Below are positions 1 through 64,000 of a stretch of DNA of 64,000 bases, piece by piece. Location: the IMG/VR virus record IMGVR_UViG_3300044632_002025; one strand, written 5' to 3'. The position numbers and the translations under genes are program-made. How positions within the stretch are numbered: position 1 is the first letter of the stretch; the number at the start of each line of letters is the position of its first letter. The notes under the pieces were generated by a model that did no database searches, was not told the DNA's origin, and worked only from the letters and a program-made list of their open reading frames with translations. Source of the stretch: a virus.

Positions 1-59
1 GGAGGTGTCCGCCCAAACTATATTGGACAAGATAATTATTCCTAGCTAGGATAGAAAAT

Positions 60-344
60 ATGGCTTTAACTTTTGCCCCCCCAGTCCCCGCAAGTGGACA
101 TTATCAACTAGACCCTTTATATGTTAACTCCGGTGTTGACATCGTTCGTGCTTCTTACGGTTATGATTTGAATGGTACTGCTGATGCTGACCAATTACTT
201 CAACGTCAAGCCATCATTGCTCTTTTAGAGTTTGCTATCGAAGATACCGCTTTCGTTAATGCTATTCAGGCAATTGCCGCTACTGCTGGTGTTACTACCC
301 CTGTTTCCTTCGTTTCGGCGTTGGTTACTAAATTAACTGCTTAA
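60..344 (+). CDS. hypothetical protein (94 aa)
   Basis: Intact ORF with no recognisable motif. Confidence 0.35.
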   Translation: MALTFAPPVPASGHYQLDPLYVNSGVDIVRASYGYDLNGTADADQLLQRQAIIALLEFAIEDTAFVNAIQAIAATAGVTTPVSFVSALVTKLTA

Positions 345-391
345 TCCGTCCTAATCTGGGTCTGATTCAGCCTTAACCAAGCCCCCCAGTC

Positions 392-631
392 ATGGGTGGG
401 TATTTTTTTGTACCTATTCCCCTTATTGCAAGCATATTATTATTAAGTCCCAAACCCCTTTCCATAATGGTTTTTTTATTGCTTTTAGCTTCTTTAATGG
501 TCTTTGCCATTACTATTGTAGCCATTGTTGGTTTACTGTTGGCTTACCGTCAACCTCCTGAACCTCAACGCTTTGATGATTTATCCGATTTCGATTTATT
601 AGACCCTAGGGAATTTGCTGACCGTAATTAA
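392..631 (+). CDS. small membrane protein (79 aa, two hydrophobic segments)
   Basis: Hydrophobic stretches IPLIASILLLS and VFLLLLASLMVFAITIVAIVGLLLA. Confidence 0.4.
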   Translation: MGGYFFVPIPLIASILLLSPKPLSIMVFLLLLASLMVFAITIVAIVGLLLAYRQPPEPQRFDDLSDFDLLDPREFADRN

Positions 632-742
632 ACCGTCAACAACCACACATTTTTGTTGTGTTCTAATGGGTGATAAGGGGTCATCCTTTTGGGTGATGGG
701 TGTGGATAACTTTAACCCCCTTGAACAGTACAAATGAACTAA

Positions 743-764
743 TATATAACTGTATAGTTATATA
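743..764. repeat. AT-rich perfect palindrome TATATAACT-gtat-AGTTATATA
   Basis: 9-bp inverted arms read directly from the sequence. Confidence 0.8.
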
Positions 765-921
765 ATTATATGGTCAAAAAGTGCTTTTTGTGTGGCTGAA
801 ATCAGCCCCTAACCCTAAACCTTCCTAATTTCGCCTCCAAAATGATGTATAATGATGTATATCAAACTCCTGGTCGGTATTGGTTTTCTCTGGTCAACCT
901 AAAGGATTGTGAGACAATTAT

Positions 922-1050
922 GAAAAAGAGTTATGGTGGATTTTACCATTATTTGGGGTTGAGGGGGAAAAAGAGTTATGGTGAATTTCACCATTATTAT
1001 CTTAGGTGGAAAAAGAGTTATGGTAATTTTTACCATTATTATCTTGGGTT
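922..1050. repeat. three tandem 42-45 bp units, each carrying a 17-bp palindrome (ATGGTGnAtTTnCACCAT type)
   Basis: GAAAAAGAGTTATGGTGGATTTTACCATTATT starts at 922, 967 and 1009. Track ORF 842-1072 is just its translation (repeated KKSYG.F.HYY). Confidence 0.85.
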
Positions 1051-1146
1051 GGGGGGGGTGGGGATTTGTTGAGAAATGTTTCTTCGGTTAAAGCTCTTTG
1101 AGTGTCTTATCATACCTAAGATTGGCTCAGGGTCAGCCTTTTAGAC

Positions 1147-1157
1147 TATACGCCCAA
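1147..1157 (+). promoter_or_regulatory. start-associated motif copy (TATACGCCCAA)
   Basis: 38 nt upstream of ATG 1195. Its 3' half forms a hairpin arm (AATCCA/TGGATT). Confidence 0.45.
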
Positions 1158-1194
1158 TCCAGAAATTGGATTCTAAAACTATTTATAGAGGGAT

Positions 1195-1686
1195 ATGAGA
1201 AAGAAAGACGTTAGAATGAGCAAAGAGGTCGTGGAACAAACCAAAAAATTGTTCCAAATCTATAAACTGGGAGGGGTGTCTGTTAGGACTTTAGCAGAAC
1301 GGTTCGATATTCCCTGGACTACTTTAAGAGATAGATTTCGTTCCCAATATGGAAAACAGTATACCAAACATAGAGCAGATGAAGGGACTGTCCATGCTGT
1401 GATTAAAGAACATTTAAGTCGTCTAGAAGGTATTCACTTACGCAGGGCGGCTGAATGGTATCGGAAGAATCAAGCAGAACTCCTAATGCAAGCTCTTGAA
1501 GACCAAATGAATCCAGGGCAACGACCTAAAGTATATACCGAACGTCGTATGGATTCTGATACCAAAGCTATGTGTCGTTTGAACCATGATATAGGGTCTT
1601 CTCCTTATTTATCCGATGGTAGGTATGAACCTAAAATCGATGGTGAAGATTCAGACGAACCTTTACCATCAGACTTTTGGGATTAA
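1195..1686 (+). CDS. putative helix-turn-helix DNA-binding protein
   Basis: GGVSVRTLAERFDIPWTTLRDRF looks like an HTH. It lies next to the palindromic iterons. Confidence 0.5.
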   Translation: MRKKDVRMSKEVVEQTKKLFQIYKLGGVSVRTLAERFDIPWTTLRDRFRSQYGKQYTKHRADEGTVHAVIKEHLSRLEGIHLRRAAEWYRKNQAELLMQALEDQMNPGQRPKVYTERRMDSDTKAMCRLNHDIGSSPYLSDGRYEPKIDGEDSDEPLPSDFWD

Positions 1687-1688
1687 TT

Positions 1689-1718
1689 GGGTCTAACGGG
1701 GTCTAACGGGGTCTGACC
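1689..1718. repeat. three tandem decamers GGGTCTAACG/GGGTCTGACC
   Basis: Direct reading of the sequence. Confidence 0.8.
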
Positions 1719-1747
1719 CATCCTCAACCCTACCTGACCCCTCCTGA

Positions 1748-1768
1748 CCCCTTTGGAAGGGGTTTTTT
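1748..1768 (+). terminator. rho-independent terminator CCCCTT-tgg-AAGGGG-TTTTTT
   Basis: Hairpin plus T6. A near-identical element lies at 59809-59829. Confidence 0.7.
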
Positions 1769-1804
1769 ATTGTCAACCCCCAGTCTGCCCCGGTTAAGCT
1801 GGGG

Positions 1805-1996
1805 GGTGGTTCAAATGTACTAGACAAAGATGAACTGGGGGGGGTAGGGGGGGGTTCTCTTTTTTCAGGGCGACCCTTCCTATTCCATCCCCCCCAAGTT
1901 TGACAGGGCTTAACTGGGTTTGACCCCTAGACCCCCTTTTACCTTGGGTATGAGTATTTATACCTATCCCTAAAGACATAGTACGGGGTTTGACCC
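1805..1996 (-). repeat. repeat module M copy 1 (TATAAATA block, G/C-run box, TAGTACATTTG block)
   Basis: Its reverse complement is colinear with 3128-3255 and 60837-60990. 1861-1996 is a ~135-bp direct repeat of 2200-2336. Confidence 0.75.
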
Positions 1997-2173
1997 GACC
2001 AGACCCCGTTTAACCACTTCCACCCAACCTGACCCAGTTAGCTAAGGGTGGAAGTGGGGGGGTTCTTGGGTTTTTTTATGGAGACCTCCTTGATTCCACT
2101 TGGTCGGATTGGGTTGAATCTGGTTTGACCCTGCCAGCCCCAGCCTAAGCCAACCAGCCCCAGCCATTCCTTA

Positions 2174-2336
2174 CTAAGGGGGTAGGGGGGTTAGGTTGGT
2201 TTTTCAGGGCGACCCCCCTTATTTCATCCCTCCCAAGTTTAACAGGGCTTAACTGGGTTTGACCCCCCAGACCCCCTTTTACCTTGGGTATGAGTATTTA
2301 TACCTATTTCTAAAGACATAGTACGGGGTTTGACCC
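2174..2336 (-). repeat. repeat module M copy 2
   Basis: Direct repeat of copy 1 at 340-bp spacing. It includes ACCTTGGGTATGAGTATTTATACCTAT. Confidence 0.75.
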
Positions 2337-2497
2337 TGCCAGACCAGTCTTAGCCAACCAGTCCCAACTATTCTATACTAGGGGGGTAGGGGGGGTTAGG
2401 TTGGTTTTTATAACGGACAGTTATAACTCCGCACCTGGTCTGACCTGTTTTAGCCCGGTTCAACCCCAGTTTAATACATTTGTACTATATAAATCCA

Positions 2498-2536
2498 CAA
2501 CTGGGGGGGTTCGAGGCATTTTTCACCCCCCTAGTT
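2498..2536. repeat. G-run/C-run hairpin CAACTGGGGGGG...CCCCCCTAGTT
   Basis: Inverted arms with a 16-nt T-rich loop. Confidence 0.7.
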
Positions 2537-2560
2537 TCCCCTTTAGACTCAGATGAAACC

Positions 2561-2630
2561 CAGTCTGGCCATGTTCAACCCAGTCTGGTCATGTTCAACC
2601 CCGTCTGGCCATGCTTAACCCAGTCTGGTA
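2561..2630. repeat. 3.5 tandem copies of the 20-mer CAGTCTGGCCATGTTCAACC
   Basis: Exact 20-bp period (2561, 2581, 2601, 2621). Confidence 0.85.
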
Positions 2631-2650
2631 CAAGTGTACTAAGGGTCTAA

Positions 2651-2701
2651 CAAGTAGGGGGGTTACTTGAATCTGAAATTCTCTCCGAACCCCCCCACTT
2701 G
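2651..2701. repeat. G-run/C-run hairpin CAAGTAGGGGGGTT...AACCCCCCCACTTG
   Basis: 14-nt inverted arms with a 23-nt loop. Confidence 0.7.
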
Positions 2702-2840
2702 CCCCCTTAGACCCAGGTGAAACCTAGACAGGACAAGGTTTCCAGGTTGCCCCCTGACTTCCCCTATTAGGACTTAATTGCCGTTGTTGATGATGGTTAG
2801 ACCAAGTTTAAAATCTGTCAAAAGTTCAGTGTTTTAAGGG

Positions 2841-2869
2841 TTGCAAAATATTCACGCCCAAGTTATAAT
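2841..2869 (+). promoter_or_regulatory. strong sigma70-type promoter TTGCAA-N17-TATAAT
   Basis: Near-consensus hexamers. The spacer contains ACGCCCAA. No protein gene follows for ~600 nt. Confidence 0.6.
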
Positions 2870-2883
2870 AGGGAAAGAGTCTT

Positions 2884-3127
2884 GAGGTCAAATTATACTC
2901 TAGGACAAACATTTAACCTAACCATTTTTAGGAAATGTATAAATGGATACATTTTGGGTCAAACTGGGGCTTAAGGGACACCAACATCGTCAAACCATTC
3001 CAGCATGGGGTTTGCGGGGGATTTGCCAAGTCGAAACTGGAGTAGATAGGGCTAACTGGGAAATTGATGCCCTGGACATAAAAAACCAAAGCAACCCCCC
3101 CACTTGATGGGTTAAAACAGGGCTATA
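2884..3127 (+). repeat. conserved blocks i-iv shared with 60587-60836
   Basis: GAGGTCAAATTA.ACTCTAG.ACAAACATTT.ACCT; AAATGTATAA..G.TACATTTTGGGT; GGACA.CAACATCG.CAAACCATTCCAGCA.GGG..TTGCGGGG. Confidence 0.8.
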
Positions 3128-3345
3128 TCTTTAGAGGTAGGTATAAATACTCATACCTTGTACATAACGGTTAGTCGAGGGCAGTGCGGGGAGAATTAGT
3201 CCTCCCCTGTAGAAAAAACTGACCTACCCCCCCCCACCCCCCCTAGGAGATGAGAGACTGGTTAGTCGAAGGCAGTGCGGGGGGAATTAGGTCTCCCCCG
3301 TAGAAAAAAACTTATCCACCCCCCTACCTACCCCGTTGACGGGTT
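3128..3345 (+). repeat. repeat module M copy 3 plus two ~92-bp tandem subunits (GGCAGTGCGGGG...AGAAAAAAC...CCCCCC)
   Basis: CTTTAGAGGTAGGTATAAATACTCATACC, then subunits at 3170-3258 and 3262-3345. Confidence 0.75.
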
Positions 3346-3380
3346 AACCTAGAAACTCTACGGGGTCGGGACTTCAGTAA

Positions 3381-3422
3381 CAACTAGGGGGGTTATTTTA
3401 GGATTCAGACCCCCCCTAGTTG
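3381..3422. repeat. perfect hairpin CAACTAGGGGGG-N18-CCCCCCTAGTTG
   Basis: 12-nt perfect inverted arms. Confidence 0.8.
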
Positions 3423-3504
3423 GGAATTTAATACCTAAAACAAATAGGGTTTTATCAACTCTAAACAGGTTAGACATTGATAAAACCTATTCGCTATGTT
3501 AGCC

Positions 3505-4242
3505 TTACTCTAAACCAATTTGTTTGATTTTGCCAATTTCACAAGCCTTTTTGACAGCTTCAAATGGTTCTAAACCATCTTCAACAATAAATCTGGAAGC
3601 TAATTCTTCTGCAAACTTTAGCTCTCTTAAGGCTTCAGTAGGAATATGGTCACGGATAGCTCCTGATTCCTTAAGTTGATAGTGGTCTTTGGCTTGTTTT
3701 GATTTAACGCCTAAGACTAGCCCATTGAGATAGTCTGTAGAATTAGGATAGATGAACTTTTTGTAATTAGAACTTAGTTCTGGGTTATTTTCCAAATAAT
3801 ATTTGAAAGAGTCAGTTAGGGTGCGACGGGCGATTTTGCTTTCAACTCTGGTTTGGAGACGGTCATTGCGTTCTTCTTCAGTACGTTGAATATTGAAAGC
3901 ATGGTCTAAGCGACGTTCTAAAGATTCTACCAAACAGGAAAAAGCTACGGCTTGGCATTTTTTGTTGCCCAGTTGAGCATAAGCACTTACTATAGTACAA
4001 AAGGTCTCCATACCCATAAGTCTAGCTAATGCGTTAGTACCCTCTACATGAACCTTCTCAACAGAAAGATTGTCCAGTGCCAGTAAGGGTTTGGCGTATT
4101 TTTTACCGGTTGAGTCACCTATAAGAATATCTAATGCTTTGCAACCATTTTGGGACATAGCATAGCTACCATCAGGTAATTGATACCCTTCAAGTTGGAT
4201 GCCGCCTAATTTAATTGTGGCTTTTTTGGCTTTGTTGTTCAT
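3505..4242 (-). CDS. hypothetical DNA-binding/antirepressor-like protein
   Basis: ORF 3505-4287. Met16 (MNNKAKK, nt 4242) is preferred because the upstream codons overlap a promoter-like TATAAT. The family is not recognised. Confidence 0.45.
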   Translation of the reverse strand: MNNKAKKATIKLGGIQLEGYQLPDGSYAMSQNGCKALDILIGDSTGKKYAKPLLALDNLSVEKVHVEGTNALARLMGMETFCTIVSAYAQLGNKKCQAVAFSCLVESLERRLDHAFNIQRTEEERNDRLQTRVESKIARRTLTDSFKYYLENNPELSSNYKKFIYPNSTDYLNGLVLGVKSKQAKDHYQLKESGAIRDHIPTEALRELKFAEELASRFIVEDGLEPFEAVKKACEIGKIKQIGLE

Positions 4243-4344
4243 AGCTAAATTCCAGTCTGTGAAAAAGAATAACAGACCATAAATCAATTATAGCAATTTG
4301 TCAATGTTCAGACAATGTGAAAAATACGGAAATCCTGACCCCTG

Positions 4345-4362
4345 TTAGACAATAACGCCCAA
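4345..4362 (+). promoter_or_regulatory. start-associated motif TTAGACAATAACGCCCAA
   Basis: Identical 18-mer to 19943, 29651 and 33218(-). 40 nt upstream of ATG 4402. Confidence 0.55.
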
Positions 4363-4401
4363 AGCAGAAAATGTAAACCCAAGTGTACAATTAAAAGAGA
4401 T

Positions 4402-5019
4402 ATGACACCGGAAGAAATTAAACTATTATTAGAGGAATCGCAACAGGCGTTTCTATCCCAACTACAAGGGGAATTGGGAACGCTAAAGGCAGGCATCTTA
4501 AGCGAGGTAGACCGAAAAAACAGTGGATTGGCGAGTAGTCTACAAAAATCCTGGGATAAAAAAACCACTAAAGCACCCGAACCTGAGCCAGAATTAGAAG
4601 TGGAAGTGGAGACACCCAAACAGAAACTAAGTCTTCAAGCCCTACAGAAACAGATTGAAGATTTGAAAAAACAGTCAGAGGAAAAAGACAGAAAAATAGT
4701 TGCCAAAGAATTAGAATCCACATTAAATGCAACAATCTCCAAATTTAAACCGCTAGACTTAGGAATTGCGACCAAAGCCTTTAAGCTACAGTACGAGGAT
4801 AACTTAGTTTACGAGGATGGTGTAGCCTTTGTCAAAAATGGGGATAATGTGGAAAGTCTGGATGAGGCGTTAGGAAAATTCCTAGAAACTGATTTCGGTA
4901 AAAGTCTATTACCCCCGACATCCAAAGCTCGTGGTGCTGGATTAAAACCCCAAAACAGTAGCCCTGCCCCCACAGAGGGGAAACGGGACATTCTGGAAGA
5001 TTTGTTTATTGAGGATTAA
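4402..5019 (+). CDS. putative scaffolding protein
   Basis: Acidic, coiled-coil-like 205-aa protein immediately upstream of the capsid gene. Confidence 0.4.
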   Translation: MTPEEIKLLLEESQQAFLSQLQGELGTLKAGILSEVDRKNSGLASSLQKSWDKKTTKAPEPEPELEVEVETPKQKLSLQALQKQIEDLKKQSEEKDRKIVAKELESTLNATISKFKPLDLGIATKAFKLQYEDNLVYEDGVAFVKNGDNVESLDEALGKFLETDFGKSLLPPTSKARGAGLKPQNSSPAPTEGKRDILEDLFIED

Positions 5020-5040
5020 GTTAAGGTTAAGAGGGTTCTA

Positions 5041-5063
5041 AAACAGAACCCTCCCCCCCTACC
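5041..5063. terminator. hairpin GAGGGTTCT-aaaac-AGAACCCTC between convergent genes
   Basis: 9-bp stem with no clear T-run. Confidence 0.35.
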
Positions 5064-5376
5064 CCAAATTACCCCAAACGAGTCCATCATGGGTAGTCAG
5101 GCAATATAGAGCCTCGACTACCTTAATTAGTTTTAAAGTCAGAAACGGGGTAAGTTCGGGTAGTTTAGAGAGGGCAAACAAATCACGAATGATACCATCA
5201 AAAGCATTACAACGGATAACAGAAAGACTAACACAGATAGGGTTGTTATAGTCAGAAGAACCTAGTAGGGCAAGGCGTTCAGCCAATTCATAGGGGGCGG
5301 AGTCGAGACCAGAGATAAGGAAAGAAATATTGCAATGGGTCTCAAACTTTTCCAATTCCAACTGAAATATACGCAT
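5059..5376 (-). CDS. hypothetical protein
   Basis: ORF on the opposite strand between scaffold and capsid genes. Start taken at MRIFQLE. Confidence 0.3.
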   Translation of the reverse strand: MRIFQLELEKFETHCNISFLISGLDSAPYELAERLALLGSSDYNNPICVSLSVIRCNAFDGIIRDLFALSKLPELTPFLTLKLIKVVEALYCLTTHDGLVWGNLG

Positions 5377-5533
5377 CTTAACACCTACCAATATTTAGAC
5401 TTAGATTGAGCGGAGTAAAAAGGGGTTCGCCCATTTCCTATTATAGAGGCGAACTACGGCCTATTGAACAGTAGAAACCCTGTGTGGGATAAAACACAAA
5501 AGAATCTACTGAAAATAATAGGAAAATTAGAAA

Positions 5534-6580
5534 ATGGCAAAGCTTAATTTAGCAGTAGTCAACACGATTTTTTCGGAATTGTTGACCAAAGAGGTAAACC
5601 GTGAAGCAACCTTCTTGTCGTTGCTGTCGAAGTTACCCGAACGTAAGTCCAATATCCAGTGGTCTGTAGGAGTTGGTGGAACGCAAGCAACGGGAGTAGC
5701 AATTACTGGTTCAGCACCTGCGGCCAGCCAAGACGTAACTATTCCGGCACAGTTACCCATCAATAGTTCTTCGTTACAATCTACTTTCACCTTGAACTTG
5801 AAAGAGATTGAGGAAGCTAAAGAAATGGTTTCCAATGCAGAATTACGTCAGTTGCTGTCTGCACAAATGCGTAATGCAGTAGACGAACAAGCTACTACTT
5901 TAAACCGTAAATTATACAATGGAACCGGTGCGATTTCTGATGGAGGAATCATCGGTCTATCCATTGCGGCTGGTACTGGAGATTATGCGGGTATTCCTTC
6001 AGCGACCTACCCTTTATGGCAAGGACAGGTCGTAGATTGCTGGGATGCCGCCGCCGCCGCCGCCGACAAACGCCAAGCCTTAAAAACCGACTTTATGCTG
6101 GAATTAGACCGTAAAATCCGCTACCGTCCTGGTCGGTATGACCTAATCCTAACTACCCCTAAAGTCGTTGAACAATACAAGAAAGTCTTTGAAGCCAATC
6201 GTAGCTTCCAAATCATGACTTTTGACGGCAACCGAGTTCCTTTGGTGGACTTAGGATTCAACGTGGCTGGTTACATGGGAACCCCAATCATCGATGATGT
6301 GTATTGTAACCGTACCCGTACTGCGGCTGAATCGGCCATTACCACTGCTCTCGGTACTGATGTTGACGAAGGTGTAATGTATTTCTTACGTCGTGAAGAC
6401 TTAACGTTCTATTCCGCACCCGTACAGAACTCGTTTTCGGCTAACGGTGTTTATACCTTAATGCGTCAACTGGCTCAAACTAGCTTGTATGTGGACAACT
6501 TCGTAGTTGGTTGTATTGCCCAGTTGCAATTAGCCACTCGGAAAAACGTTGGAGTTATCCGTAATATTAAAGTCGCCTAA
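5534..6580 (+). CDS. putative major capsid protein
   Basis: 348 aa, follows the scaffold-like gene and is followed by a strong terminator. No motif proof. Confidence 0.6.
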   Translation: MAKLNLAVVNTIFSELLTKEVNREATFLSLLSKLPERKSNIQWSVGVGGTQATGVAITGSAPAASQDVTIPAQLPINSSSLQSTFTLNLKEIEEAKEMVSNAELRQLLSAQMRNAVDEQATTLNRKLYNGTGAISDGGIIGLSIAAGTGDYAGIPSATYPLWQGQVVDCWDAAAAAADKRQALKTDFMLELDRKIRYRPGRYDLILTTPKVVEQYKKVFEANRSFQIMTFDGNRVPLVDLGFNVAGYMGTPIIDDVYCNRTRTAAESAITTALGTDVDEGVMYFLRREDLTFYSAPVQNSFSANGVYTLMRQLAQTSLYVDNFVVGCIAQLQLATRKNVGVIRNIKVA

Positions 6581-6599
6581 GACTTAATAAACCCTAAAT

Positions 6600-6626
6600 C
6601 ACCCCTTTAACGGGGGGTGGTTTTTT
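6600..6626 (+). terminator. rho-independent terminator CACCCC...GGGGTG-TTTTTT
   Basis: Hairpin plus T6 right after the capsid stop. Confidence 0.7.
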
Positions 6627-6701
6627 GTCCTTACCCCACGCCTAAGTGTACGGGAATCCCTACTGAAAGACCGTAGATAATGCTGGAAAAATTGGCATAT
6701 A

Positions 6702-7409
6702 ATGGAAGGGAACATACATTATAGGTCAAATATGGCTATCATTCCAAGCAATCAGACTGAATTACTCGCTTTCGTTTCCCAAGATGCCAGTGAACAAGGG
6801 AATTTGTCAATCCGTGGCGTGGCGAAAATGGTGGGAGTAGACGATATGTCTATCATCCGAGCCTGTAAATTTCTAGAGATATACATGGAGGATGAAACTA
6901 TAAAGCCGTCCGATACCGTTCTACTATTGGATTATTTATCTGAAACAGATAGTACATTATTATCCGAAAGTTTTGTTAGACGCTTTGGCTTACTGGGTAT
7001 TTATGCTTCGACAATCCATTTGTTTGATGGGGTGAGTTTAGGACAAGCTTATAAGACAGCCGCACTAAGTTCTGAGGATTGCCTCAAAGGATTATTTCAG
7101 CAAACTAACAAGGGGAAAAGTAAGGTTACAGGCTATATTTATTGGATACAGCAAGCTACAACAGGTTACACAAAGATAGGGGTTAGTGTAGACCCCTATA
7201 AAAGACTAAGTTCATTACAAGTGGCATCGCCTACCCGTTTAACCTTAATACATAAAAAGCGGTATAATAATTGTGATTTATATGAAATAGAGAAACGTAT
7301 TCACAGACAATATAAAGAATATCATGTCTTAGGCGAATGGTTTGCGCTACCTCAAGATGTGGTCACTAATTTAACTAAGTCCAATAGTAAGTCTAACGGA
7401 TTAGGCTAA
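6702..7409 (+). CDS. T5orf172/GIY-YIG-superfamily domain protein with N-terminal HTH-like region
   Basis: C-terminus GYIYWIQQ..GYTKIGVSVDPYKRLSSLQ...IEKRIHRQYK...GEWFALP matches the T5orf172 pattern. Confidence 0.6.
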   Translation: MEGNIHYRSNMAIIPSNQTELLAFVSQDASEQGNLSIRGVAKMVGVDDMSIIRACKFLEIYMEDETIKPSDTVLLLDYLSETDSTLLSESFVRRFGLLGIYASTIHLFDGVSLGQAYKTAALSSEDCLKGLFQQTNKGKSKVTGYIYWIQQATTGYTKIGVSVDPYKRLSSLQVASPTRLTLIHKKRYNNCDLYEIEKRIHRQYKEYHVLGEWFALPQDVVTNLTKSNSKSNGLG

Positions 7410-7424
7410 ACTAAACAAAATGGG

Positions 7425-7450
7425 GAGGGTCTAAAAGCCCTCTTTTTTTT
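7425..7450 (+). terminator. rho-independent terminator GAGGGTCTAAAAGCCCTC-T8
   Basis: Hairpin plus T8. Confidence 0.7.
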
Positions 7451-7490
7451 GTCCTTACCAGTCTTAACAAAACTTAACATGGGTAAAACC

Positions 7491-7501
7491 ACAACGCTCA
7501 A
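7491..7501 (+). promoter_or_regulatory. start-associated motif variant ACAACGCTCAA
   Basis: 31 nt upstream of ATG 7532. Confidence 0.4.
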
Positions 7502-7531
7502 ACTAAATAAAACACCTGCCAAGAGATAAAA

Positions 7532-7891
7532 ATGCTGTTCACACCAGATGAAATATCTAGAATTAAAATAGCACTTGGGTATGAAGAATTTCCTAAGTAT
7601 GAAGCTGATGTGCAGTTCATGCTAGAAGTGATTGAAGACGAAGTGCGCTATAACAGAATCTTATTTCTACTGGACAAAGTGGAAGAAATAGATAGTAAAA
7701 TACAACAATATGTAGAGAAACTCTATGTAGAACAGGTAGAGGGTATAACTTTGAACTATGAAAAAGTGGTACTGGGATTGAAAAAAGAAGGTCTGCGGAG
7801 ACTAAAAGAATTGTCTTGGCAGACCAACTTAGATATAAGAAACTCCCCGTTCAAAGGCGGGGAGTCAGGGTTTAGCTTTGTCGCCTATTGA
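7532..7891 (+). CDS. hypothetical protein
   Basis: Intact ORF of 119 aa. Confidence 0.4.
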   Translation: MLFTPDEISRIKIALGYEEFPKYEADVQFMLEVIEDEVRYNRILFLLDKVEEIDSKIQQYVEKLYVEQVEGITLNYEKVVLGLKKEGLRRLKELSWQTNLDIRNSPFKGGESGFSFVAY

Positions 7892-8334
7892 GAAAAGGGA
7901 GGTAGTTTACAGGTTTCTGTTGTTTTGATTAGGAACTGGAGTTGCTCGGCTTTCATCAAGACATCAGAGTAGTCTACCCCATCTTGAATATGCCAAGACC
8001 AATATTTTAGGTCATCCATGACTTCTTCCAATTCCAATCGGGTAGCGATTTCTGCTTGACGTGCCATGTCTTTGTCTTCTGGGGGTAGAAATTGTACAGT
8101 ACCGCCTTTGAAGGGGGGATTCTCGGTAATTAACCAAATTACTTGAGGTACGATACCTGTTTTTATTTTAGTCCAAGCAAGGTAATACTTTCCTCGGCAA
8201 AAAACAACTGCCATATCCCCATTTTGCTTTAACTCAGTCACTTCAAAAATCGCCCCCCCACAAGGTTCTCCCTCAAAACAATCTTGACCCCGTAGGATGA
8301 AGACATCGCCTAATTCGAGAAATCCCTTAGTCAT
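7885..8334 (-). CDS. hypothetical protein
   Basis: Intact ORF of 149 aa. Confidence 0.4.
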   Translation of the reverse strand: MTKGFLELGDVFILRGQDCFEGEPCGGAIFEVTELKQNGDMAVVFCRGKYYLAWTKIKTGIVPQVIWLITENPPFKGGTVQFLPPEDKDMARQAEIATRLELEEVMDDLKYWSWHIQDGVDYSDVLMKAEQLQFLIKTTETCKLPPFSQ

Positions 8335-8563
8335 ATAAACTCCTTGTTAGTTGTGTTCAGTTTAACAGATTACAATACCGTTGTCAACCCTGGGATGAGG
8401 TGAAAAGACAACCCCATCCTTCAGAATCTTTGATGTGCTGTTCTAACCAGTGGTCGAGCAAATCCTCTGCATCATCCGTTTCCGTCTCAGCCAGAGTAGT
8501 CAGGATGTCAAGGTTTTCAATGAAAGTCCTAGTTTTCCGTGGTCAAAGGGACGGGTTTTACTC

Positions 8564-9520
8564 CTAAAGATGAGAATCTTGGTCAGAATCAAAAAAGTCC
8601 TTTGCTTCTAAATCGGAGTTAAATGGCTTAACCCATTGGGTAATTTTTTGGCGGATTTCAGTCCCATTAAGAATCCTGGTATCTTTTTCCATAGCAGAGT
8701 CACCAGACTCACCTGTAAAAAATTTACGGGCAGGAACCCAACCAATAAACCCGCCACACATCACAGATGCGTCGATGGCTACGGCAGTATGCTCTAAAGC
8801 TGACCAATGCTTTGAGCTAACTAGACGTAAAAATAGTTTAACATCCTTTTCCACATCCATATTCCCTTCGTGGTTTAGGTAAGACACTCTCGCACAACGA
8901 GAGGCTGACAGAGCAATGAGTAAAAGAGTATTACCTTTGTACAGTTCTCTTTCCTCATGGGTTACATAGGGCAGATGCAAACCACCATCTGATAGGATAT
9001 AAGCAGAACATTTGTGGTAAGCCTCAAGCATTAAGCGGGCTACTTTTCTAATCTCTGGCTGGGCTTTTTCAGAAGTACGAAGTTCAAAAAAGTTGAACCA
9101 TTGAGTGCCGGTCAGCACCACATCCACCATTTGAAAAGGCTCAGTAAGTCGGTTCACAATTTCTTTATGAACCCCAAGCAGGTTCAATAAATTAGCCCAA
9201 AACCGTTGGGAGTGCATGGAGCAGAACCATACAAGGTCAGCTAATTTAGCCTTTAGACCCGTCAGGGGCTTACCAGCTTGCATTCCTGACTTATTCGTAC
9301 CCCATTGGTCAGGGTGATAGGGATTCTCTACTAATTTTCGGTCTTTTTTCTTAATCGGAACAGCCCGATTCGACTCGGTATTAGAGGACAAAATACGGTG
9401 TTTATTGAGTTGAGCTAAGACAAATCGGGGAATACGAATTTGAAAAGTGGTAATAGTGTCGCCTGTGATGGAATTGACACTTTGTTCGATGACCTTAGCG
9501 TGGTATTGGGTAGGTTTCAA
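8564..9520 (-). CDS. thyX: flavin-dependent thymidylate synthase (ThyX-like)
   Basis: KHRILSSNTESNR fits the ThyX signature (R/K)HRxxSxxxxSxR. Confidence 0.65.
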   Translation of the reverse strand: MKPTQYHAKVIEQSVNSITGDTITTFQIRIPRFVLAQLNKHRILSSNTESNRAVPIKKKDRKLVENPYHPDQWGTNKSGMQAGKPLTGLKAKLADLVWFCSMHSQRFWANLLNLLGVHKEIVNRLTEPFQMVDVVLTGTQWFNFFELRTSEKAQPEIRKVARLMLEAYHKCSAYILSDGGLHLPYVTHEERELYKGNTLLLIALSASRCARVSYLNHEGNMDVEKDVKLFLRLVSSKHWSALEHTAVAIDASVMCGGFIGWVPARKFFTGESGDSAMEKDTRILNGTEIRQKITQWVKPFNSDLEAKDFFDSDQDSHL

Positions 9521-10044
9521 GAATTTGCTCCTAATTTCTTAATTTTTCTGACTTCTGACTTATAAGTTCGCAGGGTAAGACCCAGAGTTTTAGCTATTAC
9601 CTCTTGGGTAAGACCCATTAGACGTTTGCGGACAATTTGCTTTTGGAGGGGGGTGAGTTTTGACCAGAAGAGGTTCAGGGTCATTTGGTATTCAGTGGAA
9701 TCGACTAGGGATGCCATATTGTCTAGGGGAAAATCTCGAAGTTGGCATTCCATGACATAGGTTTTGTGCCGAATAAGGCGGAACCTTTTGCGAATATCCA
9801 ACCAGCAATAGCTGGTGAGCGTTCCTTTGTTGGGGTTCCAAGTCTTAAGTTTTTCTAGAACCAGACAAAGACCTTCCTGAAAGTAATCCTCTCCTTTGAC
9901 TGACGTATCACGCATAGCACGACGGATAGCGGGGATTTGGGATTTAACCAAATTTAGTTTAGACGTTTCACAGGCTTGTTGTTCGATGGTTAGATGACAG
10001 TATTCCATGACAGAGGTTTTGAATTTTAGACGGCTTAACCCCAC
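9517..10044 (-). CDS. phage sigma-70 family (ECF-like) factor
   Basis: Region-2-like YFQEGLCLVLEKLKTWNPNKGTLTSYCWLDIRKRF and region-4 HTH LTQEVIAKTLGLTLRTYKSEVRKIKKL. GTG start. Confidence 0.6.
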   Translation of the reverse strand: MGLSRLKFKTSVMEYCHLTIEQQACETSKLNLVKSQIPAIRRAMRDTSVKGEDYFQEGLCLVLEKLKTWNPNKGTLTSYCWLDIRKRFRLIRHKTYVMECQLRDFPLDNMASLVDSTEYQMTLNLFWSKLTPLQKQIVRKRLMGLTQEVIAKTLGLTLRTYKSEVRKIKKLGANS

Positions 10045-10188
10045 TCCACAAGCTAACTGCTCGTTTTACCCTAGTTAAAGGGGGTTTTAACCCTGATTGA
10101 TTAAGCTTGGTTCTCACTTAACCAGTTTTTTGTTGGGTTAACCCCAGTATAACAGAGAGTAGATTAGGTGTCAAGGGGTTTGAGAAAA
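10028..10188 (-). repeat. promoter-leader cassette copy 1 (drives the sigma/thyX operon)
   Basis: Its reverse complement is near-identical to 46430-46549 and 60334-60492. Confidence 0.85.
10146..10174 (-). promoter_or_regulatory. TTGACA-N17-TATACT promoter
   Basis: Reverse complement reads CCCCTTGACACCTAATCTACTCTCTGTTATACTGGGG. Confidence 0.7.
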
Positions 10189-10190
10189 AA

Positions 10191-10198
10191 TCGCCCAA
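10191..10198 (+). promoter_or_regulatory. start-associated motif core TCGCCCAA
   Basis: 36 nt upstream of the tape-measure ATG 10234. Confidence 0.35.
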
Positions 10199-10233
10199 AG
10201 CTAAGTTAGACCCCGCTTGGAGTATAACTGAGG

Positions 10234-13200
10234 ATGCCAGAACAGCAAGGATACAATGTATCGTCACTATTTGTTTCGATAGGATTAGATACAAGTCCAG
10301 CAGAAAGAACTTTAAACCAATTTGAGAACTTATTGCAAAGTTCTGTAAATCGGTTAATCTTCACATTTACAGAAGACGTATCGCAAAGATTCGCCAGAAG
10401 TTTTGAAGGTCTAGGTCGTGGCATTGGTAACTCTGTCCAAAGAAGTCTGAACGAGGCTATGGGGCAAACCAAGAGAATTGAGAAAGAAGCCACAGAATCC
10501 TTAGCAAATATAAATAAAGCGGCTCAAACAGGTTTAAGTGAAGTATCAAGTGCCACAACTGGGGCTTTAAGTGAGGTCAACAAAGCCTTAAAAGATTTAG
10601 AAGCCAATTCCAAAAAAACCTTAGAAAACACTCAAAAAGAAGTAAAACGACAATTAGACGGTATAAGAAATTTAGCGGCATCCTCCAATCTAGACCAAGA
10701 TAAGGTAATAGGGGCGATGGCCGGTAGTCTTTCTAGGCAACTAAAAGCGATGGACTTTTCGCAAATAGAGGGGAGTTTACAAGCTATTCAAAGAAAAGCT
10801 TTAGATTTAGGGTCTACACTGGAAAAACAGGTAGGAGACATAAGAAATAGCCTAGCCCAACCTGCGGAAGAATTAGAAAAGGCATTAAATAACTCGTTAA
10901 AAAAGACCCAAGAAGCAGTAGGAATAGCTGACAAAGCCTTAGAAGAATCTGGGGTAAAATTTGCTGAAAAAGTAGGTTCAGCCTACAAACAAGCATCGGA
11001 AACTTTTGCTAAAGAAGGAGTAGGTTCAGCAGAGAAAGCGATAAATAGTCTATCAAAAGGTGTAGAATCCGCAATTAAAGAATATGAGAGAGCGGTAGAA
11101 AGTACAGCCAACGATTTGTCTAAAAAAGCGCAACAGTTTCAAGTCTTGGGTACAACTGTGGCCATGGCTGAAGCCGAAAGACTTTATGCTTTAGCCAATA
11201 GTGTTCGTTTAACGTCAGTGAACACCATAGCATCAGTGAGAGAAAGTGCTACCCAAGCAACCCAAAGCATATCCAAAGAAATGGGTAAAGCGGGGAGTGA
11301 AGCGGGGTCTGCATTCGGAGGTGGATTTGGAGCGGCTTTAGGGGGGGTCGTTGGTGGCCCGGTGGGAAGTCTTCTAGGTGCGGCAATAGCAGAAGCCCTG
11401 GCCAACGGACTTCAGTTAGCTTTAAACTCCAGAATGGAGGTCATTAAAGCTACTCTCGGCGGTTATATGAACACGGTAGCCCGTGGGATGATGAACTTTG
11501 CCGAAGAAGAAAGGCGTATAAACATGGGTTTATATGTTACGGGGAAAAGGGAAGGCTTTGGACAAGATAGTGAGGAATTTAACACAAAATCTAAGGACGT
11601 ACAGAGGGCAGTTACCTTGACTGCATCTGACCTGTCTTATGGACGGGTAGAAATTGCGGAACTATTCAAACAATTGGTAAAAGCCGGGTTTAATTATAAT
11701 GAGATTATAGGTGGAACAACCCCCGAAGAAATGAGACGGGGGGCATTGTATCAAACTGCTGGTTTAGGGGAAGCAGTAGAGTTACCAGGAGACCAATTAG
11801 ATGAAACCAGCATCTTAGTAAAACAATTTAAAATGGCATTCCCTGAAAATAGTATAAAAACTATTGTTAGAGAAATCGCCGCATTGGGACTGTCCACTCC
11901 TGCCCAATTTGATAGATTTAAATATGCAACTCAGGATTCGCTATCTGCGGCGGCCGTAGCTGGAATCCCGATGAGAGATGTGATGCAAGGGTTTGCAACG
12001 ATGTTTAACTTAAGTACCCCTGAAGTAGCGGGTACAATGTTAAAAACCATCTACAACGGTATAAGTGGGGGTAATGTAAACCGCCAGATGTACGGGGTAG
12101 TGTCCAAGTATTATCAGGGAGAGGATGGGCAAGGAGATTTACTAACAGCATTAAGAAATCCTGGAGACTTTGCCGCAGAATTTGCTAGATTAGACACTGT
12201 GATGGATTCAATCCTGAAAAAGGGTGAGGCAGTGGGAATTGCGGGGATGGAGAATGTAACAGGAGACTATTACAAAAGTCTAGGGTTACAAGAACAAGCA
12301 GATATGAGGGCTAGAGGGGTATCTAATCTGTTCGGTGGTGGAGACACCTTCCAAATTGGTTATAGAAACTTAACTCTTGAAGGACGTGAAAAAGCAGAAG
12401 AACAAAAACGAGAGTTTGCCAACTTTAATAATGAGAAAGACGGGGAATTACTACCCGACTTCATTCGACTGCGCCAAAAGGGATTAAAGGGGGCAATGGA
12501 GTTAATCGAATCCACCAAAGAAAACGTGGAATCGTTTGCCGCTAAATTGGCTCCTGGTTTTACTCAAATGGTGCTATTTTTCAACAAAGTAGCCAACGAG
12601 TTAACTGCTGGTATGGAGAAGTTTTCCGGGCCACTGGAGAGAATATCTGAAAAATTAGGCGAAGTATTTGGCAATCTATCAGAGAATAAACTCATTGATA
12701 AATTTGTGGATGGAATTTCCAGTACAATGGGTAATGTTGGTAGAATCTTTGAGAACTGGTTAAACTCAGCAATAGAATTTGTATCTAAAGGGGAAAACGT
12801 AGATACAGTATTTTTAAATCTTAACAATCTGTTATCGGATTTTGCGGGGTTAATGCAAAACCTAGCAGTAGCATTTAAGTCATTTCTACCTTTGATAAAC
12901 GAAGCCACTGGTGCATTATCTAAAGCGGGGGTAGAGTCCGAAGTAAGACAAGTTTCAGAAGAACTAAAAATCAGGGGAGTAGGAGAGGTTAGTGAAAGAG
13001 TATTTAACTATGGGAGTCAAGTAGGCAATGTAGAGGGAATTAAAATTACAAACTCCGAGGCACTAGGGACAGTATCGGAGGAAGAAGCTAAACAAATAGC
13101 AAAATCCATTAAGGGTAAAAGCTCTACTGCCACACAAAGTTATATAAGAACTGGGAGAGAACGGTCTCATGCTGGAATGTTTGGGGCAGTAACAGCCCCA

Positions 13201-16200
13201 GAAAGTTTTGCGGATGTGGATGAATCTACCAGTGTTGGGTTAATCCAACAAGGAATGAAAAGGGTAGAAGCTAACGGTAGAACCTACTATATAACCGGAG
13301 GTACAGGGGAGGGTCAGAGTCAGTTTTACGAATTAATAGATGGTGATTTTAGAAAGGCCACAGGAACAATCGACTCAGACCCTAAAACCCGTGAAAATCT
13401 GATAGAAACTCTAATGCCTAGGGAGGGGAATAATCCCCCCCCAATGGATTTATCAACGGCTGGTATGGGGTCATTCCTAAATCCTAAAATACTGGCAGAA
13501 ATCGCTAAGGAAAATGGGAATCTTAAAAACCGTCAAGCCGCCACATTAGAAGCCCAACAATCAAGAGTTCGGGACTTATTTGGTAATAATGCAGTTTTTG
13601 ATGAGAAAACAGGGAAAGTAAGAGAACAGGATAGTGAGGGTAACAGAGCAGATTTATCTTCTAGTAGTTTCGGTACAGAGGCATTATCCAAAACCCCTGA
13701 ACGTCTGAATGCCTTAATCCGTACTGGGGCAGGTCTAGAGGGAAGTTCTGCGGAGCAAGCCCTAAGAGAAACGGCAAGCAGAAGCAAAATCACCAATCTA
13801 CAAACAATTACTGGTCTATCTTCTGGTAAAACCAAAGGTAAAGAGGGGGAAGCCTTCTTATTAAGTCAAGCAGATGTCTTAGAAACGGTAAGGAGAAATG
13901 AGAAAGAAGGGGCGGACATAGCCAAAACTGCTTCGGAGTTAACACAAGACACAACCAAAGAATTAGAGGAAGCCCTACGGAAAAAGGGACAATTAAAACC
14001 TGCGTGGGATAGAATTAAGAAACAGATTGAGTCTGGAGAAATTGTAGGGGACAGCACAACGTTCCTAGAACAATTTATCACAAAAGCCCGTGAAAAGGTA
14101 AGCGACAATAAAACCCCGTTTGCCGAAAGAAATGCAATGAATGAGAATTTAATTGCATTGACTAAAGATTTAAACACGGATAAACCAAAACCTTTAGAAA
14201 AACCTGGGGCAGTTAAAGAAGGTGTTCCTGCTGACCTAGAAAAGTACCGTCGTCTTATTGACGATATGAACCGGAGCAGAATTGAGCAAGAAAACCAGAT
14301 TCTCCAACTAAGGCAAAAATCTTTAGAATTGGAGCGTCAATCTTTTGTGTTGGCTACGGCATTTAAAGGACAAGTAAATGCTAATTTGGAGCAATTCTTT
14401 GGTATCTTAAGTCAGGCAGAAAATACCCTGTTAGGGAATCAGACAAAACTAAGACAAATAGACCAATTCTTTGTTGACCGTCGGAACAATCTTGCTAATC
14501 AGTTTAAAGATGTAAACCCGCAGGTAGGTGGGGGCATCCAGGACAACTATGAGGGTACGGGGCAACCAGTATTTGTACCTAAAGCATCCCCTGATAAAAA
14601 TGTTAATGCACTATCTAAAGACTTGATAAAAGGGCAATTAGATGCTATCAAAGAGAAACAGAATGAAAGGGCTGAGATTGCTAAACAGAATGAGCTAATT
14701 CAGCGTAATCTTACCCAACAAATAAGAAATGCTGTAGCCCAAACGTTCCAACAAGCCACAAACACAGCAACTGGGTTAGCCTCATCTTTCGGGGGTAACA
14801 GTGAGTTTATGGTAAAAACCACTCAACTCTTTGATGGGGTAAGAACTCAAGGGGTACAATTAGCTCAACAAATACAAGCCTTAAAAGTTATTCAACAGAC
14901 AAATCCTAGTGGTTTTGGGGCGCAGGATGCTAAAGCCCTCTCAGGATTAGAAGGTGTATTTAAGCAAATTCCCAGGATGCTGAAGGAAGCGTTAGGAGAC
15001 GCACTTGCTTCCCTACTCCGTCAGGTAAATACTTTCTTCCAAGACCTATCAGAACGGTCTAGACAAAGAAGTAATGAATTGATGGGTATGGTGATGCCTG
15101 GTGGAGCTTCTTCGGGTTTATTGACGATTGTGGGGGACTTACAAAATAGTCTGTTCAAAAATCAACAAGAGAGTTTAGAACTACAACAAGAATCTTCACA
15201 GATAAGAAGACAAGTAGAGCTAAACCGTTCACTGGGGGCTGTGTTCCCTGACCAATTCTTTGCCCAAAAAGTATCGATGGGTGAGGCATCTATAGGTGTG
15301 AATGATGCAAAAAGAGGGGGGTTAGAGTTAGAAGCTAAAAATCTCCTAGAGACTTCCAAAATTAAAGCCAATATAACCTACTTCAACAGCTTTATTGAGT
15401 TATTTCAAGGAGCTAGAGGTCTTAGCAGAGGATTCAGTAGTGTCTCAGATGCTGTAACAGAAGTAGAGCAAAGACGAGAAGCAATTACTAAATCTATCTT
15501 CGACTTAGAAACTCAAATACAGCTAATGGAATCTCAACTTGAGACCATGAATAGTGTATTTGGTTCTCTGAGTTTAGTTGACCGTGAGAGACTAGAAGAA
15601 GGTAAGAAATATTTAGAGCAACAAAAACAAGCCACAATAGCCCTTCAAAAAATCAATGATGCACTAAGAGGGGAATTAGGGAAATTGGCAATAGCTAAAG
15701 TCCAAGAGGATGCTAGGGGTAATGCTCAAAGTGCATTGATGGAATCTAATTCTGCCCGGTCACAAATTCTCGGAATGTCAGATTCCCGGTCTACTCGTAG
15801 GGAAGCCGCTTCTATAGATTTAGAAAATTCCCGTATTGATGCAATAAAAAGAGTAACAGAAGCTACTCTCAAAAGTGCTGAAGAAAGAGCTAATATAGTT
15901 GCAGAATTAGCCAACATGGACTCAAATGCGGCTAAGGGTATGTATAACACACCTGAAGCTCAAGCGGAAATAGCTAGAAAATATGTTGAGTACCAATCTC
16001 GACTCATAGCAATAGACAATGAAGTTGGGAATGCCCGTGTGATGGCGTACAACAACTTAAAAGTCCAAGTTGAAAAATCTGCCTTAGAGTTGGATGAAGG
16101 CTATCGTGCAAACGTTCAAATAGCCAATACTGTTGATGGGGCTTTCTCCAATCTTTATGATATTCTCACCGACTCCAGTAAATCTTTTGCTGATAGAATG

Positions 16201-18072
16201 AGAGATTTTTCCCAGAGTTTAATCAAAGACTTTGGACGGATAGGTTGGGAACAATTGAGGGATGTGATTGTATCCCCCTTCAAGGATATGCTAACTAAAA
16301 GAGACACATCTGGGATATTAAACCCAAGTATGCCTGATTTTAGTAGGGTGGGGGCTAATTTAAACTTCCAGTCCGCCGCAATGTCCAACCCTGACGACCC
16401 GAAATCGAAGGAAAAACTCAGAGAGCAAATTTTAGCTGTAGATGCCCAACAACAAACAGCATTAAAAGAGTTAAACGAGAGAATGCGTCGTCAAATAGTT
16501 TCCTCTGCCAACATAGATGATGCGGGCAAAGCGGCTTCTACGATGTATTCAACTTTGGCCAAGGAAATTGCTAACAACACTAAGGACGCTGAATTATCTA
16601 AATTAATCTCAATAGGTTCTGCGAATGGTCAAGAAGGTATGGCAACAAATATTGCCTTACAAACTTCCATTCAAGAAAACATCAAAAACACGCTGTTGCA
16701 AAGTCAGACTACACTGAAAGAGATTTTAGTTAAGTTAAGCTCTAATACTGTACAAAACCCAACAGCTAATCCTCAATATTCTTCAACCGCTAACACCCAG
16801 TATCCTAGTAACTTTGGTGCTGAGATTCTACCCCCGCCTCCTAACGTAAAACCTGGTACAAAGCCCCAAACTGGCTCCCAGTCTAATGTTTTACCTGCTC
16901 CCCCCAGTGTTGGGCAAACTCCGGTTAAACCCCAACCTAAACCTAAACCAGTTGTCAATGAACAAGCAGTAGATTACCAATTGAATAACAACCCTGCCAA
17001 CGCAGAGTTTAATCGTTTGTTCAAAGAGAGAAAGAGACAAGGATTGACAGGGGGAACCCTAGAGAGAACTGGGAAACCAGAAGTACCACAACCGCTTAAG
17101 GATGAGGACACCCGGAGGATTCTGGATGACCAGTTAAGAAGGGGGATGTTTAAAAATGAGAAGAATCGCACTCGTAGAAATCTACAGAATCAGTTAAGAA
17201 GTTCTACCCCTAATGAAACTCTTGTTTCAGGGTTAATGGGGGATATGCCGGTAGATTGGTTTGGGGCTTCAACCCCCACTTCTAACTTCCAATCCCTAAC
17301 TAATCTCCAAATGGGTACAGGATTAGACCGACTTATCCTTGACAATCTTCAAACGGGTTCAGGATTAAACCCTGGCAATTTCTTAATGGGTTTAGGGCTA
17401 CAACAAGGGCAAGGGCAAGGATTTGGTGCTACCCCAGCTTTCTCATTGGAAAATTTAGATATGCTCAGTGTCGCCTCCCAACAAGGGGGTGGAGGTTGGT
17501 TATCTAAATTTCTAGGGGGAATGGGGGGTATGAACTGGATGAGCATGGGTATGATGGCATTACCCTTTATCATGTCCCTATTTAATTCTGGGAAGCGTAA
17601 AAGATACAACTCCGGAGGGGTTGTCCCCGGTGCTGGTACTACCGATACTGTACCTGCCATGTTAACTCCTGGTGAGGGGATTTTAACCAACGCTGGTATG
17701 TCCAGAATTGGTGGTGAGAAAAATCTTTATGCCTTGAACTCTGGCAGTCTGAAAATGGGGGCGATTCAACCCCCCAAAAACTTAGGGATGCCCAATCTAC
17801 CTACCGCAGAAGCCAACAAGAGTAAGAGTGCAATACCCGTTCCAGTTAAAACGGAGGCTGAAAAAACGATAGCCCAATATATGGGTGGTAATGAGGAATA
17901 CAGCTTACCACCAATTGAACTATCGTACACCAGCACTACCATAGCTGGTCAAAATTATGTTACCGAACAAATGTTCAAGTCGGCCATTGAGCAATCAGTG
18001 GAACGGGCTAAAATGGAAGTTTTCGGTACATTAAAAAATTCCCCCAACACTAGGCGTAAATTGGGGCTTTGA
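10234..18072 (+). CDS. tail tape measure protein (2612 aa)
   Basis: Very long coiled-coil/Ala-Gln-rich ORF with a Gly-rich hydrophobic segment. C-terminal GGVVPGAGTTDTVPAMLTPGEGILT motif is typical of tape-measure C-termini. Tail-tip genes follow. Confidence 0.85.
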   Translation: MPEQQGYNVSSLFVSIGLDTSPAERTLNQFENLLQSSVNRLIFTFTEDVSQRFARSFEGLGRGIGNSVQRSLNEAMGQTKRIEKEATESLANINKAAQTGLSEVSSATTGALSEVNKALKDLEANSKKTLENTQKEVKRQLDGIRNLAASSNLDQDKVIGAMAGSLSRQLKAMDFSQIEGSLQAIQRKALDLGSTLEKQVGDIRNSLAQPAEELEKALNNSLKKTQEAVGIADKALEESGVKFAEKVGSAYKQASETFAKEGVGSAEKAINSLSKGVESAIKEYERAVESTANDLSKKAQQFQVLGTTVAMAEAERLYALANSVRLTSVNTIASVRESATQATQSISKEMGKAGSEAGSAFGGGFGAALGGVVGGPVGSLLGAAIAEALANGLQLALNSRMEVIKATLGGYMNTVARGMMNFAEEERRINMGLYVTGKREGFGQDSEEFNTKSKDVQRAVTLTASDLSYGRVEIAELFKQLVKAGFNYNEIIGGTTPEEMRRGALYQTAGLGEAVELPGDQLDETSILVKQFKMAFPENSIKTIVREIAALGLSTPAQFDRFKYATQDSLSAAAVAGIPMRDVMQGFATMFNLSTPEVAGTMLKTIYNGISGGNVNRQMYGVVSKYYQGEDGQGDLLTALRNPGDFAAEFARLDTVMDSILKKGEAVGIAGMENVTGDYYKSLGLQEQADMRARGVSNLFGGGDTFQIGYRNLTLEGREKAEEQKREFANFNNEKDGELLPDFIRLRQKGLKGAMELIESTKENVESFAAKLAPGFTQMVLFFNKVANELTAGMEKFSGPLERISEKLGEVFGNLSENKLIDKFVDGISSTMGNVGRIFENWLNSAIEFVSKGENVDTVFLNLNNLLSDFAGLMQNLAVAFKSFLPLINEATGALSKAGVESEVRQVSEELKIRGVGEVSERVFNYGSQVGNVEGIKITNSEALGTVSEEEAKQIAKSIKGKSSTATQSYIRTGRERSHAGMFGAVTAPESFADVDESTSVGLIQQGMKRVEANGRTYYITGGTGEGQSQFYELIDGDFRKATGTIDSDPKTRENLIETLMPREGNNPPPMDLSTAGMGSFLNPKILAEIAKENGNLKNRQAATLEAQQSRVRDLFGNNAVFDEKTGKVREQDSEGNRADLSSSSFGTEALSKTPERLNALIRTGAGLEGSSAEQALRETASRSKITNLQTITGLSSGKTKGKEGEAFLLSQADVLETVRRNEKEGADIAKTASELTQDTTKELEEALRKKGQLKPAWDRIKKQIESGEIVGDSTTFLEQFITKAREKVSDNKTPFAERNAMNENLIALTKDLNTDKPKPLEKPGAVKEGVPADLEKYRRLIDDMNRSRIEQENQILQLRQKSLELERQSFVLATAFKGQVNANLEQFFGILSQAENTLLGNQTKLRQIDQFFVDRRNNLANQFKDVNPQVGGGIQDNYEGTGQPVFVPKASPDKNVNALSKDLIKGQLDAIKEKQNERAEIAKQNELIQRNLTQQIRNAVAQTFQQATNTATGLASSFGGNSEFMVKTTQLFDGVRTQGVQLAQQIQALKVIQQTNPSGFGAQDAKALSGLEGVFKQIPRMLKEALGDALASLLRQVNTFFQDLSERSRQRSNELMGMVMPGGASSGLLTIVGDLQNSLFKNQQESLELQQESSQIRRQVELNRSLGAVFPDQFFAQKVSMGEASIGVNDAKRGGLELEAKNLLETSKIKANITYFNSFIELFQGARGLSRGFSSVSDAVTEVEQRREAITKSIFDLETQIQLMESQLETMNSVFGSLSLVDRERLEEGKKYLEQQKQATIALQKINDALRGELGKLAIAKVQEDARGNAQSALMESNSARSQILGMSDSRSTRREAASIDLENSRIDAIKRVTEATLKSAEERANIVAELANMDSNAAKGMYNTPEAQAEIARKYVEYQSRLIAIDNEVGNARVMAYNNLKVQVEKSALELDEGYRANVQIANTVDGAFSNLYDILTDSSKSFADRMRDFSQSLIKDFGRIGWEQLRDVIVSPFKDMLTKRDTSGILNPSMPDFSRVGANLNFQSAAMSNPDDPKSKEKLREQILAVDAQQQTALKELNERMRRQIVSSANIDDAGKAASTMYSTLAKEIANNTKDAELSKLISIGSANGQEGMATNIALQTSIQENIKNTLLQSQTTLKEILVKLSSNTVQNPTANPQYSSTANTQYPSNFGAEILPPPPNVKPGTKPQTGSQSNVLPAPPSVGQTPVKPQPKPKPVVNEQAVDYQLNNNPANAEFNRLFKERKRQGLTGGTLERTGKPEVPQPLKDEDTRRILDDQLRRGMFKNEKNRTRRNLQNQLRSSTPNETLVSGLMGDMPVDWFGASTPTSNFQSLTNLQMGTGLDRLILDNLQTGSGLNPGNFLMGLGLQQGQGQGFGATPAFSLENLDMLSVASQQGGGGWLSKFLGGMGGMNWMSMGMMALPFIMSLFNSGKRKRYNSGGVVPGAGTTDTVPAMLTPGEGILTNAGMSRIGGEKNLYALNSGSLKMGAIQPPKNLGMPNLPTAEANKSKSAIPVPVKTEAEKTIAQYMGGNEEYSLPPIELSYTSTTIAGQNYVTEQMFKSAIEQSVERAKMEVFGTLKNSPNTRRKLGL

Positions 18073-18136
18073 CCAGGTTTAGGGGTTTAATTGAAATTCC
18101 CTAACAGAATCTTTCTTCGTCTCTTAAGTCAAACTG

Positions 18137-18146
18137 TATCGCTCAA
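18137..18146 (+). promoter_or_regulatory. start-associated motif variant TATCGCTCAA
   Basis: ~28 nt upstream of ATG 18174. Confidence 0.35.
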
Positions 18147-18173
18147 ACTAAAAGAAACCTGCCTTAATTTCGG

Positions 18174-19946
18174 ATGCCTTTAGAATTTCCGTCAAATCTA
18201 GCCCCCAACTTCTTTCATGTGGATAAACTACCCGATTACGGGCTAAAACTACATGAAAACGAATTAGGACGGGAAATTAGACGTTTTACAGAGACTACAG
18301 GGAATGAAACAGAGTTAAGAGTTCTTTATACGGGGATGAGGGCTACGGAGGTAAATACTCTTTTATCCTTTTTCAGGGATACAAAGGGGACATTTGAAGC
18401 TTTTACCCTGCCAACAAGTTTTTACTTAAGTCCTGATGAAATCACTAACTCTTTGGCAGGATTAGACGACACAGAAACTTGGCGTTTCCTAAGACAACCA
18501 ATAATAAAAACAATTATAAGTGATATTTACCAGACCGAAATAAACCTTATTTCGCTGAAAGAACCACCATCCCAAAGTTCAGGAAATGTAGTGGGGTTTG
18601 TGGAATCAGTGGTTTTAAGTTTAACACCTTCAAAAATAACACTAGCCCCCCTTCTTGTTAGTAGGGTTTTTGATTCAATCCAGTTGGATTTTAGCGAGGG
18701 GGGTTCAACAGTTATTCCTAGAACTACCGCCCTACTCACTAATTTAAACTTTAGTCTAGCTAGTCTGACTACTTTGGCTAATGCGGGGGCGGGGGCATCA
18801 TCTGGCAGTCTAAACTTTAGTCTACCCATAGTGATTCCCAGAATACCGGTGCTTATGGGTTTTGAATCTATAACACTAGAGTTAACACAAGGTAGTACAG
18901 GTTACTATGAATTAGCAGGATGGGATGAAATGCAAAGCATAATAGTTTCTGGGACTTTTACATCGACATTAAGAACAATCCATCTGGTGAATACAGGTAG
19001 TGGTGTGGCATCCACAACTTTACCCTCAAATGCCCCTGATAATTCAATAATCATCTACTCGGATTATGCCGGTACAAGTAGCCAAAGCCCCACGGGGTTT
19101 GGGTTAAATAGTTTTACCCTGAACGCTCCTGCGGGTCAAACAATTCAGGGGCAAAATAGTAGGGTTTTTAACGTTGAAAACACTTCTATTCAGTTGATAA
19201 AGAAAGGAACCCGTTGGAATATAGTAGGGACAGAATTGGCTACTGGAAATTCTAGTGGTGGTAATAATTTGCCAGTGGAGTCCCTTCAAACTCAGAACGG
19301 AGGTAACTTAGATTTAAATACTAATCAAGCTGGGAAAATTCTTGCAAATAGTGTCAACACCAGTAACTTTAATTTAACTTTAACTCAAAATACTTTATTT
19401 ATTAACGGTTGGTACTGCTATGTAAGAAATGATAGTAATTGTATCATCACTGTAAATCCCTCATCGGGTGTAACAATAAACCATAGTAACGGTTTAACAC
19501 TAGGTCAAAATGAGTTAGGATTACTAATATGTAATGGAAGTAACAATTGGTATTTCCAAAAGCTATCTAACTTTATAAAATCGATTGGGAACGGGCTTAA
19601 CTTATCTGGAGCGGGGGCATTAGCAACGACACCCCTTACAGAATCCATGGATGGGCAAATTGACTCCCCATCAAACAAAACATACACTTTAATAGCCAGT
19701 GCTAGATATGGTTTCACTATTGAAAACTTAACAGTCTTTACTACCAGTGGAACTTGTACTGTTGCCGTCCAAATTAATGGGGTAAATGTAGGGGCATTAA
19801 GTGGTATTAACGTGACTAGCTCTAGTCAAACTGTTAATAGTACGACGGCCAAGACAGTAACCACGGGACAACGAGTAACCTTCGTGGTATCTAGTAACAG
19901 TAGTGCTAGTGAATTGGTTTTCTCTCTAGGAACCCTGAGAACTTAG
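18174..19946 (+). CDS. tail fibre/tip protein with conserved ~130-aa N-terminal domain
   Basis: N-terminus is paralogous to 20415, 25244 and 25675 (LPDYGLK...W RF..PI). C-terminus is Ser/Thr/Asn-rich. Confidence 0.55.
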   Translation: MPLEFPSNLAPNFFHVDKLPDYGLKLHENELGREIRRFTETTGNETELRVLYTGMRATEVNTLLSFFRDTKGTFEAFTLPTSFYLSPDEITNSLAGLDDTETWRFLRQPIIKTIISDIYQTEINLISLKEPPSQSSGNVVGFVESVVLSLTPSKITLAPLLVSRVFDSIQLDFSEGGSTVIPRTTALLTNLNFSLASLTTLANAGAGASSGSLNFSLPIVIPRIPVLMGFESITLELTQGSTGYYELAGWDEMQSIIVSGTFTSTLRTIHLVNTGSGVASTTLPSNAPDNSIIIYSDYAGTSSQSPTGFGLNSFTLNAPAGQTIQGQNSRVFNVENTSIQLIKKGTRWNIVGTELATGNSSGGNNLPVESLQTQNGGNLDLNTNQAGKILANSVNTSNFNLTLTQNTLFINGWYCYVRNDSNCIITVNPSSGVTINHSNGLTLGQNELGLLICNGSNNWYFQKLSNFIKSIGNGLNLSGAGALATTPLTESMDGQIDSPSNKTYTLIASARYGFTIENLTVFTTSGTCTVAVQINGVNVGALSGINVTSSSQTVNSTTAKTVTTGQRVTFVVSSNSSASELVFSLGTLRT

Positions 19947-19960
19947 ACAATAACGCCCAA
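19943..19960 (+). promoter_or_regulatory. start-associated motif TTAGACAATAACGCCCAA
   Basis: 30 nt upstream of ATG 19990. Overlaps the TAG stop of the previous gene. Confidence 0.55.
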
Positions 19961-19989
19961 ACTAAGTCTAGTAAACCCGATAAAAACCT

Positions 19990-20412
19990 ATGCCATCATT
20001 TTTATTCAACGATGCTAAAACTAAAATTCTACAAGCGTTACTAGACCTTGATGGGGATACGTTTTATGCGTGTTTAGTAACAGCCAGTCCTGCGGCCACT
20101 GTAACCCAAAGAACCGGGTTGACCGAAGCTACAGGGGGTAATTATGCAATACAGGCTTTAACTGGAAGAATACTGGACAACCCGACGGCTTCGACTGTCA
20201 GATGGACATTCTCAAATCCTATTTGGAACAATTTGACTACTGCAAACTCCGCCCCAATAGTTGGGATGGTGATTGTGAAACAAGCTAGTGGAAGTCCTGC
20301 TACATCCGACCAACCAGTATGTTTTTTAGAGTTTAACACTGCTTTTACCCCAAGTGGAGCCACGTTCCAAGTGGATATTCCAGTTAACACCGGTATCCTA
20401 ACCGCAACCTAA
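19990..20412 (+). CDS. hypothetical tail-module protein
   Basis: Intact ORF inside the tail module. Confidence 0.4.
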   Translation: MPSFLFNDAKTKILQALLDLDGDTFYACLVTASPAATVTQRTGLTEATGGNYAIQALTGRILDNPTASTVRWTFSNPIWNNLTTANSAPIVGMVIVKQASGSPATSDQPVCFLEFNTAFTPSGATFQVDIPVNTGILTAT

Positions 20413-20414
20413 TC

Positions 20415-20807
20415 ATGTCTGGATTTACTTATCCCTCCCTAGTTCCCAACGTTATCGACAACTTAGAGTTGCCAGATTTCGGTGTAAAGATATACGACAA
20501 TGATGACGGGTCTGAGACTCGGAGATTCGTTCATCAAACAGGGAACCATACCAAAATATTGTTAAAATATGAGGGGAGAAGTGAAATTGAAGTTTCGTCT
20601 CTAATCAATTTTTGGGGTCTGGTTAAGGGTATGAAGGAGGCCTTCATACTCCCTGAAGGAATTAATCGTCACCCTAGTGCTTACCAATCCGGTATTAGCT
20701 TATTAGGGGATACAACTCTTTGGCGATTTGAAGCCCCCATTAAAATTGTTACAGTCTTTACAAAAATTTATAATTTTGATGTACCCCTAATTTCAGTAAT
20801 TCAGTAA
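20415..20807 (+). CDS. minor tail protein consisting only of the shared N-terminal domain
   Basis: 130 aa. Aligns over its full length with the N-termini of 18174, 25244 and 25675. Confidence 0.5.
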   Translation: MSGFTYPSLVPNVIDNLELPDFGVKIYDNDDGSETRRFVHQTGNHTKILLKYEGRSEIEVSSLINFWGLVKGMKEAFILPEGINRHPSAYQSGISLLGDTTLWRFEAPIKIVTVFTKIYNFDVPLISVIQ

Positions 20808-20820
20808 CGATAACGCCCAG
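20806..20820 (+). promoter_or_regulatory. start-associated motif variant AACGATAACGCCCAG
   Basis: 17-29 nt upstream of start 20837/20849. Confidence 0.4.
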
Positions 20821-20836
20821 ACTATAGAAAAGTTGA

Positions 20837-21337
20837 GTGATAAAACTGATGACAGCCCAAGCCCCACACTTATCACCTGAACATTTCTATGGAAGATTGG
20901 TGTATCTGAAAACAAAGGAAGGTACAGAATACTACTTTCAGAATTTTCAGACAGCCCCCTACAGCTTTGAAGGGGAGAATTATCTCTATCTTCCTTTCAG
21001 TATGTTATCTAGTAAAGAAGATTTGGAGATAAGTTCGTCTTCAGTGGAGATAATGTTGGCCAACACTGAAACACTCAGAAACTTATTAAGGGAGACTGAT
21101 ATTAGAGGGTGTAGGCTTAGAGTATACACAATCTTTCCCGAAGAAGAAGGGGCTATTTATGAAACACAAAATACCCGAATATCTTCCTACTCTTTTCAAA
21201 AGGGAGTAGTCAGTGTCAGTTGTCGTTCCCCTGTAGATGCCATTTCTAATCAAATACCCTCTAAAGTATTTGACCCAGAAGTGTTCCCAGAGCTACCGTA
21301 TGTGAACAGTGTAAAAACTAACTATAGACCCTTATAA
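20837..21337 (+). CDS. minor tail protein (position analogous to lambda gpL)
   Basis: Position immediately before the NlpC/P60 gene. No motif. Confidence 0.35.
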   Translation: MIKLMTAQAPHLSPEHFYGRLVYLKTKEGTEYYFQNFQTAPYSFEGENYLYLPFSMLSSKEDLEISSSSVEIMLANTETLRNLLRETDIRGCRLRVYTIFPEEEGAIYETQNTRISSYSFQKGVVSVSCRSPVDAISNQIPSKVFDPEVFPELPYVNSVKTNYRPL

Positions 21338-21340
21338 ATC

Positions 21341-21784
21341 ATGGAAACACCATATACACCCACTCCCTCAGTATTTGACTTTCAAGGTATCCCCTATGCT
21401 TGGGGTGGTAAATCCTATAAAGAAGGACTGGATTGTTTTGGATTAACGAACCAAGTCTATAGAAAATTTAATTGTGAGCAGATTAATGGTTATGATTGGG
21501 TCTATGGGGAGTATGGCTCTGATTCTGATTTACCTACTGGTAAATTGGCGGAACTTTGTGATACTCTGGAACGAGAAGAAAGCCAAGTAATATCAACTTT
21601 AGACCTGGTTCTTATTGATTGGTGGGGTAAACACGGTTTAGGAGTTATTGTAGAACACATGAACCAAAAATATGTGGTATATACAGGGAGTGCTGGTACT
21701 GGAACTAGCGCATTTATCCCCCTTAGAAGAATTAAACAACGAATAGTTAAATCTTGGAAATGTGTTAAGGGGGGCGGAAAGTGA
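21341..21784 (+). CDS. NlpC/P60-family tail tip protein (lambda gpK-like)
   Basis: GIPYAWGGKSYKEGLDCFGLTNQVY contains the catalytic Cys motif. A His lies downstream. Confidence 0.65.
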   Translation: METPYTPTPSVFDFQGIPYAWGGKSYKEGLDCFGLTNQVYRKFNCEQINGYDWVYGEYGSDSDLPTGKLAELCDTLEREESQVISTLDLVLIDWWGKHGLGVIVEHMNQKYVVYTGSAGTGTSAFIPLRRIKQRIVKSWKCVKGGGK

Positions 21785-23394
21785 TTAACCCTGAGAAAAA
21801 TTTTCAAGACTTCTTTTTTAGTCTAAGTTTAAAAACAGAGTCTAAACTTGCCAATGTTCCCGTGTCCGTGGTTAGTGAAGATTTAAAAATTTATAATGGG
21901 AGAATGGGTGGAGCAATTGCTCTGGGTATTGTAGGGGGGGCAATCGGGTTTTTCACGGGGGGTACAAGTTTCCTTTTCACCGGTTTAACTCTAGGATTTG
22001 CTCTGGGTTCTGCCTTATTTGGCTCAGAGCCTAAAAAGAAGAAAAAACCCCGTGCGCCTAGTTCTTCTTTTTCCTCCATGTCTGGGGATGATATAGCAAT
22101 ACAAGGCTCCGCTATTCCAATTATTTATGCTAGTAGAAGCAAAAACCCTAAAGGGGGAGTTAGGGCTACTGGGAAACTAATTGCTTGTAAAGTGGAAAAT
22201 CTTGGTGATTCAGCTTATCAGTACAATATTATTGCCCTTAGCTTAGGGGAAATAGGCACAATAGATTCCAGTCTAATGCTTATCGATGGCCAAACAATAG
22301 AGAGATTCTATGCTGAAGATTTAACCTTTAATTATTTAATTGGGACTCCTACTTACTATAATGATGCGGCACAGGGTAGTTTACCTACCGAATTTAACTT
22401 CTTTGGTCAGTGTATAACTCCTAACACCTATAATCTACTTGGTTCGTCCAGAAGGGCGCAATCTAAATCTACCTCCCAACAAGGGACAACGGTAGCAATT
22501 AATACTTGGCAAACCTCTAATTGTTATGTTTCTGGGCGCAATGGTAATTCAGTCCTAATAACAAAAAATGCGGGTTCAACAAGTAACCCCGATGCCTACG
22601 CCCAGTCTAATGAAAATGTTAGGGATGGGGGCGGTAGTATAGGTTGGAGTCTAACAAACAATCGTAGGGTAGCGGTAGGTTACGGTACTAGGGGTAGTAG
22701 CAATATTACTTATGGCATCCTTAACGACATTGTAGTTACCCCCCAGCCTGTCCCCCCGTCTCCCCCTCCCCCCGCCGAACCCCTTACTGTTACTACTTAT
22801 CCCGTCGTTTTAATCCATAACGGTTCACCAGTAGCTATCTCCGGTGCAACTTGGTCAGTAAATGACACCTTTCAAGTTGAGTTGGGTAATGACGGGGGTA
22901 ATAAAGTGGTTAAATATAGCCAAAATGGAAATCTCCTAGTGGCGTACTCCGGTGTGAATTGGGGTAGTCTTCCAGCTAAGGGGGTAATTTATGATATAGG
23001 GACATCCATAAACATAACTTCTTCTGTGGGTATAAGTTTCCCCACTGGTAATTTTGGGGTAGATGTTGTAAACTCTACTCAAGATACTGCCACACTGGTA
23101 GTCTATGAAGATGAGCAAGATTCTATTGAAAATTGGAGTCGCTTCACACCTGCTGAAATTTATGAGGTTAACTCTGCTAGATTTAGGGTACTAAAGAAAA
23201 ACGATGCAAGCCGTCAAATCACTATTACCCCCTCAGTCAATATATCAGAAGATGATGACATTTATTGTGTTTGGGAATCTTATTATCAAACCAGTAAAAA
23301 AGTGACCAATATTGTGATAAATTTTGAAGGTATGTTTTTCTCTCGTAGAAAACCGGTTAATGCTGATTCTGGGAAAGCAGGAGGTAAAAAGTAA
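21781..23394 (+). CDS. tail tip protein with N-terminal glycine-zipper membrane-like segment
   Basis: GGAIALGIVGGAIGFFTGGTSFLFTGLTLGFALGSALFG followed by KKKKKP. Overlaps its neighbours (GTGA/TAATG). Confidence 0.4.
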   Translation: MINPEKNFQDFFFSLSLKTESKLANVPVSVVSEDLKIYNGRMGGAIALGIVGGAIGFFTGGTSFLFTGLTLGFALGSALFGSEPKKKKKPRAPSSSFSSMSGDDIAIQGSAIPIIYASRSKNPKGGVRATGKLIACKVENLGDSAYQYNIIALSLGEIGTIDSSLMLIDGQTIERFYAEDLTFNYLIGTPTYYNDAAQGSLPTEFNFFGQCITPNTYNLLGSSRRAQSKSTSQQGTTVAINTWQTSNCYVSGRNGNSVLITKNAGSTSNPDAYAQSNENVRDGGGSIGWSLTNNRRVAVGYGTRGSSNITYGILNDIVVTPQPVPPSPPPPAEPLTVTTYPVVLIHNGSPVAISGATWSVNDTFQVELGNDGGNKVVKYSQNGNLLVAYSGVNWGSLPAKGVIYDIGTSINITSSVGISFPTGNFGVDVVNSTQDTATLVVYEDEQDSIENWSRFTPAEIYEVNSARFRVLKKNDASRQITITPSVNISEDDDIYCVWESYYQTSKKVTNIVINFEGMFFSRRKPVNADSGKAGGKK

Positions 23395-25247
23395 TGGGTG
23401 GTAAGACGCAAGCTGACGCATCCAATTTTGAAGATATTTATCCCTATGGGGTAGCCTTTGATGTATACATACAACCTCTGACTAATGAGGAAGGTGAACC
23501 AATAGCTTTTTCTGAGGGAAATTGGCAATTCTTAAAGACAATTTTTATTAGGGAGAAATCTGAGAATGCTAAACAGTTTAAGTTTGAGATTCGTAATCTC
23601 CCTTATGGTCGCTACTATGTTAAGTTAAAACCGTATACTACTGCCCCTAGTAGCACATCAAATACCATAAAATTAAGTTGTACGGGGGAAAATGCGGAAA
23701 TAACTACCCCTTACACTCTAAGAGGAAAAAATGTAGGCTTAAGGGGGGAGTTCTCATCGCAACCTTCTAACCAAGATATGGCAAAAACCATTAACTATGA
23801 TGAGGAAAAGAGAATAGTATCGTCAGAAAGTGGTGCGCCCATCCGAATTACCACTGTTTCAGAAGTTGTCATACCCTCTGAAATAAGTAAAATTGCTAAC
23901 TACAAGGGTGTAGCAATAGTGGGAGTGAAAATAAAGGCCTCTGACCGTATAAGTTCATCACCTGAAGTATCCTTCTTTGTCTCAGAAGGGAGAAAGATTC
24001 GTAATCATCTTCACTATGGGACTCAACAATCTCTGACCCCTTCAAATCAAATTACTGATACTACCGTAGACTATTCAGAAATCCCTGAGTTAACCATTGG
24101 TCAAACCAAAGTAAGAAACTTAGATACTAAACAAGAGGGTGGTGTTACAGCTTTATCTAATAACCGTATCACGGCGGGTATTACCCTAAACCCAAAAGAC
24201 CGCTATATTGTTTTTAATTATGCGGCTTCTAATTATTTCCCAGATATTTATGTGGATTGGCTAATTAACCCCGAAGGTGGTTTAGGTGCTGTTATTGATG
24301 GGGATGAGGACATTGATTACTCCTCAATTGTAGAGACTAGAAAATTTGTCCGAGAGAATGGATTCTTTTGGGACGGGGTTATCTCGGAAACAGAAAGTTT
24401 ATCTTCTAAAGTAACTCAAGAAGCTGGTCTATCCTTACTCTACCCTTATTCACCTAATGGGTTATTCGGATTGACTATGGAGAACGAGGATAGATTACCA
24501 ATAGCAGTTTTTAACTCATCTAACATCCTTAAAGATTCCTTTGAAGAAAGTGTTCTACCTTGGCAAGATACCAGCGTTAACCAAGTGATTGTGGTCTATA
24601 CGGATGGTACTGATAATCAACGCCCTGCTACCGCCGTTATAGCCCGTACACAAGAATTAGATAATGGCTGGGAAAAGTTAAACTCCATCACTATCCAAGC
24701 TCCTTCGATTACCAATCCTGAACAGGCTAAAACCGTGGCAGGGGTAACTCTTAACTCTAAACGATTACAAGACCGTAACATTCGATTTAGAACTGCCACT
24801 CAGGGTTTATTCTTATCCCCTGGTGAAGCCATTTTAGTTCAACATCAGACCACTGAATTTAGTTATGAACTGTCTGGTTATGTGACTGAGACGGAGGATT
24901 ATGATACCTTGGGGCAAACACAAAGAGTTCTTTTATCTCGTTACCCTTCACCATTTATAACTTCCGATTACCGTGCCACAATCCAACTCCAGACTACCGG
25001 TGAAGTTATCACTGATTTGCCATTTACTCTGGAACAAGTGGGTGGTAAAACTTATATGAATCTTAGTGAACTACCGTCGCCCGTATCCCTGTATGACCCT
25101 GTGGTTGTTGGTAGAGATATGATTGAAAATAAAGTTTATCGTATACAATCTCTTTCCATAAGTGAATCAGGAGAAATAAGTATCGATGCCGTAATTTGGT
25201 CGGATAAGCTTTTCGATTTCACTAATCTGGAGTTTATTTTCCAATGA
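23394..25247 (+). CDS. host-specificity (lambda J-like) central tail fibre protein, by position
   Basis: 617 aa, translationally coupled after the K/I-like genes. Confidence 0.45.
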   Translation: MGGKTQADASNFEDIYPYGVAFDVYIQPLTNEEGEPIAFSEGNWQFLKTIFIREKSENAKQFKFEIRNLPYGRYYVKLKPYTTAPSSTSNTIKLSCTGENAEITTPYTLRGKNVGLRGEFSSQPSNQDMAKTINYDEEKRIVSSESGAPIRITTVSEVVIPSEISKIANYKGVAIVGVKIKASDRISSSPEVSFFVSEGRKIRNHLHYGTQQSLTPSNQITDTTVDYSEIPELTIGQTKVRNLDTKQEGGVTALSNNRITAGITLNPKDRYIVFNYAASNYFPDIYVDWLINPEGGLGAVIDGDEDIDYSSIVETRKFVRENGFFWDGVISETESLSSKVTQEAGLSLLYPYSPNGLFGLTMENEDRLPIAVFNSSNILKDSFEESVLPWQDTSVNQVIVVYTDGTDNQRPATAVIARTQELDNGWEKLNSITIQAPSITNPEQAKTVAGVTLNSKRLQDRNIRFRTATQGLFLSPGEAILVQHQTTEFSYELSGYVTETEDYDTLGQTQRVLLSRYPSPFITSDYRATIQLQTTGEVITDLPFTLEQVGGKTYMNLSELPSPVSLYDPVVVGRDMIENKVYRIQSLSISESGEISIDAVIWSDKLFDFTNLEFIFQ

Positions 25248-25678
25248 GCAATCTTTCTTTTCCTGCTATAACTCCTGATTTTATGCGAGAGATTGAATTA
25301 CCTCCTTATGGTATCCATATAGTGACATTCCCTGATGGGGGGGAAGTTCGACAAGTCCTATCAGAGCAAAGCACAAAGTCCAAAGTCAAACTAGAGTTTA
25401 TTAACCGTAATGCTGTTGAAGTAGGAAATGTGTTAAACTTTTATAAGAATACCAGAGGTGTTTTTGGTAGTTTTACACTACCCCTATCTATTTGGCGACA
25501 CCCTCTAGTATTGACAAATGCCTATTCCAATCTCCTGAAAAATATTGTCTGGCGTTTTGACCGTCCAATTAGTATAAAAACCATTAGACAAGATGTATAC
25601 TCTTTTGATACCTACCTAATATCCGTATCGCCTGTAACACCGCCTAACCCCAATAGTTTCCCTGACCAAATTCTATGA
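25244..25678 (+). CDS. minor tail protein, shared N-terminal domain paralogue
   Basis: ATGA overlap. LPPYGIHI...VWRFDRPISIKT aligns with 20415. Confidence 0.5.
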   Translation: MSNLSFPAITPDFMREIELPPYGIHIVTFPDGGEVRQVLSEQSTKSKVKLEFINRNAVEVGNVLNFYKNTRGVFGSFTLPLSIWRHPLVLTNAYSNLLKNIVWRFDRPISIKTIRQDVYSFDTYLISVSPVTPPNPNSFPDQIL

Positions 25679-26985
25679 GTTTCCCTAACTTTCACCCTAC
25701 AAGAATTGAGGGCTTTACTCTCCCTGATTTCGGACTTCTAACCATTGAAGACCAAGCAGGGGAAGAGCGTAGAGCTATGCAATACACTGGTGGTAGGGAT
25801 GCTAAGTTGGACGTTTTTTTTGAAGGGCTTAATGAGTCTCAAATTCTTGAACTATTAGATTTCTATAAAAATATTTATAGCTCTGGGAGGGGGTTCGGTT
25901 TCCCCTCTAACTTTTTTGTCGGGCAAGAAATTTACTATGAGGCTTTGAAAAAATCTCTAGGTAAATTTTTACTTTATTTTACAAGCCCCCCCACTGTAAA
26001 AACTCTATACAGTGGTATCTACAGCATAAGAACACAACTAAAGGCCAGTAATGCCTTCATTTCTGCCCCCTCCAAAATATATGTCACGTTACAAACTCAA
26101 ACTTCTGTTAGTGCTATAGCCTCCACAACTTTTGTTGTTTGGAGTCAAGTGTCGGGTTCCCCTGTAACTTTCTCTGAACCTAACAGCTTAAACACTCTTG
26201 TGACTTCTCAAGGTGGTGTTTTTAACACTGTCAACGGACGGATTTTCTTAAAAATAGCATTGGTTGATAACCTTGATGTCTTCAGTCTTGTGGAGATAGT
26301 ACCTTCCCCAACCAGTTTCGATGTTTTAGGTGGTCTTAGCTTGTACCCCTCTGTCCCTGAACACCCCTCTAGCTTAAAGGTTTCCCCCCCTTTAATCTTT
26401 TCCCCCGCAGACTCCGAGGAAGCTTACTTCAAACGCAAAATAAATATTGACTCTGTTAGTTTTAGATGGTCTTTACCCGCTCAACCAGCTTTCTTAACCC
26501 ACTTTAATATTGAGGTTTATAACAAGCCTAATTGGGAATCTGTAGCTACTACCGAATCTAACTCTTATACTCTCCCCCCTAAAACTACTTTTCGTATAGT
26601 TTCTAGTTACAATATTGGCGGGCGTATCTTTTCCGTCCCCTCTGATATTTTCTATGTAGACCCCTTGATTCATCTTGATAGCTATGGTTATGGTTCAGAT
26701 ACAGTTAGCGAAATAAAAGTTATCCCTTCTTTCCTAGAGAGCCGAGTTTTAGATTTATTTAATACTCAAAAGTTTCCAGAGAGTTTTTGGGATACCACTA
26801 TAGGCTTTGTAGGCTCAAACCCTAATGAAAACCCTTTGCCTCTTTCCAACAGTTTCATCTTTGCTTATTCTCTTTCCAGTACCAACGACTCCCCCACTCA
26901 AAGTTCGTGGCACGCCCAAGTTTCTGTTATAGGCGGAATTAAATCTGTAACTGACTTAAATCTAGGTGGGGTAGTAATTGGCTAA
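25675..26985 (+). CDS. tail fibre protein with shared N-terminal domain
   Basis: ATGA overlap. The N-terminal 125 aa are paralogous to 18174, 20415 and 25244. Confidence 0.5.
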   Translation: MSFPNFHPTRIEGFTLPDFGLLTIEDQAGEERRAMQYTGGRDAKLDVFFEGLNESQILELLDFYKNIYSSGRGFGFPSNFFVGQEIYYEALKKSLGKFLLYFTSPPTVKTLYSGIYSIRTQLKASNAFISAPSKIYVTLQTQTSVSAIASTTFVVWSQVSGSPVTFSEPNSLNTLVTSQGGVFNTVNGRIFLKIALVDNLDVFSLVEIVPSPTSFDVLGGLSLYPSVPEHPSSLKVSPPLIFSPADSEEAYFKRKINIDSVSFRWSLPAQPAFLTHFNIEVYNKPNWESVATTESNSYTLPPKTTFRIVSSYNIGGRIFSVPSDIFYVDPLIHLDSYGYGSDTVSEIKVIPSFLESRVLDLFNTQKFPESFWDTTIGFVGSNPNENPLPLSNSFIFAYSLSSTNDSPTQSSWHAQVSVIGGIKSVTDLNLGGVVIG

Positions 26986-29654
26986 TGTTTAAAGCTATTG
27001 GTGAAGTAAGACTCGTTATTACAGACACTCAAACGGGTCAACAAAAAGAAATTATAAAGAATAATACCTTCACTGAACGAGGGTATCAGGCGGCCATGAA
27101 CTTGAATGGGTCTGTTTCAGGTCTAAAACAATCCCCATTTTCTAACCCCCAGAATATGGTAATTTCTACTTCCAGTGCTACCCCTAATCGGTATACTATT
27201 TCTGTTCCAGATATTATTGATGAGTGTCAAGACCCTTCTGGTGCTTCCGGGACAACCTGGGTAGAAGCTACAGAAGATACACCGATGTACGGTGAATTAA
27301 GGGGTAGATTAACCTTTACAGGGGCAAATCGTACTTTTCAAACTGTCGCTATAGTAGATAAGGGTTCGGGTGCGGCGGGTGTTGGTTTTACGACTGCCAA
27401 TGCCTACGCTTACGTTAGATTTGAGTCCCCAGTCACTCAAGCCTCCTTTGAAACCATCGACATTTTTTATCGGGTCTACTTTATTAACAGCCCTGGGTTT
27501 GGTCTACCACTAGGGGGAGACTTTGTAAGACATCTCGGACGGCGTTTATTCGGTTTTGAGTCTATTGCCGAATTGATTGGAAGTAGCTCAGGCTCAGAGG
27601 AAAAACCTGGTCAGTATCCTAGTCTTACTAGCGTCCCTAATCCTGATAGTTATAACTTTTTTGCCGTAAGAGATACACTAGAAACCAACGTCTCAGCACA
27701 ACCTATTAATAACGGTAGTTCTGGTTTGGCCACTTGGAGATATAATGAAAGCACTTCCCCTAGCCTTAGTTTTACCTTTGGTGGAACTTCCATAGGTCTA
27801 GATGCTTTCACTGGACGGGTTCTCAATTCTTTAGCTTTCGGGGTTATTCCTAGTAATAATAATCGGTGTATATCTGCTTTCCGCTTTGCTGACCCTAATC
27901 GAAGCCCTATTCAAACCTCTTGGGGTAAAAGAAATGGCGCACCTTCAGCTTTTTACGATGCTTCCTGGAGTGCCAACGGGACTGGTAGGGTTATCCCTTC
28001 TGGTTCTTGGACGGGTTTTTACCCAGATATGTACCGTGTTCGCATTGTGGATTCTGGTAATGTGGGTTCAGCAACTTATAAGTTAGAACGTCAAAGATTT
28101 ACTCACTACAACGGAAATTCTTGGGGACAAATTACTGACACCCCGCCCCATCTCTCACGGGGTAATACTGCTATCCCCTTTCCAGATTCACACGGACATC
28201 AAGATTTTCTTAATTACAAGGCTTTTTCAGAACGTAAGCTAATACGTTGGGATGCTACAGGTGTAGTCCTAATTGATATTTTCAATGGGGAATATAAGGT
28301 TTTTGATGCTGATAATGACCTGACAGTTTCCAACGCTAATTTGCCAGTTACAAATATCAAACAGGTAGAAGTTGTTAATGGTCTCATCTATGTTGCTTGC
28401 TCTAACACGGGACTTTGGAGAATTAACCCTGCTGGTGGTACAAATTCTATAACTTTACTATTGAATGAATCCGTCCACGGAGTTACCAGTATTTATTACC
28501 AAACTGGTTTAATTATTGTTGCTGTCACATCTAACGGATTTAGATGTTCCGATAATTGGTCTACTCTGTTCACCCCTTCTTCTACTTGGATTACTGATTT
28601 AGGTTTCTTTAGAGCTAAAGTAATTGTAGGTTGTAAGTCGGCTAATCGTCCTAATGGTGAATTGGCTCTCTACCTTACTAATGGTTCCGACCGTAGGATT
28701 GTTTGGTGGTCACGGACTATTGCTAATGGTAACGCTATTGACGCATTTTCTTCAGGGGGTTTATTTGATTTAGAAAATACTATTCAATGCTCTACTTTTG
28801 GTGATTTTTGGCTTGCATCTTCCGCTAATAACAATACCAGGACTATGACGTTTGGTTCTACCAATAATCCTGTACTAGGTGGAGTTAATATTCATTACAT
28901 GGACAATAATATCCCTGTTTTAGGGTTTTTTGATGAAAAAAATTCATATTATTTTTCTGCCCATTACAGTAATGCTTATGATGTTTTAATAAACGGTTCG
29001 GTTACGAGAGTTGAGGCTGTCAGTCCTTCCTACCCAAGCAATTCACCCCGTCCCCCTGGTACTCTTGTTTATCTGGGTAGAAATTTAGTATTTTCTTTTG
29101 GTAGTATTTATACTTGCTCGTATGGGTGGGAAGAATGGGGCTGGGACGGCTCTACCTGGGTTGAGGGTCATTCAGGCTCTAAACTTACCCATAGCGGCTC
29201 TCAAGCCATTTTAGATGGTCTTTCTGTTCGATTTGAGAATGGTTCGGCTGGTACTGCTTTTACCACCACTGATTTCTACACAGTTCCCGTTTGTTACGGG
29301 GTTTTAGGGGATAACGCCCGCTATGTGGACAGTTTCATCACAATTACTGCCTCTAATGTAACCTATCAGTCCAACATAGGAAGTTTAACTGTACCATCTT
29401 CCCCCCCATATAGTCTCCCTTTACCAGCCTCTACAAATTCAAATTTTGCTGGTTTAATCGGTTCTGATGTAAATTCCATTTCCGTTTCTCTTAATGGTAC
29501 ACCCGTTCCTAATTCTAACTTACTTTTTAATGGGGCTACCCCTCCTGAAGGCGGTTTAATCTCCTTCAACAACACCACTGGGACTGCCTTTTTCCATCCT
29601 TCCGATGCTGGAAAAACTTTCTCTGGTTATTACTCGTATTTGACCTCTGGTTAG
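26985..29654 (+). CDS. large tail fibre/receptor-binding protein (889 aa)
   Basis: Last large gene of the coupled tail block. Gly/Ser/Thr/Asn-rich. Confidence 0.45.
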   Translation: MFKAIGEVRLVITDTQTGQQKEIIKNNTFTERGYQAAMNLNGSVSGLKQSPFSNPQNMVISTSSATPNRYTISVPDIIDECQDPSGASGTTWVEATEDTPMYGELRGRLTFTGANRTFQTVAIVDKGSGAAGVGFTTANAYAYVRFESPVTQASFETIDIFYRVYFINSPGFGLPLGGDFVRHLGRRLFGFESIAELIGSSSGSEEKPGQYPSLTSVPNPDSYNFFAVRDTLETNVSAQPINNGSSGLATWRYNESTSPSLSFTFGGTSIGLDAFTGRVLNSLAFGVIPSNNNRCISAFRFADPNRSPIQTSWGKRNGAPSAFYDASWSANGTGRVIPSGSWTGFYPDMYRVRIVDSGNVGSATYKLERQRFTHYNGNSWGQITDTPPHLSRGNTAIPFPDSHGHQDFLNYKAFSERKLIRWDATGVVLIDIFNGEYKVFDADNDLTVSNANLPVTNIKQVEVVNGLIYVACSNTGLWRINPAGGTNSITLLLNESVHGVTSIYYQTGLIIVAVTSNGFRCSDNWSTLFTPSSTWITDLGFFRAKVIVGCKSANRPNGELALYLTNGSDRRIVWWSRTIANGNAIDAFSSGGLFDLENTIQCSTFGDFWLASSANNNTRTMTFGSTNNPVLGGVNIHYMDNNIPVLGFFDEKNSYYFSAHYSNAYDVLINGSVTRVEAVSPSYPSNSPRPPGTLVYLGRNLVFSFGSIYTCSYGWEEWGWDGSTWVEGHSGSKLTHSGSQAILDGLSVRFENGSAGTAFTTTDFYTVPVCYGVLGDNARYVDSFITITASNVTYQSNIGSLTVPSSPPYSLPLPASTNSNFAGLIGSDVNSISVSLNGTPVPNSNLLFNGATPPEGGLISFNNTTGTAFFHPSDAGKTFSGYYSYLTSG

Positions 29655-29668
29655 ACAATAACGCCCAA
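29651..29668 (+). promoter_or_regulatory. start-associated motif TTAGACAATAACGCCCAA
   Basis: 24 nt upstream of ATG 29692. Confidence 0.55.
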
Positions 29669-29691
29669 TCTGATGACAGCAGGAGGTTTTT

Positions 29692-30123
29692 ATGAGTTTA
29701 AATTTAAATGACTTAGGATTAGTTGATGTAGTTAGAGAAATTGTCGATAGTTTACAGGCGGGTGTGGTACACATTGTTCGTCCTTCGAGTATTGCCTCTA
29801 ACCCCTTTGAGAGTTCGGATAACACTCCCCTTTTAGTAGGGTCTTTCCCTTTAATATCTTTTAAGGATGGTACAATCCATGAAAGACTTCAATTTAGCTC
29901 CAATGCTTCTGGTATTTTCAGGTTTAAAATGGCTATTCCTAATGCAGAGGTCTTAGTTGGGGATTACGCATTTATTAATTGGTCTGAAGGTGTCCGTATT
30001 ATTCCTGCTGTTGTAAAAGAAGTTAATTACAATTTATCTGCATTATCTCCAGTTACGGTTAATTCTAATGAGGGTGTTCCTTATACTTGGACACAGGTTC
30101 AGGAGTTATTAGCCGATGATTAG
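29692..30123 (+). CDS. hypothetical structural-module protein
   Basis: Intact ORF. Confidence 0.4.
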   Translation: MSLNLNDLGLVDVVREIVDSLQAGVVHIVRPSSIASNPFESSDNTPLLVGSFPLISFKDGTIHERLQFSSNASGIFRFKMAIPNAEVLVGDYAFINWSEGVRIIPAVVKEVNYNLSALSPVTVNSNEGVPYTWTQVQELLADD

Positions 30124-30340
30124 AAGAAATAATTCAGAACTTAATAGGTTTAAACAAGATGTGCGTGTTAATCTCTTGGAAAAAGCCGAAATGGTTGCCC
30201 AAAGAACTGAGGGCGTTACTGTTTCTGTATCAAATGATACTATCTTTCTTTCTAGCGAGACTTCTATTCCGGAAGAAATTCTAGACCCAAAAATGCGCCC
30301 CCTTTCAGATGAACTTAAGAAGGAAATTGGAGGCTTTTAA
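30116..30340 (+). CDS. hypothetical protein
   Basis: Intact ORF overlapping its neighbours. Confidence 0.35.
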   Translation: MIRRNNSELNRFKQDVRVNLLEKAEMVAQRTEGVTVSVSNDTIFLSSETSIPEEILDPKMRPLSDELKKEIGGF

Positions 30341-30819
30341 TGTTAAGTATTGTTAAGCTAGAATCGGCTATTTTCACCCTATTAACCTCCAAATTTCCTC
30401 CTTCTTCAGGGATTACTTTTTCTAGTAATTATCCTCGAAGCCAAAAAGAACTCACACAAAATAAAACAATTGTCTGTATTAGTTCTATTTCCGATTCTGT
30501 GGAAGGTAAGATTATTACCAGAGAATTACTTCATCCTTTAGTTTCTTTAGCCATCTTTAGTATCGATTATTTCCGAAATAGACAAGTCCAAGAACTACTT
30601 ATTTCTACTTTAGACTCTAGTAGTCCTTTTGAACTTATAATGCCCAATCAACAGGCTTTTCACTGGTTTTGTGAGAGACGTTTACCCCCCACGTTTACTC
30701 CTTCCTTAGAAATTTACTCTGGGGCTGTAGATTATCGGATTTTGCTTAGAGACTCCCCACCCCTGAACCGTAATTTCCAACCGTTGAGCATTAATTTAAG
30801 CTTGCCAATCGTTCAATAA
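30340..30819 (+). CDS. hypothetical structural-module protein
   Basis: Intact ORF with TAATG coupling. Confidence 0.4.
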   Translation: MLSIVKLESAIFTLLTSKFPPSSGITFSSNYPRSQKELTQNKTIVCISSISDSVEGKIITRELLHPLVSLAIFSIDYFRNRQVQELLISTLDSSSPFELIMPNQQAFHWFCERRLPPTFTPSLEIYSGAVDYRILLRDSPPLNRNFQPLSINLSLPIVQ

Positions 30820-30825
30820 ATTCCC

Positions 30826-30835
30826 TAACGCCCAA
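30826..30835 (+). promoter_or_regulatory. start-associated motif core TAACGCCCAA
   Basis: 38 nt upstream of ATG 30873. Confidence 0.45.
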
Positions 30836-30872
30836 TTTCATACTTGAAATCTCTATATTTGAGGCTACTTTA

Positions 30873-31514
30873 ATGGCAAAACGTGCCGGCCCTGCGCTAA
30901 TCGAAATCGGTGAAGGTGCTTCCAAGATTACTTTGACTAATGATGACCAGCTTAATGATGCGGTTATCATGATTGAACGGGATGAGTTCCAACTTAAATC
31001 TCAAATTTCCTCCAAACCAGTTGGATACATTAAGGTGGGTATCGAAACAAAGCTAGAAATCTCGATTGCGGAGATTGATGCCGCTCAAATCGCTTTACTA
31101 TTCGGCACTCCCCTTGTTACTGCTACTGACACGGTTAACTCTGTTAACTACACTATGACCAAAACGGAAGTTACTGACCAAGCTGGTCAGCTTATCACCG
31201 GTCAAAAAGTAGTTATCAAACCCTACCCTATTGTAGCTGACCCTGGCACTACTGCTCCTACTACCACTACCTATAACGGTAAAACTTATGCGACGATTCA
31301 GTTAGCTGAAGACGCTTTTGATGCTGATGTTGCTCTTTTTAAAGCATGGGAAAATACAGTAATTACTTTCCCCAACGGTGCGCTCACATCTATTAATGGG
31401 TCTCGTTTATCGATGGGTTTACAGACGCAACAAGAATTAAAAATTACAATCACCGGACTCCCTGACCCATTAACAGGGGTGAGAATGATTTACGGTGACG
31501 CAAGTATCGTATAA
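30873..31514 (+). CDS. possible major tail (tube) protein
   Basis: 213 aa with its own motif and a strong terminator. No motif proof. Confidence 0.35.
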   Translation: MAKRAGPALIEIGEGASKITLTNDDQLNDAVIMIERDEFQLKSQISSKPVGYIKVGIETKLEISIAEIDAAQIALLFGTPLVTATDTVNSVNYTMTKTEVTDQAGQLITGQKVVIKPYPIVADPGTTAPTTTTYNGKTYATIQLAEDAFDADVALFKAWENTVITFPNGALTSINGSRLSMGLQTQQELKITITGLPDPLTGVRMIYGDASIV

Positions 31515-31545
31515 ATACTTAGCCGCTTAGAGCTAATTGCAACCA

Positions 31546-32694
31546 CTAAACCCCCTGCTCTGCGGGGGGTTTTTGTTTTGGCTGTTCCCCCACTGGAATA
31601 GTCAAAGCATCTTCCACACTCCAGCCTTTTTTAAGCCTGTGTCTTAATGTGTGCGGTTTCATACCTAACTCTCTCGCCCAGCAAGAAACAGTCTGAATCT
31701 TCCCATTAAATTCTACCATGTTTAGGTGGTCATTTACGGGGGTTTCAAAGGCTTTCTCTACTGACCAACCGTACTTGTTTAATCTAACACTGAGGGTTGA
31801 TGATTGCAAACCTAATTCTTTAGCCCATTCCCCTAAACTTTGACTTCTACCCTGATATTCAATCTGGGGGATATAATCACCAGACGGGGTAGTTAATGCT
31901 TTATCCACGCTCCAACCCAAGTCTATTATGCGTGAACGAACACAACCTTCATCGAGTCCCATTCGTTCTGCCCAATGTCTTAGCGGCAAAATCTCCCCCC
32001 TGAAAGTTAGTAGACGATTGTTTCTTTTGTTAGCGGCTTGTTCTTCTAGCGGAATCCATTTGCAATTTTCAGGACAATAATCACCGTTAACATCAATTCT
32101 TTCAATAGAGTATCCTTCAGGACATTCACCCATATCTTCTAGGAAGTTTTCAAAAGAATTTAACCAACGGTCACACACTTTAATCCCTCTTTTCACATAA
32201 CCCCCATTAGGGTCTTGATTAGAATTAGTGCATCTGGCTTTCATTGAACGCCATTTAATATATGTCGGGGACTCCCCAATTTTAGGACTATGCCCATGCT
32301 TGGTTTTAGTTTCTATAACTCTTTCTAAGTTGTAGCAACCGCAGGAAGTAGTTTGACCCTTTCTCAAGTTACTACCTCTAACTGTAGTTTTATTTCCACA
32401 ATCACAAACGCAATCCCACATAACCTGTCTGAAGTTATCTCTTTCCGGGTTCTCGCCCGTGACTGTTAATCTACCAAATTTCTGCCCTAACAAATCCTTT
32501 TTGCTAATTACTTCTTGTAGTTTGCACCCGCAGGAATTAGTGTGTCCACCTGTCAAACAGCTACTTACTGTAGTTTTGGTTCCGCCACAGTCACAAACAC
32601 AGTCCCATTGAATTTGACTATTTTTTCTAACTGGGTTTTCTCCCACTACCGTCAGTTTTCCAAATCTTTGTCCCAGTAAATCTCTCTTAGGCAT
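31546..32694 (-). CDS. HNH-type (homing-like) endonuclease with duplicated Cys-rich N-terminal units and three C-terminal DNA-binding repeats
   Basis: GYSIERIDVNGDYCPENCKWIPLEEQAANKRNN. Two LLGQ.FG.LTV.GENP...WDCVCDCG units. Three ...WA.E.G......R....GWS.E.A...P repeats. Confidence 0.55.
   Translation of the reverse strand: MPKRDLLGQRFGKLTVVGENPVRKNSQIQWDCVCDCGGTKTTVSSCLTGGHTNSCGCKLQEVISKKDLLGQKFGRLTVTGENPERDNFRQVMWDCVCDCGNKTTVRGSNLRKGQTTSCGCYNLERVIETKTKHGHSPKIGESPTYIKWRSMKARCTNSNQDPNGGYVKRGIKVCDRWLNSFENFLEDMGECPEGYSIERIDVNGDYCPENCKWIPLEEQAANKRNNRLLTFRGEILPLRHWAERMGLDEGCVRSRIIDLGWSVDKALTTPSGDYIPQIEYQGRSQSLGEWAKELGLQSSTLSVRLNKYGWSVEKAFETPVNDHLNMVEFNGKIQTVSCWARELGMKPHTLRHRLKKGWSVEDALTIPVGEQPKQKPPAEQGV
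31551..31575 (+). terminator. rho-independent terminator CCCCC-tgctctgc-GGGGGG-TTTTT
   Basis: Overlaps the 3' end of the convergent HNH gene. Confidence 0.65.
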
Positions 32695-32744
32695 AAAAGC
32701 TCCTTTAACTCTATTTCTACATCATAAACCCTTACCCGTCTTTT

Positions 32745-32759
32745 GTCAATAACGCTCAA
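32745..32759 (+). promoter_or_regulatory. start-associated motif variant GTCAATAACGCTCAA
   Basis: 35 nt upstream of a 23-codon ORF. Confidence 0.35.
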
Positions 32760-32793
32760 ACTAAAATAGGACACTTTTATATTTTAACTTGGC

Positions 32794-32865
32794 ATGAAAA
32801 AAAGTTCTGGCTGTAAGAAACCCAAAATGCCTAAGCCCAAACCCCTAAAACCTAAAAAGGCTTAG
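32794..32865 (+). CDS. possible 23-aa Lys/Pro-rich peptide (MKKSSGCKKPKMPKPKPLKPKKA)
   Basis: Motif upstream and a bidirectional terminator downstream. Too short to be sure. Confidence 0.2.
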   Translation: MKKSSGCKKPKMPKPKPLKPKKA

Positions 32866-32872
32866 TCTCCCC

Positions 32873-32898
32873 AAAAAAACCCCATTAACTGGGGTTTT
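32873..32898. terminator. bidirectional terminator AAAACCCC-attaact-GGGGTTTT
   Basis: 8-bp stem flanked by A-run and T-run. Confidence 0.6.
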
Positions 32899-32905
32899 GC
32901 AGTAT

Positions 32906-33169
32906 CTAGGCTTGGTCTCCCAATCTGCCAAATTTAATTGCTTTCCCTTTTGACTGGGGTTTACTGGTGTTTTCACTATACTTGGGGGTATAGGCTTTTG
33001 AGGCTCCTTTGTCTCTAAAAGTCCCGTCCTCGTTACGAAGGACTAACCATTCTTTAAACGTCCTCCAAACACTAAATTTCCCAAAGGCTTTTTGTTTATA
33101 CGCCCCCCCTACAGTTTTTACTTTGTCTTGAACTGCTGACCCCTTTCTTTTATTATTTCGTTTCTTCAT
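32906..33169 (-). CDS. hypothetical basic protein (87 aa)
   Basis: Intact ORF with the start-associated motif upstream. Confidence 0.4.
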   Translation of the reverse strand: MKKRNNKRKGSAVQDKVKTVGGAYKQKAFGKFSVWRTFKEWLVLRNEDGTFRDKGASKAYTPKYSENTSKPQSKGKAIKFGRLGDQA

Positions 33170-33200
33170 TAAAAGTTTTAACCCAAGCTCTAATTTGGGC

Positions 33201-33218
33201 TTGGGCGTTATTGTCTAA
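33201..33218 (-). promoter_or_regulatory. start-associated motif TTAGACAATAACGCCCAA (minus strand)
   Basis: 32 nt upstream of ATG 33169. Confidence 0.55.
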
Positions 33219-33246
33219 GTACATATTTGTTTAAAAACGCTCATAT

Positions 33247-33870
33247 TTGTTTATGAACACTGATAACTGGTTTATGCTCGTTCCTTCTAGAATAGCCTCC
33301 TCCAAATTAGGGCTTCACCCCCATACCCTTAGAAAATATTTTGATGACGGTTTGATTAAGGGGATTAAAAACCCCGCAGGTCAACGATATTACGATGTTG
33401 AATCCTATTTAGCCGACCCTCTTGACAAACCCTCAGTTATCTGTTATGCTAGGGTTAGTTCAAGAAAACAGTCTGCTGATTTGGCTAGACAGGTCGATTT
33501 CTTGAAATCAGTTTACCCCGATTCGGAGATTATTACAGATGTCGGTTCTGGACTTAACTTCAAAAGAAAAGGTATTCAAACCCTATTGGACAGATTACTC
33601 TCAGGAGATTAGTTCACTCTTGCTATCTCCCACCGAGATAGACTCTGCCGATTCGGATTTGAATTGTTCCAATACCTTTTCCTCAAGAACGGTGGAACAA
33701 TCGTGGTTCTCAACAATACTCAAACAAGTCCCGAACAAGAACTTACCCCCTACTTACTATCAATCCTCCATATTTTCAGTTGCAGAGTCTACGGACTTAG
33801 AAAAAACAACAAAAATATCGAGGAAGATAAGACTTTACCCCGACAAAACTCAACAAAATCTACTGAATGA
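33247..33870 (+). pseudogene. tnpA: IS607-type serine recombinase TnpA interrupted by one in-frame TAG (33610-33612)
   Basis: MerR-like HTH, catalytic YARVSSRKQ..DLARQ, then ...LLSGD*FTLAISHRDRLCRFGFE...SPEQEL...FSCRVYGLRK, all in a single frame. Confidence 0.8.
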
Positions 33871-34969
33871 GCTAATCTCTCAATATCGGTTTGTTTACAA
33901 TAAAACTGTAGATTTGCTGATAAACGGTAAAATTGGGGCTAATTGTGATTTAAAGACTAAGAAAGAAAGAAAAGGTTTGTCAAGCTATGACATCCGTGAC
34001 ACATTCTTTCAATTTTGGTTGGAGAAACACACTTGGTTAACCAATTGCATAAACATAAATACAGTAAAGGAGGCTATCACCGAAGCTATCAATGCCCAAC
34101 AAGTAGGGTTTGCCCAATTAAAAGCGGGGTTAGTTGAAAGGTTTGAGTTAAAATTCAAATCTAGAAAAAAGCCCCGACAAACTATCAACCTAAAAAAGGA
34201 AATACTCTCAGCTAAGGGAGTGTTAGCCCCCCGAAACCTAAAACTAGAAACCCCCCTAAAATCAGACACAAGGGGTAGTTTTGATGGTCTAACCCTCACA
34301 ACTACTGGGGGATTGTTCTACCTAATTTATACTGAAGATATTGCTAATAATCCAGAAGTCGAAAACCAAGACCTAAAGATTGTAGCATTAGACCCTGGTG
34401 TTAGAACTTTCCAAACTATTTTCTCGTCTAATGGGGTTTTCGGTAAATTTGGTCAAGAAGCCATTAAAAGATTGGCTAAACTATGCCATAAAGCAGACAA
34501 AATCCAATCTAAAATAGCTAAAACCAAAAACCAAAGTCGGATTAATTATCTAAGAATGTGGCAACAACGAACCACATTAAAGATAAGAAATCTGAGGAAA
34601 GAACTCCACCACAAAATTAGTAGATTTCTAGTAGATAACTTTGATGTAATCCTGCTACCCTGCTTTAACACCGGTGAAATGGTTAAAAAGAAGGACAGAA
34701 AAATCAATAAATCTACTACCCGTTCAATGTTAAATTTTGGACATTATGAGTTTAAGGAATTATTAAAGTTCAAAGCCAATAAATTTGGTAAAAAACTAAT
34801 AATAGTTTCTGAGGCTTATACCTCCAAAACCGTATCATGGACAGGGGAAATAATAGCTAATCTAGGTGGGAGGAAAGTAATCAAATCTCAGAGTAACGAA
34901 AGTTTAGACAGAGATTTAAATGGAGCCAGAGGAATCCTAATAAAATTCTTAACTGAGCTACCCCAATAG
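33539..34969 (+). CDS. tnpB: TnpB (OrfB) RuvC-like transposon-associated protein; true start uncertain (GTG 33692 possible)
   Basis: RKIRLYPDKTQQNLLNELISQYRFVYNK, ALDPGVRTF (RuvC-I Asp), AYTSKT, DRDLNGARGI (RuvC-III Asp). Confidence 0.8.
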   Translation: MSVLDLTSKEKVFKPYWTDYSQEISSLLLSPTEIDSADSDLNCSNTFSSRTVEQSWFSTILKQVPNKNLPPTYYQSSIFSVAESTDLEKTTKISRKIRLYPDKTQQNLLNELISQYRFVYNKTVDLLINGKIGANCDLKTKKERKGLSSYDIRDTFFQFWLEKHTWLTNCININTVKEAITEAINAQQVGFAQLKAGLVERFELKFKSRKKPRQTINLKKEILSAKGVLAPRNLKLETPLKSDTRGSFDGLTLTTTGGLFYLIYTEDIANNPEVENQDLKIVALDPGVRTFQTIFSSNGVFGKFGQEAIKRLAKLCHKADKIQSKIAKTKNQSRINYLRMWQQRTTLKIRNLRKELHHKISRFLVDNFDVILLPCFNTGEMVKKKDRKINKSTTRSMLNFGHYEFKELLKFKANKFGKKLIIVSEAYTSKTVSWTGEIIANLGGRKVIKSQSNESLDRDLNGARGILIKFLTELPQ

Positions 34970-35041
34970 GGAGTTACTACCCTTACATATTAACGAATGT
35001 TAATGTTTTAGTAACCGTGTTAATGGGCTAGACCCCAGATA

Positions 35042-35206
35042 CTAGAATAATATCTGAAATAGCCATATAATAGAAGCTACACAAATTAATGCCAAAACCC
35101 CATAGACTATATAATTAAGCAAAATTAGTCTGGAAATCACATTCAAGTTTTCCCAAACCAGCCAAGATACTACAAGGGTTAGTGCGATGAAACCTAAAGC
35201 CAACAT
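35042..35206 (-). CDS. 54-aa two-TM membrane protein (not in ORF track)
   Basis: ATG preceded by GAGG at -7. MLALGFIALTLVVSWLVWENLNVISRLILLNYIVYGVLALICVASIIWLFQILF. Confidence 0.4.
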   Translation of the reverse strand: MLALGFIALTLVVSWLVWENLNVISRLILLNYIVYGVLALICVASIIWLFQILF

Positions 35207-35300
35207 ATAGATAACCTCAAAGTCTAAATTGTTTAGGGGTTATTGCCCCTGTTTATAGGGTATACGGTTTATCAGAGTTTGTCAAGGGTTTTGCAAAACT

Positions 35301-37181
35301 TTATTCCATCCCCGAAACCATAGATTTAACTTCCTCTAGGGGGATTTCCAACTTCTGCGATAATTCAGCCATTAAGGTATCTAAAATCCCTTGTAGGTTA
35401 TCTCCTCCCTCAACATACCCTACACCGTTTAGAACCTCAACTACAGTAGCATCAGTAGCCATAGCTAAAGCACTTGCCACTTCCTGGATTTGCATATCAA
35501 GGTCAACTGCTACCGTGGCTCCTGTTTCACCTTCAGCTTCAGCTTCTGGTTCTGCTTCTGCCTGAATCTCTTGCATATTTCGCATTTGTTCAGATATGTT
35601 TTCCCATTCTGCTTCAGGGTCAAATCCTAACAATTCTTGTGCTGTCTTAACTGATACAATCTGATTCAGGACTAAAGAACTTAATTCCTCCATAGATAGT
35701 TCAAAATGTTCTTCTGGTTTGAAAGATTCCTTAGTTTCATTTTGAATAGTATTTTGTTCATCAATAGAAGCATTAGGAGTTAAAGCTCGTTGTAAATCTT
35801 CAGTTACCAATCTCATCGCAGTGTCAGCGATTGGTGTTTCTAGTTTCTCCAATCGGGCAAGGCGGTCTACCTTAGCATCAACAGAATCTAGAACGAACTC
35901 ATTCAACCCTGAAACTGAAATCATTTCGGCTTTATCAGGGGGTAAACCGTGGGCTAAGGCTACCAACTTATAACAGTTCTCTAGGAATCTTAACAATTCC
36001 TCACCATAGGCGGTCAAAGCTTGTTCTTGGCTGATAAAGTCCATACTTTTGGCCACACCCGACTCTTGCATTGGTCTATCAGTACCAGCAGAAATACCGT
36101 TACTAAATACTAAATCTTTGATTCTAGATTCAATACCTTGTAAATAGCCTGTAATAGTGGAAATCGCTGAACCAGTAGTCTCATTAAAGCTAAATCCTGA
36201 CCCAATCAAAACTCTATGATTACCAGTTTGTTGTTTGGCTTCTTCAATGTCCACCATTTTATCAACAGTTTCCGCCATCGGAGTAAATAGTCTTTGAATC
36301 TGTCCAGCCAAATTAGCAGTATAGGAAAGATTATTGTGAACTCGGATGTGTTCTAGAACCAAATAAATGGCTTCTTTGACTACCCATAGATTCTCTGGGG
36401 CTTGAATCTTAACTACCGGAATACTATCTCTACCATGTTCAATAGTTGATTTCTTACTGACCATGTATTCTTTAGTTTCTAAGTCTAAACCCATGACAGG
36501 ACTAGGTGTACCATCTTTTGCTAATTCTACTGGACACGAATAAATATTTATTTCTTTATCATCAATAAAAGTCCAGTTTAGGTATACTCTAGGAATACCC
36601 ACTGGGTCATATTCAGTCATTAACTCTCTAATTTTTATCCATTGTAACCGTCCATCCTTTTCGTCATAGTGGACTACTTTACAGGGGTCATATAGGGCAA
36701 TATAAGGCATTAAACCTTGTTCATCTTGTTCCTTACGGTTTTTAGGTAGGTTCTCAGTATATTCAATATCAATTACTGCATAAACTCGTTCATACTTCAA
36801 AAGTCTGTAAAATACTTCTTTAATAAAGTTCTTTTCTTTTTGGTTATTTCCATTTACGGATTCCCTAAATTTAGCCCAGAACTTCCCCTCGTCTCCCTGA
36901 GTTCCCAAACCATTAATAACATGATTTGAAGCAGTCATCCGATTCATTAATTGGGCTAAACATTGCCCTAAAATAGGTGTGTAGGTAAAAATCTTTTTGC
37001 GGTACTTATAGACTTCTGCATCCTCATCTGGCTTTTTGCAGAGGTATTTCTCCAGATTTTCCCTAATCTGATTACCCCCCGCTAACAAATCGTCAGCAGT
37101 CTCATAGATGTATTTTTTAGCCAGTACATCGGGGTGATAAGTTTCTAACTGATTAAACGGGACTTTCTCAGGGTATCGCAT
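35301..37181 (-). CDS. portal protein
   Basis: 626 aa immediately downstream of TerL, with an acidic C-terminus. Assigned by position and size. Confidence 0.6.
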   Translation of the reverse strand: MRYPEKVPFNQLETYHPDVLAKKYIYETADDLLAGGNQIRENLEKYLCKKPDEDAEVYKYRKKIFTYTPILGQCLAQLMNRMTASNHVINGLGTQGDEGKFWAKFRESVNGNNQKEKNFIKEVFYRLLKYERVYAVIDIEYTENLPKNRKEQDEQGLMPYIALYDPCKVVHYDEKDGRLQWIKIRELMTEYDPVGIPRVYLNWTFIDDKEINIYSCPVELAKDGTPSPVMGLDLETKEYMVSKKSTIEHGRDSIPVVKIQAPENLWVVKEAIYLVLEHIRVHNNLSYTANLAGQIQRLFTPMAETVDKMVDIEEAKQQTGNHRVLIGSGFSFNETTGSAISTITGYLQGIESRIKDLVFSNGISAGTDRPMQESGVAKSMDFISQEQALTAYGEELLRFLENCYKLVALAHGLPPDKAEMISVSGLNEFVLDSVDAKVDRLARLEKLETPIADTAMRLVTEDLQRALTPNASIDEQNTIQNETKESFKPEEHFELSMEELSSLVLNQIVSVKTAQELLGFDPEAEWENISEQMRNMQEIQAEAEPEAEAEGETGATVAVDLDMQIQEVASALAMATDATVVEVLNGVGYVEGGDNLQGILDTLMAELSQKLEIPLEEVKSMVSGME

Positions 37182-37237
37182 AGGGTGGGCGGGGTTAGGT
37201 CTTCTACTTAGGTCATGAGCGTCCCTACCCTCGCCCC

Positions 37238-39013
37238 TTAATAGCCAGAATTATAATTTCCGTAGAGACTATCATCTTGGGGGACACTGGGTATTAGGGT
37301 ATTTGCACCCATACTATCGATGATATTCTCAATATTCCGATGCTCCAAAGTAGCCAAAACGTAACGTAAAGCATCGCAAAAATGGTCTCTTTGCCCTTCA
37401 GCCACTTTCTCGGTAACATTCCCTTCTTTAGACTCTCGGTGATATGCAGTCATGTCCTCAAAAACCCTTTTACAGGATTTGGCAATAAAAAGTTTATCTT
37501 GGTGTAATAAAGTGTTAACCACCCCATTACCTTCTGATACCCTATTATAGCCCTCCATTAACTTGGGAACACCCGCTTTTCTCATGGTTAAAATTCTTCC
37601 CGGTTGTGACGGGTCAGCATATCCACGGTTGACACCATGCGTTCTGGCTAACTCAATGGCTTTCTCATTGTGGACTCGTTGTTCAATGGCCGCTTTAGGG
37701 TTGGGATTTTCCCAACAATCAATCACAAAATAAGCGGCTCCCCGTCTTCCCACCACTACTAGGGCAGGATTCACATCTCCCCAGTCCACTCCGATATATA
37801 CTTGGTCAAATTTTGTCGGTAAATCGTCATCATCCAGTAAGTGTCTCTTATCTAAATCTGAGAATATCTGACCATCAAAAGATTCCCAAGATGCTAAAAA
37901 TTCTTGTCTAAAGATTTTTTCGGGTAATGACTCTTTGGTTCTTTGGATTTCATCAAGGGGAATAAAGGGATTATCATAAACTGTTTTTAAAAAACTAGCC
38001 CAATTAGGAACTTCACCACCTTGTAGGTAAAGACTATGGAAAAATGTACCTGCCCCCTTGGGCGTACCAATAATTAGAGATGTACTATTTTTAGTATCAA
38101 CTAAAGCAGGGCGAATCACTTCCGTCCATACAATAGGTTTTATATCTTGCATCTCATCTAATCCAGCAAAATATATCTTCAACCCCCGCATATTGTCGCC
38201 GTTATCTTCATTGGCTCCTCTGAGGATGATGTCTGGTTTATTTCCTTTAAAAACGATTCTGCATTCAGACTTAAAAATTCTTTTAACTGCTGGGTGTCCA
38301 TCTAGAATATTTACAAGTGGTTCCCAGTGGATTTGTTTAGCCTGTTTTAAGCTAGGCATAACGAGCAAAACGACGGGGGGTGAAGCTTTATCATAGTTGC
38401 CGTTGTAATTAATAGCCCTTTCGATTAAAGTAGTTAATAGTAGCCTGGAATTATGGGTAGGGATGTTACTTTTACTACATAGGAAAATCCCTCCTTCTAC
38501 TTGAATACACTTAGTTCGATGTCTTCCAACAGGGATTACATCGGCTATAAAAAAGCTTTCCCACGGATGCAAAATTTTACGAGGAACAGATAAATTAAGT
38601 TTTTTACTTCCCTTTTGAATGTTTTGATGGTAATAGAATATTTCCTCAGTAGTCCATGTGTTAGACTCTAACTTACGGTTTAGCTCCAAAACCCACTCAT
38701 GGTTTTTCCCTGCTCTGATAACCTGTCCATTTTCAAAGACAATATCGTAGCAATCATCTTCAAATACCTCGGTAGCCGCTAAAACTTTTACAGGTAAACC
38801 CTGTTCATTATATACAGTGTCCCCAGTGAAAATTTTCTTAATCGGTTTATAACCATTTTTGGTCAAAATAGGGGTGTTTTCTTCTAAATTTTTCCCAAAT
38901 CTCCTCGATGAAACCAAAACCTTGAATCTGGCAGGGTCTCCGAATACTTCTTGTTGTCCCGGGTGTAAATATAATTTTAATTTTCCAGGTTTTGCCATTA
39001 TCTCTACGCTCAA
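37238..39013 (-). CDS. terL: terminase large subunit, intein-containing
   Basis: Walker A SSRRFGK|S is reconstituted after removing aa 42-188. Also Walker B IYFAGLDE and nuclease motifs IGVDWGD and DHFCDALRY. Confidence 0.85.
   Translation of the reverse strand: MSVEIMAKPGKLKLYLHPGQQEVFGDPARFKVLVSSRRFGKNLEENTPILTKNGYKPIKKIFTGDTVYNEQGLPVKVLAATEVFEDDCYDIVFENGQVIRAGKNHEWVLELNRKLESNTWTTEEIFYYHQNIQKGSKKLNLSVPRKILHPWESFFIADVIPVGRHRTKCIQVEGGIFLCSKSNIPTHNSRLLLTTLIERAINYNGNYDKASPPVVLLVMPSLKQAKQIHWEPLVNILDGHPAVKRIFKSECRIVFKGNKPDIILRGANEDNGDNMRGLKIYFAGLDEMQDIKPIVWTEVIRPALVDTKNSTSLIIGTPKGAGTFFHSLYLQGGEVPNWASFLKTVYDNPFIPLDEIQRTKESLPEKIFRQEFLASWESFDGQIFSDLDKRHLLDDDDLPTKFDQVYIGVDWGDVNPALVVVGRRGAAYFVIDCWENPNPKAAIEQRVHNEKAIELARTHGVNRGYADPSQPGRILTMRKAGVPKLMEGYNRVSEGNGVVNTLLHQDKLFIAKSCKRVFEDMTAYHRESKEGNVTEKVAEGQRDHFCDALRYVLATLEHRNIENIIDSMGANTLIPSVPQDDSLYGNYNSGY
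38450..38890 (-). other. 147-aa class-3 mini-intein inserted in the TerL P-loop
   Basis: NLEENTPILT...GKNHEW (block B His and Trp)...TKCIQVEGG (block F Cys)...IPTHN|S (block G Thr-His-Asn, +1 Ser). Confidence 0.75.
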
Positions 39014-39029
39014 TCGCTTCTGTCTTAGA

Positions 39030-39038
39030 TTGGGCGAT
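39030..39038 (-). promoter_or_regulatory. start-associated motif core (ATCGCCCAA on minus strand)
   Basis: 17 nt upstream of the terL ATG 39013. Confidence 0.35.
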
Positions 39039-39106
39039 GGGGGCTTACCCTAGCGATAAGATTTACTTATACTTCATTGATAGCTTTTTCTTACGGATAA
39101 AATATG

Positions 39107-39135
39107 TTGACAAACCAATAAGCGGTATGTTATGT
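39107..39135 (+). promoter_or_regulatory. sigma70-type promoter TTGACA-N17-TTATGT
   Basis: Upstream of the MazG-like gene. Confidence 0.45.
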
Positions 39136-39169
39136 TGGGAACATACAGACCTTAAAGACCTAAAAACCT

Positions 39170-39751
39170 ATGCGATTTGAATTAACACCAGAAAATTTGG
39201 CTTACCTAGACTCATATATGGAGTTTACGGACTCTACAGCAGTTTACCCCGATGAAGTAGCCCTGACTTATTCCATTCTGGGTTTGGTTAATGAGTTAGC
39301 TGAAACCATCGAGTGCTATAATGACCAAATAGCTCAAGATGACACTAACCTTAAGGCAATCGCCCTAGAACTGGGGGACGTAGTTTACTACTTGTGTCGA
39401 ATAGTTAAGCACCTGGGACTCCCCCCACTGTCCACCTTATTTTCACAATACTCTTTGGGCAAACCAGATTCGGTTTCTTCATTGAGATTGAGTAAAGTGT
39501 TTGAAAGAGCGGTAATTTTTGCTGGCTCCCTCGCTAGTATTCACAAAAAACAACTACGGGGTGATGAAGCATACCAATCCCCAGCTATCTTACAGTCTAA
39601 GATGCGGGTAATGCCCCTGTTCGTCATTCTTGATGAGTTATCCTGCCTGTTCGGGTTTAACAACCTTCTCAGTGTAATGAACATGAACATGGCAAAGCTA
39701 TCTGCCCGAAAATTGGCAGGTACTATTAAAGGGGATGGAGATTATCGCTAA
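39170..39751 (+). CDS. mazG: MazG-like nucleoside triphosphate pyrophosphohydrolase
   Basis: LGLVNELAETIE and ELGDVVYYL motifs. Confidence 0.6.
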   Translation: MRFELTPENLAYLDSYMEFTDSTAVYPDEVALTYSILGLVNELAETIECYNDQIAQDDTNLKAIALELGDVVYYLCRIVKHLGLPPLSTLFSQYSLGKPDSVSSLRLSKVFERAVIFAGSLASIHKKQLRGDEAYQSPAILQSKMRVMPLFVILDELSCLFGFNNLLSVMNMNMAKLSARKLAGTIKGDGDYR

Positions 39752-39774
39752 TTAAACTGACTCAACTTTAATAA

Positions 39775-39802
39775 CCCTAGCCTAGCTAGGGATTTTTTTT
39801 TT
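39775..39802 (+). terminator. rho-independent terminator CCCTAG-cctag-CTAGGG-A-T10
   Basis: Hairpin plus T10. Confidence 0.7.
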
Positions 39803-39810
39803 GTTGGGGG

Positions 39811-39840
39811 TTGACAAACCCATAAAGGCTAAGTTATACT
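39811..39840 (+). promoter_or_regulatory. promoter TTGACAAACCCATAAAGGCTAAGTTATACT
   Basis: -35/-10 with an 18-nt spacer. Duplicated at 40700-40729. Confidence 0.65.
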
Positions 39841-39874
39841 GTTAAAGTAATCAGAAAACACTAAAGAGGTAAAT

Positions 39875-40714
39875 ATGGAAATCGTAAAACCCACAACTGT
39901 TAAAGTCCCCGAATTAGATATGGAATTGCAATTTTTTGTCAGTGCAGACGGGAAAACCTGTGGCATGAGTCAGTCTGCGTTAGCCCGATTATGTGGAGTT
40001 CAACGTGGGAGTATGTTCTCAGAGGGTCGGGTTATCGCAAATCTTTCTCAAGAAACCCCCGAATCAAAAACAGTCCCAGAATGCTTGAAACCCTTCCAAG
40101 GTAAGGTTTTCTCCCAGACGCTGAAAGGGGATTGCGACAGTGTTAATCTTGCGAACATTGTCAACAGTAAAGCCGCCGCCGCTATCATTTCCTATTACGG
40201 TTTTGAATCAAAAGCCGCTAATCCAGTGGCTCGAAAAAGTCTTTTAGCTTTTGCTTCAATCGGAATCGACACATGGATTAAATCTGTCACTGGTTATGTC
40301 TCTGACTCAGACCGTCTGGCTAACATTGAAATGGTCATGACGGGTTTAGTTGGTGAAGTACGGGAAATGCGAGAAGAAATCCGTGACTTCAAAAAAGTAG
40401 TCACGGTCTATCCTAAAATCGATGGGTGGAAAAATGGACTAAAAGGTTTGCCCTTTTATCTGCCGGAAGATTTCTCCCTAAAAGATTACCTAGAAGCAAA
40501 GGCTTTAGACTTCACTAACACAGAGTTCCGCAAAATCCGCCTTCAAGTTGCTCAAGCATGGGAAACCTTAATGGGTGAAAAACCCCCAAAACGCCATGTC
40601 TACGGGTTAAAAAACGGCAAGAAAAAACGAATCAGCACTGAGTATTTCTACCGACGGGAAGACATCCCGATGATTGAGGAAATTCTTTTGGGTTTAGACT
40701 TGACAAACCCATAA
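39875..40714 (+). CDS. hypothetical DNA-binding-like protein
   Basis: Intact ORF. N-terminus GMSQSALARLCGV is HTH-like. Confidence 0.4.
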   Translation: MEIVKPTTVKVPELDMELQFFVSADGKTCGMSQSALARLCGVQRGSMFSEGRVIANLSQETPESKTVPECLKPFQGKVFSQTLKGDCDSVNLANIVNSKAAAAIISYYGFESKAANPVARKSLLAFASIGIDTWIKSVTGYVSDSDRLANIEMVMTGLVGEVREMREEIRDFKKVVTVYPKIDGWKNGLKGLPFYLPEDFSLKDYLEAKALDFTNTEFRKIRLQVAQAWETLMGEKPPKRHVYGLKNGKKKRISTEYFYRREDIPMIEEILLGLDLTNP

Positions 40715-40729
40715 CGGCTAAGTTATAAT
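40700..40729 (+). promoter_or_regulatory. promoter TTGACAAACCCATAACGGCTAAGTTATAAT (drives the tRNA)
   Basis: Copy of 39811-39840. Overlaps the last codons of the upstream ORF. Confidence 0.65.
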
Positions 40730-40754
40730 AAAGAGGTCTGGAGCAAAAGACCTT

Positions 40755-40826
40755 CTGGGTTTAGCTTATCGGATAAGCACCGTCCTCATAAGACGGCATA
40801 GGTGGGTTCGACTCCCACAACCCAGA
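40755..40826 (+). tRNA. tRNA with CAU anticodon (Met elongator or Ile2/lysidine type); no encoded CCA
   Basis: Hand fold: acceptor CTGGGTT/AACCCAG, D stem GCTT/AAGC, anticodon stem CCGTC/GACGG with loop CTCATAA, T arm GTGGG-TTCGACT-CCCAC. Confidence 0.85.
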
Positions 40827-40851
40827 TTTGTTCCTTGTTTGGTTTATTTAA

Positions 40852-40876
40852 CCCCCTAGAGTATAGGGGGTTTTTT
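40852..40876 (+). terminator. rho-independent terminator CCCCCTA-gagta-TAGGGGG-T6
   Basis: Hairpin plus T6 after the tRNA. Confidence 0.75.
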
Positions 40877-40884
40877 CTTGCCTG

Positions 40885-41727
40885 TTAATAGTTACTGAAC
40901 CATATATCCTTAAATTCTTCTAAAGCCTTTTCTAATTGTTCCCACACTCCTAAGACCGACTCTCCCCCTTGTTCCCACAGTTCTAAGACAGACTCTCCTC
41001 CTTGTTCTGGAATTACTCTAGACTTAAAGGGGGGGGTTTTCCGTCCGTTCCAGTTAACCCCTAGATTTCCATGTTCTGACTCTAAATGGATTCCTACAGC
41101 ATTAGCGATTAATTTGCGCTTCTGTCCTCCCCATCGCATAGCAAATAGCATATCGGCTCTAGCGGCATTTTGATGGACTGTAGGGTAGGAATTTTCACTA
41201 TTGGGAGCATACCAAGCTTGAAAGAATCCAATGGGGACATAATACCCATCCTTAAAGACACGGGGCATAATCGGGAAACGGTCTAATCTGAGCCAGACTT
41301 CCTGTTCATAAAATACGTTAGGGTCGCTAACATAATCTGTCCATTTATCAAAACCTACTGCACTAACTCGGTCAATACCGTAAATACAATCGGTTTCTAT
41401 AAGCTCTTTTCGGATATGATTCATTGAGCGAGGGGGTAGAACAATATCAGAGTCAAAGTGGACTAGCCAACCGCTTTTAGATAAAATATTAGACTTCAAA
41501 AATTCATCGATTGCCTGGGATTTACCGAAAGTTTGACCCTCAGCAAAAAAAGCTTCAGTAGCATAACACTGAACATGGTGAAAGGAACATACCTCTTGGG
41601 TCTTCAGGTCTTGGGGTGTAGTGAGGACTACCAGATTGTCGAACTGCGGACGATTGAAAAGTAAAGACCAAGACAAAAAATCCGAATAACCAACACAAGT
41701 GGTAAAAGCTTCAACGGGAGAGTACAT
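40885..41727 (-). CDS. putative GT-A-type glycosyltransferase-like protein
   Basis: VVLTTPQD...HFDSDIVLPP (DxD-like). Weak, from the motif only. Confidence 0.35.
   Translation of the reverse strand: MYSPVEAFTTCVGYSDFLSWSLLFNRPQFDNLVVLTTPQDLKTQEVCSFHHVQCYATEAFFAEGQTFGKSQAIDEFLKSNILSKSGWLVHFDSDIVLPPRSMNHIRKELIETDCIYGIDRVSAVGFDKWTDYVSDPNVFYEQEVWLRLDRFPIMPRVFKDGYYVPIGFFQAWYAPNSENSYPTVHQNAARADMLFAMRWGGQKRKLIANAVGIHLESEHGNLGVNWNGRKTPPFKSRVIPEQGGESVLELWEQGGESVLGVWEQLEKALEEFKDIWFSNY
40936..41010. repeat. 33-bp tandem duplication (2.3 copies) at the 3' end of the GT-like gene
   Basis: Encodes EQGGESVLELWEQGGESVLGVWEQ. Confidence 0.8.
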
Positions 41728-41761
41728 ATTTTCTCAGTGGGCAGGGGGATTCAAGAATATT

Positions 41762-41770
41762 TTGGGCGCA
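41762..41770 (-). promoter_or_regulatory. start-associated motif core (TGCGCCCAA on minus strand)
   Basis: 35 nt upstream of ATG 41727. Confidence 0.35.
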
Positions 41771-41783
41771 TACTTTTAGGCAC

Positions 41784-41808
41784 AAAAAAACCACCGGTTA
41801 AGGTGGTT
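41784..41808 (-). terminator. terminator AACCACC-ttaacc-GGTGGTT-T7 (minus strand)
   Basis: Variant of the 42198 and 43014 hairpins. Confidence 0.6.
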
Positions 41809-41831
41809 AAATTTACCGACATCCAAAATCA

Positions 41832-42158
41832 TTACCACACATCAAGCGGCAATCCAGGGTAACGTATTTGAATCCCTAGAGCGTCGCAAGTGAACTGCAA
41901 ACTATCAGATAATGGATGACTTTCTCCAAACAAATAAATGACTTTATGTGTCAGTGGGAAGTATATGTGCAAAATACTGATTAGTCTAATGGCTTTTTCG
42001 GCATTGTAATCTTCTGAGACTATTACCAATTCCTCATCTGTTAAAAAGTCAATAACACCCTCTGGAAGTTTGATAGTTCTTGGGGGAGTTATATACTCTA
42101 GTGCCAAAAAGTCGCAACAATCCTGCTTACTTTTAAACTGTGGGGGTTTGATATTCAT
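41832..42158 (-). CDS. hypothetical protein
   Basis: Intact ORF of 108 aa. Confidence 0.4.
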   Translation of the reverse strand: MNIKPPQFKSKQDCCDFLALEYITPPRTIKLPEGVIDFLTDEELVIVSEDYNAEKAIRLISILHIYFPLTHKVIYLFGESHPLSDSLQFTCDALGIQIRYPGLPLDVW

Positions 42159-42185
42159 GGCTACATGGGTTAAATGTACTTTCTT

Positions 42186-42222
42186 ATTATAGCAACAAAA
42201 AAACCACCCGTCAAGGTGGTTA
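42186..42222 (-). promoter_or_regulatory. fused terminator-promoter cassette (hairpin ACCACC/GGTGGT-T7 whose loop is the -35 TTGACG; -10 TATAAT)
   Basis: Reverse complement reads AACCACCTTGACGGGTGGTTTTTTTGTTGCTATAAT. Confidence 0.6.
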
Positions 42223-42240
42223 ATGTTTTATTTTGTATCG

Positions 42241-42972
42241 TTAACCGTTTATAGTGCTGAAAAATCCTTCTATTGCCTCTCTCACTTCTGGGTGATTTGC
42301 CGGATAAACTGCTATCTCTCGCATTGCCCCGTTGACTAACCGTTTCTCTTGTTGACTTAGTTGACGACAACTCTTTTTAACGTATTTTCCAAGTTGAGAC
42401 CGATTATCATGGGAAGGGTTAAATCCCATTTCTAGTGCAATCTCAACAACTCCTTGCAAGGAATCCCCAGTTAAAGTAGCCTGACTTGGCATTAAATCGG
42501 AAATAGCATGGTCAATTAGAAATTGGGCTAATCGGGGGTTATTTCGAGAAATCAATCCCTCAATTTCCACAACTGCCTTAGCTGTTTCAACAGCAACCTG
42601 ACGAGATGTTAATTTAGGCTGTTCTACATGGTGCAGACTAACTGTGCCAGTTGTGACTAGCGTTTTGATTTGCTGTAGCATCCAGATTTTGAACTTCACC
42701 GAACACCAACCAGCAAACTCTAAAGCGACTTCTTCAATTGCCCATGTTCCAGTAGTTGCAGGTAAGCCCCCAACGTTAGACACCATTACGGGAATCCCCG
42801 CAATGCCCTCAAACTCAGTCAGGAACTCGGTTGTAGCATTTAGTCGATTCCAATCATTAATCCGTTTCCCACTAGCCTTAGCCATATCGGTTAGACAAAC
42901 CCAGACCCGACCTTCACGATTTTCAAAGCGAATGTTGTTGGAGTTGAAATCAAAAACAGATAAATTAGACAT
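42241..42972 (-). CDS. KilA-N/Bro-N-type DNA-binding domain protein
   Basis: LSVFDFNSNNIRF...VWVCLTDMAKASGKRINDWNRLNATTEFLTEF. Confidence 0.6.
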   Translation of the reverse strand: MSNLSVFDFNSNNIRFENREGRVWVCLTDMAKASGKRINDWNRLNATTEFLTEFEGIAGIPVMVSNVGGLPATTGTWAIEEVALEFAGWCSVKFKIWMLQQIKTLVTTGTVSLHHVEQPKLTSRQVAVETAKAVVEIEGLISRNNPRLAQFLIDHAISDLMPSQATLTGDSLQGVVEIALEMGFNPSHDNRSQLGKYVKKSCRQLSQQEKRLVNGAMREIAVYPANHPEVREAIEGFFSTING

Positions 42973-43001
42973 AGTTTAGTCCAGAAATAGGTATCCCGTT
43001 T

Positions 43002-43038
43002 ATTATAGCAACAAAAAAACCACCCGTCAAGGTGGTTT
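43002..43038 (-). promoter_or_regulatory. fused terminator-promoter cassette, second identical copy
   Basis: Same 35-nt sequence as 42186-42222, between the phoH and KilA-N genes. Confidence 0.6.
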
Positions 43039-43065
43039 AATATTTAATTCAGAAGTAACTTTAGA

Positions 43066-43701
43066 TTAACCTAGTGCTTCTAAAATTTTGGCCAGAATTG
43101 GATGGCGAACCGACGTACCCTTCGGAAAGAAAGTTACCCCAACACCTTCCACATCATTCAACCGGTTTGCGGCAATTGGTAAATAGGCTTCAGTTTTCAA
43201 ACTACATTGGGTGGGGTCTCCGATAATACAGAGCTTTGAACCGTGTGCAATTCTAGTTACCACGGCTTTAAACAGACGTTCAGTAGCGTCCTCAGCCTCA
43301 TCAAAAATAATAAAGGTATTAGACAAACTAGCTCCTTTAATATTACCGATGTGGCTAATTTCTATAGTAGAACGGAGCTTCTGGAAATCTTTAGGGTGGG
43401 CAATTTCAGAAAGATTAGTCCATAGGGGAGTTCCCAATGAATCTACTTTTTCCCCATAATCACCTGGCATAGCCCCAATATCAACCTCATCCCTGTCTCT
43501 TACAAACGGTCTTACATATAAAACACTATTAATGGGGTCATCTGGATTATTAAGAGCTAAAAGGGCGGAATACATCGCAATCAGAGTCTTACCAGTACCA
43601 GCCTCACCAACACCAATAGAAATGGTATTTGTCCGTAAAGACCGTAGAAACTGTTCTTGATAGCGGTTCTTGGGTTTCAATCCGTGGGCAATATTGACCA
43701 T
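43066..43701 (-). CDS. phoH: PhoH-like ATPase
   Basis: Walker A GEAGTGKT, Walker B FIIFDEAED, 211 aa. Confidence 0.75.
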   Translation of the reverse strand: MVNIAHGLKPKNRYQEQFLRSLRTNTISIGVGEAGTGKTLIAMYSALLALNNPDDPINSVLYVRPFVRDRDEVDIGAMPGDYGEKVDSLGTPLWTNLSEIAHPKDFQKLRSTIEISHIGNIKGASLSNTFIIFDEAEDATERLFKAVVTRIAHGSKLCIIGDPTQCSLKTEAYLPIAANRLNDVEGVGVTFFPKGTSVRHPILAKILEALG

Positions 43702-43724
43702 GTTGTTTTTATGGTTGTTAGTGA

Positions 43725-44297
43725 CTAAATGTTTTCAACGGAATCGGGGGCTAATTCAGCACTAGCCTCAATCTGATTTGGGGCGGGTTCTAGGAATTGA
43801 GGGTAAACAGCGACATCAACATAGTCTTCTTCACTGACTACTTCAGTAGCACCCTCTACCATAAACATGATGGCAGTAAGTTGTTTATGTGCTTCCAAAG
43901 AGGCAGAAAGATTTTTAGAAACTAATTCGATAACATCACCCCGACCAGTAACTTTTTGGTCACTGTAGCCAGACTTACCCATATCCATTACCTCGGCCAA
44001 GAACTGAACCCGGGAATATAAAGTAGCATACTTTAACTCCTTTAATTCCATGCCCATTTTGACGGCTTCAGCCCCGCCCTTCCGGTATTTAGCAACCAAA
44101 TTAGGTTCAGCCTCAATAACTCTGACTACTAAATCCTCATTAATATCCAAAGGAGTTATCTTCCGATTTACCCTTCGACAGATTTCCGAGAATGAGTATT
44201 CAGGGTAGCAACCCTTATAGAAACAAATAGCCTCCTTTACTAAATCTGGTAGACTTCCCTCCGTATTTACCACAATATCTTTTTTAGACCTGGACAT
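43725..44297 (-). CDS. hypothetical protein (possible small terminase-like, unproven)
   Basis: Intact ORF of 190 aa. Confidence 0.35.
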   Translation of the reverse strand: MSRSKKDIVVNTEGSLPDLVKEAICFYKGCYPEYSFSEICRRVNRKITPLDINEDLVVRVIEAEPNLVAKYRKGGAEAVKMGMELKELKYATLYSRVQFLAEVMDMGKSGYSDQKVTGRGDVIELVSKNLSASLEAHKQLTAIMFMVEGATEVVSEEDYVDVAVYPQFLEPAPNQIEASAELAPDSVENI

Positions 44298-44599
44298 TAA
44301 ATAGCCCCCATTAAATCAGAAGTCCAAGATTTACCCGTAAATTTCTTGGGGACTTTGGTTTTAATCCGGGGGAAACCTGCTCTACCAGCAATCATATTGC
44401 GGAGATTTTCTTTTTCCTCTGGTTCACCAAATCCAGAACCTAACGCAACAGCATCGGTCATGTCAAGAATGTCCCTAGCCCGATGTTTATAATGACCAGC
44501 TAAAGCATTCATGACTTCCCAATGTGGCATAGATAGTAATTGTTTACGGCTAATTCCCATTTTGTAAAATACGGGTAAAACATCGATTAGAGTTTCCAC
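44297..44599 (-). CDS. hypothetical protein
   Basis: Intact ORF coupled to its neighbour. Confidence 0.4.
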   Translation of the reverse strand: METLIDVLPVFYKMGISRKQLLSMPHWEVMNALAGHYKHRARDILDMTDAVALGSGFGEPEEKENLRNMIAGRAGFPRIKTKVPKKFTGKSWTSDLMGAI

Positions 44600-44607
44600 A
44601 TAGAGAT

Positions 44608-45171
44608 TTACTCTTGCTCGATTTTGGAATCCAAAGGGACATCTAATTCCTCCTGTTGAACGGGGGTAACACCATCCTGTTCTGGTGTTTGCCCAATTTC
44701 ATCCAGTAGTGTTTGTAAATGGTTATAAATACCCATGATGGTTTTAGAGCGTAATCTTTTAAAGGTTCCTACTGGTTGGCCAAGCAGTGCCTCAATCATT
44801 TTTCGAGCGGGGGCTAACATCTGGGCTTCCAATTTAGCTTTCCGTACAGCATCTTTGGCATCTTTGGTCTGTACTAGCACCACAGTACCATTTTCATCTT
44901 CTTGTCCAAAAATATTAATGTAGGCATCCATAGCCTCGCTCCGTCCAGCAAAATAGGCAATATACTGTTCTTCTAAAAGATTCTCTGGGCTAGTTACCTG
45001 ATAGGTCTTACCATTTACAGTTACTTCACCCAAAGGCTCAGTGTCATCTAAGAACTGGGGGATAATCTTTTCGTCAATAAGGGTCATAAACTTTTTTATT
45101 TGTGTGACTACACTCTCAAATTGGGCGTATTTGTCTGGATAGACTGCGAGATTATGAAGATTAAGTTTCAT
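44608..45171 (-). CDS. hypothetical protein (alternative start at 45087)
   Basis: Intact ORF. A start-associated motif sits inside the first 17 codons. Confidence 0.4.
   Translation of the reverse strand: MKLNLHNLAVYPDKYAQFESVVTQIKKFMTLIDEKIIPQFLDDTEPLGEVTVNGKTYQVTSPENLLEEQYIAYFAGRSEAMDAYINIFGQEDENGTVVLVQTKDAKDAVRKAKLEAQMLAPARKMIEALLGQPVGTFKRLRSKTIMGIYNHLQTLLDEIGQTPEQDGVTPVQQEELDVPLDSKIEQE
45121..45135 (-). promoter_or_regulatory. start-associated motif variant (GACAAATACGCCCAA on minus strand)
   Basis: 34 nt upstream of internal Met codon 45087. Confidence 0.3.
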
Positions 45172-45278
45172 GAAGTTAACGAGAATTTAATCGTAAAACC
45201 CAGTGGTTGATTTTTTATTTGTACCTAAAGTCGGGATTGCAGGCATATTATATGTGAGACCTATAAGGACTAAAAACT

Positions 45279-46184
45279 ATGTCTGAATTTACCAACGCCC
45301 CTATTATTGTTAACGACTTTAGGGTAGCAGTGTACCAGATTTACCATCAGTACCAGTTTATTAAAGCCAATCTTCCTGCCGCTACTGCCTCAACTTGGTT
45401 AAAGGCTACATGGGCTATTACATTGAATCGGGGGTTTACTGGTCTTCCTTATTTCCCCCATACAGTGGTGGTAGTAGATGATAGTAGCCCTTACTGGAGA
45501 GAAGCCTACCTTAGAGAGAGAGGATTCCCAGAGTATAAAGGTGGTAGACCCTCTAAAACCGATGAATGGTATGAGGTCAACCAAGCTGGGTTAGATTATG
45601 TAACTGCCCCTAACAGCCCTATTCACTATTTAAGATTCCCCCAATTTGAGGCAGATGATATAGCCTCTGCCATTGTAAGAAGCAAAAGTAATAGACTGGT
45701 TTTTCTCCACACGATAGACTCTGACTGGATGGGTTTGGTTAACAATGGTGTCCTCAACAGTATGACCTTAGACCAAGCCCTATTGGAACCCTTTGTGGAA
45801 CCCACCTCTCTCTGGGTCAGTATGGCGCAATGGACTCCTCGGTTCCGTGATGAGGCGGGTGTATTTGCTCACACCTTAAAACGGGAAAAACGTAAAATTG
45901 ACTCTCCCCCCCAAATTTGGGATATAAAAGTTGAAAAAGGCGATAAGAGTGATAATCTCATCAAAGGTAGTCCTATCGAAGTGATTAATCTACTCAATCC
46001 CCCTCCTGAATTTGATATTTTACAAAGAGCTAACTACGCACCACAGGTACGTCAAGTGGTTAACTCCGGTGAACCCAATTCTAGTTTTAAGCACCTGAAG
46101 AAAGCCCACGACTGGTTTGTTGAATCTGGTCAAAGAGTAACAGTACATGGGTACTATGACTTTTTAAGTCCAGAGTTGACTTGA
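45279..46184 (+). CDS. 5'-3' exonuclease / flap endonuclease-like protein
   Basis: VVVDDSSPYWR...YKGGR...FEADDIASAIV resembles the PIN-like 5' nuclease motifs. Confidence 0.55.
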   Translation: MSEFTNAPIIVNDFRVAVYQIYHQYQFIKANLPAATASTWLKATWAITLNRGFTGLPYFPHTVVVVDDSSPYWREAYLRERGFPEYKGGRPSKTDEWYEVNQAGLDYVTAPNSPIHYLRFPQFEADDIASAIVRSKSNRLVFLHTIDSDWMGLVNNGVLNSMTLDQALLEPFVEPTSLWVSMAQWTPRFRDEAGVFAHTLKREKRKIDSPPQIWDIKVEKGDKSDNLIKGSPIEVINLLNPPPEFDILQRANYAPQVRQVVNSGEPNSSFKHLKKAHDWFVESGQRVTVHGYYDFLSPELT

Positions 46185-46209
46185 CAGACTTCGCTCAAAC
46201 TGTTATACT
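46181..46209 (+). promoter_or_regulatory. promoter TTGACA-N17-TATACT
   Basis: Overlaps the stop of the exonuclease gene. Confidence 0.6.
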
Positions 46210-46233
46210 GGAGTTAACCTTCAGGATTCAACC

Positions 46234-46497
46234 ATGTACATTATAATTACACCGTGCGAAACATATCAAACCCCAGTTTTGACAGAGGTTGAGCAACAAG
46301 GTCTGGAAAGTGGTGAGTACACCATACTCAAGGTAATCTTCGATGGCTCTGATGAAGTAGTCCATCTAGATTGGACGGTACTCCAGGATTGGATTGAACA
46401 GAAAAAACAGGAAAAAAGAAATAACCTAAACCCCTTGACATCTAATCTACTCTCTGTTATACTGGGGTTATTAACCCAACAAAAACTGGTTAAGTGA
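46234..46497 (+). CDS. hypothetical protein; its last ~25 codons are a translated promoter cassette
   Basis: Intact ORF. The 3' end coincides with cassette copy 2. Confidence 0.35.
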   Translation: MYIIITPCETYQTPVLTEVEQQGLESGEYTILKVIFDGSDEVVHLDWTVLQDWIEQKKQEKRNNLNPLTSNLLSVILGLLTQQKLVK

Positions 46498-46549
46498 GAA
46501 CCAAGCTTAATCAATCAGGGTTAAACCCCCTTTAACTAGGGTAAAGCGG
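46430..46549 (+). repeat. promoter-leader cassette copy 2 (promoter 46435-46463)
   Basis: CCCCTTGACATCTAATCTACTCTCTGTTATACTGGGGTTA..ACCCAACAAAAACTGGTTAAGTGAGAACCAAGCTTAATCAATCAGGGTTAAACCCCCTTTAACTAGGGTAAA. Confidence 0.85.
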
Positions 46550-46584
46550 CAGAGAAAAGCCTAAAAAGAATTTTCTCAAACCCC

Positions 46585-46613
46585 TTGACACCTAATATAC
46601 CTTCTGTTATACT
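46585..46613 (+). promoter_or_regulatory. promoter TTGACA-N17-TATACT
   Basis: CCCCTTGACACCTAATATACCTTCTGTTATACTAGGG. Confidence 0.65.
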
Positions 46614-46660
46614 AGGGTTAACCCAACAAAAACCAAATCTAAACAAAACCCAACAAATTT

Positions 46661-47575
46661 ATGACAACCTCAACTGCACAAGTACCCTCCGTAGTTTCCT
46701 TTGATGAAGTAATTTCCTTATACTCTGGTAAGCTTTGGGACAAGGTTTATACCAATGTTCCAAACTCTAAGATTGGACGTACCTTAACCACCCAACTCAG
46801 TTACATTTTAAACCAAGTTGGTGAAAAGTTCGACCCAGATGGCTCCATTCTGACAGTAAAAGCGGAAAATGGGGTGTTCAAAGCACTCTATAGCCCCACC
46901 CTTTATAAAGTTTCTAACACATTATTGCGGGGTTCGGCATACGCAAAAGCAAACCCCAGCTTGTTTGAAGACGAACCTGCTGAAAACGGTGAAACTGGTT
47001 ACAACCTAGGAGTTCGTTTCAGTCAAACCTTGTTCGTACCCTACATGGCTTTCGCCAATATCGAAGGCATCGCATCCATGCCTTCCGACAGTGGCATCAC
47101 CATTGTCCTTCCCGAAAGCGAAGCGTTCCCCGAAGGTTTGACCTTTGACTTGACCGCACGTTTTACTGAAGCCGACATGGAAAAACGTAAAAACGATTCC
47201 ATAAAAATGCGTCGGGCATTCACAAAAGGTACTTTCTTTACTTATTTGGCTGAACCCCCGACTGGTGGTGGTTCTGCTACACCCCTCCGTGATTTGGAAG
47301 ACGGTACAGAATACACTATCGTAGGGTATGAATTTAAAGAAAGTGACAATGGTGGATTTTTCACCCTCACCACTGAAGATGGTATGAAGATTATGTCCAA
47401 CAAAGCCATTGCCCGTACTCTTGAGGCTGGCCCGGTAGTCACCCCTACTAAAACCTGCTTACTCCGAGTAGTAAACAAAACAAAAATGGCAAATGGAAAT
47501 ACTAAGGTTAATGCGTCTCTAGTCGTACCCTCTGAGAATTTCCCCAGCCGTGGAGACATCGACCTAGATTGGTAG
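46661..47575 (+). CDS. hypothetical protein (304 aa)
   Basis: Intact ORF behind two tandem promoters. Confidence 0.45.
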   Translation: MTTSTAQVPSVVSFDEVISLYSGKLWDKVYTNVPNSKIGRTLTTQLSYILNQVGEKFDPDGSILTVKAENGVFKALYSPTLYKVSNTLLRGSAYAKANPSLFEDEPAENGETGYNLGVRFSQTLFVPYMAFANIEGIASMPSDSGITIVLPESEAFPEGLTFDLTARFTEADMEKRKNDSIKMRRAFTKGTFFTYLAEPPTGGGSATPLRDLEDGTEYTIVGYEFKESDNGGFFTLTTEDGMKIMSNKAIARTLEAGPVVTPTKTCLLRVVNKTKMANGNTKVNASLVVPSENFPSRGDIDLDW

Positions 47576-47628
47576 GCATTTTTACCTAATCCGAAGGGGG
47601 GTACAAAGCCCCCTTCACCATCTCTTTA

Positions 47629-47895
47629 ATGGAAATACTGGAGTCTAAAATGTCTGAGAATTTGATGCGGAAAGCTTTAGAAATTGTAAAGAGTTTCGAC
47701 ACGGAAGCCGAACGTTCCCAAGGGTTAGTGGCGTTAGCCCCTAATTTACCCCCAGAACTAATACCCGAAGCCATAGAACTTGCTGAGGGTATCAAAAAAG
47801 AGGACTTACGATTTCATGCTTTGGTAGCTTTAAGAGTCACTCTACCTTTGAAAGCATTAGCCCCTTACTTGGCTTTGGCTAAAGTAACCCCTTGA
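47629..47895 (+). CDS. hypothetical protein
   Basis: Intact ORF of 88 aa. Confidence 0.35.
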   Translation: MEILESKMSENLMRKALEIVKSFDTEAERSQGLVALAPNLPPELIPEAIELAEGIKKEDLRFHALVALRVTLPLKALAPYLALAKVTP

Positions 47896-47920
47896 CATCT
47901 AATCTACTCTCTGTCATACA
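47892..47920 (+). promoter_or_regulatory. promoter TTGACA-N17-CATACA (same spacer as the cassette promoters)
   Basis: CCCCTTGACATCTAATCTACTCTCTGTCATACAGGG. Confidence 0.5.
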
Positions 47921-47971
47921 GGGAGTAACCGTCCAACACAAAGTTGACCCGTTAAAACAAACACTTTACCC

Positions 47972-48259
47972 TTGGGGAACATTATGGTATCAGAAATGAA
48001 TGAACTCCTTCCCACCGATTGCGGTGACTGTGAGTGCGATGATTTGGGATGTGATTTTAAGGATGACGAAGAATCTGACTTCGAGTGTAAGTTTCCTACC
48101 GAGTTTGACCTAAATACAGGTCTGCTTTATGATAATGTTCAAAACACTATTGACTCATTAACCACCGTACTCCGTAATCATCAGCTAGAATATGAGGAGG
48201 TTGATGTATATTCTGAATTGTTACGTCAACTTTATGTAGTTTTCCAAACTTTAGGCTAG
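47972..48259 (+). CDS. hypothetical acidic Cys-containing protein
   Basis: Intact ORF. ATG 47984 is the likelier start. Confidence 0.35.
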   Translation: MGNIMVSEMNELLPTDCGDCECDDLGCDFKDDEESDFECKFPTEFDLNTGLLYDNVQNTIDSLTTVLRNHQLEYEEVDVYSELLRQLYVVFQTLG

Positions 48260-48271
48260 AACTCTAACCAC

Positions 48272-48282
48272 TTAACGCCCAA
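48272..48282 (+). promoter_or_regulatory. start-associated motif core TTAACGCCCAA
   Basis: 42 nt upstream of the endolysin ATG. Confidence 0.45.
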
Positions 48283-48323
48283 GTCCAGATTTAGACCCTT
48301 GTTTAATCTGGACTTGATTTTTT
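48281..48323 (+). terminator. terminator-like hairpin AAGTCCAGATT-N13-AATCTGGACTT-gaT6 abutting the endolysin ATG
   Basis: 11-bp perfect stem and a T-run ending at 48323. ATG at 48324. Confidence 0.6.
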
Positions 48324-49166
48324 ATGACCTTGAATCCTGCTAAAACCGTTACCTTTGACCAGCTAAAAGCTGATTCAGAGACTTTAAAAGACTTACAGAC
48401 AGAACTAGCCAGAATAGGCTTTTATAAATTAGAAATTGACGGTATTTGGGGGGAAGGGACAGAACTAGCCCTTAAACAAGCCTCTGAGAAATATAAACTT
48501 AATAATTTTGAAAAACAAGTTATCGGTAAGAGTTTCATCACAAAACTGTTGGCAGATACTGCTAAACCGGCGGATACCCTTAAATACGATTTGAGTCCAG
48601 TGGCGGAGGCAGATTTTCAAGCCTTGGCTAAAAGTCTTAATCTAGAGGTCGCCCTATTGAAAGCAGTTGCCGAAGTTGAATCTTCTGGTCGAGGACTTCA
48701 GGATGATGGCAGACCCGTCGTTAGATTTGAATCCCACGTTTTCTCTAGTATGACTAACCGTAAATTTGATTCTTCCCATCCTAAACTCTCTACTCGCAAA
48801 TACTCTCCCTTATTGAACTCCCGTAGTTCTGAGGGGGAATACCTACGCTTAGAGGCGGCTATGCTTTTAGACCGGGAAGCGGCATTACAATCAGCATCCT
48901 TTGGGGCTTTCCAGATTATGGGATTCAACTATGAAGTGGTTGGCTACCCTACAGTTGAAGAATTTTTCCAAGCCATGCACAGCCCTAAAGACCAGTTAAA
49001 AGCTTTAGGGCAGTTTTTAGTTCGTAATGCTTTGGTGGTTTCCCTAAGACGAAAAGATTTTAAAGGGTTTGCTCGTTCTTATAATGGCCCGGCTTACAAC
49101 CAACATCGCCCACCTTATGATGAGCGTATCCGTACTGCATACGAAAAACATTTGAAAAACATTTGA
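48324..49166 (+). CDS. endolysin: peptidoglycan-binding domain plus N-acetylmuramidase (DUF3380-like) domain
   Basis: LARIGFYKLEIDGIWGEGTELALKQ, then FGAFQIMGFNY...FARSYNGPAYNQHRPPYDERI. Confidence 0.75.
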   Translation: MTLNPAKTVTFDQLKADSETLKDLQTELARIGFYKLEIDGIWGEGTELALKQASEKYKLNNFEKQVIGKSFITKLLADTAKPADTLKYDLSPVAEADFQALAKSLNLEVALLKAVAEVESSGRGLQDDGRPVVRFESHVFSSMTNRKFDSSHPKLSTRKYSPLLNSRSSEGEYLRLEAAMLLDREAALQSASFGAFQIMGFNYEVVGYPTVEEFFQAMHSPKDQLKALGQFLVRNALVVSLRRKDFKGFARSYNGPAYNQHRPPYDERIRTAYEKHLKNI

Positions 49167-49197
49167 AAACTAAAGTAAAACCACTTTAAATCAGCCC

Positions 49198-49226
49198 TTG
49201 ACAATTCTGGGGGGGTCTGTTACACT
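49198..49226 (+). promoter_or_regulatory. promoter TTGACA-N17-TACACT
   Basis: Coincides with the track's TTG start, so the gene start was moved to ATG 49261. Confidence 0.55.
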
Positions 49227-49260
49227 GGGTTCAACAAGGACAAGTAATCTGCGGCCAGTG

Positions 49261-51243
49261 ATGACGAGAAAGTTAACTGCAAGAGAAAAAAATAGCGTGG
49301 ACAAATTCAACCATGAGGGTTGTGACCCCCATGAAAACCGATTTGAGAACCAGCAAGAACAAAAAACCCCTAGAGATTCTGATGATGAGGGTCAGTTTAT
49401 GGGGGATTTCACCCGTTATCGGGAGGGAATGCGAGTTCTGGCTCAACATGGGCTAGAGCTTATCCCCCATCCAAAGGGTGATTTAGCTGGACACAAAATT
49501 TATATTGACTGTCCCTACACGGTAGCTCCCACTGGGGATGGCTACAAACCACCTTCGGATTTCCATTGGAAAAAGAAAATTGTGCCAATGGAACACCAGG
49601 ACACCCTGGAGGACGCAGTAAACATGATTAAGTCCCATTGTAGCAAGCAAGTTTGGGAATACTGGAAACCTTTAGTGTTTCACAATGGGGACAATCGTAG
49701 ACCAGTTTTTAATACTGCTCTTTTAATGTTGGCTGGTGAGCAAACCAAACGATACAATTCTGGCATTAGTTTAAGGGGTGGTACTGGTGGGAAATATATA
49801 GTTCCCCAGAAATCTTGGTTTGACCCCCGCATTCAGGAGGTTACAGCCCAAGATTTGTTGTCCATCTTTCCCGAAGCAGAACGTCAAATGTTCCTCTTAT
49901 TAGTCGGGAGAATTGTGGTTGGAAGTGGTGATTCCACAACTGTTGAGGGAATCGACATTAACCATAAGTTTCGCTCTATGGGCATTGTCTTGGGTGAACC
50001 AGGCTTGGGTAAATCGGCTCTAATGACCTTTGTAATGGACGCTCTGAAAAATTGCGGCTATGACATCCAAACCATGGCTGATAACTTTGGCAGATTTGGT
50101 TGGGGGGAAATTGCTGTCTCCCATCTGGCTTATCTGGATGACCTCACCAAATCCACCCAACAAAAAATGTTACACTCCGGGCTGACTAAGCAATTGGTTA
50201 GTAACGGTGTACTACGCACCGAAAATAAAGGAGTTGACGCAATAAACGTTAAGTCTCGAACTGTCATAATTGCTTGTTCTAACGAGTGGAATGCTCGTGA
50301 CTTGTATAATGCTGATGACGGTATTAAGGACAGGGTAAATATGCTCTCTATTTACCAGGAGACAGAATTAAAGAAAATGGTGGGTACTGGGTTATCCTCT
50401 GGTAGCCCTGATTTCCGAACTTGGCATCATTGGAATTATCTGGCTAAAAAACTTAATACCACTACCGATGTTTTGGGGTTTTGGCTACTCCACTTGTCCT
50501 CCGAAGAGTTCCTCAAAGTGGCAGGTTACACTGAGTCCGTATTGCCCCGTGACCCCAAAAAATTTCCTTCGCTATCAGATGAAACTTATAATCAGATGCT
50601 GAGGATGACTGGGGCTACTATGGCTCAAACCAATCCTAACCGTCTGGAAGAAACCATTGTAGCCCTCCATAAAGAACTGAGAATCCGTACAGTTCAAAAT
50701 GCTACAAAGGATATGGTTCACTTCTGGAGATTCTGTATGGTTTTTTCGGGAATTGACTCCAAGAGTGGGATTGGTGAATACTACGAGTCTAGTGCTAACT
50801 TTGATGACCAACTCGCAGTGTTCTTTCTCGAAGCTCAAAGAGCCTTTATGGGAAATAAAGGTATTGATTTATGTCGCTATTTAAAGTCTGATTTTGAGAA
50901 AAGGGGGAAACCTAAAGGTCATCCCTACGCCATAGTAGAATCCGTGTCCGCTACAGGATTAAATAATGCAATACTAAAAGGCTTGGAGTTAGCTTCCCAA
51001 CACAATAGCCCCGCTAACATCATAGAAAATATGCTTAAGGGGTTAACCACTACTGGAGGTTACGAACTTCGTAGGGACTTATCCGTAATCGTGAGCTACT
51101 ACGAAGGCAGTAAAAGCTATGACCCCCTATATAACCAAATTATCTCAGATGTCCAAGACTTAGACGATGAGGACGTATATCTAGGGTTTCACAAAGTCCT
51201 AACTAACCTTGCTAAGGGGTTTTTAAAACTGATGGTGGATTAG
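49261..51243 (+). CDS. primase/helicase-like protein with SF3 (P4/D5-type) helicase domain
   Basis: Walker A GEPGLGKS, Walker B LAYLDDL, motif C IIACSNEW. Confidence 0.6.
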   Translation: MTRKLTAREKNSVDKFNHEGCDPHENRFENQQEQKTPRDSDDEGQFMGDFTRYREGMRVLAQHGLELIPHPKGDLAGHKIYIDCPYTVAPTGDGYKPPSDFHWKKKIVPMEHQDTLEDAVNMIKSHCSKQVWEYWKPLVFHNGDNRRPVFNTALLMLAGEQTKRYNSGISLRGGTGGKYIVPQKSWFDPRIQEVTAQDLLSIFPEAERQMFLLLVGRIVVGSGDSTTVEGIDINHKFRSMGIVLGEPGLGKSALMTFVMDALKNCGYDIQTMADNFGRFGWGEIAVSHLAYLDDLTKSTQQKMLHSGLTKQLVSNGVLRTENKGVDAINVKSRTVIIACSNEWNARDLYNADDGIKDRVNMLSIYQETELKKMVGTGLSSGSPDFRTWHHWNYLAKKLNTTTDVLGFWLLHLSSEEFLKVAGYTESVLPRDPKKFPSLSDETYNQMLRMTGATMAQTNPNRLEETIVALHKELRIRTVQNATKDMVHFWRFCMVFSGIDSKSGIGEYYESSANFDDQLAVFFLEAQRAFMGNKGIDLCRYLKSDFEKRGKPKGHPYAIVESVSATGLNNAILKGLELASQHNSPANIIENMLKGLTTTGGYELRRDLSVIVSYYEGSKSYDPLYNQIISDVQDLDDEDVYLGFHKVLTNLAKGFLKLMVD

Positions 51244-51293
51244 TTTTAGACCTACGGGGGTGGCTAAAACCTAAAAAATTTTTCTCAACCCCC

Positions 51294-51322
51294 TTGACAC
51301 CTGCCATACCCTCTGTTATACT
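51294..51322 (+). promoter_or_regulatory. promoter TTGACA-N17-TATACT
   Basis: CCCCTTGACACCTGCCATACCCTCTGTTATACTTT. Confidence 0.65.
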
Positions 51323-51349
51323 TTAGTTATTGCTACCCCAAAGACACCT

Positions 51350-52657
51350 ATGTTAGGAACAGCCAACAAAATATTAAAAACTTCCACAGTAGAAGTCGAA
51401 ATGGACTTCAGAGACTTTAATAACGTCTCTATCGAAGCTTTAGAGGCGGAAATTGTGGATACCGACACTTTTATCGCCGTTCACGAAGAATTTAAACTTT
51501 TTGTAGAGAAAGTTGTCACACCCACTGGCTATACCAGCCGTCATTTCGTGGACATCTATAAACTCCTAAAAAAACTTTTACCCGTTTATAACCCCCCGAA
51601 AACTAAGGCTACTTCCAATAAGGGTCTACAAGCCGCTTACAACGCCGCTATGGGTTCCGTATTAACCACTATGGTTAACACTCCCTTCAAAAAGAAAACA
51701 GAAGCCGTAAAACTAACTGGCTCTCAGACTGTTGCGGCGGGTAGTGCTGTCCTATTACAATTACAAATTGCAATGGATTTTACCCACGAAATTTTTCATG
51801 ATTTAGTTAGAAGTGTTGAGAAAGGAGAGCCTAGACTTAGACCTAAAGAGGTTCGTAGTGCGGATGATTTAATCCGTAATGAGGATTTTTTTGCTTACTC
51901 TTGCATCCCCCCTGAAGATGTAGATGGGAGAAAGGCCTATATTGACCAGACTATGGCTCACTGGCGTGAACACACCAACACCTATCTTGACTATATGTTC
52001 TCCATTCTAGAGTTCAGCGAAAATAAATTTAACCGCCCCTGTGGTGAACTTGCCGAGGCTCTCCATACGTTTAAGGCTGAACTTGATAAGAAGGGTATCT
52101 TTAGAGCTTGGGTTAATTTCTATGATAACGTAGGAGCCGTTAAAACCTACTCTAGTATGGGCATACCAATTGAACACGAGGGTTGTTGGGGCAATCAATT
52201 GGGGAGAGACCTTGATAACAATCCCCTTTCCATTACTATGCTTTTAGAAAAGATGTTCCCATGGCAAGTAGGAAAATCCTACAGTAGAAGGCAAATAAAT
52301 GCTTGGAACAAAGGCAAATGTGAGGTTCTTTTTTACGAGTGGGTTTCCCAATTCGTTTATTCTGACGACCCATTAAACTACGCTCCTTACTCTTTAAAGC
52401 TTAGAAAACCCCCCAAATCTGATAAGGATATTTTTAAAGCCGCTTGGCAGAATCTTTATAATATCCAGAGACAAGTCCTAAACAAGATGGAGCAAAAAGT
52501 AAAAGCCACTTACGTCCGTGTTTCTGCTGACTTCTCTAATCTCACTTCCTCAGTCAAAGAAGGGTTCGCTAAATTCTGCGGTGGTCAAGTGGTAAATTTC
52601 TCCGTCCTAGAAACAGAAGACTCAGGACTAGAACCAAACTTCACCATGTCAACGTGA
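51350..52657 (+). CDS. hypothetical protein (435 aa)
   Basis: Intact ORF. Confidence 0.45.
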   Translation: MLGTANKILKTSTVEVEMDFRDFNNVSIEALEAEIVDTDTFIAVHEEFKLFVEKVVTPTGYTSRHFVDIYKLLKKLLPVYNPPKTKATSNKGLQAAYNAAMGSVLTTMVNTPFKKKTEAVKLTGSQTVAAGSAVLLQLQIAMDFTHEIFHDLVRSVEKGEPRLRPKEVRSADDLIRNEDFFAYSCIPPEDVDGRKAYIDQTMAHWREHTNTYLDYMFSILEFSENKFNRPCGELAEALHTFKAELDKKGIFRAWVNFYDNVGAVKTYSSMGIPIEHEGCWGNQLGRDLDNNPLSITMLLEKMFPWQVGKSYSRRQINAWNKGKCEVLFYEWVSQFVYSDDPLNYAPYSLKLRKPPKSDKDIFKAAWQNLYNIQRQVLNKMEQKVKATYVRVSADFSNLTSSVKEGFAKFCGGQVVNFSVLETEDSGLEPNFTMST

Positions 52658-52682
52658 CATCTAATCTACTCTCTGTTATACT
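52654..52682 (+). promoter_or_regulatory. cassette-type promoter GTGACA-N17-TATACT with no downstream plus-strand gene
   Basis: ACGTGACATCTAATCTACTCTCTGTTATACTGGGTTTAACCCGACAAAAACTG. Faces the 3' end of the convergent ORF 52818-53216. Confidence 0.45.
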
Positions 52683-52817
52683 GGGTTTAACCCGACAAAA
52701 ACTGTTGTCACATAGAAGACATTATTTGTGGATGTTATTGTTTGAACTAAAGTCTCAGGGGTGGTAACTACATACACCCCGTTAGTCTCATTAGAAAATA
52801 ATATTTCTCCATTCAGT

Positions 52818-53216
52818 TCAATTGCCATCGGGAATTACCTCCGTAGTCACTTCCGGGCTTACATTAGCCAATCCTTCAAAAAATCTGTGTACAATTAGCC
52901 CATCGGGGGACTTCATTTCACAGTCATATACCCAAGCATCCCTCCCAACTATATTCCCCATTGCCGCCGGTAATAAGGTTGTGGTCTGATAAACCATAAT
53001 TGGAGTTATTAATGTGTGGTTCTCATAGGTAATATCCCCTATTACGAAATCATCATTAACTATTTCAAAGTCTCCTTCTGCCAATAGAGTTCCCTTATGT
53101 TTTCTCTTAATTTGCCAAGCGAACTCCCAGTCACTATAGTTACCCGCTAATAGTAAAGATTTACCCCTATAGCTGGCTCCTTGTCTTATTAATATGTTAA
53201 CTTTTATTGGTTCCAT
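52818..53216 (-). CDS. hypothetical protein
   Basis: Intact ORF of 132 aa with the motif upstream. Confidence 0.4.
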   Translation of the reverse strand: MEPIKVNILIRQGASYRGKSLLLAGNYSDWEFAWQIKRKHKGTLLAEGDFEIVNDDFVIGDITYENHTLITPIMVYQTTTLLPAAMGNIVGRDAWVYDCEMKSPDGLIVHRFFEGLANVSPEVTTEVIPDGN

Positions 53217-53247
53217 ACTGGTTTTCCCGCAATCCCTACCTTAATCT

Positions 53248-53256
53248 TTGGGCGCA
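53248..53256 (-). promoter_or_regulatory. start-associated motif core (TGCGCCCAA on minus strand)
   Basis: 32 nt upstream of ATG 53216. Confidence 0.35.
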
Positions 53257-53300
53257 TAGGATTTTATCAATCTTAAACAGGGTGGGTATTGAGAAAAATC

Positions 53301-53311
53301 TATACGCCCAA
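53301..53311 (+). promoter_or_regulatory. start-associated motif core TATACGCCCAA
   Basis: 36 nt upstream of ATG 53347. Confidence 0.45.
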
Positions 53312-53346
53312 TGTCCTGTACAGAAGCATCATTCCCCCAATTTATA

Positions 53347-56300
53347 ATGGCCAGACGCAAAGGTAGAAAATTATACTCCCCTAATTCCCCCCAAGACCCC
53401 AGGAAATCCCGTGGCGGTAATATTAAAGATGGTATGGGGGTTGTTAAAGGTACTAATGTTAAAGGGGAAGCTTTTTCCTTTGACCCGTCTAAGCACAAAC
53501 GAGACCCCTTGACTGGTAAATGGGCTACTAAACCTGATGTGGTTAAGCCCCAAAAAGATAAGAAAAAAGCCACTAAACCCACTTCTTCCGAGGCTAAAAA
53601 AACTAAACCATCCTCCCCCTTCGCCAAATTTAGACAAAGGGTTCGTGATGCTTTAAAACAACAATTAATTAATTACGCAAAAAATAAATCAGATAAGTCT
53701 AAATCCACACCGTCTAAACCTGATTCTGTGTCAACTGTGCCAGTTAATGCTAAACCTATTGAGAAAAAGAATTTTACCCTGGATGACTATACTCAAAGAG
53801 GACAAGAAATTAGCTCTAAATATGGGTTGAGTGATAATAAGTTCTTAGGCAGACTGGCGAAGTTAATAGACAAATTACTCAGTTTCCAAGAAAAACCGTC
53901 ATTAACGCCTTCTGACATGGAGGAACTAAAAAAAATTAATGACGATATATTGGAGACACAAAAGAAGGCCTATGAAGACTTTGAGAAAAAAGTTGAACAA
54001 CTTTTAGACGACTATAGAGAAAATGCTTCAGATTTAGACATGGATAAAGTAATTTTAAAGACTAGATTTGTAAGAAATGGTTTTCCAAGAGATTTAAATG
54101 AGGACGTTGATATGGTGAGGGAAGCCTATAAAGATTTTCACTATCTCACTAACGGCAATATTATAGGCTTTCCCAATTTGTTGGATGTTAACAATGAAGG
54201 TAATAGCTATGCCGTTTACCCTAATAAACCCGCACAAAGTTCAATAGTCAGCATTGGGACATCTGGACAGGGGGAAGTTCCTCTGAGGCAGGCGACCTTC
54301 CATGAATTGGCGCACCTAGTTGAGCTTCATGTTCCTGGTCTCAAAGAAGCGTCTCTAGAGTTCCTGAAAAAACATAGTTACACTGGAACTCTAGAGAATT
54401 TTGATTACCTGGGTGTACCTATCTCAGGATATAAGGGGGACTTTATAGATGAATATGTGGGTAGATTTTACGTCCAAAATTCAGCCACAGAGGTTTTATC
54501 TACGGGATTTGAACGTTTAAGTAATCCAGATAGCGCATTTAAACTTTTTGTAAATTCTAATCATCACTTTAATTATATTCTTGGTGCGCTTGACCGTGTT
54601 AACTCTACTAGAAATTCTGAATCTTACCGGCTACCAAATAAATCTGTTAGGAAAATACCAAATAAATCTGCTGAGGAAATACCAAATAAATCTGCTGAGG
54701 AAATACCAAATAAATCTGCTGAGGCAAAGAATTTGACCCTAGATAACTACACTCAAAGAGGACAAGAAATTAGCTCTAAATATGGGTTGAACGATACTAA
54801 AACACTAGGAAAACTCCAAGAACTAAGTGGTATACTAAGAGAATTTAACACTAAAATAATGGGTATGTATGACGACCCTACTTTAACCGACTCCGACAGA
54901 GAAGAAGTTATACGTCAATTTGACGAGGTTTTCAAAAAACACAAAAATCTTGAAAAGAAATTTAGGGCAAAATTCGAGAAAAATGTTCAAAATCTTCTAG
55001 AATCCTACAAAGAAGCTAGTAAAGATTTAGACTTAGAGAAACTTTTGGAAAATTCTAAATTCACATTGTATGGGCAAGAACTAGATAAATCAGATAGGAA
55101 CGTGGATTTAGTGAAAGAAAGTGTTAAAGATTTCCACTCTCTTACTAAGGGGTTTCTGGGAGAATTGGTTCCTATGATTGACGTAGACAGAAATGGTTCT
55201 AGTTACGTCCGCTACCATCCAGATAAGCCAGAAAAATTGACACATATTAGAATCGGGGCTATTGGACTCGGTGATGAAGTATTTAAACTTCAGACCTTCC
55301 ATCAAATGGCTCACATTCTGGAATCCCACATACCTGGACTCCTAAAAGCATCTATGGAGTTCCTGAAAAAACATAGTTATTCGGGGCAAGAGGAAGACAT
55401 CGAACACAGGGGTATGACCTACAGAGGGTATAAAGGTGATTTTATAAATAATTATGTGGGTAGAACATACAACAAAGGGGTATCAGCCACAGAGGTTATA
55501 TCTACAGGTTTTGAAAGACTTCGTAACCCTACAGACGCATTTACTCTCTACACAGAATCAAACCATCACTTTAATTTTATTCTTGGGGTTCTAGATAGTA
55601 TTAACCAGACTGAGCCGCCTAAAACAAAATTAATGAGTAGCTTAACTCAAAAAAACTTAGACCCTAAACCAGAACCCGCAGAGCCAAAACCAACTACTCC
55701 TAAACAGGTTTCCAAAGAGTACACTGATACTATTAATTCTGCAAAATCTAAAATCTCCCAGTATAAACTGGATAGACTTGTCAAAGTTTTTGAAACTCAA
55801 GATGCCCAAATCAATGCGGAGCTAAAATCTTTAGACCCTAAAAACCCTGAAGACGTTGAAAAAGCCCAAAAACTTTTTGCTAGAAAACGTAAACTGAAGC
55901 AGTCTCTTGATACTTACCTTGAGAAACAGATGAACTTATTGTATCAAGAACTGCTTGATAATAATAATTCTGTAAACTCTGACCTCCTAGTGGGACAAAC
56001 TAATTTTCAAATAGGTGAATACACTAAAAATCTTAAACCAGCCAATACTGAAGACCCTATCTATAAAACTCACACTCCTGTAATTAGTAAGGCTTTGGCT
56101 GAATTTCATAAACTTACAGGGGGGATTCTGAACAACTTAGTCCCCCGTATAGGACTCAGCGAAAAAAAAAGAAGTTGGGCTGGATTCGATGCAAAAGAAC
56201 CCCAAAAAAATAATTATCTTTCTATATCTGTAACCCGTTCCAATGATGTTAAACCCTCAGTTTTTCATGAAGCGGCACACCTGTTGGAAGGGTCTGACCC

Positions 56301-56610
56301 TAAATTTGCCAACTTAGCTAAGGAATTTTTAGCTAAAAATAGAACTTCAGATGAACTTAAGCAAATAAAGGGTTATCCTGCTGGCGAAGTGGCTTACCCT
56401 GGAAACTGGGTTCACCCCTATGTGGGTAAAAATTATGAAAATGCCCCCTCCACAGAAGTAATTTCAATGGGTATAGAACGATTTGCTAGTCCTAGAGATA
56501 TGGCGGAATTTTATTTTAAAGATAAGGAACATTTTGCTCTAACTTTGGGGATTATAGAATCCCTTAAAGTCCCTGAACATCTAAAACCAAAACCTGCTAC
56601 AATATATTAG
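53347..56610 (+). CDS. large basic-N-terminus protein with three ~320-aa internal repeats, each with an HExxH-type motif
   Basis: HELAH (54301-54315), HQMAH (55300-55314), HEAAH (56266-56280), each followed by ..GYKGDF..YVGR.Y....ATEV(L/I)S.G.ER. The first track Met overlaps the upstream motif. Confidence 0.6.
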   Translation: MARRKGRKLYSPNSPQDPRKSRGGNIKDGMGVVKGTNVKGEAFSFDPSKHKRDPLTGKWATKPDVVKPQKDKKKATKPTSSEAKKTKPSSPFAKFRQRVRDALKQQLINYAKNKSDKSKSTPSKPDSVSTVPVNAKPIEKKNFTLDDYTQRGQEISSKYGLSDNKFLGRLAKLIDKLLSFQEKPSLTPSDMEELKKINDDILETQKKAYEDFEKKVEQLLDDYRENASDLDMDKVILKTRFVRNGFPRDLNEDVDMVREAYKDFHYLTNGNIIGFPNLLDVNNEGNSYAVYPNKPAQSSIVSIGTSGQGEVPLRQATFHELAHLVELHVPGLKEASLEFLKKHSYTGTLENFDYLGVPISGYKGDFIDEYVGRFYVQNSATEVLSTGFERLSNPDSAFKLFVNSNHHFNYILGALDRVNSTRNSESYRLPNKSVRKIPNKSAEEIPNKSAEEIPNKSAEAKNLTLDNYTQRGQEISSKYGLNDTKTLGKLQELSGILREFNTKIMGMYDDPTLTDSDREEVIRQFDEVFKKHKNLEKKFRAKFEKNVQNLLESYKEASKDLDLEKLLENSKFTLYGQELDKSDRNVDLVKESVKDFHSLTKGFLGELVPMIDVDRNGSSYVRYHPDKPEKLTHIRIGAIGLGDEVFKLQTFHQMAHILESHIPGLLKASMEFLKKHSYSGQEEDIEHRGMTYRGYKGDFINNYVGRTYNKGVSATEVISTGFERLRNPTDAFTLYTESNHHFNFILGVLDSINQTEPPKTKLMSSLTQKNLDPKPEPAEPKPTTPKQVSKEYTDTINSAKSKISQYKLDRLVKVFETQDAQINAELKSLDPKNPEDVEKAQKLFARKRKLKQSLDTYLEKQMNLLYQELLDNNNSVNSDLLVGQTNFQIGEYTKNLKPANTEDPIYKTHTPVISKALAEFHKLTGGILNNLVPRIGLSEKKRSWAGFDAKEPQKNNYLSISVTRSNDVKPSVFHEAAHLLEGSDPKFANLAKEFLAKNRTSDELKQIKGYPAGEVAYPGNWVHPYVGKNYENAPSTEVISMGIERFASPRDMAEFYFKDKEHFALTLGIIESLKVPEHLKPKPATIY
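54634..54729 (+). repeat. four tandem 24-bp repeats (IPNKSAEE linker)
   Basis: CCAAATAAATCTGCTGAGGAAATA starts at 54634, 54658, 54682 and 54706. Confidence 0.9.
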
Positions 56611-56651
56611 TAGTCTCGAACGACCAAATTTTAATTCGGAGGATTAATTTC

Positions 56652-56978
56652 TTGAAAGCTACCCTATCCCATTTTTTAGGTACAGTGAGTATTTCTACCA
56701 ACGTGGACACACACCCTGACAAACCAGTTGTTGCTGAATATAAGGTGGATTCCACTGTCCCAGAGGCTATCCCTGTCCTAAAATCCATCTTTGTTCGTGA
56801 ACTAGACCGGGCTACTGGTCTTTATGGTCATATCGGCGTGTTTTACGACAAAGAGAATGATACCTTTGACTCCACTAATATGGATTTATACGTCGCTTTA
56901 CAAGGTCTTGACGGCTTTTCCGTAGATGAACTCACTGAAATTAAAGCCAGCAAAATGCCTGAAGGAGTTTTGACTTAG
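56652..56978 (+). CDS. hypothetical protein
   Basis: Intact ORF with a TTG start. Confidence 0.3.
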   Translation: MKATLSHFLGTVSISTNVDTHPDKPVVAEYKVDSTVPEAIPVLKSIFVRELDRATGLYGHIGVFYDKENDTFDSTNMDLYVALQGLDGFSVDELTEIKASKMPEGVLT

Positions 56979-56981
56979 GAC

Positions 56982-57010
56982 TTGACAAATCTTTTAAGGT
57001 TTGTTATATT
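56982..57010 (+). promoter_or_regulatory. promoter TTGACA-N17-TATATT
   Basis: No obvious ORF for ~370 nt downstream. Confidence 0.5.
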
Positions 57011-57107
57011 AGAGAAAAGGTTTCCTTGTTAGTTATTTTTTCTAGGTCGTCTACACTGTTCCGTGGGCGAATTTTTTTTTGTCCTAACTCATGTTGGTAG
57101 GGGGGGA

Positions 57108-57150
57108 GGTAGGTACATGGGTTTTTATAACGGCTACCCCTAACTTCACC
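57108..57150 (+). repeat. isolated copy of the G-box element (GGTAGGGGGGGAGGTAGG...GGGTTTTTATAACGG)
   Basis: Matches 2380-2420 (GGGGGGTAGGGGGGGTTAGGTTGGTTTTTATAACGG). Confidence 0.6.
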
Positions 57151-57202
57151 ACTTGTCCCCGCACTTCGCTTAGTTACCAGTAGTACACTTGTTCAAAAAA
57201 AG

Positions 57203-57245
57203 ATTCTCCCAGACAGTTGACATTTCTGGGAGAATATCATAGGAT
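57203..57245 (+). promoter_or_regulatory. promoter TTGACA-N17-TAGGAT bracketed by an 11-bp perfect inverted repeat ATTCTCCCAGA/TCTGGGAGAAT
   Basis: The inverted-repeat arms at 57203-57213 and 57225-57235 flank the -35. Confidence 0.6.
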
Positions 57246-57380
57246 AGAATCAAGCAAACAAACACGGAAAACAGGATGACGGGTAACGCTAAACAACCAA
57301 TCGAAACAACACAAATTCCTGTATCCGACGCTATAATTAGTTATCAGTTATCAACTATTTGGGACTAACAAAAAAAAAAA

Positions 57381-58340
57381 ATGAACCAATTTACCGAAAA
57401 ACTACCCAATCAAGTCACACTAGAGATGGTAAGCTTACCAGCAGGTGAGTTTCTCATGGGTTCTGCTGAAAGCGAGGATGAAAAGCCTCCACACCAAGTT
57501 AAAGTCAACAGTTTTGCTATTGGGAAATATCCCATTACTCAAGCACAATATCAAGCGGTAATGGGAACCAATCCCTCTTATTTTTATAATAATCCCCAAA
57601 ATCCGGTAGAAAGGATTAGTTGGAATGACGCTCAAGCCTTTTGTCAGAAATTGAGTCAAATAACCGGCAAAACCTATCGCCTACCCACAGAAGCGGAATG
57701 GGAATATGCTTGTCGTGCGGATACAACTACTCGCTATTATTTTGGTGATGTTGCCAATCAGTTAGGAAATTACGCTTGGTATGAAGGAAATTCTCAAAAT
57801 ACAACTCATCCTGTGGGTCAGAAAAAGCCCAATGCTTGGGGACTATATGACATGAGTGGTAATGTTTGGGAGTGGTGCGAGGACTATTGGCACGATAGCT
57901 ACGAAAATGCACCAAAGAATGGCAGTGCCTGGGTAACAAATGATAATGATTATCAGTTACTGCGGGGCGGTTCTTGGAGCGACCTTTTGGGTGACTGCCG
58001 TTCCGCTTACCGTTACTACGACAGCCGCCACAACTACGACGACACCGACGGTTTTCGGGTAGTCTGCGACAATCAAATGTTCTTTTACAACGCCTTTAAT
58101 TTCCCCCTTCTTACCTCTAGTGTAAAAGAATTTGCTGTAAAGCTCGAAAAAATGCTAGTAAAGTTAGGACATCGTTTAGCAATAAGCGAAGATGGTCTCT
58201 ACTGTAAAATATATTTCCACCAACCCTATTCCGGTGTTTATCCAGGTGTTTTTGATACTCAAAAAGTGTATCAAATGCTAAATAATTTTACCGAACATAA
58301 AGATTATTTATGGGCTTTTCTCCAAGATTGCAAAGCTTAA
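57381..58340 (+). CDS. FGE-sulfatase (SUMF1/DUF323)-domain protein with an 89-aa C-terminal extension
   Basis: LPAGEFLMGS...HQVKVNSFAIGKYPITQAQY...YRLPTEAEWEYACRA...GLYDMSGNVWEWCED...LRGGSW...GFRVV. Confidence 0.75.
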   Translation: MNQFTEKLPNQVTLEMVSLPAGEFLMGSAESEDEKPPHQVKVNSFAIGKYPITQAQYQAVMGTNPSYFYNNPQNPVERISWNDAQAFCQKLSQITGKTYRLPTEAEWEYACRADTTTRYYFGDVANQLGNYAWYEGNSQNTTHPVGQKKPNAWGLYDMSGNVWEWCEDYWHDSYENAPKNGSAWVTNDNDYQLLRGGSWSDLLGDCRSAYRYYDSRHNYDDTDGFRVVCDNQMFFYNAFNFPLLTSSVKEFAVKLEKMLVKLGHRLAISEDGLYCKIYFHQPYSGVYPGVFDTQKVYQMLNNFTEHKDYLWAFLQDCKA

Positions 58341-58373
58341 TTCATTAATTATTGGTTGCTAGTCTGCGACAAT
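58060..58373 (+). repeat. 300-bp segment flanked by a 14-bp direct repeat TAGTCTGCGACAAT (58060-58073 and 58360-58373)
   Basis: Exact repeats 300 bp apart. The second copy restores the ancestral ...GFRVVCDN-stop junction seen in the paralogue. Confidence 0.75.
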
Positions 58374-58423
58374 TAATCAGTTATCAGTAGTACACTTGTT
58401 CAAAAAAAGATTCTCTCATACAC

Positions 58424-58452
58424 TTGACATTTCTGGGAGAATCGCATAAGAT
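58424..58452 (+). promoter_or_regulatory. promoter TTGACA-N17-TAAGAT (paralogue of 57217-57245; left operator arm degenerate)
   Basis: ATTCTCTCATA replaces ATTCTCCCAGA. Confidence 0.55.
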
Positions 58453-58522
58453 AGCATCAGGCAAACAAACACGGAAAACAAGATTACGGGTAACGATAAA
58501 CAACCAGTCGAACGCTATAATC

Positions 58523-58550
58523 AGTTATCAGTTATCAGTTATCAGTTATC
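58523..58550. repeat. (AGTTATC)x4 heptamer repeat in the 5'UTR
   Basis: Also x2 at 57339-57352 and x3 at 59210-59230. Confidence 0.9.
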
Positions 58551-58580
58551 AACTATTTGGGACTAACAAAAAAAAAAAAA

Positions 58581-59207
58581 ATGAACCAATTTACCGAAAA
58601 ACTACCCAACGGAGTAACATTAGAAATGGTAAGCTTACCAGCAGGTCAATTTCTCATGGGTTCTTCTGAAAGTGATTCTAAAAAGCCTAAACACCAAGTT
58701 AAAGTAAACAGTTTTGCCATTGGCAAATATCCCATTACTCAGGCACAGTATCAAGCAGTAATGGGAACCAATCCCTCTTACTTTGAAAATAGTCCCCAAA
58801 ATCCAGTAGAACAAGTTAGTTGGGACGATGCTCAAGCCTTTTGCCTAAAATTAAGTGAAATCACAGGCAAAACCTATCGTCTTCCCACAGAAGCTGAATG
58901 GGAATATGCCTGTCGAGCAGGTACAACTACTCACTATTATTTTGGTGATGATGCTAATCAGTTAGGGGAGTACGCTTGGTATGACGAAAATTCTAATAAC
59001 AAAACTCATCCTGTAGGACAGAAAAAGCCCAATGGTTGGGGGCTTTATGACATGAGTGGTAATGTTTGGGAGTGGTGTGAGGATATTTGTCTGCGGGGCG
59101 GTTCTTGGCACATCTTCCCTTATTACTGTCGTTCTGCTAACCGCCTCCAGAACAACCCCGTCATCCACTACGACGACTTTGGTTTTCGGGTTGCGTGCGA
59201 CGATTAG
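58581..59207 (+). CDS. FGE-sulfatase-domain protein, shorter paralogue
   Basis: Same motifs as 57381. Start taken at MNQFTEKLPN after the A13 tract. Lacks ~23 aa before RGGSW. Confidence 0.7.
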   Translation: MNQFTEKLPNGVTLEMVSLPAGQFLMGSSESDSKKPKHQVKVNSFAIGKYPITQAQYQAVMGTNPSYFENSPQNPVEQVSWDDAQAFCLKLSEITGKTYRLPTEAEWEYACRAGTTTHYYFGDDANQLGEYAWYDENSNNKTHPVGQKKPNGWGLYDMSGNVWEWCEDICLRGGSWHIFPYYCRSANRLQNNPVIHYDDFGFRVACDD

Positions 59208-59232
59208 TTAGTTATCAGTTATCAGTTATCAG
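59206..59232. repeat. (AGTTATC)x3 heptamer repeat
   Basis: Direct reading of the sequence. Confidence 0.9.
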
Positions 59233-59257
59233 CAATTAGAGTTTTAGTGTGATTGTC

Positions 59258-59710
59258 ATGGATAACCGTCTAACGCAAGTGTTTGATTTTAACTCCATTC
59301 AGCCCATTGAAGGAATCCCTTTTCAGTCTCTTTCTCTTTATGGAGTAGATTTATACTTTCAGCCAGTATCTGGTTTAAAAGGTATCTCTGTATCTGGTTT
59401 GGCTAAATTGCTGGAATACGAGAAGGGCAGTCTGTATCAGGAGTTAAGTGAAATCCCCCCTGGATGCCATTTACCTGACAACGAGTTTTGGTCGTTTGAA
59501 AATTGCGTGAAAGAAGTAAAATCCTTATCAAATGGGGGTTTACAAAAGATTTTCCTAATCCCAGAGCATGGACTATTTTTCACTCTGGAAGCTATAAAGC
59601 TCTGGACTTACTCTCGTCGAATCAGAACCAATGCTTTGATTCTACAAGCTAAATTTGCTAAAGCAGGTTGCAAACTTACTACCATGCTTCATTCGATAAG
59701 GCTGGGGTAA
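59258..59710 (+). CDS. hypothetical protein (Bro/antirepressor-like N-terminus, unproven)
   Basis: Intact ORF. ATG 59258 is preferred over GTG 59249. Confidence 0.35.
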   Translation: MDNRLTQVFDFNSIQPIEGIPFQSLSLYGVDLYFQPVSGLKGISVSGLAKLLEYEKGSLYQELSEIPPGCHLPDNEFWSFENCVKEVKSLSNGGLQKIFLIPEHGLFFTLEAIKLWTYSRRIRTNALILQAKFAKAGCKLTTMLHSIRLG

Positions 59711-59808
59711 CAAGTGGGGGGGGTTCAAGGCTTTTTTCAAAATACCTAGACTACTACCAATACTTTTTAGCCCCAGCAATGGACATAACCAATAACTAAT
59801 TTGACCAG

Positions 59809-59829
59809 CCCCTTCCAAAGGGGTTTTTT
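59809..59829 (+). terminator. rho-independent terminator CCCCTT-cca-AAGGGG-T6
   Basis: Paralogue of 1748-1768. Confidence 0.7.
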
Positions 59830-59857
59830 ATTGTCCGTTATTTGACGGGGTTGGGAC

Positions 59858-59912
59858 ACAACTGGGGGGGGGTTCTGAGATTTTTCAAGAATGGGATAAC
59901 CCCCCTAGTTGT
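59858..59912. repeat. G-run/C-run hairpin ACAACTGGGGGGGGG...CCCCCCTAGTTGT
   Basis: Inverted arms with a 27-nt loop. Confidence 0.7.
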
Positions 59913-60072
59913 CCCCTAAACCTCTTTTTAACCTTAGTCTGACTAGGGTTTCCCACGTCTTATCCTGCCAACTAGGGGGGTGGGGGGGTTCATTCTTTTT
60001 TTCACGGGACACCCCCTAATTTCACCCCGTAGCCAATTTAAACTTATTTGACCAAACTCATCTGTTAGCCCC

Positions 60073-60101
60073 TTGACATCTTTTTTCAATTTTGCTAGAA
60101 T
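60073..60101 (+). promoter_or_regulatory. promoter TTGACA-N17-TAGAAT
   Basis: Followed by an ORF-free 220 nt and a terminator. Confidence 0.55.
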
Positions 60102-60107
60102 CAAATA

Positions 60108-60328
60108 GTAAACACATACACCAAGTTCGCCCATTCTACATGGGCAGACAGTCTTAATCGGGCAAGGTCGGAACCCTAGCCTTAAACAAGTTTTTGGGGT
60201 TCTGGACTTATCGCCCGATTCTTGACTGGTTTGCCTCCCTCCCCCTGTTAGCGAATGTTTAGCCCCTTACCTGAAACTCAGTGCTTAGACTTTTAGAATA
60301 AAGTTTTCCCGAAGTCTAAAAGTTTTTT
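60108..60328 (+). ncRNA. candidate ~220-nt small RNA
   Basis: Promoter 60073-60101. Internal stems GCCCAT/ATGGGC and AATCGGGC/GCCCGATT. Terminator TTAGACTT...AAGTCTAA-agT6 (60285-60328). No ORF. Confidence 0.35.
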
Positions 60329-60333
60329 CTCGA

Positions 60334-60492
60334 ACCCCTTGACATTTAATCTACTCTCTGTTATACTGGGGTTAACCCAACAAAAACTGGTTAAGTGAGA
60401 ACCAAGCTTAATCAATCAAGGTTAAACCCCCTTTAACTAGGGTAAAACGGGCAGTTAGCTCGTGTTAGCTTGTGGAGTGGGGTTAAGCCGTC
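60334..60492 (+). repeat. promoter-leader cassette copy 3 (promoter 60339-60367), including a copy of the first 5 codons of the sigma gene
   Basis: Near-identical to the reverse complement of 10028-10188, with a 9-10-nt internal duplication. Confidence 0.85.
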
Positions 60493-60506
60493 TTACCCCC
60501 CTGTGA
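60477..60506 (+). pseudogene. 9-codon remnant of the sigma-factor gene start (GTG GGG TTA AGC CGT ...TGA)
   Basis: MGLSR matches the first five codons of ORF 9517-10044, then diverges to a stop. Confidence 0.6.
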
Positions 60507-60586
60507 AACAGGAAATTAATGTTAATGAAAGTTAACATTTTTTATAACGGGAGAAAATCCCCAGTCAAGTTTGGTGCAAGAGTTCT

Positions 60587-60836
60587 GAGGTCAAATTAAA
60601 CTCTAGAACAAACATTTGACCTGCCAAGAAATAATAAATGTATAATTTGGTACATTTTGGGTTAATTGGTTTAAATTGGTTTAAAGGACATCAACATCGC
60701 CAAACCATTCCAGCACGGGCGTTGCGGGGATTCCCATAATGGAAACCATCTACGGCAGGGTCAAACCGGAGGGACAGGGTCAGACATAGAAAAACTGGGA
60801 TAACCCCCCCAGTTGATAGGTTTTCTTAGAGCTATG
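60587..60836 (+). repeat. conserved blocks i-iv, paralogue of 2884-3127
   Basis: Colinear at an offset of ~57.70-57.71 kb with substitutions and small indels. Confidence 0.8.
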
Positions 60837-61065
60837 CCTTTAGAAATAAGTATAAATACTCATACCCTGTTTGAACTTGGTTTAATGGGGGAAGTGAGGG
60901 GGTAGCCCAAGAAAAAACCAAGAACCCCCCCCTACCTACCCCCCTAATTGCTGGTGAAACTTTATGTCTAGTACATTTGTATTACACCCTATCTCGACTG
61001 GGGCAGTGCGGGGGAAAGCAAGGGTCAACCAAGAAAAAACCGACCTACCCCCTACCCACTTGACA
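60837..61065 (+). repeat. repeat module M copy 4 plus one GGCAGTGCGGGG subunit
   Basis: CTTTAGAAATAAGTATAAATACTCATACCC ... GAAAAAACCAAGAACCCCCCCCTACCTACCCCCC ... GTCTAGTACATTTG. Confidence 0.75.
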
Positions 61066-61089
61066 AAACCTATTAGCCCAAGATATAAT
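61060..61089 (+). promoter_or_regulatory. promoter TTGACA-N18-TATAAT
   Basis: Places the transcription start at about G61096, the first base of the tRNA-like terminal stem. Confidence 0.6.
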
Positions 61090-61095
61090 AAGAAT

Positions 61096-61291
61096 GCTAT
61101 TGTGGCTTGGTAGCCAGAGGTTTGAAACGGAAACCTCCAACCGAAAAGGAATACCCACATTAACTAACCTTTAGTTAGTGGTTCAACTGGAATTTGCGAA
61201 TCCACCAAATCTGTAAAAGCTATGGGTGAGGGAAGGGCGTTTCGCCAGAAGATTTAGGACTATTTTGCGGGTTCAATTCCCGTCAATAGCA
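61096..61291 (+). ncRNA. 196-nt tRNA-like non-coding RNA (acceptor-like terminal stem plus canonical T arm, no anticodon arm)
   Basis: GCTATTG (61096-61102) pairs with CAATAGC (61284-61290). T arm GCGGG-TTCAATT-CCCGT (61267-61283). Internal hairpins TGGC/GCCA, GAGGTTT/AAACCTC, TAACTAA/TTAGTTA. Confidence 0.45.
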
Positions 61292-61314
61292 CTTTAATTG
61301 GTTTTAATCCCCAC

Positions 61315-61343
61315 TTGACAACCAGAAACATAAAGTATATAAT
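61315..61343 (+). promoter_or_regulatory. promoter TTGACA-N17-TATAAT
   Basis: Consensus hexamers upstream of gene 61365. Confidence 0.7.
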
Positions 61344-61364
61344 GGAAAAAACGGAGAAATTTTA

Positions 61365-61904
61365 ATGACCCAAGTAAAAATCTATCTGGCTGGACGTATC
61401 CACGGGTTAACGTACCAACAAGCCACTGGTTGGCGTAATGAACTTAAAAGCTATGTTAAGGTTTGGCCAGTAGAAGTCTTAGACCCTATGGATAAATCCA
61501 AAACCCTCGAAGCCCTAGACCGCCCCATTAACAACTCTGAAACTGAATTAAACGGGTATAATCCTGGGCAAATCTACAACGATGACATTTCTGCGGTAGA
61601 AAAAGCAAATATCATTTATGCCTACCTACCTTGGGGAAGCGGGCATGGTACTTCCTTTGAAATTGGTTATGCCCAGGGTTTGAATAAAATCGTCTCTAGT
61701 ATCCCCTCCTTGAGTCATTTTTTCCCCTTTAAGACTATTATCGTGGTTGGAACTCCAGATATGGTGGGACATCCTTTCTGGTCTGAAGAGGCAGGAATAA
61801 ATTTCTTCACGCTAGACCAAATTCAGGAGGCTAAAGAGTTTTTAGCAAAAATAGTTTTTGGGGAGCGTGAAACCGAAAAAACTGGGTTAAACTCCAGAAG
61901 TTAG
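61365..61904 (+). CDS. nucleoside 2-deoxyribosyltransferase-like protein
   Basis: KIYLAGRIHG...W R......GTSFEIGYAQG pattern. Confidence 0.5.
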   Translation: MTQVKIYLAGRIHGLTYQQATGWRNELKSYVKVWPVEVLDPMDKSKTLEALDRPINNSETELNGYNPGQIYNDDISAVEKANIIYAYLPWGSGHGTSFEIGYAQGLNKIVSSIPSLSHFFPFKTIIVVGTPDMVGHPFWSEEAGINFFTLDQIQEAKEFLAKIVFGERETEKTGLNSRS

Positions 61905-61937
61905 AATCGGATAGTCAAACTGATTTAAGGCAGACCA

Positions 61938-62126
61938 ATGGAACTGATTTTAGATATTGATTGCGGTGGAAAAACTTGTGCCAGTAGCAAGGGGAATTTT
62001 TGCCAATTTTTCAAGTCAGATTTAAGAAACCAATGTAGCTGTCATATATTTGATGTAGTTTACCCTGATGAATCTGGGTGGGTTCAGAGACACCCAGATT
62101 GCCTCCAGAAGACTAAGAATAAATAA
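61938..62126 (+). CDS. small Cys-rich protein (62 aa)
   Basis: Intact ORF with seven Cys. Confidence 0.35.
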   Translation: MELILDIDCGGKTCASSKGNFCQFFKSDLRNQCSCHIFDVVYPDESGWVQRHPDCLQKTKNK

Positions 62127-62138
62127 TCGATAAACCCC

Positions 62139-62167
62139 TTGACATATTCTGAACCCTATGTCACATT
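62139..62167 (+). promoter_or_regulatory. promoter CCCCTTGACA-N17-CACATT (weak -10)
   Basis: Same CCCCTTGACA -35 context as the phage promoters. Confidence 0.4.
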
Positions 62168-62200
62168 AAATAAGTAAACCAAATCACCCCTGAAAAGCAA

Positions 62201-64000
62201 ATGAAAAAGCAAAGATTGTCATTTTCCGAAGACAGCCTGTTACCTGAAAAACTCCCGCAAATTCAGGAATTACGACCTTCTAACAATCTTTCCGCAGTTT
62301 TTGAAGAGTGCCATAATTATATTTACGCCAACGAAGGAATGCTCAAAGACAAGATTTTTCACGAGATGGTTAAACTAATCATCATCAAACTTCATGACGA
62401 AAAATCCGCCAAGCAATCTGTAAATTTTGGGGTTACGGCAAGTGAATATAAAGCCATCGGAGCCAATAAGTCCGATGAATTTATGTTGCGTCTCAGTCAA
62501 TTATTTACCTCCATCAAGAATCATTATCGGGGATTTTTCACCGATGACACATTCAAGTTAAAACCTTTGACTCTTGCTTATATTGTAGGAAAGTTGCAGT
62601 ACATCAATTTAACTAAAACATCTGGCGATATAAAAGGTAAAGCTTTTCAGACTTTTGTAAATAAACACCAGCGAGGAGATAGGGGAGAATTTTTTACCCC
62701 TCACCCAATTGTACGCCTTGCAGTTGAAATGATAGACCCCAAACCAAACGAAAAAATTATCGACCCTGCTTGCGGAAGTGGTGGGTTTTTAATTCAAGCA
62801 ATCAACCATGTTCGACAAAATAATCCAGAGTTCGATATAGCAAGTTTTGTGCAAGAAAGTATTACAGGAATTGAATTTAATCCTGATGTCGCCCTTTCGG
62901 GAATGATTCGTTTAGTTTTTGAAGGTGGCACAGGTTCAGAAATTATCTGCACTAATGCGCTTATTGAAGATGAAAAATTAAATAATTCCTTTGATGTTAT
63001 CTTGACCAATCCTCCTTTCGGAAATAAAGGCAAAGTAGAAGACCAGAAAATTCTTCAATCATATCTTCTCGCCAGGAAATGGCATAAATCAGCGTCCAAT
63101 AGTTGGCAAGTTTCCCCAACCGTTTTAGCGGGTCAGTCGCCCGATATTTTATTTATTGAGAAATCTATAAAATTATTGCGGGCAGGTGGGCGCATGGCAA
63201 TTGTTTTGCCCGATGGTCTATTACAAAATATTTCTAATGGACATATTCGCTATTGGTTGCGCTCCCAAGCAAAAATATTAGGTGTTGTTTCCATCCCCAC
63301 AGAAGCTTTTGAACCTTATGGCACAGGAATCAAGACATCACTTTTGGTGGTTCAAAAATTACCAGCAAACAATGATTCTTGTTTTATGGCACAAATCAAA
63401 AAAATAGGCTATGACGTTAAAGGACAAACAATATATAAGCGCAACGAGTCTGGAGTTATAGCCCAAACAAAATTAGGTTTGCCAATAGTTGACGATGATA
63501 TAGATGATATTTCTCAATCTTTTACGTCATTTATCAACGGCGAATTTGCACAAAATAGCGATTGTATTTATACAGTTAAGAATACCCTGCTCAATTCGAG
63601 ACTGGATGCCGAACATTATTTACCCAATGACCAAAAATTATTAGAATATCTAAAATCTATTGGGGCGAAACCTTTAGGTGAAATTGCCGATATTTTGAGA
63701 GATTCATCTGATTTTCGTTTAGCCAAAGATAGTGAAATTAGATATATCGCTATCTCCGATGTTGATTATCGTACAATGCAAGTTGTTTCTCAACAAATAA
63801 TCAAAGCACATGAAGCTCCATCTCGTGCAACTTATAGATTGTACAAAGGTAATATTATTACAGCAATTTCAGGAGCAAATACGGGAAGTCCACGCCAAGC
63901 AACAGCCCTAATCACGGAAGATGAAGACGGAGCAATTTGCTCAAATGGATTTTCAGTATTAAGAAATATTCAGGGAGTCGAGCCTTTGTTTTTATTAGTA
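62201..64000 (+). CDS. gamma-class N6-adenine DNA methyltransferase (HsdM-like) fused to a target-recognition-like domain; 3' end beyond the window
   Basis: Open frame from ATG 62201 to the window edge (600 codons; absent from the ORF track because no stop is reached). Motif I IDPACGSGGFL, motif IV LTNPPFG. Confidence 0.75.
   Translation, partial: MKKQRLSFSEDSLLPEKLPQIQELRPSNNLSAVFEECHNYIYANEGMLKDKIFHEMVKLIIIKLHDEKSAKQSVNFGVTASEYKAIGANKSDEFMLRLSQLFTSIKNHYRGFFTDDTFKLKPLTLAYIVGKLQYINLTKTSGDIKGKAFQTFVNKHQRGDRGEFFTPHPIVRLAVEMIDPKPNEKIIDPACGSGGFLIQAINHVRQNNPEFDIASFVQESITGIEFNPDVALSGMIRLVFEGGTGSEIICTNALIEDEKLNNSFDVILTNPPFGNKGKVEDQKILQSYLLARKWHKSASNSWQVSPTVLAGQSPDILFIEKSIKLLRAGGRMAIVLPDGLLQNISNGHIRYWLRSQAKILGVVSIPTEAFEPYGTGIKTSLLVVQKLPANNDSCFMAQIKKIGYDVKGQTIYKRNESGVIAQTKLGLPIVDDDIDDISQSFTSFINGEFAQNSDCIYTVKNTLLNSRLDAEHYLPNDQKLLEYLKSIGAKPLGEIADILRDSSDFRLAKDSEIRYIAISDVDYRTMQVVSQQIIKAHEAPSRATYRLYKGNIITAISGANTGSPRQATALITEDEDGAICSNGFSVLRNIQGVEPLFLLV

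Follow-up and report, generated by a model that had tools for sequence, protein, structure and literature searches.

A gene-free, repeat-built region of a Mic1-like Microcystis phage as a possible promoter/terminator cassette island

What might a phage keep in 1.8 kb of DNA that encodes no protein? Region 1687-3504 raises this question in a 64-kb stretch of DNA (hereafter the window) from a Mic1-like Microcystis phage, a siphovirus whose closest isolate is Microcystis phage Mic1 (capsid protein 82% identical). The gene-free stretch is real. A preliminary description had seen no credible open reading frame in it, and this was borne out: the longest one encodes 61 aa (1794-1979, minus strand), falls within repeats and is not retained in the paralog. 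No conserved coding frame was found in homologous phages, the frames being broken in both paralogs and relatives. A 54-aa frame at 2943-3107 has +1/-1 indels inside it in two close relatives (L001 and L002), and two indels, of 7 nt and 1 nt, separate the two paralogous cores described below, so that their conserved nucleotides fall in different frames. A protein-coding gene was thus rejected, as no open frame is conserved in relatives or paralogs. The same description took the rest of the genome to be tightly packed, which is not so, since gene-free stretches also occur at 59711-61364 (1.65 kb) and 632-1194 (0.56 kb).

The region is flanked by two genes.

1195-1686, plus strand: gene for a 163-aa HTH_psq-type DNA-binding protein, homolog of Mic1 gp48 (Pfam HTH_psq, E=2e-4)
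3505-4242, minus strand: accessory gene, phrog_2657, annotated 'transcriptional regulator' (PHROG, E=6e-14)

The HTH_psq profile matches eight of the 11 family members of the first protein, which shares 55% aa identity with gp48, a late (L1) gene product in Mic1 (RNA-seq Table S1). The earlier hint at this gene proved useful, as the link between HTH gene and island holds across two phage clades: the gene adjoins a large gene-free island in every relative but the most distant (L049, 38% identity), on its 3' side in this phage and on its 5' side in Mic1-like phages. An AF2 model of the protein (pLDDT 79) matched only generic HTH domains in PDB and BFVD, with no small-terminase match in either and no terminase profile match. 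The accessory gene is present in L001 and L002 and missing from a third close relative, L004, where the junction fuses CAGACCCC (~3405-3413) to CTGACCCCTGTTAG (~4338) within GACCCC-containing words. Elsewhere in the window, the TerL gene lies at 37238-39013, 34 kb from the region, and a DUF5906 primase/helicase-like gene at 49-51 kb.

Every repeat listed in the preliminary description was found in the region. The arrays and interrupted palindromes are given below, the palindromes as read from the sequence.

1689-1718, plus strand: tandem decamers GGGTCTAACG / GGGTCTGACC (TRF 1689-1714, period 10, 2.6 copies, 100%)
2557-2628, plus strand: 20-mer tandem array AACCCAGTCTGGCCATGTTC (TRF, 3.6 copies, 88%, in line with the earlier claim)
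2499-2536, no strand: interrupted palindrome H3, AACTG7 - T-rich loop - C6TAGTT
2651-2701, no strand: interrupted palindrome H4, CAAGTAG6TT - loop - AAC7ACTTG
3381-3422, no strand: interrupted palindrome H5, CAACTAG6 - loop - C7TAGTTG

The direct repeat spaced at 340 bp is present but measures ~155 bp instead of 135 bp, as the pairs 1861-1940/2200-2279 (85%) and 1924-2016/2264-2356 (89%). The tandem subunits given as 92 bp (3170-3345) were found as a 91-bp tandem (3169-3218/3260-3309, 90% identical). The proposed inverted architecture is seen in 35-nt arms at 1947-1981 and 2287-2321 against 3123-3157 (91%), in 29-nt arms at 2052-2080 against 3077-3105, and in others besides. Recurring words are enriched far above chance: exact GGGTTTGACCC has four copies, all on the plus strand of the left half and none elsewhere in the 64 kb, and GGTYTRACS has nine on the plus strand (1690-2437). 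The G-run/C-run hairpins were likewise recovered, and 21 of the window's 81 G6+/C6+ runs fall in the region, compared with a whole-window expectation of 7.3. Palindromes of the H3 type also occur at 2651-2701, 3381-3422 and 59857-59912. The H4 stem is perfect in L001 and L002 (folding z -4.4 on the plus and -5.4 on the minus strand), and H5 forms the left junction of the indel that takes out gene 3505-4242 in L004.

Hairpins followed by T-runs form two arms. The left arm (1746-2523) has six GC-run hairpin and T-run modules, all on the plus strand, and the right arm (3086-3400) has three, all on the minus strand; all nine face inward, towards a centre with promoter and core.

1746-1772, plus strand: canonical intrinsic terminator of the HTH gene, by its sequence (8-bp stem, 3-nt loop, then TTTTTTATTG)
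1775-1866, plus strand: arm module U0, C-run / G8-TA-G8 hairpin then T6 (hairpin at T-run 1860, dG -22)
1867-2077, plus strand: arm module U1a, hairpin and T7 (first 340-bp repeat copy; families D1/D3, inverted repeat I1)
2078-2204, plus strand: arm module U1b, hairpin and T5 (dG -41.7 ahead of T-run 2200)
2205-2409, plus strand: arm module U2a, hairpin and T5 (second 340-bp repeat copy; families D1/D3/D8)
2410-2523, plus strand: arm module U3, hairpin and T5 (dG -24.6 ahead of T-run 2519)
3086-3400, minus strand: arm modules V3 (3086-3212), V2 (3219-3309) and V1 (3311-3400), each a hairpin and T6-7
3443-3491, minus strand: putative terminator hairpin of gene 3505-4242, read as a 15-bp stem AATAGGGTTTTATCAA / TTGATAAAACCTATT

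Nine sites combine a run of at least five T with an adjacent hairpin (dG -19 to -44); several have long loops or a T-run a few bases off the stem, and a strict scan (3-8-nt loop) passed only 1746-1764. The folding advantage of the modules tracks the same strands as their T-runs. U0 folds more stably on the plus than on the minus strand, as do U1a (z -6.6 vs -3.9; dG -44.4 ahead of T-run 2071) and U1b (z -3.5 vs -1.4), while V2 and V3 are more stable on the minus strand. The V modules include the 91-bp tandem pair, and their T-runs at 3085, 3218 and 3310 have dG values of -23, -38.6 and -18.8. U1a holds two GGGTTTGACCC words and the 35-nt motif arm 1947-1981; U2a holds the motif arm 2287-2321, with dG -33.8 ahead of T-run 2405, and is mostly deleted in L002. 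A near-identical copy of the 1746-1772 terminator is found at 59807-59835, and a hairpin similar to 3443-3491 at 53256-53307. Real gene ends share the arm-module style, for example behind the capsid gene (6612) and the cement gene (~382-415). The plus-strand sites come after the plus-strand HTH gene and the minus-strand sites after the minus-strand gene 3505-4242, but the rule that terminators follow a co-oriented gene fails in the second island and at divergent junctions in Mic1.

The centre carries a candidate promoter and the most conserved sequences.

2841-2869, plus strand: predicted sigma70-type promoter TTGCAA-17-TATAAT, rightward (10/12 consensus matches)
2875-3161, plus strand: conserved core A (71%-identical paralog at 60578-60870)
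3123-3157, plus strand: family motif CTATRYCTTTAGRRRTARGTATAAATACTCATACC, inverted relative to 1947-1981 and 2287-2321 (repeats I1/I2, 91%)

The promoter is the only plus-strand site at its score within the region, its -35/-10 hexamers stand within the 16-18 bp spacing of sigma70 promoters, and both are invariant in L001, L002 and L004. No plus-strand hairpin with a run of at least five T was found between it and position 3504. The counterpart of the promoter at the equivalent position in Mic1-like islands, TTGACA-17-TATGAT, precedes the same AAACATTTAACCTA block by ~45 nt. Core A contains an inverted repeat (2885-2893/2911-2919), AAACATTTAACC at 2907-2918, a palindrome at 2933-2954 and the block GGACAYCAACATCGYCAAACCATTCCAGCAYGGG, and is nearly invariant among close relatives. 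It shows no excess folding (z -0.4 on the plus and -0.8 on the minus strand) and almost no covariation (term only -0.96 / -1.96); its conservation is one of sequence blocks, not of RNA structure. The extended family motif has only four copies in the 64 kb, three in the region (two direct, one inverted) and one at 60850. Mic1 has seven copies of RGTATAAATACTTAGACC, six direct and one inverted, all in its 3-kb island, and the register of the motif hairpin differs there, which indicates that the sequence rather than the pairing is conserved. Among 185,579 bacterial and archaeal genomes (one per species), the motif gave only three unrelated chance matches and the core block none. The cassette family is thus, by its sequence, phage-specific, and a host-derived MITE or intergenic repeat was rejected, as no true copies occur in those genomes.

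The same module family builds the longer of the other two gene-free stretches.

59711-61364, plus strand: second island (three plus modules, core B, two minus modules)

This island reads plus, plus, plus, centre, minus, minus. Predicted promoters lie at 60073, 60339, 61060 and 61315, the motif at 60850 and core B at 60578-60870, with no promoter of its own in core B. In addition, the island has promoter-to-terminator non-coding units at ~60108-60332 and ~60374-60547 and a tRNA-shaped RNA at 61096-61292. Cores A and B share long identical blocks at 71% identity overall.

The preliminary description proposed checking whether related phages conserve the region as a unit, and it is kept at 89-97% in L001, L002 and L004, with changes in copy number. 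Copies of the 20-mer range from ~1.6 (L004) through 3.6 (this phage) and ~5.6 (L002) to at least 13 (L001). The 91-bp unit is single in L004 and double here. The decamer array of L002 is expanded to at least five 20-nt units, and L002 has another array of ~200 bp. Arm units are gained and lost at repeat borders among these relatives, and in relatives a mobile TnpB element lies beside or within such regions.

Mic1 has four islands of the arm-centre-arm design, each with a sigma70-type centre promoter. Its 3-kb island shares the 18-nt motif with region 1687-3504 and adjoins the homologous HTH gene. The word GGGGGG(G)(A)TAACTTTATTTTTTTT has 13 copies in four groups, and in every group the plus copies lie left of the minus copies. 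Since no C-run precedes this word to pair with it, it does not form a canonical terminator in Mic1. Of the four island centres, three share 83-97% identity and the fourth has diverged; one centre is flipped relative to the rest. The centre promoters m1, m2 and m4 face co-oriented genes (gp18/19, gp48-cement and gp93 onward, respectively), and the fourth, m3, reads into early genes in the antisense direction. The motif and the G-run/T-run word persist across clades with protein identities of only 55-82%.

Our preferred reading, with a probability of roughly 45%, is that region 1687-3504 is a phage-family-specific, self-insulated promoter/terminator cassette island at a transcription-unit boundary. 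This reading draws on the uniform polarity of the modules on each side together with a folding advantage on the same strands, on the use of the same hairpin style at genuine gene ends, and on the conservation of the promoter in relatives with its equivalent upstream of AAACATTTAACCTA in Mic1-like islands. It further draws on the recurrence of the same grammar in the second island and in the four groups of Mic1, on the three Mic1 centre promoters that face co-oriented genes, on the phage-specificity of the family, and on plasticity that falls exactly at repeats (20-mers, 91-bp units, the second 340-bp copy and gene 3505-4242). By consensus, the arms resemble intrinsic terminators, with a GC-rich hairpin followed by a U-tract and an orientation set against the co-oriented flanking genes; both termination at the arms and promoter activity at 2841-2869 are predicted on that basis.

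In such a cassette, the left arm would stop the cement-HTH operon and the right arm would stop gene 3505-4242, and together the arms would keep outside transcription from entering the centre. The centre promoter would then start a long leader heading towards the scaffold and capsid genes; in L004, which has no gene 3505-4242, the leader would run to the head genes uninterrupted. The arms may also serve as recombination substrates, because they consist of long direct and inverted repeats, and this would explain the copy-number changes, unit loss and gene indel among close relatives. Several observations sit poorly with the cassette reading. Many arm hairpins are long-looped or have the T-run off the stem, and the Mic1 word is not a canonical terminator. 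In Mic1, inward-facing modules also flank islands at divergent gene junctions, where there is no incoming transcription to stop; the m3 promoter is antisense to early genes, and core B is promoterless. Moreover, nine modules far exceed the need for insulation, and sequence-level conservation of the core blocks and the 18-nt motif is left unexplained.

A replication origin, possibly transcription-activated, is a plausible but less probable reading. Here, DNA would unwind at the AT-rich core downstream of promoter 2841-2869, and a phage initiator would bind the divergent GTATAAATACTCATACC motif copies and oriented word arrays, with the inward terminators shielding the site. The paralogous core at 60.6 kb would then serve as a second or auxiliary origin, in the manner of the oriL/oriR pair of SPP1 (PMC6316719). 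The AT-rich island at ~2860-2950 (AT 0.68-0.75, compared with a genome 99th percentile of 0.73) is flanked by the oriented word arrays and motif copies, as in iteron origins, and the AT-richest 90 bp adjoin the promoter in both paralogs. The core is kept as sequence blocks, and the motif arrays are confined to the islands. The cumulative GC skew of Mic1 forms a clean V with its minimum at 52.5-55.5 kb, covering TnpB and the late-gene side of the 3-kb island, and its maximum near 7 kb, on the opposite side of the genome. Within an arm the skew keeps its sign on either gene strand (-0.068 / -0.123 on the left, +0.122 / +0.052 on the right), and the window repeats the two-arm pattern (+0.094 / +0.020 vs -0.018 / -0.134). 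The region carries the 18-38-nt motif in divergent copies and, because it is the positional counterpart of the Mic1 skew-minimum island, may also contain a replication origin.

The preliminary description named three candidate roles and chose none of them: an origin, a packaging or partition site, and an array of non-coding RNA genes. The origin is plausible from Mic1 and from the AT-rich island by the promoter, but the skew of the window itself does not single out the region. Its minimum is a plateau that includes both islands, with equal minima at 60.0-60.5 kb and 1-500, neither within 1687-3504. The cassette is multi-copy (four in Mic1), yet Mic1 has a single skew minimum, and the skew there also switches where early and late genes diverge. 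No initiator gene lies next to the region, the DUF5906 gene being at 49-51 kb; DnaA boxes are not enriched (17 observed vs 19 expected); and most GGGTTTGACCC copies stem from one segmental duplication.

An array of small non-coding RNA genes, in which the arm units (~90-210 nt, hairpin and U-tract) and the core would be trans-acting sRNAs, is unlikely. The part of this proposal that stands is strand-specific folding, the arm units being unusually stable on the inward-reading strand (z down to -6.6), and the second island offers clear promoter-to-terminator units and a tRNA-shaped RNA. Against it, no promoter-like sequence separates successive arm units, each starting right after the previous T-run, and the core is unstructured and lacks covariation. 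The shifted register of the motif hairpin in Mic1 again speaks for sequence rather than pairing. Rfam gave nothing at gathering score in the region and, at E up to 5, only chance matches to miRNA precursors on the G/C hairpins; ARAGORN found no tRNA or tmRNA.

We consider it quite improbable that the islands are dispersed, self-insulated, promoter-carrying inverted-repeat cassettes that act as transcription-primed replication starts. The centre promoter would then transcribe into the AT-rich unwinding element, and paired G-runs followed by T-runs (G8-TA-G8-T6, G6-T-G7-T7) would stall RNA polymerase and leave an RNA primer, by analogy with the polymerase stalling and RNA primer at conserved sequence block II of mitochondrial DNA. 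Such priming would fit the mitochondrial-type DNA polymerase gamma carried by Mic1.

Very little probability attaches to selfish or decaying repeats without phage function, that is, a MITE-like inverted-repeat cassette spreading by recombination and slippage. Inverted-repeat arms around a centre in dispersed copies, the flipped Mic1 centre, the very unstable copy number and the neighbouring TnpB elements would suit it. However, the paralogous cores retain long identical blocks at 71% identity, the motif and the G-run/T-run word survive between diverged clades, the location of the islands with respect to the HTH gene is unchanged, and there are neither copies in host-type genomes nor an associated transposase.

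Least probable is a pac/cos site at which the HTH protein would act as the small terminase, or else a partition site of centromere-like type, a candidate left unsupported although the HTH gene adjoins the island in both clades, Mic1 gp48 shares the L1 cluster with TerL, no small terminase is identified in these phages and Mic1 encodes ParA and ParB (far from its island). The protein has only HTH_psq and generic HTH matches and TerL is 34 kb off, so that a pac/cos site with adjacent small terminase was rejected; in addition, the island switches sides of the HTH gene. As to partition, no ParA or ParB was found among ~45 of the ORFs in the window, which leaves out ~9 kb of the genome.

The preferred cassette reading and its rivals bear on how Mic1-like siphoviruses, phages of bloom-forming Microcystis under consideration for bloom control and engineering, start replication and switch from early to late transcription. 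An unexplained gene-free stretch has become a defined, testable element family with arms, a promoter core and an 18-nt signature motif. If it is an origin or a head-gene control region, it would be a piece needed for building replicons or re-engineering Mic1-like phages; if it is a recombination cassette, it would account for the movement of accessory genes and TnpB elements into and out of their genomes.

Non-coding elements between gene blocks that combine a promoter with a downstream AT-rich segment include the T7 primary origin, T4 oriF/oriG and the ori of lactococcal phage c2, and the T5 injection-stop region is ~1.5 kb of gene-free DNA crowded with direct repeats, inverted repeats and palindromes. 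We know of no sequence similarity between any of these and the region. In the same phage lineage, the searched passages of the Mic1 paper describe highly repetitive promoter-containing motifs in non-coding DNA and call for transcriptomics; those motifs are different ones, at 59.8-60.2 kb and 66-71.6 kb, and the passages make no mention of the inward G-run/T-run modules or the paralogous centres, of the array of GTATAAATACT motifs, or of a skew minimum at the gap spanning 53.9-56.9 kb in Mic1 (PMC7156551). [quoted passage not shown] Here, too, two paralogous non-coding elements per genome combine direct repeats with an AT-rich island, and one lies among late structural genes with transcription signals on either side. 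In contrast, gp38 is proven to bind the SPP1 repeats, while the skew suggests an origin here only indirectly; the repeat vocabulary is unrelated, and Mic1 carries the design four times.

The PeSL (promoter-early stem-loop) elements of T4-like phages are composite terminator/promoter cassettes (PMC2839356, PMC4122927). The islands differ from them in being far larger (0.5-3 kb), with arms stacked as inverted repeats facing a ~290-nt conserved core, and in being gene-free, whereas PeSL elements flank small early ORFs; the phage is a Microcystis siphovirus rather than a T4-like myovirus. We claim neither a sequence relationship nor membership, likening the islands to PeSL by design. The likeness lies in short conserved non-coding modules that join a stem-loop terminator to a host-type promoter in several dispersed copies (two islands in the window, four in Mic1), and in their place at indel borders between close relatives (here gene 3505-4242 and the arm units), where PeSL elements are thought to mediate modular shuffling (PMC2839356, PMC4122927). 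By this analogy, region 1687-3504 may work much as the PeSL cassettes do.

The non-coding element at 1687-3504 is real and unusual, and its preliminary description is accurate. It was said to contain no credible gene, and no open reading frame above 61 aa was found in it. Tandem decamers (1689-1714), 3.6 copies of a 20-mer (2557-2628) and a tandem pair of 91-bp units in the right half (3169-3309) are all present, and the proposed inverted architecture is evident from inverted repeats of 35 and 29 nt that link the left half with the right half. The direct repeat does recur at the reported spacing (339-340 bp), but it is about 155 bp long rather than 135 bp. The recurring words are enriched far above chance by exact-word, pattern and G/C-run counts. 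The exact word GGGTTTGACCC has four copies, all on the + strand and confined to the region, GGTYTRACS occurs nine times on the + strand between 1690 and 2437, and the region holds 21 of the window's 81 G or C runs with a length of at least six, against about seven (7.3) expected for the whole window. The picture of an otherwise tightly packed genome had to be corrected: the region is not unique, and a second gene-free stretch with the same vocabulary lies at 59711-61364. Across the whole window, G/C runs of this length are about 11 times as frequent as in shuffled sequence (81 vs 7.3), and 51 of them lie beyond the two islands, many within genes.

The window belongs to a tailed phage and leaves out roughly 9 kb of its genome; we recognized the following genes in it:

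4402-5019, scaffold protein
5534-6580, major capsid protein
9517-10044, - strand, ECF-type sigma factor (TIGR02937, E 1.5e-8)
37238-39013, - strand, T4-type large terminase
tail genes and a 2612-aa ORF of tape-measure size
DUF5906 primase/helicase-like protein, and one tRNA-Met in the window

No nucleotide-level counterpart of the window was found among INPHARED phages in either near or distant search modes. The closest isolate by protein is the Microcystis siphovirus Mic1 (MN013189), with 81.6% identity in the capsid and 68.5% in the terminase; the ECF-type sigma factor is a positional homolog of its middle gene gp36. Close metagenomic relatives in IMG/VR comprise the loci L001/L008, L002/L006/L036 and L004/L035. 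A TnpB gene (476 aa, IS605 OrfB / Cas12f-like) lies at 33539-34969 in the window, between the scaffold and capsid genes in L001 (3341-4771) and L004/L035, and as gp49 beside the 3-kb island in Mic1; these differing positions indicate that the element is mobile inside the lineage. The ends of the TnpB element in the window bear no resemblance to the region. Two tandem genes with FGE-sulfatase domains (57217-58340 and 58424-59207) share an upstream promoter and leader (TTGACA-17-TAGGAT or TAAGAT, then AG(A/C)ATCA(A/G)GCAAACAAACACGGAAA). Five copies of a promoter cassette of about 60 nt, consisting of CTCRAACCCCTTGACA-17-TATACT followed by the conserved leader GGGGTTAACCCAACAAAAAC, stand upstream of different genes at 10174(-), 46435, 46585, 52654 and 60339.

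Scanning for T-runs with an adjacent hairpin revealed two arms of opposite polarity. The left half has six such sites on the + strand (T-runs starting at 1763, 1860, 2071, 2200, 2405 and 2519; dG -22 to -44), and the right half has three on the - strand (at 3310, 3218 and 3085); the single site of opposite polarity is weak (+ strand, 2925, dG -13.4). Strand-specific folding concurs, the left units being more stable on the + strand and the right units V2 (3219-3309) and V3 (3086-3212) on the - strand. The arm hairpins, with their C-run, G-run and T-run, are built like the ordinary gene-end terminators of this phage, such as those that follow the capsid gene (at 6612) and the cement gene. The following features lie between the arms or in the core:

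2499-2536 and 2651-2701, interrupted palindromes of the G7-loop-C7 type, between the arms
2557-2628, the 20-mer array, between the arms
2841-2869, sigma70-type promoter, TTGCAA-17-TATAAT
2875-3161, conserved core
2885-2893/2911-2919, inverted repeat in the core
2933-2954, palindrome in the core

Within the region, AT content peaks over the first 90 bp of the core (0.68-0.75, with the genome's 99th percentile at 0.73). The core shares long identical blocks with a 290-nt paralog in the second island, at 71% identity overall. Folding energy showed no excess, and covariation in RNAalifold was almost nil on both strands, so the core is conserved as sequence and not as RNA structure. A protein-coding role was rejected, since the ORFs are short, indels between the paralogs break the frame and the orthologs carry frameshifts. 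Of the three paralog differences in the block KGHQHRQTIPA, two are synonymous in that frame, too few to be meaningful, and the conserved nucleotides upstream of it fall in different frames in the core paralogs. A 38-nt motif ending in GTATAAATACTCATACC has three copies in the region, at 1947-1981(-), 2287-2321(-) and 3123-3157(+), all facing outward; its extended form has one more copy in the second island and no other in 64 kb.

Several promoter assignments were tried and rejected. The word GTATAAATACT, considered as a T4-late-type (TATAAATA) or phage-sigma promoter, is not a general late promoter: its extended copies are confined to the islands, the tail, portal and terminase genes have none in front of them, and Mic1 does not share the motif's upstream half. 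The left-arm TTGACC/TTGACA words have no usable -10 hexamer at 16-18 bp. As promoters for the ECF-type sigma factor, the 20-mers have inconsistent spacing, and a regular expression for their bipartite word matches the region alone.

Among the close relatives, the region is 89-97% identical in L001, L002 and L004, which does not exceed the identity of the neighbouring genes and therefore says little about selection. Its repeats are plastic. Copy number in the 20-mer array varies among the relatives and the window (about 1.6, 3.6, 5.6 or at least 13), L002 has an expanded decamer array and has lost most of the second 340-bp copy, and L004 has one 91-bp unit. The gene at 3505-4242 (- strand; phrog_2657, 'transcriptional regulator') is found in L001 and L002 (91% and 68% aa identity) and is cleanly absent from L004, where the promoter and core therefore lead directly into the scaffold gene. 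The deletion junction, from CAGACCCC (~3405) to CTGACCCCTGTTAG (~4338), falls inside two GACCCC-containing words of the region's vocabulary.

The second island spans 1.65 kb and contains three + strand G-run/T-run modules, two - strand modules and a core paralog (60578-60870) with a single motif copy at 60850. It also has four near-perfect sigma70 promoters, at 60073 and 60339 (both 11/12) and at 61060 and 61315 (both 12/12), and promoter-to-terminator non-coding units at ~60108-60332 and ~60374-60547. Directly 3' of the perfect promoter at 61060-61089 lies a tRNA-shaped RNA of about 197 nt (61096-61292, +), with a 7-bp acceptor stem GCTATTG/CAATAGC, a D-arm-like hairpin and the T-arm GCGGGTTCAATTCCCGT. 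ARAGORN with introns called it tRNA-Phe(GAA) with a 105-nt insert; it was missed by standard ARAGORN and by Rfam, save for a partial tmRNA T-arm match at E 0.009. Upstream of the HTH gene, at 917-1049, three 42-bp tandem repeats have the appearance of a candidate operator array, each carrying one of the ATGGTGAATTTCACCAT-type 17-bp palindromes at 936-1036, and L036 has a matching non-coding stretch upstream of its HTH gene.

The HTH protein (1195-1686, 163 aa) is 55% identical to Mic1 gp48. In every Mic1-like locus recovered, a gene-free repeat region of 1.5-2.4 kb adjoins the HTH gene on its 5' side; in the window's clade it adjoins on the 3' side. Viral and metagenome scans for further relatives through the HTH family returned only these two clades and a distant locus (L049) that has no island. 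As a whole, the 3-kb gap of Mic1 (53,855-56,906) is not alignable to the region; the two have three modules in common. These are the motif RGTATAAATACTYAKACC, whose seven Mic1 copies (six direct, one inverted) all lie within the gap, a G-run/T-run word, and a sigma70 promoter that has AAACATTTAACCTA and an AT-rich stretch about 45 nt downstream. Across the Mic1 genome, 13 copies of GGGGGG(G)(A)TAACTTTATTTTTTTT form four groups:

19.7-22.8 kb, including the gp17 gene, with a gene-free centre at 22.2-22.6 kb
54.1-55.3 kb
72.4-73.3 kb
89.0-89.5 kb

All four groups have + copies to the left of - copies, and the window shows the same order twice. Of the four Mic1 centres, three (about 380 nt long, all containing a promoter) are paralogous at 83-97% identity, and the one in the 3-kb gap is a copy that has diverged. 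Searches of 185,579 bacterial and archaeal genomes for the motif and core block gave three chance matches and no others. A host origin of the repeats was therefore rejected, and the element family is the phage lineage's own. The Mic1 gap also holds, in locus L011 at ~1310-2030, an array of about eight TTTTCTCTCAT words with TGAATACTATTGTATTCA palindromes and several Fur-box-like sequences, for example CGATAATGATAATCATTCTCA, which matches 17 of 19 positions of the E. coli Fur consensus.

Because the readable signals are promoters and terminator-like hairpins, in the same arrangement in six islands of two clades, the region may best be read as a self-insulated promoter/terminator cassette island, to which we give a probability of about 0.45. 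The arms would terminate the flanking operons and shield the centre from outside transcription, the central promoter would start a long leader in the direction of the head genes, and the long direct and inverted repeats would turn the island into a recombination hotspot. Against this reading, many arm hairpins are non-canonical, the Mic1 G/T word has no upstream pairing partner, inward modules also border islands that have no incoming transcription to stop, and the sequence conservation of the core and motif is left unexplained.

A replication origin, one of the functions first proposed, is compatible with a cassette island and is a plausible though less likely reading. The cumulative GC skew of Mic1 forms a clean V, with its minimum at 52.5-55.5 kb and its maximum opposite, near 7 kb, and its sign is independent of gene strand on both arms. 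Bidirectional replication classically leaves such a pattern, which here locates the start at or beside the homologous 3-kb island and would imply that Mic1 replicates bidirectionally from the early/late boundary. We found no report of this pattern in those parts of the Mic1 literature that were searched. The window has the same two-arm skew pattern. In a composite of the window and flanks from relatives, the minimum is a plateau from ~56 kb through the wrap to ~7 kb, with equal minima at 60.0-60.5 kb and 1-500, which fits either island and is decisive for neither. An AT-rich island beside a promoter, with repeat arrays on its flanks, also favours an origin. However, the cassette is multi-copy, yet the skew of Mic1 has only one minimum; the genes adjoining the region include no initiator, DnaA boxes are not enriched, and much of the 'iteron' array derives from one duplication.

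The repeated hairpin units could be read as an array of sRNA genes, which is unlikely given the lack of promoters between units, the unstructured core and the negative searches of the region with Rfam (gathering and relaxed thresholds) and ARAGORN. A packaging or partition site, also proposed initially, is unsupported: the terminase gene is far away, and the AF2 model of the neighbouring HTH protein (11-sequence alignment, pLDDT 79; a first model at pLDDT 51 was too poor and was set aside) matches generic HTH domains only, by which a small terminase was rejected. Purely selfish or decaying repeats are hard to reconcile with a motif, G/T word and core blocks kept between clades with protein identities of only 55-82%.

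As a cassette island, the region would combine known kinds of element, namely composite promoter/terminator cassettes and possibly an origin region. No description of the cassette family was found in the portion of the Mic1 literature searched, and the element is defined well enough for a direct test against the existing strand-specific RNA-seq of Mic1 infection (PMC11237433) and against DNA read depth. Nearest to it in function are the promoter-early stem-loop (PeSL) cassettes of T4-like phages, although we do not claim membership in that class. With oriR and oriL of phage SPP1 it shares an AT-rich island flanked by repeat arrays, and in the region a promoter adjoins the AT island.

Follow-up and report, generated by a model that had tools for sequence, protein, structure and literature searches.

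The promoter-early stem-loop (PeSL) repeats of T4-type phages are concentrated in plastic regions of the genome and mediate modular shuffling (PMC2839356; PMC4122927). In Mic1, repeated promoter-containing motifs were described in non-coding regions by the genome paper (Yang et al. 2020; PMC7156551), and the immediate-early genes of this phage flank non-coding gaps (PMC11237433). The DNA that we analysed, a stretch of 64,000 nt referred to here as the window, comes from a Mic1-like Microcystis siphophage of the same lineage (TerL 68% and major capsid protein 82% identical to those of Mic1). A further point of reference is provided by the stoperators and start-associated sequences of mycobacteriophages, which are single 13-14-bp repressor sites distributed genome-wide and oriented with transcription.

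Two colinear non-coding paralogues of 0.5-0.6 kb are present in the window, segment A at about 2821-3340 and segment B at about 60528-61060. A sequence-only reading of this DNA had proposed such a diverged pair, marked by an ordered series of seven blocks, and our alignments bear the pair out: blastn matched 2821-3245 to 60528-60946 with 66% identity over 439 nt (E 3.9e-46), a profile made from the copies matched both segments (E about 1e-92 and 1e-102), and all of the listed blocks were found at the positions assigned to them. Identity along the pair is uneven, with 85-95% in the conserved blocks and 35-50% in the linkers; the observed window-to-window variance was reached in 0 of 5000 permutations, and uniform neutral decay of a recent duplicate would not give this pattern. 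The cautious proposal of a functional RNA or DNA scaffold fits, but its extension to a large ornate RNA does not, as discussed below. The only reading frame common to A and B, ORF 2943-3107, is broken by indels between the two (one of 7 nt and one of 1 nt) and by an in-frame TGA in two strain variants (L003 and L024). On the basis of this six-frame comparison a coding role was rejected, in agreement with the earlier claim that no real ORF is present.

Beyond their first ~150 nt, A and B are made up of short modules, namely an A-run/C-run box with NANTTG at its end, a TATAAATACTCATACC box and polyG/polyC stem-loops. The same modules are found again, in both orientations, within two intergenic arrays, R1 (1690-3500) and R2 (59710-61100). 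On the plus strand of A, a first module (3078-3165) has an A-run/C-run box that ends in CCCCCCCACTTG (3078-3106) and then CTATATCTTTAG..GTATAAATACTCATACC (3123-3157), and further copies lie on the minus strand at 1945-2138 and 2285-2463 (E 7e-11 and 2e-11). Next come two tandem plus-strand modules (3169-3240 and 3260-3334, together an 84% direct repeat at 3166-3340), each with a GGCAGTGCGGGG..CCCC stem-loop and then an A-run/C-run box, followed by a decayed promoter-like CCCCGTTGACG. The right end of R1 carries a polyG/polyC stem-loop at 3381-3422, CAACTAGGGGGG-N18-CCCCCCTAGTTG, which is a perfect 12-bp inverted repeat (-22.7 kcal/mol, z -2.59), and a 15-bp inverted repeat at 3443-3491 that folds at -22.8 kcal/mol (z -6.84) on the minus strand and at -16.2 kcal/mol (z -4.30) on the plus strand. 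This last repeat is likely to be the terminator of the minus-strand gene 3505-4287, on which side it is followed by UUUGUUU, and likely also to set the 3' limit of any plus-strand transcript from 2841. The product of gene 3505-4287 is one of the HTH proteins of the phage, another being that of 1195-1686.

The left arm of R1 (1835-2470) contains the modules of the 3' half of A in reverse, as two tandem ~340-nt units (1840-2131 and 2178-2466; a 76% tandem repeat) with inverted matches to 3109-3157 and 3212-3263; every motif copy in this arm is on the minus strand, as are the nhmmer matches. The region between the arms (2498-2735) has two polyG/polyC hairpins, at 2498-2537 and 2651-2701, as well as a 20-bp iteron, AACCCAGTCTGGYCATGTTC, in 3.5 copies (2557-2629). 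In R2, the minus-strand left arm (59711-60005), with reversed G-run/T-run boxes and polyG/polyC hairpins, begins directly after ORF 59249-59710, whose terminator lies at 59807-59825, and the plus-strand modules of B (60787-61059) comprise an A-run/C-run box (60787-60815), a TATAAATACTCATACC box (60850-60866) and two more modules of stem-loop plus A-run/C-run box. Thus, in every array the modules of the left arm point left and those of the right arm point right. The motifs are largely confined to the arrays or exceed expectation: CCCCCCNANTTG has 13 exact copies, none of them outside the two arrays; 14 of the 19 G-run/T-run boxes are inside them; GAAAAAA-N8-AACCCCCC, which also stands directly before TTGACA at 61060, has 13 matches against 0.6 expected; and GGTCARAC has 18 against 3.65 expected. 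Hairpins of 11-12 bp of the polyG/polyC type lie at 1833, 2499, 2651, 3381 and 59859.

Simple assignments for the modules were considered. The C-run/NANTTG element was rejected as a complete sigma-70 promoter, as most copies have no usable or conserved -10 hexamer at 16-18 nt, which suggests that many modules are ex-promoters or act in another role. The G-run/T-run boxes, which may resemble the mitochondrial CSBII element and R-loop origins, were likewise rejected as canonical intrinsic terminators: a simple terminator scan of the right arms gave few canonical terminators (none in A, on the minus strand, and two in B), and the T-run usually falls in the hairpin loop.

Predicted promoters are associated with both segments. 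The promoter claimed for A, TTGCAA-N17-TATAAT on the plus strand at 2841-2869, is present and matches the sigma-70 consensus at 10/12 positions, a score that is unremarkable by itself, the scan having returned 21 sites in 6 kb where 10.6 were expected. Five strain variants all keep the two hexamers unchanged and differ in the spacer and discriminator. The -10 hexamer of this promoter falls within the 3' arm of an imperfect 18-nt inverted repeat (2758-2775/2860-2877), and the homology of A and B begins at its predicted start site. This -10 hexamer is lost in B. A promoter that had been assigned to B does exist at 60339-60367 (plus strand, 11/12 with TG), but between it and B lies a leader cassette of 210 nt (promoter and cassette together span 60339-60545), closed at 60516-60545 by an AT-rich hairpin (z -2.95) and a T-run. 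The cassette recurs at 46429-46545 and, on the minus strand, at 10190-10028 (95-96% matches), and the copy before B takes in the first ~30 nt of the sigma-factor gene (9517-10044). At the other end of B, the block described as a TTGAYAAAACCTATT end is present, but it serves as the -35 region of a 12/12 consensus promoter, TTGACA-N18-TATAAT (61060-61089, plus strand), the upstream half of which is an A-run/C-run box and which is the predicted promoter of the tRNA-like gene that follows. In all, R2 carries four promoters at 11/12 or 12/12 within 1.3 kb. In two strains (L002 and L023) the A-run/C-run box forms CCCCCCTACTTGACG-N17-TAGGAT (TTGACG-N17-TAGGAT) before a 214-aa gene, and the main promoter family of the phage is bracketed by a C4/G4 stem (AACCCC-TTGACA-N17-TATACT-GGGGTT).

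Searches for diverged homologues of A and B (IMG/VR pattern scans, a metagenome scan and protein-anchored locus searches) returned only near-identical strain variants, of the A type (L001, L003, L005 and L024) or the B type (L002, L004, L006, L007 and L023); seven other loci (L017-L021, L025 and L026) were chance matches of 18-22 nt. There was no blastn match of 2400-3600 in 50,697 phage records, and nhmmer searches of Mic1 and of four relatives whose capsid identity is 78-81% found weak module-level matches only and no A/B core. None of 185,579 genomes contains block 1, 2, 3 or 5; a host repeat, host CRISPR repeat or host-derived mobile element was therefore rejected as the source of these blocks.

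The strain variants differ from one another in whole modules, homopolymer lengths and downstream genes, and the junctions fall exactly at the C-run/TAGTTG motif. Variant L001 has one copy of the tandem module instead of two, together with a downstream replacement, and its mosaic junction lies in the 3' arm of the stem-loop 3381-3422. L002 and L023 switch to another gene immediately 3' of AAAAAACCAAGAACCCCCC, that is, after the C-run. Between strains the A-run varies from 7 to 14 nt, and the C-run varies in length too. The arrays also sit where gene order departs from that of Mic1. Among A-type strains, a AGAGGTAGG/AGAAATAGG polymorphism equals the state in B and in the left-arm copies, which suggests conversion among the repeats. 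This would be expected if A and B were a decaying segmental duplication with no function of its own, its blocks kept alike by patchy gene conversion, and the lost -10 hexamer of B is in keeping with such decay, as is the right end of A, which resembles a shortened copy of the tRNA-like gene's promoter together with its first bases. However, the blocks, at 85-95% identity, differ by scattered transitions rather than containing identical tracts, which argues against recent conversion; the A/B-specific blocks have no third copy that could act as donor; and the promoter hexamers of A are kept. We therefore regard mere decay as distinctly unlikely.

The best explanation, in which we place middling confidence, is that A and B are paralogous segments of intergenic arrays built of regulatory cassettes that work like the PeSLs of T4-type phages. 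In this model, the TTG(AC) -35-type element of a module would be preceded by an A-rich tract and a C-run, with a -10-like TATAAATACT box additionally in some copies, and the polyG/polyC stem-loops would be able to stop or attenuate incoming transcription. Recombination among the short repeats would duplicate, delete and swap the intervening DNA and might in this way have produced the A/B pair, the variable number of modules and the strain-specific downstream genes. The conserved blocks would then be those parts of the cassettes on which selection acts, with gene conversion perhaps homogenising them as well, and the linkers would drift freely. Promoter 2841 probably makes an early non-coding leader that runs through the 150-nt domain and the modules, up to 3443-3491; B, its promoter lost, sits inside a cluster of four rightward promoters that are predicted to be strong. 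The shortage of -10 hexamers and of canonical terminators described above counts against this model.

The sequence-only reading had instead suggested a large structured RNA, with GOLLD (RF01998) and ROOL (RF03087) as possible relatives. Like these and other large ornate RNAs, A and B are non-coding, several hundred nucleotides long and carried by a phage; they contain conserved blocks behind a promoter, and a tRNA-like gene follows B. That gene (61096-61293, plus strand) had also been noticed before, and it does have a 7-bp acceptor stem and a T arm, along with a short D-like arm, a 7-bp anticodon-like arm with an A at the U33 position and a ~125-nt insert. Its ends match tRNA-Thr(GGU) genes and its fold scores z -2.19, but neither ARAGORN nor the Rfam tRNA model calls it. 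Scanning of the whole window with the Rfam covariance models recovered only tRNA-Met at 40755 at the gathering score, and in 1600-3600 and 59600-61500 only chance miRNA-type matches at E up to 5, with no match to GOLLD, ROOL or any other large phage RNA family. Single-sequence folding energies are no better than those of dinucleotide shuffles (z +0.79 for A, -0.95 for B and -1.32 for the full 625 nt; overall span +0.79 to -2.47). The A/B consensus fold scores z -3.1 on the plus strand, as such an RNA might, but -5.05 on the minus strand, which points to inverted repeats at the DNA level and not to one functional RNA strand, and double changes occur at two pairs only, from the single comparison of A with B, the other copies being near-identical variants. 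Furthermore, four of the seven blocks, namely the A-run/C-run box, the TATAAATACTCATACC box, the GGCAGTGCGGGG subunits and the TTGAYA end, are array modules, which either recur reversed in the two left arms (1835-2470 and 59711-60005) or belong to a promoter; half of the unit consists of modules found in both orientations. Module number and homopolymer length differ among near-identical strains, which is unexpected for a tightly folded RNA of fixed architecture. We consider it extremely unlikely that A and B are copies of one ~0.6-kb RNA of this kind. The case carries a caution for RNA discovery, that repeated regulatory DNA, and not folded RNA, can yield block-wise conservation behind a promoter.

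The cassette model leaves one part of the segments outside its explanation, namely the 5' domain with its 45-nt block, about 90% identical between A and B. Profile positions 1-160, which cover this domain of ~150 nt with two small hairpins and the block, match A and B only. In A (2875-3030, plus strand) the domain comprises an AT-rich leader, hairpins H1 (2879-2906) and H2 (2932-2955) and the conserved block (2976-3020); in B (60578-60740, plus strand), which has no -10 hexamer of its own, the corresponding elements are at 60582-60609, 60636-60657 and 60686-60729. The small hairpins have z-scores of -1.75 to -3.0. A discrete regulatory RNA of small size, or else a structured leader, could correspond to the first 150-300 nt of A, perhaps also of B, and be made early from promoter 2841. 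In it, the two hairpins and a long-range helix (2914-2924/3048-3058) would leave the 45-nt block unpaired to bind a protein or a target RNA; this would be compatible with cassettes in the 3' half. In favour of such an RNA, A and B are homologous from the predicted start site onward, the hexamers of the promoter are conserved, and the 5' blocks are absent from host genomes. Pairing in H1 survives one double change (C-G to U-A) as well as U-G/C-G changes, also within A-type strains, H2 is kept with a U-A to U-G change, a helix of TTRACCTRNC with GRYAGGGYYAA pairs through 2-3 double changes between A and B, and the consensus fold of the domain reaches z -2.0 to -2.7 against column shuffles. However, A versus B is effectively one independent comparison, so this covariation carries no statistical weight, and the two arms of the long-range helix are oppositely oriented copies of the repeated GGTCAAA motif, an arrangement that would look like compensation. 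In addition, single sequences of the domain fold at z of only -0.23 (A) and -1.25 (B), the fold signal is stronger on the minus strand, B has no promoter of its own, and a duplex scan against 91 ORF start regions gave no target with energies better than shuffled queries. We judge such an RNA unlikely.

The layout of R1 raised the question of replication. A promoter followed by an AT-rich unwinding region (2885-2955) and G-clusters in the transcript (2955-3070), beside the iterons, could be a transcription-activated origin, formed by the arrays or by the A/B units in them. The composition read directly from the sequence, the presence of iterons and the two-fold symmetry of the arrays are consistent with this, as is a cumulative GC skew minimum near the window ends, between B and A. 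We take the layout of A and B to be like that of the T4 oriF/oriG, T7 and ColE1 origins, and use this likeness as a lead only. However, the skew follows gene orientation too, no promoter lies directly upstream of B, and Mic1 has at least four or five such arrays, which is above expectation for origins. An origin function is accordingly, in our estimation, very unlikely.

The arrays of Mic1 bear on the cassette model as well. Mic1 contains analogous 199-nt modules (A8-TAAAGTTAY-C6-8) at 13 sites in non-coding gaps, with minus-strand copies followed by plus-strand copies, and 7 TATAAATACT boxes; locus L014 shows the same layout. In Mic1 the left- and right-facing layout is independent of the orientation of the flanking genes, which would be predicted neither from a promoter role alone nor from a terminator role alone. 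One could speculate that the arrays are an orientation-dependent insulator/promoter system common to Mic1-like cyanophages and, jointly, that the ~150-300-nt 5' domain of A and B is a new early regulatory RNA with two hairpins, a long-range helix and a single-stranded 45-nt block. We think it improbable that both parts hold; if they did, a PeSL-type system would for the first time be known beyond the T4-like myoviruses.

Bloom-forming Microcystis is the host of Mic1-like phages, which are being considered for bloom control and whose genomes have unusually long non-coding gaps beside immediate-early genes. Should promoter/stem-loop cassettes, stacked in these gaps, double as recombination joints, this would explain how early transcription is organized and why close relatives differ so strongly in gene order and accessory genes, and the PeSL concept, so far one of T4-type myoviruses, would then cover a cyanobacterial siphovirus too.

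Compared with Mic1 itself, the window has the same long non-coding gaps full of repeats with predicted promoters, and ATCAGTT heptamer repeats are present in it as well. The motifs listed for Mic1 are other families, at 66-71 kb of that genome, and the paper that lists them (PMC7156551) describes neither the A-run/C-run modules and their layout in two arms nor the 5' domain of A and B. With their short asymmetric motifs, many intergenic repeats within one phage lineage and orientation rules, the arrays are reminiscent of stoperators. They differ from these in being composite modules stacked in a few arrays with two opposed arms, and no binding protein is known. The likeness to PeSLs is one of predicted function, blastn of 2400-3600 against the phage records having given no match, and we do not class the element as a member of that family. 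Both are short intergenic repeats with a sigma-70-type promoter (here a predicted one, and in some copies only), an A/T-rich tract upstream of the -35 element and stem-loops rich in polyG/polyC (PMC2839356; PMC4122927), both cluster in plastic regions near small genes, and in both the junctions of insertions, deletions and replacements between close relatives fall at cassettes. Here, a promoter within the repeat is predicted at 61060-61089 (12/12), at 2841-2869 (10/12) and in the L002/L023 box, most other copies having no -10 hexamer; the A/T-rich tract is found in the arrays as the GAAAAAA element; the stem-loops are represented by the 11-12-bp G/C hairpins and the C4/G4 stem around the main promoter family; and the junctions are those of the module deletion and replacement in L001 and of the replacement after the C-run in L002 and L023. 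In contrast to the PeSLs of T4-type phages, the modules described here belong to a cyanobacterial siphovirus, many of them are without a -10 hexamer, and they are longer (about 90-340 nt) and stacked in arrays with left- and right-facing arms.

The two non-coding segments A (~2821-3340) and B (~60528-61060) are colinear paralogues, as the sequence-only reading had proposed: blastn aligns 2821-3245 with 60528-60946 (E 3.9e-46), a profile made from the copies matches A and B with E values of 1e-92 and 1e-102, and all of the blocks named in that reading were found in place. Identity between the copies is uneven, at 85-95% in the blocks and 35-50% in the linkers, and the observed windowed variance of identity was reached in 0 of 5000 permutations. 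The weaker form of the proposal, a constrained non-coding scaffold, is supported, and the absence of a real ORF also holds. Indels of 7 nt and 1 nt distinguish A from B; in just one frame (ORF 2943-3107 of A) do the two copies give a like reading of the 45-nt block, and in the A-type variants L003 and L024 a TGA interrupts this frame at codon 5. The peptides flanking this shared frame are unrelated between A and B. Elsewhere, at 42750-42808 (- strand), a 26-nt stretch within a KilA-N gene shares 92% identity with the 3′ portion of B's 45-nt block (nhmmer E 0.009), a likeness that is probably due to chance.

The stronger claim, that A and B encode a large structured phage RNA of the GOLLD or ROOL kind, is not supported by family membership, folding energy or strand preference. 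Rfam scans of the two regions with E as high as 5 gave no credible family, and the sole match in the window at the gathering score was a tRNA-Met at 40755. Folding energies did not differ from those of dinucleotide shuffles, either for the A core, the B core and full A (z +0.79, -0.95 and -1.32) or for the two 5′ domains (z -0.23 and -1.25). In a column-shuffle test the consensus fold scored z -3.1 on the + strand and -5.05 on the - strand, and the stronger - strand value is expected from DNA-level inverted repeats. Double changes were seen in two pairs (eight distinct sequences counted), all from the single A-versus-B split; searches of a phage collection, IMG/VR, JGI metagenomes and 185,579 genomes returned only near-identical A- or B-type strain variants and chance matches. 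A profile search of the window showed that only the first ~150 nt are unique to A/B, comprising block 1 and its inverted repeat (AGGTCAAAT), a hairpin (AAATGTAT) and the 45-nt block. Within this 5′ domain, pairing of hairpin H1 (2879-2906) is kept despite one C-G to U-A change and U-G/C-G changes, also among A-type strains, that of hairpin H2 is retained too, and a long-range helix (2914-2924 with 3048-3058 in A; 60617-60626 with 60753-60763 in B) survives 2-3 double changes. Such maintained pairing would favor a small RNA or structured leader made from the 5′ domain, but each helix arm is a copy of the recurrent GGTCAAA motif, the two facing opposite ways, and a target scan gave nothing exceeding shuffled controls, and we consider this RNA unlikely.

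The promoter at 2841-2869, previously described as near-consensus, matches at 10 of 12 positions, a score unremarkable by itself; its hexamers are nevertheless conserved, both being invariant across five strain variants with a variable spacer. A/B homology starts at its predicted start site. The -10 hexamer is absent from B, which lies 210 nt downstream of promoter 60339-60367, beyond a leader cassette and then an AT-rich hairpin with a T-run. A probably makes an early non-coding leader from 2841 that ends at the inverted repeat 3443-3491 (fold z -6.84 on the - strand), which would mainly be the strong predicted terminator of the convergent gene 3505-4287. The TTGAYAAAACCTATT motif regarded as the end of B is present on the + strand, and it belongs to a 12/12 promoter (61060-61089) whose upstream half is the A-run/C-run box.

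A and B are parts of larger intergenic arrays, R1 (1690-3500) and R2 (59710-61100), rich in a few motif families nearly restricted to them. All 13 exact copies of CCCCCCNANTTG and 14 of 19 G-run/T-run boxes lie within the arrays; GAAAAAA-N8-AACCCCCC has 13 matches (0.6 expected) and GGTCARAC 18 (3.65 expected), and polyG/polyC hairpins of 11-12 bp are frequent. In R1 and R2 alike, left-arm motif copies lie exclusively on the - strand and those of the right arm, which is A or B itself, exclusively on the + strand; the 3′ half of A/B recurs inverted at 1945-2138 and 2285-2463. At the center of R1 (2557-2629) a 20-bp iteron, AACCCAGTCTGGYCATGTTC, is repeated 3.5 times in tandem, and the related CCAGTCTGG and CCAGACC motifs are dispersed in the left arm of R1. 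The phage's main promoter family, AACCCC-TTGACA-N17-TATACT-GGGGTT, has a C/G stem around it, and R2 carries four promoters that score 11/12 or 12/12 in a stretch of 1.3 kb. Most boxes are without a -10 hexamer, and by scan the right arms have few canonical terminators. A 175-aa ORF (9517-10044, - strand) with a sigma-70 region 4 domain, 41% identical to Mic1 gp36, is a phage-encoded sigma factor, and a subset of the non-canonical boxes might be recognized by it. A family of nearly identical promoter cassettes, AACCCCTTGACA-N17-TATACTGGGGTT, has about seven members, at 46429, 46579, 47886, 51288, 52648 and 60333 (+) and at 10190 (-); those at 46429, 60333 and 10190 (-) have a common 110-nt leader (95-97% identity), and the one upstream of B includes ~30 nt from the beginning of the sigma-factor gene.

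The arrays also differ among strains. In the B-type loci L002 and L023, B's A-run/C-run box is followed by TACTTGACG-N17-TAGGAT and then a different 214-aa gene, and these loci lack both the second module and the tRNA-like gene; the A-type locus L001 has one GGCAGTGCGGGG module fewer and another gene 3′ of hairpin 3381-3422. A-run and C-run lengths vary likewise. The tRNA-like gene (61096-61293, +; fold z -2.19) lies downstream of promoter 61060-61089. Its acceptor stem (7 bp) and its T arm exactly match the ends of Firmicute tRNA-Thr(GGU) genes; the D-like arm is short, the anticodon-like stem spans 7 bp and has A in place of U33, and ~125 nt are inserted 5′ of the T arm. Neither ARAGORN nor Rfam called this gene. 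A candidate small RNA of ~225 nt (60108-60334, +) follows a TG-extended 11/12 promoter (60073-60101) and is bounded 3′ by a hairpin and U-run. Its fold (MFE -65.8 kcal/mol, z -3.48; 0 of 200 shuffles as stable) gives a structural signal exceeding that of A or B, and Rfam returned no match for it.

In IMG/VR, a single 72,948-bp contig carries A and B together. The window encodes a large terminase, portal, major capsid protein, scaffold, tail proteins, primase, thymidylate synthase, PhoH and a TnpB-like transposase, and the terminase (68%) and capsid protein (82%) identities to Microcystis phage Mic1 indicate a Mic1-like cyanobacterial siphovirus. The large terminase (37238-39013, -; 591 aa) aligns to Mic1 TerL (Mic1 1-2859) in three pieces; Mic1 TerL has two inteins (PMC7156551), and the alignment fits their predicted absence here. 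The TnpB-like gene lies at 33539-34969 (+; 476 aa), and its Mic1 counterpart is among the earliest genes expressed (PMC11237433). An FGE-sulfatase-domain gene and its promoter region are duplicated in tandem at 57172-59229 (86-90% identity), with ATCAGTT heptamer runs on both sides resembling those reported from Mic1 and the Microcystis genome (PMC7156551). A 1099-aa ORF (53311-56610, +) has ~1 kb internal repeats of 72-82% identity and, at 54632-54727, three 24-nt tandem repeats.

The A/B core is not detectable in Mic1. The non-coding DNA of Mic1 has promoter-containing repeated motifs (PMC7156551), and its immediate-early genes adjoin non-coding gaps (PMC11237433). In these gaps a 199-nt module with A8-TAAAGTTAY-C6-8 occurs 13 times, in clusters each ordered as - copies and then + copies. 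This two-armed layout does not track flanking-gene orientation in Mic1 and is also seen in a third lineage (L014). Mic1 carries seven TATAAATACT boxes as well. The promoter-early stem-loop cassettes (PeSLs) of T4-type phages combine polyG/polyC stem-loops with a sigma-70 promoter that is preceded by an AT-rich tract, cluster in plastic regions and mediate modular shuffling (PMC2839356, PMC4122927). Because their features match, we interpret A and B as composite cassette segments that are paralogous, for whose modules we infer promoter and terminator activities. Recombination among modules would produce and remodel these segments, and the conserved blocks would be cassette parts. This reading does not account for the boxes without a -10 hexamer, the scarcity of canonical terminators in the right arms or the layout's disregard of neighboring genes in Mic1. 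The likeness to PeSLs is one of function, as predicted here, and not of sequence; by this analogy, A and B are a lineage-specific version of phage regulatory repeats already known in kind.

Follow-up and report, generated by a model that had tools for sequence, protein, structure and literature searches.

Phages of Microcystis have been studied as natural controls of toxic blooms, and to our knowledge almost nothing is known of their gene regulation. Among the closest described systems are the nutL and nutR sites of phage lambda (boxA plus boxB, with the N protein), which are promoter-proximal RNA sites of early transcripts, present in multiple copies and placed ahead of terminator-like hairpins. 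The putL and putR RNAs of phage HK022 are structured and lie directly downstream of early promoters; put RNA acts in cis on the transcribing polymerase and requires no particular type of downstream gene. In the trp (TRAP) and hut (HutP) leaders of B. subtilis, a short motif is repeated in the 5' leader, and a hairpin and U-run follow before the genes. Mobile or reused promoters, i.e., highly similar promoters before non-homologous genes in one genome, have been described in prokaryotes (PMC3575422), and the Microcystis phage Mic1 carries promoter-containing repeats (10x and 8x; PMC7156551).

Here we describe, in a 64,000-nt stretch of viral DNA (IMG/VR record IMGVR_UViG_3300044632_002025; the whole stretch is hereafter called the window), cassettes that constitute a portable promoter-plus-RNA family of Mic1-related Microcystis siphophages, with the RNA fused to the promoter at the transcription start. 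The RNA of ~180 bases is previously undescribed and belongs to no Rfam family. Specifically, a search of the whole window against Rfam 15 returned only tRNA at the gathering threshold, the region 60300-60700 at E<=10 gave only a partial IMES-4 match on helix P5 (21.7 bits vs. a cutoff of 48) and mir-50, and a literature search found no paper describing the element.

Like the nut sites, the unit is promoter-proximal, beginning at the transcription start of promoters of one family, and is present in several copies (3 in the window, 3-6 in relatives). Its helix P3 (CGGGC/GCCCG) resembles boxB as a 5-bp G+C stem with a 5-nt loop, although the loop is AGUUA and not GNRA-like. The stretch CCCUUUAACUA, which lies ~10 nt before P3 and is invariant save for one C/U site, is presumably similar to CUUUAAC, the core of the E. 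coli rrn boxA, a comparison with E. coli that may not apply to the boxA of the host. A nut site has ~35 nt, whereas the element has ~180 nt, six helices, and a copy number of 3-6. The likeness to put is in position alone, since put has ~70 nt and two stem-loops, and an action of the element on RNA polymerase would be pure conjecture; a put-like action in cis would explain the use of the unit before unrelated genes and non-coding DNA. Where attenuation leaders have (G/U)AG repeats, the motif here is GUUA(A/G), repeated eight times at an irregular spacing of 10-40 nt, and no alternative, mutually exclusive antiterminator pairing was seen when MFE and consensus folds were inspected by eye. Compared with reused promoters and with the Mic1 repeats, to which it has no homology, the element adds a long RNA whose secondary structure shows signs of selection.

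Cassette copies and the promoter family

The cassette is present in three copies, as an earlier note on this DNA had described, at 10190-10028 (minus strand), 46428-46549 (plus strand), and 60323-60493 (plus strand). Copies 1 and 3 are ~89% identical across the RNA part (10-nt indel included), and copy 2 shares 97% identity with copy 3 across 79 nt. The copies are not assembly artefacts, as assemblies made independently (IMG/VR, GenBank WGS, and Logan) show the same junctions. Of the three, only copy 3 is complete; copy 1 is truncated at its 3' end, and copy 2 is a 5' fragment of 85 nt.

The count of three holds for the leader cassettes but not for their promoter part, which belongs to a family of 10 sites in the window (CCCTTGACA-N13-CTGTTATACT; 0.02 sites expected by chance for the core pattern), with the three cassette copies nested within it. 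The cassette promoter is a near-consensus promoter of the host sigma-70 type, with an UP-like A/T tract, TTGACA, TGn, and TATACT. The first ~20 transcribed bases, GGGTTAACCCAACAAAAAC, are common to five family promoters, and some carry only these bases of the leader (e.g., 52651-52682, plus strand). Further members were located by pattern scan at 33419, 46178, 47889, 49195, and 51291. The downstream genes differ among the 10 sites, in the window and in relatives, as in reused or mobile promoters.

In copy 3, the promoter (60336-60367, plus strand; TTGACA 60339-60344, TATACT 60362-60367) is followed by the complete RNA of 183 nt (60368-60550, plus strand; 206 bits with the covariance model), whose 5' end was placed from the -10 box. 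Six helices were recognized on the plus strand, namely P0 (60368-60378/60419-60429), P1 (60388-60396/60406-60414), P2 (60430-60432/60439-60441), P3 (60443-60452/60458-60467), P4 (60469-60487/60492-60512), and the AU-rich hairpin P5 (60518-60543), which has the form AAUGUUAA-UGAAAG-UUAACAUU with a run of six U and makes a weak, terminator-like end to the unit. The earlier note had ended this copy at 60492; the conserved unit extends to 60550 and includes the hairpin and U-run. P5 of copy 3 has 9 bp and -6.7 kcal/mol, compared with -10 to -12 for the G+C-rich terminators of the same phage, and was not called by a terminator consensus scan because it has only one G-C pair. Across copies, the U-run varies from U4 to U7. 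The unit ends in ..AACGG(A)G, and the 3' boundary ..AACGG is identical in at least seven different contexts. Coding potential was considered and rejected: the first 150 nt have no ATG, and a short frame starting within P5 (MLMKVNIF..) changes in length (11-26 codons) and C-terminus in every context and was not treated as a gene because nucleotide conservation accounts for its conservation.

Downstream of copy 3 lies a non-coding segment (60576-60875, plus strand) that is ~80% identical to 2876-3170 and has lost its own promoter, the former -35 place of which is occupied by copy 3. The paralogue at 2876 keeps its own TTGCAA-17-TATAAT promoter. Both the window and L021 (relatives are designated by L numbers) have ~500 nt of non-coding DNA after copy 3.

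Copy 1 lies on the minus strand. Its promoter (10146-10177) consists of CCC-TTGACA (10174-10169) and TATACT (10151-10146), separated by a 17-nt spacer that contains TGn. It agrees with the consensus at 11 of 12 positions and has an extended -10. The leader (10028-10145; 106.9 bits with cmsearch) is a 3'-truncated unit that keeps P0-P3 and the 5' arm and loop of P4 but is without one GTTAGCYYGT repeat unit, the 3' arm of P4, and P5. It continues via 10027-10009 into a sigma-like gene with Sigma70 region 4 (9517-10008, minus strand) and forms the 5' UTR of the operon of sigma and thyX (8564-9520, minus strand), the latter overlapping the sigma stop by 4 nt. According to the earlier note, copy 3 retains the sigma start codon and five codons. 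This does not hold, since the sigma start that is conserved is ATG 10008 (GTG 10044 opens the ORF in a mechanical sense only), and the bases common to the two copies form the 5' arm and the loop of P4. In L008/L010 the bases in question lie ~120 nt upstream of the sigma ATG, with an in-frame TAG three codons ahead of it, and the alignment with the Mic1 sigma homologue begins at residue 1 of the protein read from the ATG. Because the shared bases are part of the P4 helix, copy 1 is a truncated derivative. As a consequence for annotation, the start of the sigma gene is corrected.

The promoter of copy 2 (46432-46463, plus strand; TTGACA 46435-46440, TATACT 46458-46463) lies within the 3' end of ORF 46234-46497, and another promoter follows the copy, both as previously noted. 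This second family promoter (46582-46613, plus strand) retains no more than the initial ~20 nt of the leader and precedes ORF 46661-47575. The leader fragment of copy 2 (46464-46549, plus strand; first ~85 nt; 80.5 bits with the covariance model) has a TTA insertion and comprises helices P0-P2 together with the 5' arm of P3. Its truncation point is kept in four relatives. Copy 2, which is without the conserved core, may be a relic.

The cassettes duplicate and are reshuffled via recombination at the promoter repeats. Comparison of the window with L009 showed that 471 bp, including a 108-aa gene, which L009 has between two family promoters, are absent from the window, and the junction of this deletion is a common 22-nt sequence, TTTTTCTCAAACCCCTTGACA. 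Breaks also occur inside the element in several short-read assemblies. The earlier idea of a recombination hotspot is borne out in that the repeats are recombination substrates. The element accounts for short-read assembly breaks of these phages at its sequence, and it provides a clear example of promoter-plus-leader cassettes that move as units and drive genome rearrangement.

Structure and conservation of the RNA

Our analysis agrees with the earlier view of the untranslated leader as an element structured at the RNA level, given compensatory changes, many G.U pairs, and folding z-scores on the sense strand (-1.4 to -4.2) that are below those of the antisense strand in every case. Standard pairs occupy 96.4% of pair cells, compared with 27-49% pairing in slid controls, and the pairing and covariation values were reached by only 0-2 of 500 shuffles. 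Compensatory double changes were detected in P1 (G-C to A-U), at the base of P4 (C-G to U-A), and at the apex of P4 (A-U to G-C). In P0, the series A-U, A.C (L055), and G-C (L057) was judged by inspection to be a compensatory change. These doubles are carried by two diverged members, and all stem from one lineage (L055/L056/L057). Pairing in P3 is preserved through GCCCG, GCUCG, and GCUUG, and also through CGAGC in copy 1 (CGAGC/GCTTG).

The two hairpins proposed in the earlier note did not stand. TGGTT/AACCA has an A.C mismatch in L055/L057 and a C>A change in L043 (direct inspection); its arm pairs instead with GCTTAATCA, and that pairing bears a compensatory change. GTTAAA/TTTAAC shows no covariation and is not among the conserved helices.

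Conservation among relatives is uninformative about selection because neighboring genes are 96-98% identical, the L055/L056/L057 lineage apart. When the alignments of L055/L057 were inspected, the central block P2-P3, which is almost invariant in the family, showed 2-3 changes in ~60 nt, compared with ~6 in the 17 nt of the spacer and ~14 in the first 60 nt. P0-P4 combine compensatory changes with a near-invariant core, as in the conserved multi-helix sensor domains of riboswitches and attenuators. The four compensatory doubles in four helix segments, together with the near-invariant core in L055/L057, point to selection on RNA structure, and the element is very probably, as judged from sequence comparison, a selected structured RNA family.

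Distribution among relatives and possible functions

The search for the leader in related phages, which had been proposed earlier, yielded ~24 versions in related uncultivated phages, with 3-6 per genome; covariance-model searching covered pattern-seeded loci. Every unit begins where a family promoter starts transcription and reads on into what lies downstream, which can be the sigma or the DNA polymerase gene, small ORFs, or non-coding DNA. For example, the unit is found ahead of a 149-aa ORF (L001/L016), a 78-aa ORF and then sigma (L017), or sigma (L008/L010). The ATG of DNA polymerase lies 14 nt past the U-run in L005/L020, and in L055 an ORF starts 11 nt past the unit, with GGAG from the unit end 9 nt before the ATG. 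Since the unit precedes several different early genes, the RNA is a portable module rather than a leader dedicated to sigma. P5 decays near close downstream genes (-1.3 before DNA polymerase, deleted in L055), and the U-run is gone in L018b.

Beyond these phages, the invariant 20-mer of the element had no exact match in 185,579 bacterial species genomes, and the copy-1/sigma region had no DNA match in cultured phages. In a relative whose sigma is 90% identical in DNA, searches of 20 kb around sigma with BLAST, nhmmer, and the covariance model gave no copy, and the same three methods found no homologue of the element in Mic1. Its absence near sigma in both indicates that the element is dispensable for sigma expression. 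A TnpB omega-RNA or an IS200-IS605 end was also considered and rejected, as tnpB occurs in the window and in L013 but the element is not adjacent (BLAST, nhmmer, covariance model).

We tentatively favor a role as a cis-acting read-through or attenuation leader on early transcripts, which the sequence evidence makes plausible, though short of probable. The RNA would work in cis, making up the 5' portion of early transcripts, with a predicted 5' end, predicted termination at P5, and predicted read-through. The conserved core may be the handle for one factor, which could be RNA polymerase itself or a protein that reads the GUUA motifs or the P2-P3 block. Such a factor would set the passage of transcription through the weak P5 hairpin and U-run to the downstream unit, following attenuation or antitermination logic, and sigma/thyX, DNA polymerase, small ORFs, and the non-coding unit would then be governed together.

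Several observations run against such a leader. When 27 ORFs of the window were compared with Pfam, no antiterminator or RNA-binding protein was recognized, nor any N-like protein, although such proteins are hard to detect. The compensatory changes come from a single diverged lineage, and sigma is without the element in one relative and in Mic1. The contexts of L057 and of copy 3 in the window and L021 resemble a stand-alone sRNA gene.

A possible, if on balance unlikely, alternative is that the element is a stand-alone, trans-acting, multi-copy sRNA (a moron-like promoter-RNA-terminator unit, abundant early) that serves as a protein sponge or decoy via GUUA(A/G) and the core, the gene-fused copies being secondary. 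Copy 3, L021a, L054, and L057 have their own promoter and terminator outside an mRNA: no ORF follows the unit, their P5 hairpins are the best (U5-U7), and in L057 another consensus promoter directly abuts the unit on its 3' side. The number of copies per genome behind consensus promoters also fits, as do the eight occurrences of GUUA(A/G) in 183 nt, a count reached by 0 of 2000 shuffles, and the finding by scan of a sequence-unrelated, three-copy unit of promoter plus ~110 nt in long non-coding regions of Mic1. However, this arrangement is not that of copies 1 and 2 or of ORF-abutting units, and most copies directly form the 5' UTR of an ORF whose ATG lies 11-14 nt past the U-run, a distance too tight for another promoter. 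P5, with its single G-C pair, has decayed or disappeared in several copies, and the 20-mer search gave no host homologue.

We give only modest credence to a bolder form in which the element is a new phage RNA class acting on its own. With expression early in infection from 3-6 consensus promoters, its invariant P2-P3 core and eight GUUA(A/G) motifs would capture either RNA polymerase, as a put-like, factor-independent antiterminator, or a host RNA-binding or defence protein, as a decoy. Microcystis is known for very many defence systems. If the own-acting reading is true, one portable module would reprogram several transcription units at once, and a put-like antiterminator would render early transcription terminator-proof.

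It is unlikely that the unit is instead a constitutive 5' UTR module without a switch, which travels with the promoter and stabilizes early transcripts against host RNases or gives a processing site. The unit has helix P0 at its very 5' end, where transcription starts, is used before unrelated genes and a non-coding unit, and through its ..AACGG(A)G end places GGAG 9 nt ahead of the L055 ATG, all of which would suit such a module. Transcript stabilizers usually require just a 5' hairpin, whereas the most conserved part here is a 60-nt internal block, and family promoters work with leaders cut at +20.

Passive hitchhiking, in which promoters spread by recombination and drag along variable lengths of a functionless RNA, would be consistent with the ladder of 3' end points (+20, +85, +125, +150, and +181), with the promoter-to-promoter deletion, and with close relatives too alike to reveal selection; promoter reuse before unrelated genes is documented in prokaryotes (PMC3575422). 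Nonetheless, we regard it as very unlikely in view of the four compensatory doubles in four helix segments, the near-invariant core of the L055/L057 lineage, and the identical 3' boundary in at least seven contexts.

The earlier note had proposed a riboregulator or shared site coordinating sigma with the non-coding RNA, copy 3 being a duplicate of the sigma 5' end with its first codons. Copy 1 is indeed the sigma/thyX 5' UTR, and copy 3 reads into one of a pair of non-coding paralogues. The notion of a regulatory structured RNA is retained, but the sigma-specific tie is highly improbable, considering that the sigma start is ATG 10008, that copy 1 is a truncated copy, that the element precedes DNA polymerase, small ORFs, and non-coding DNA, and that sigma in L011 (which has its own promoter) and in Mic1 is without the element.

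Racrs are, likewise, small non-coding phage RNAs with their own promoter, in phages targeted by host CRISPR spacers (PMC10651486), and here a Microcystis host type I-D spacer matches the phage group (38/40 at 57179-57218 of the window, 39/40 in L021), while RNA bases 45-81 align with repeat DR1b (CAAT.AA..TTAAACCC...CTAGGG..AAAC; repeat sequences from PMC4428289) at a score of 23 (p ~0.002 vs. shuffles). An RNA anti-CRISPR, as a Racr-like solitary repeat mimic against Microcystis type I-D, is extremely improbable, however, because DR1b scores >=23 at ~5 further, unrelated sites of the window as well, which puts the match at background level, the loop is 5 nt longer than that of the repeat, the 8-nt 3' handle is not conserved (A, G, or a deletion there), and Racrs mimic the host repeat closely (PMC10651486).

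A conserved structured RNA on the strongest host-type promoters, ahead of sigma, DNA polymerase, and other early units, gives a concrete and testable way into the control of early genes in these phages.

Promoter-linked leader copies in a Microcystis phage

Our window encodes a tape-measure protein, tail proteins, a portal, a large terminase and a primase, as well as a sigma-like protein, ThyX, a flap endonuclease, a muramidase and TnpB. The terminase shares 68.5% identity with that of Microcystis phage Mic1, and the order tape measure/sigma-like/thyX is that of Mic1_35-37. A Microcystis type I-D array spacer matches 57179-57218 at 38/40 positions (39/40 in a relative), and G+C content is ~41%. 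Together, these genomic features indicate an uncultivated Mic1 relative whose host is Microcystis. Searching the cultured-phage collection gave no DNA match to the region of copy 1 and the sigma-like gene (sigma). Two FGE-sulfatase-domain genes are tandemly duplicated (57172-58340, 58379-59207) with 86-90% identical upstream regions, and a Microcystis type I-D spacer targets this upstream repeat (57179-57218, 58386-58415). The window also carries ATCAGTT heptamer runs (57328-57358, 58512-58556, 59199-59229); this unit is reported to recur in Mic1 and to be spread widely through the M. aeruginosa NIES-843 genome (PMC7156551).

The three promoter-leader stretches described in an earlier note are present, at 10190-10028(-) (copy 1), 46428-46549(+) (copy 2) and 60323-60493(+) (copy 3). 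In a three-way alignment their promoters are identical (CCCCTTGACA, 17 nt of spacer with TGT, TATACT) and the sequence downstream is shared, and a repeat finder recovered the same copy pairs (arms of 64, 67, 53 and 30 nt; 87-100% identity). The promoter core CCCTTGACA-N13-CTGTTATACT occurs at 10 window sites against 0.02 expected, so the cassette comprises those members of a larger promoter family that have a long leader; five of the 10 family promoters have the same initial ~20 transcribed bases, GGGTTAACCCAACAAAAAC.

We identified ~24 distinct versions of the unit by pattern scanning and with nhmmer and a covariance model; they come from at least 10 contigs in IMG/VR, from a single GenBank metagenome and from Logan assemblies. 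At full length (~181 nt) the unit runs from the base after TATACT to ..A(A/T)AACGG and ends in the hairpin AAUGUUAA-UGAAAG-UUAACAUU followed by a U-run (P5). Copy 3 is complete (60368-60550; 206 bits with the covariance model). Copy 1 (107 bits) has a single GTTAGCYYGT unit in place of the tandem pair and stops after the loop of helix P4; it is a derived, truncated form. Copy 2 (80 bits) ends after ~85 nt and is followed by another family promoter, an arrangement also found in four relatives. The closest relative carries three units, one 58.9-kb contig six and one 32-kb contig at least four. An 87-aa ORF, 46234-46497(+), extends across the promoter of copy 2 and 34 nt of its leader; because the indel inside it in relatives is an in-frame 3 nt, it may be a real gene with a cassette-encoded C-terminus.

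The mechanical ORF start of sigma is GTG 10044. In two relatives (L008/L010), a complete unit lies upstream of sigma with an in-frame TAG three codons ahead of ATG MEY..; in a third (L011), sigma is served by a TTGACA/TATAAT promoter of its own, ~15 nt ahead of the same ATG; and the alignment with the Mic1 homologue, whose leader is short, begins at residue 1 of the ATG-start protein. These comparisons place the start at ATG 10008. The bases GTGGGGTTAAGCCGTCT, read previously as the sigma start and first codons retained in copy 3, are therefore the P4 5' arm and loop.

Structure and conservation of the leader RNA

RNAalifold and single-sequence folds agreed on six helices: P0 (5' GGGUUAACCC paired with GGGUUAAACCC), P1 (UGGUUAAGU/GCUUAAUCA), P2 (a short hairpin, CCU/AGG), P3 (core CGGGC-AGUUA-GCCCG), P4 (a long hairpin with imperfect pairing) and the AU-rich P5. 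Among 17 distinct sequences, pairing holds in 96.4% of cells and compensatory double changes occur at three pairs, values matched by only 0-2 of 500 shuffles; slid controls gave 27-49% pairing. By inspection, one P0 pair passes from A-U through A.C (L055) to G-C (L057). Compensatory support for the structure is good but not overwhelming, since one diverged lineage supplies all double changes. The TGGTT/AACCA hairpin proposed earlier is broken by the very substitutions for which P1 compensates. Sense-strand z-scores (-1.4 to -4.2) were lower than antisense and G.U pairs were many, which assigns the structure to the transcribed strand.

In close relatives the element was 94-96% identical compared with 96-98% for neighbouring genes, and thus not better conserved. 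In the diverged L055/L057 loci, the central block is nearly unchanged, and the promoter spacer and 5' third have diverged. GUUA(A/G) occurs eight times in 183 nt, a count reached by 0/2000 shuffles.

Genomic contexts and rearrangements

The unit reads into differing features: sigma (copy 1, L008-L010, L015), a 78-aa ORF then sigma (L017), a 149-aa ORF (L001/L016), a gamma-type DNA polymerase with its ATG 14 nt past the U-run (L005/L020), a 90-aa ORF (L018a, without P5), an 82-aa ORF ahead of an nrdA region with its ATG 11 nt past the unit (L055/L056), another promoter (L057) or non-coding DNA (copy 3, L021a, L054). P5 is weak (-6.7 kcal/mol, one G-C pair): it was missed by a consensus scan, is nearly abolished ahead of the DNA polymerase, is deleted in L055 and lacks the U-run in L018b. 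As a yardstick, values of -10 to -12 kcal/mol are reached by the G+C-rich terminators of the phage itself, whose canonical intrinsic terminators include three copies of a G+C-rich hairpin plus T7 run (AAACCACCTTGACGGGTGGTTTTTTT; 41771-41820, 42184-42233 and 43000-43049, all (-)).

Downstream of copy 3 lies one of two ~300-nt non-coding paralogues (2876-3170 and 60576-60875(+); ~80% identical), which are probably the non-coding RNA of the earlier note. Both start with AAGAGTYYTGAGGTCAAATTAWACTCT and contain the hairpin AAATGTAT..ATACATTTT. The first has its own promoter (TTGCAA-17-TATAAT, 2841-2869); at copy 3 the paralogue-type promoter has been destroyed, and the end of the cassette coincides exactly with the former -35 position. 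The surrounding long non-coding regions (1777-3400, 59700-61060) are rich in G-runs and C-runs, hold several consensus promoters (60073, 61060, 61315) and share short direct and inverted repeats between both window ends (families D9, D15, D18, D19, I10-I25); they may function as an origin or in packaging. A perfect TTGACA-18-TATAAT promoter at 61060-61089(+) precedes a ~199-nt tRNA-like RNA (region to 61292) with acceptor stem GCUAUUG/CAAUAGC, a hairpin resembling a D-arm, a stem of 7 bp closing a 7-nt loop, an insert of ~110 nt and T-arm GCGGG-UUCAAUU-CCCGU. ARAGORN and Rfam did not call it, and the T-arm alone touches the tmRNA model. Elsewhere, a 1099-aa ORF (53311-56610) contains internal ~1-kb duplications (families D6, D7, D14) and four 24-nt tandem repeats (TACCAAATAAATCTGCTGAGGAAA, 54632-54727).

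Compared with L009 (2330-2840), its closest relative, the window is missing 471 bp, and with them a 108-aa gene, at 10190-10215, between the tape-measure-divergent and cassette promoters. At this junction two homology blocks overlap by 22 nt (TTTTTCTCAAACCCCTTGACA) common to two family promoters. L011 carries two genes of this kind and lacks the cassette. Several assemblies stop within the element. In L008/L010 (2640-3000), the cassette insert upstream of sigma is flanked by T(T/C)TAGACCCAC direct repeats (TTTTAGACCCAC, TTCTAGACCCAC); at least six loci show its left junction, TAGACCCAC|CTTTGTTG. In the closest relative the three copies keep their relative order and spacing. We saw neither inversion nor deletion between copies. 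The window has a tnpB gene (IS605 OrfB-type RNA-guided nuclease; 33539-34969(+)) preceded by a family-like promoter at 33419-33450, and a related phage carries a tnpB at a different site (L013, 4010-5449), so this element moves among phages of the group.

Possible functions of the unit

The unit matched no Rfam family. By position and logic it is nearest to lambda nut, HK022 put and protein-dependent attenuation leaders; tests of membership in known systems found agreement in position and in nothing beyond it. As a genomic phenomenon, it is nearest to reused promoters (PMC3575422) and Mic1 promoter repeats (PMC7156551). Mic1 has an analogous three-copy unit with no detectable homology (22274(+), 73054(-), 89358(-)), consisting of promoter CTTGACATTTTGTTTAATCCTATGTTATGCT and a ~110-nt conserved transcript in long non-coding regions.

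Our results show the unit to be a selected, structured, promoter-linked RNA module present in several copies and contexts. We tentatively favour a role in cis as a common leader. The main rival, a stand-alone, abundant sRNA or sponge, is favoured by the repeated motif and by those copies that no ORF follows, and we consider it possible but rather unlikely. The conserved internal core and compensatory changes argue against a plain 5' UTR that only stabilises its transcript, which seems improbable, and make a passive hitchhiker more doubtful still. A resemblance to CRISPR repeats failed a background test, and mimicry was rejected. As a cis-acting common leader, the unit would allow one factor to control the passage of early transcription into the downstream units.
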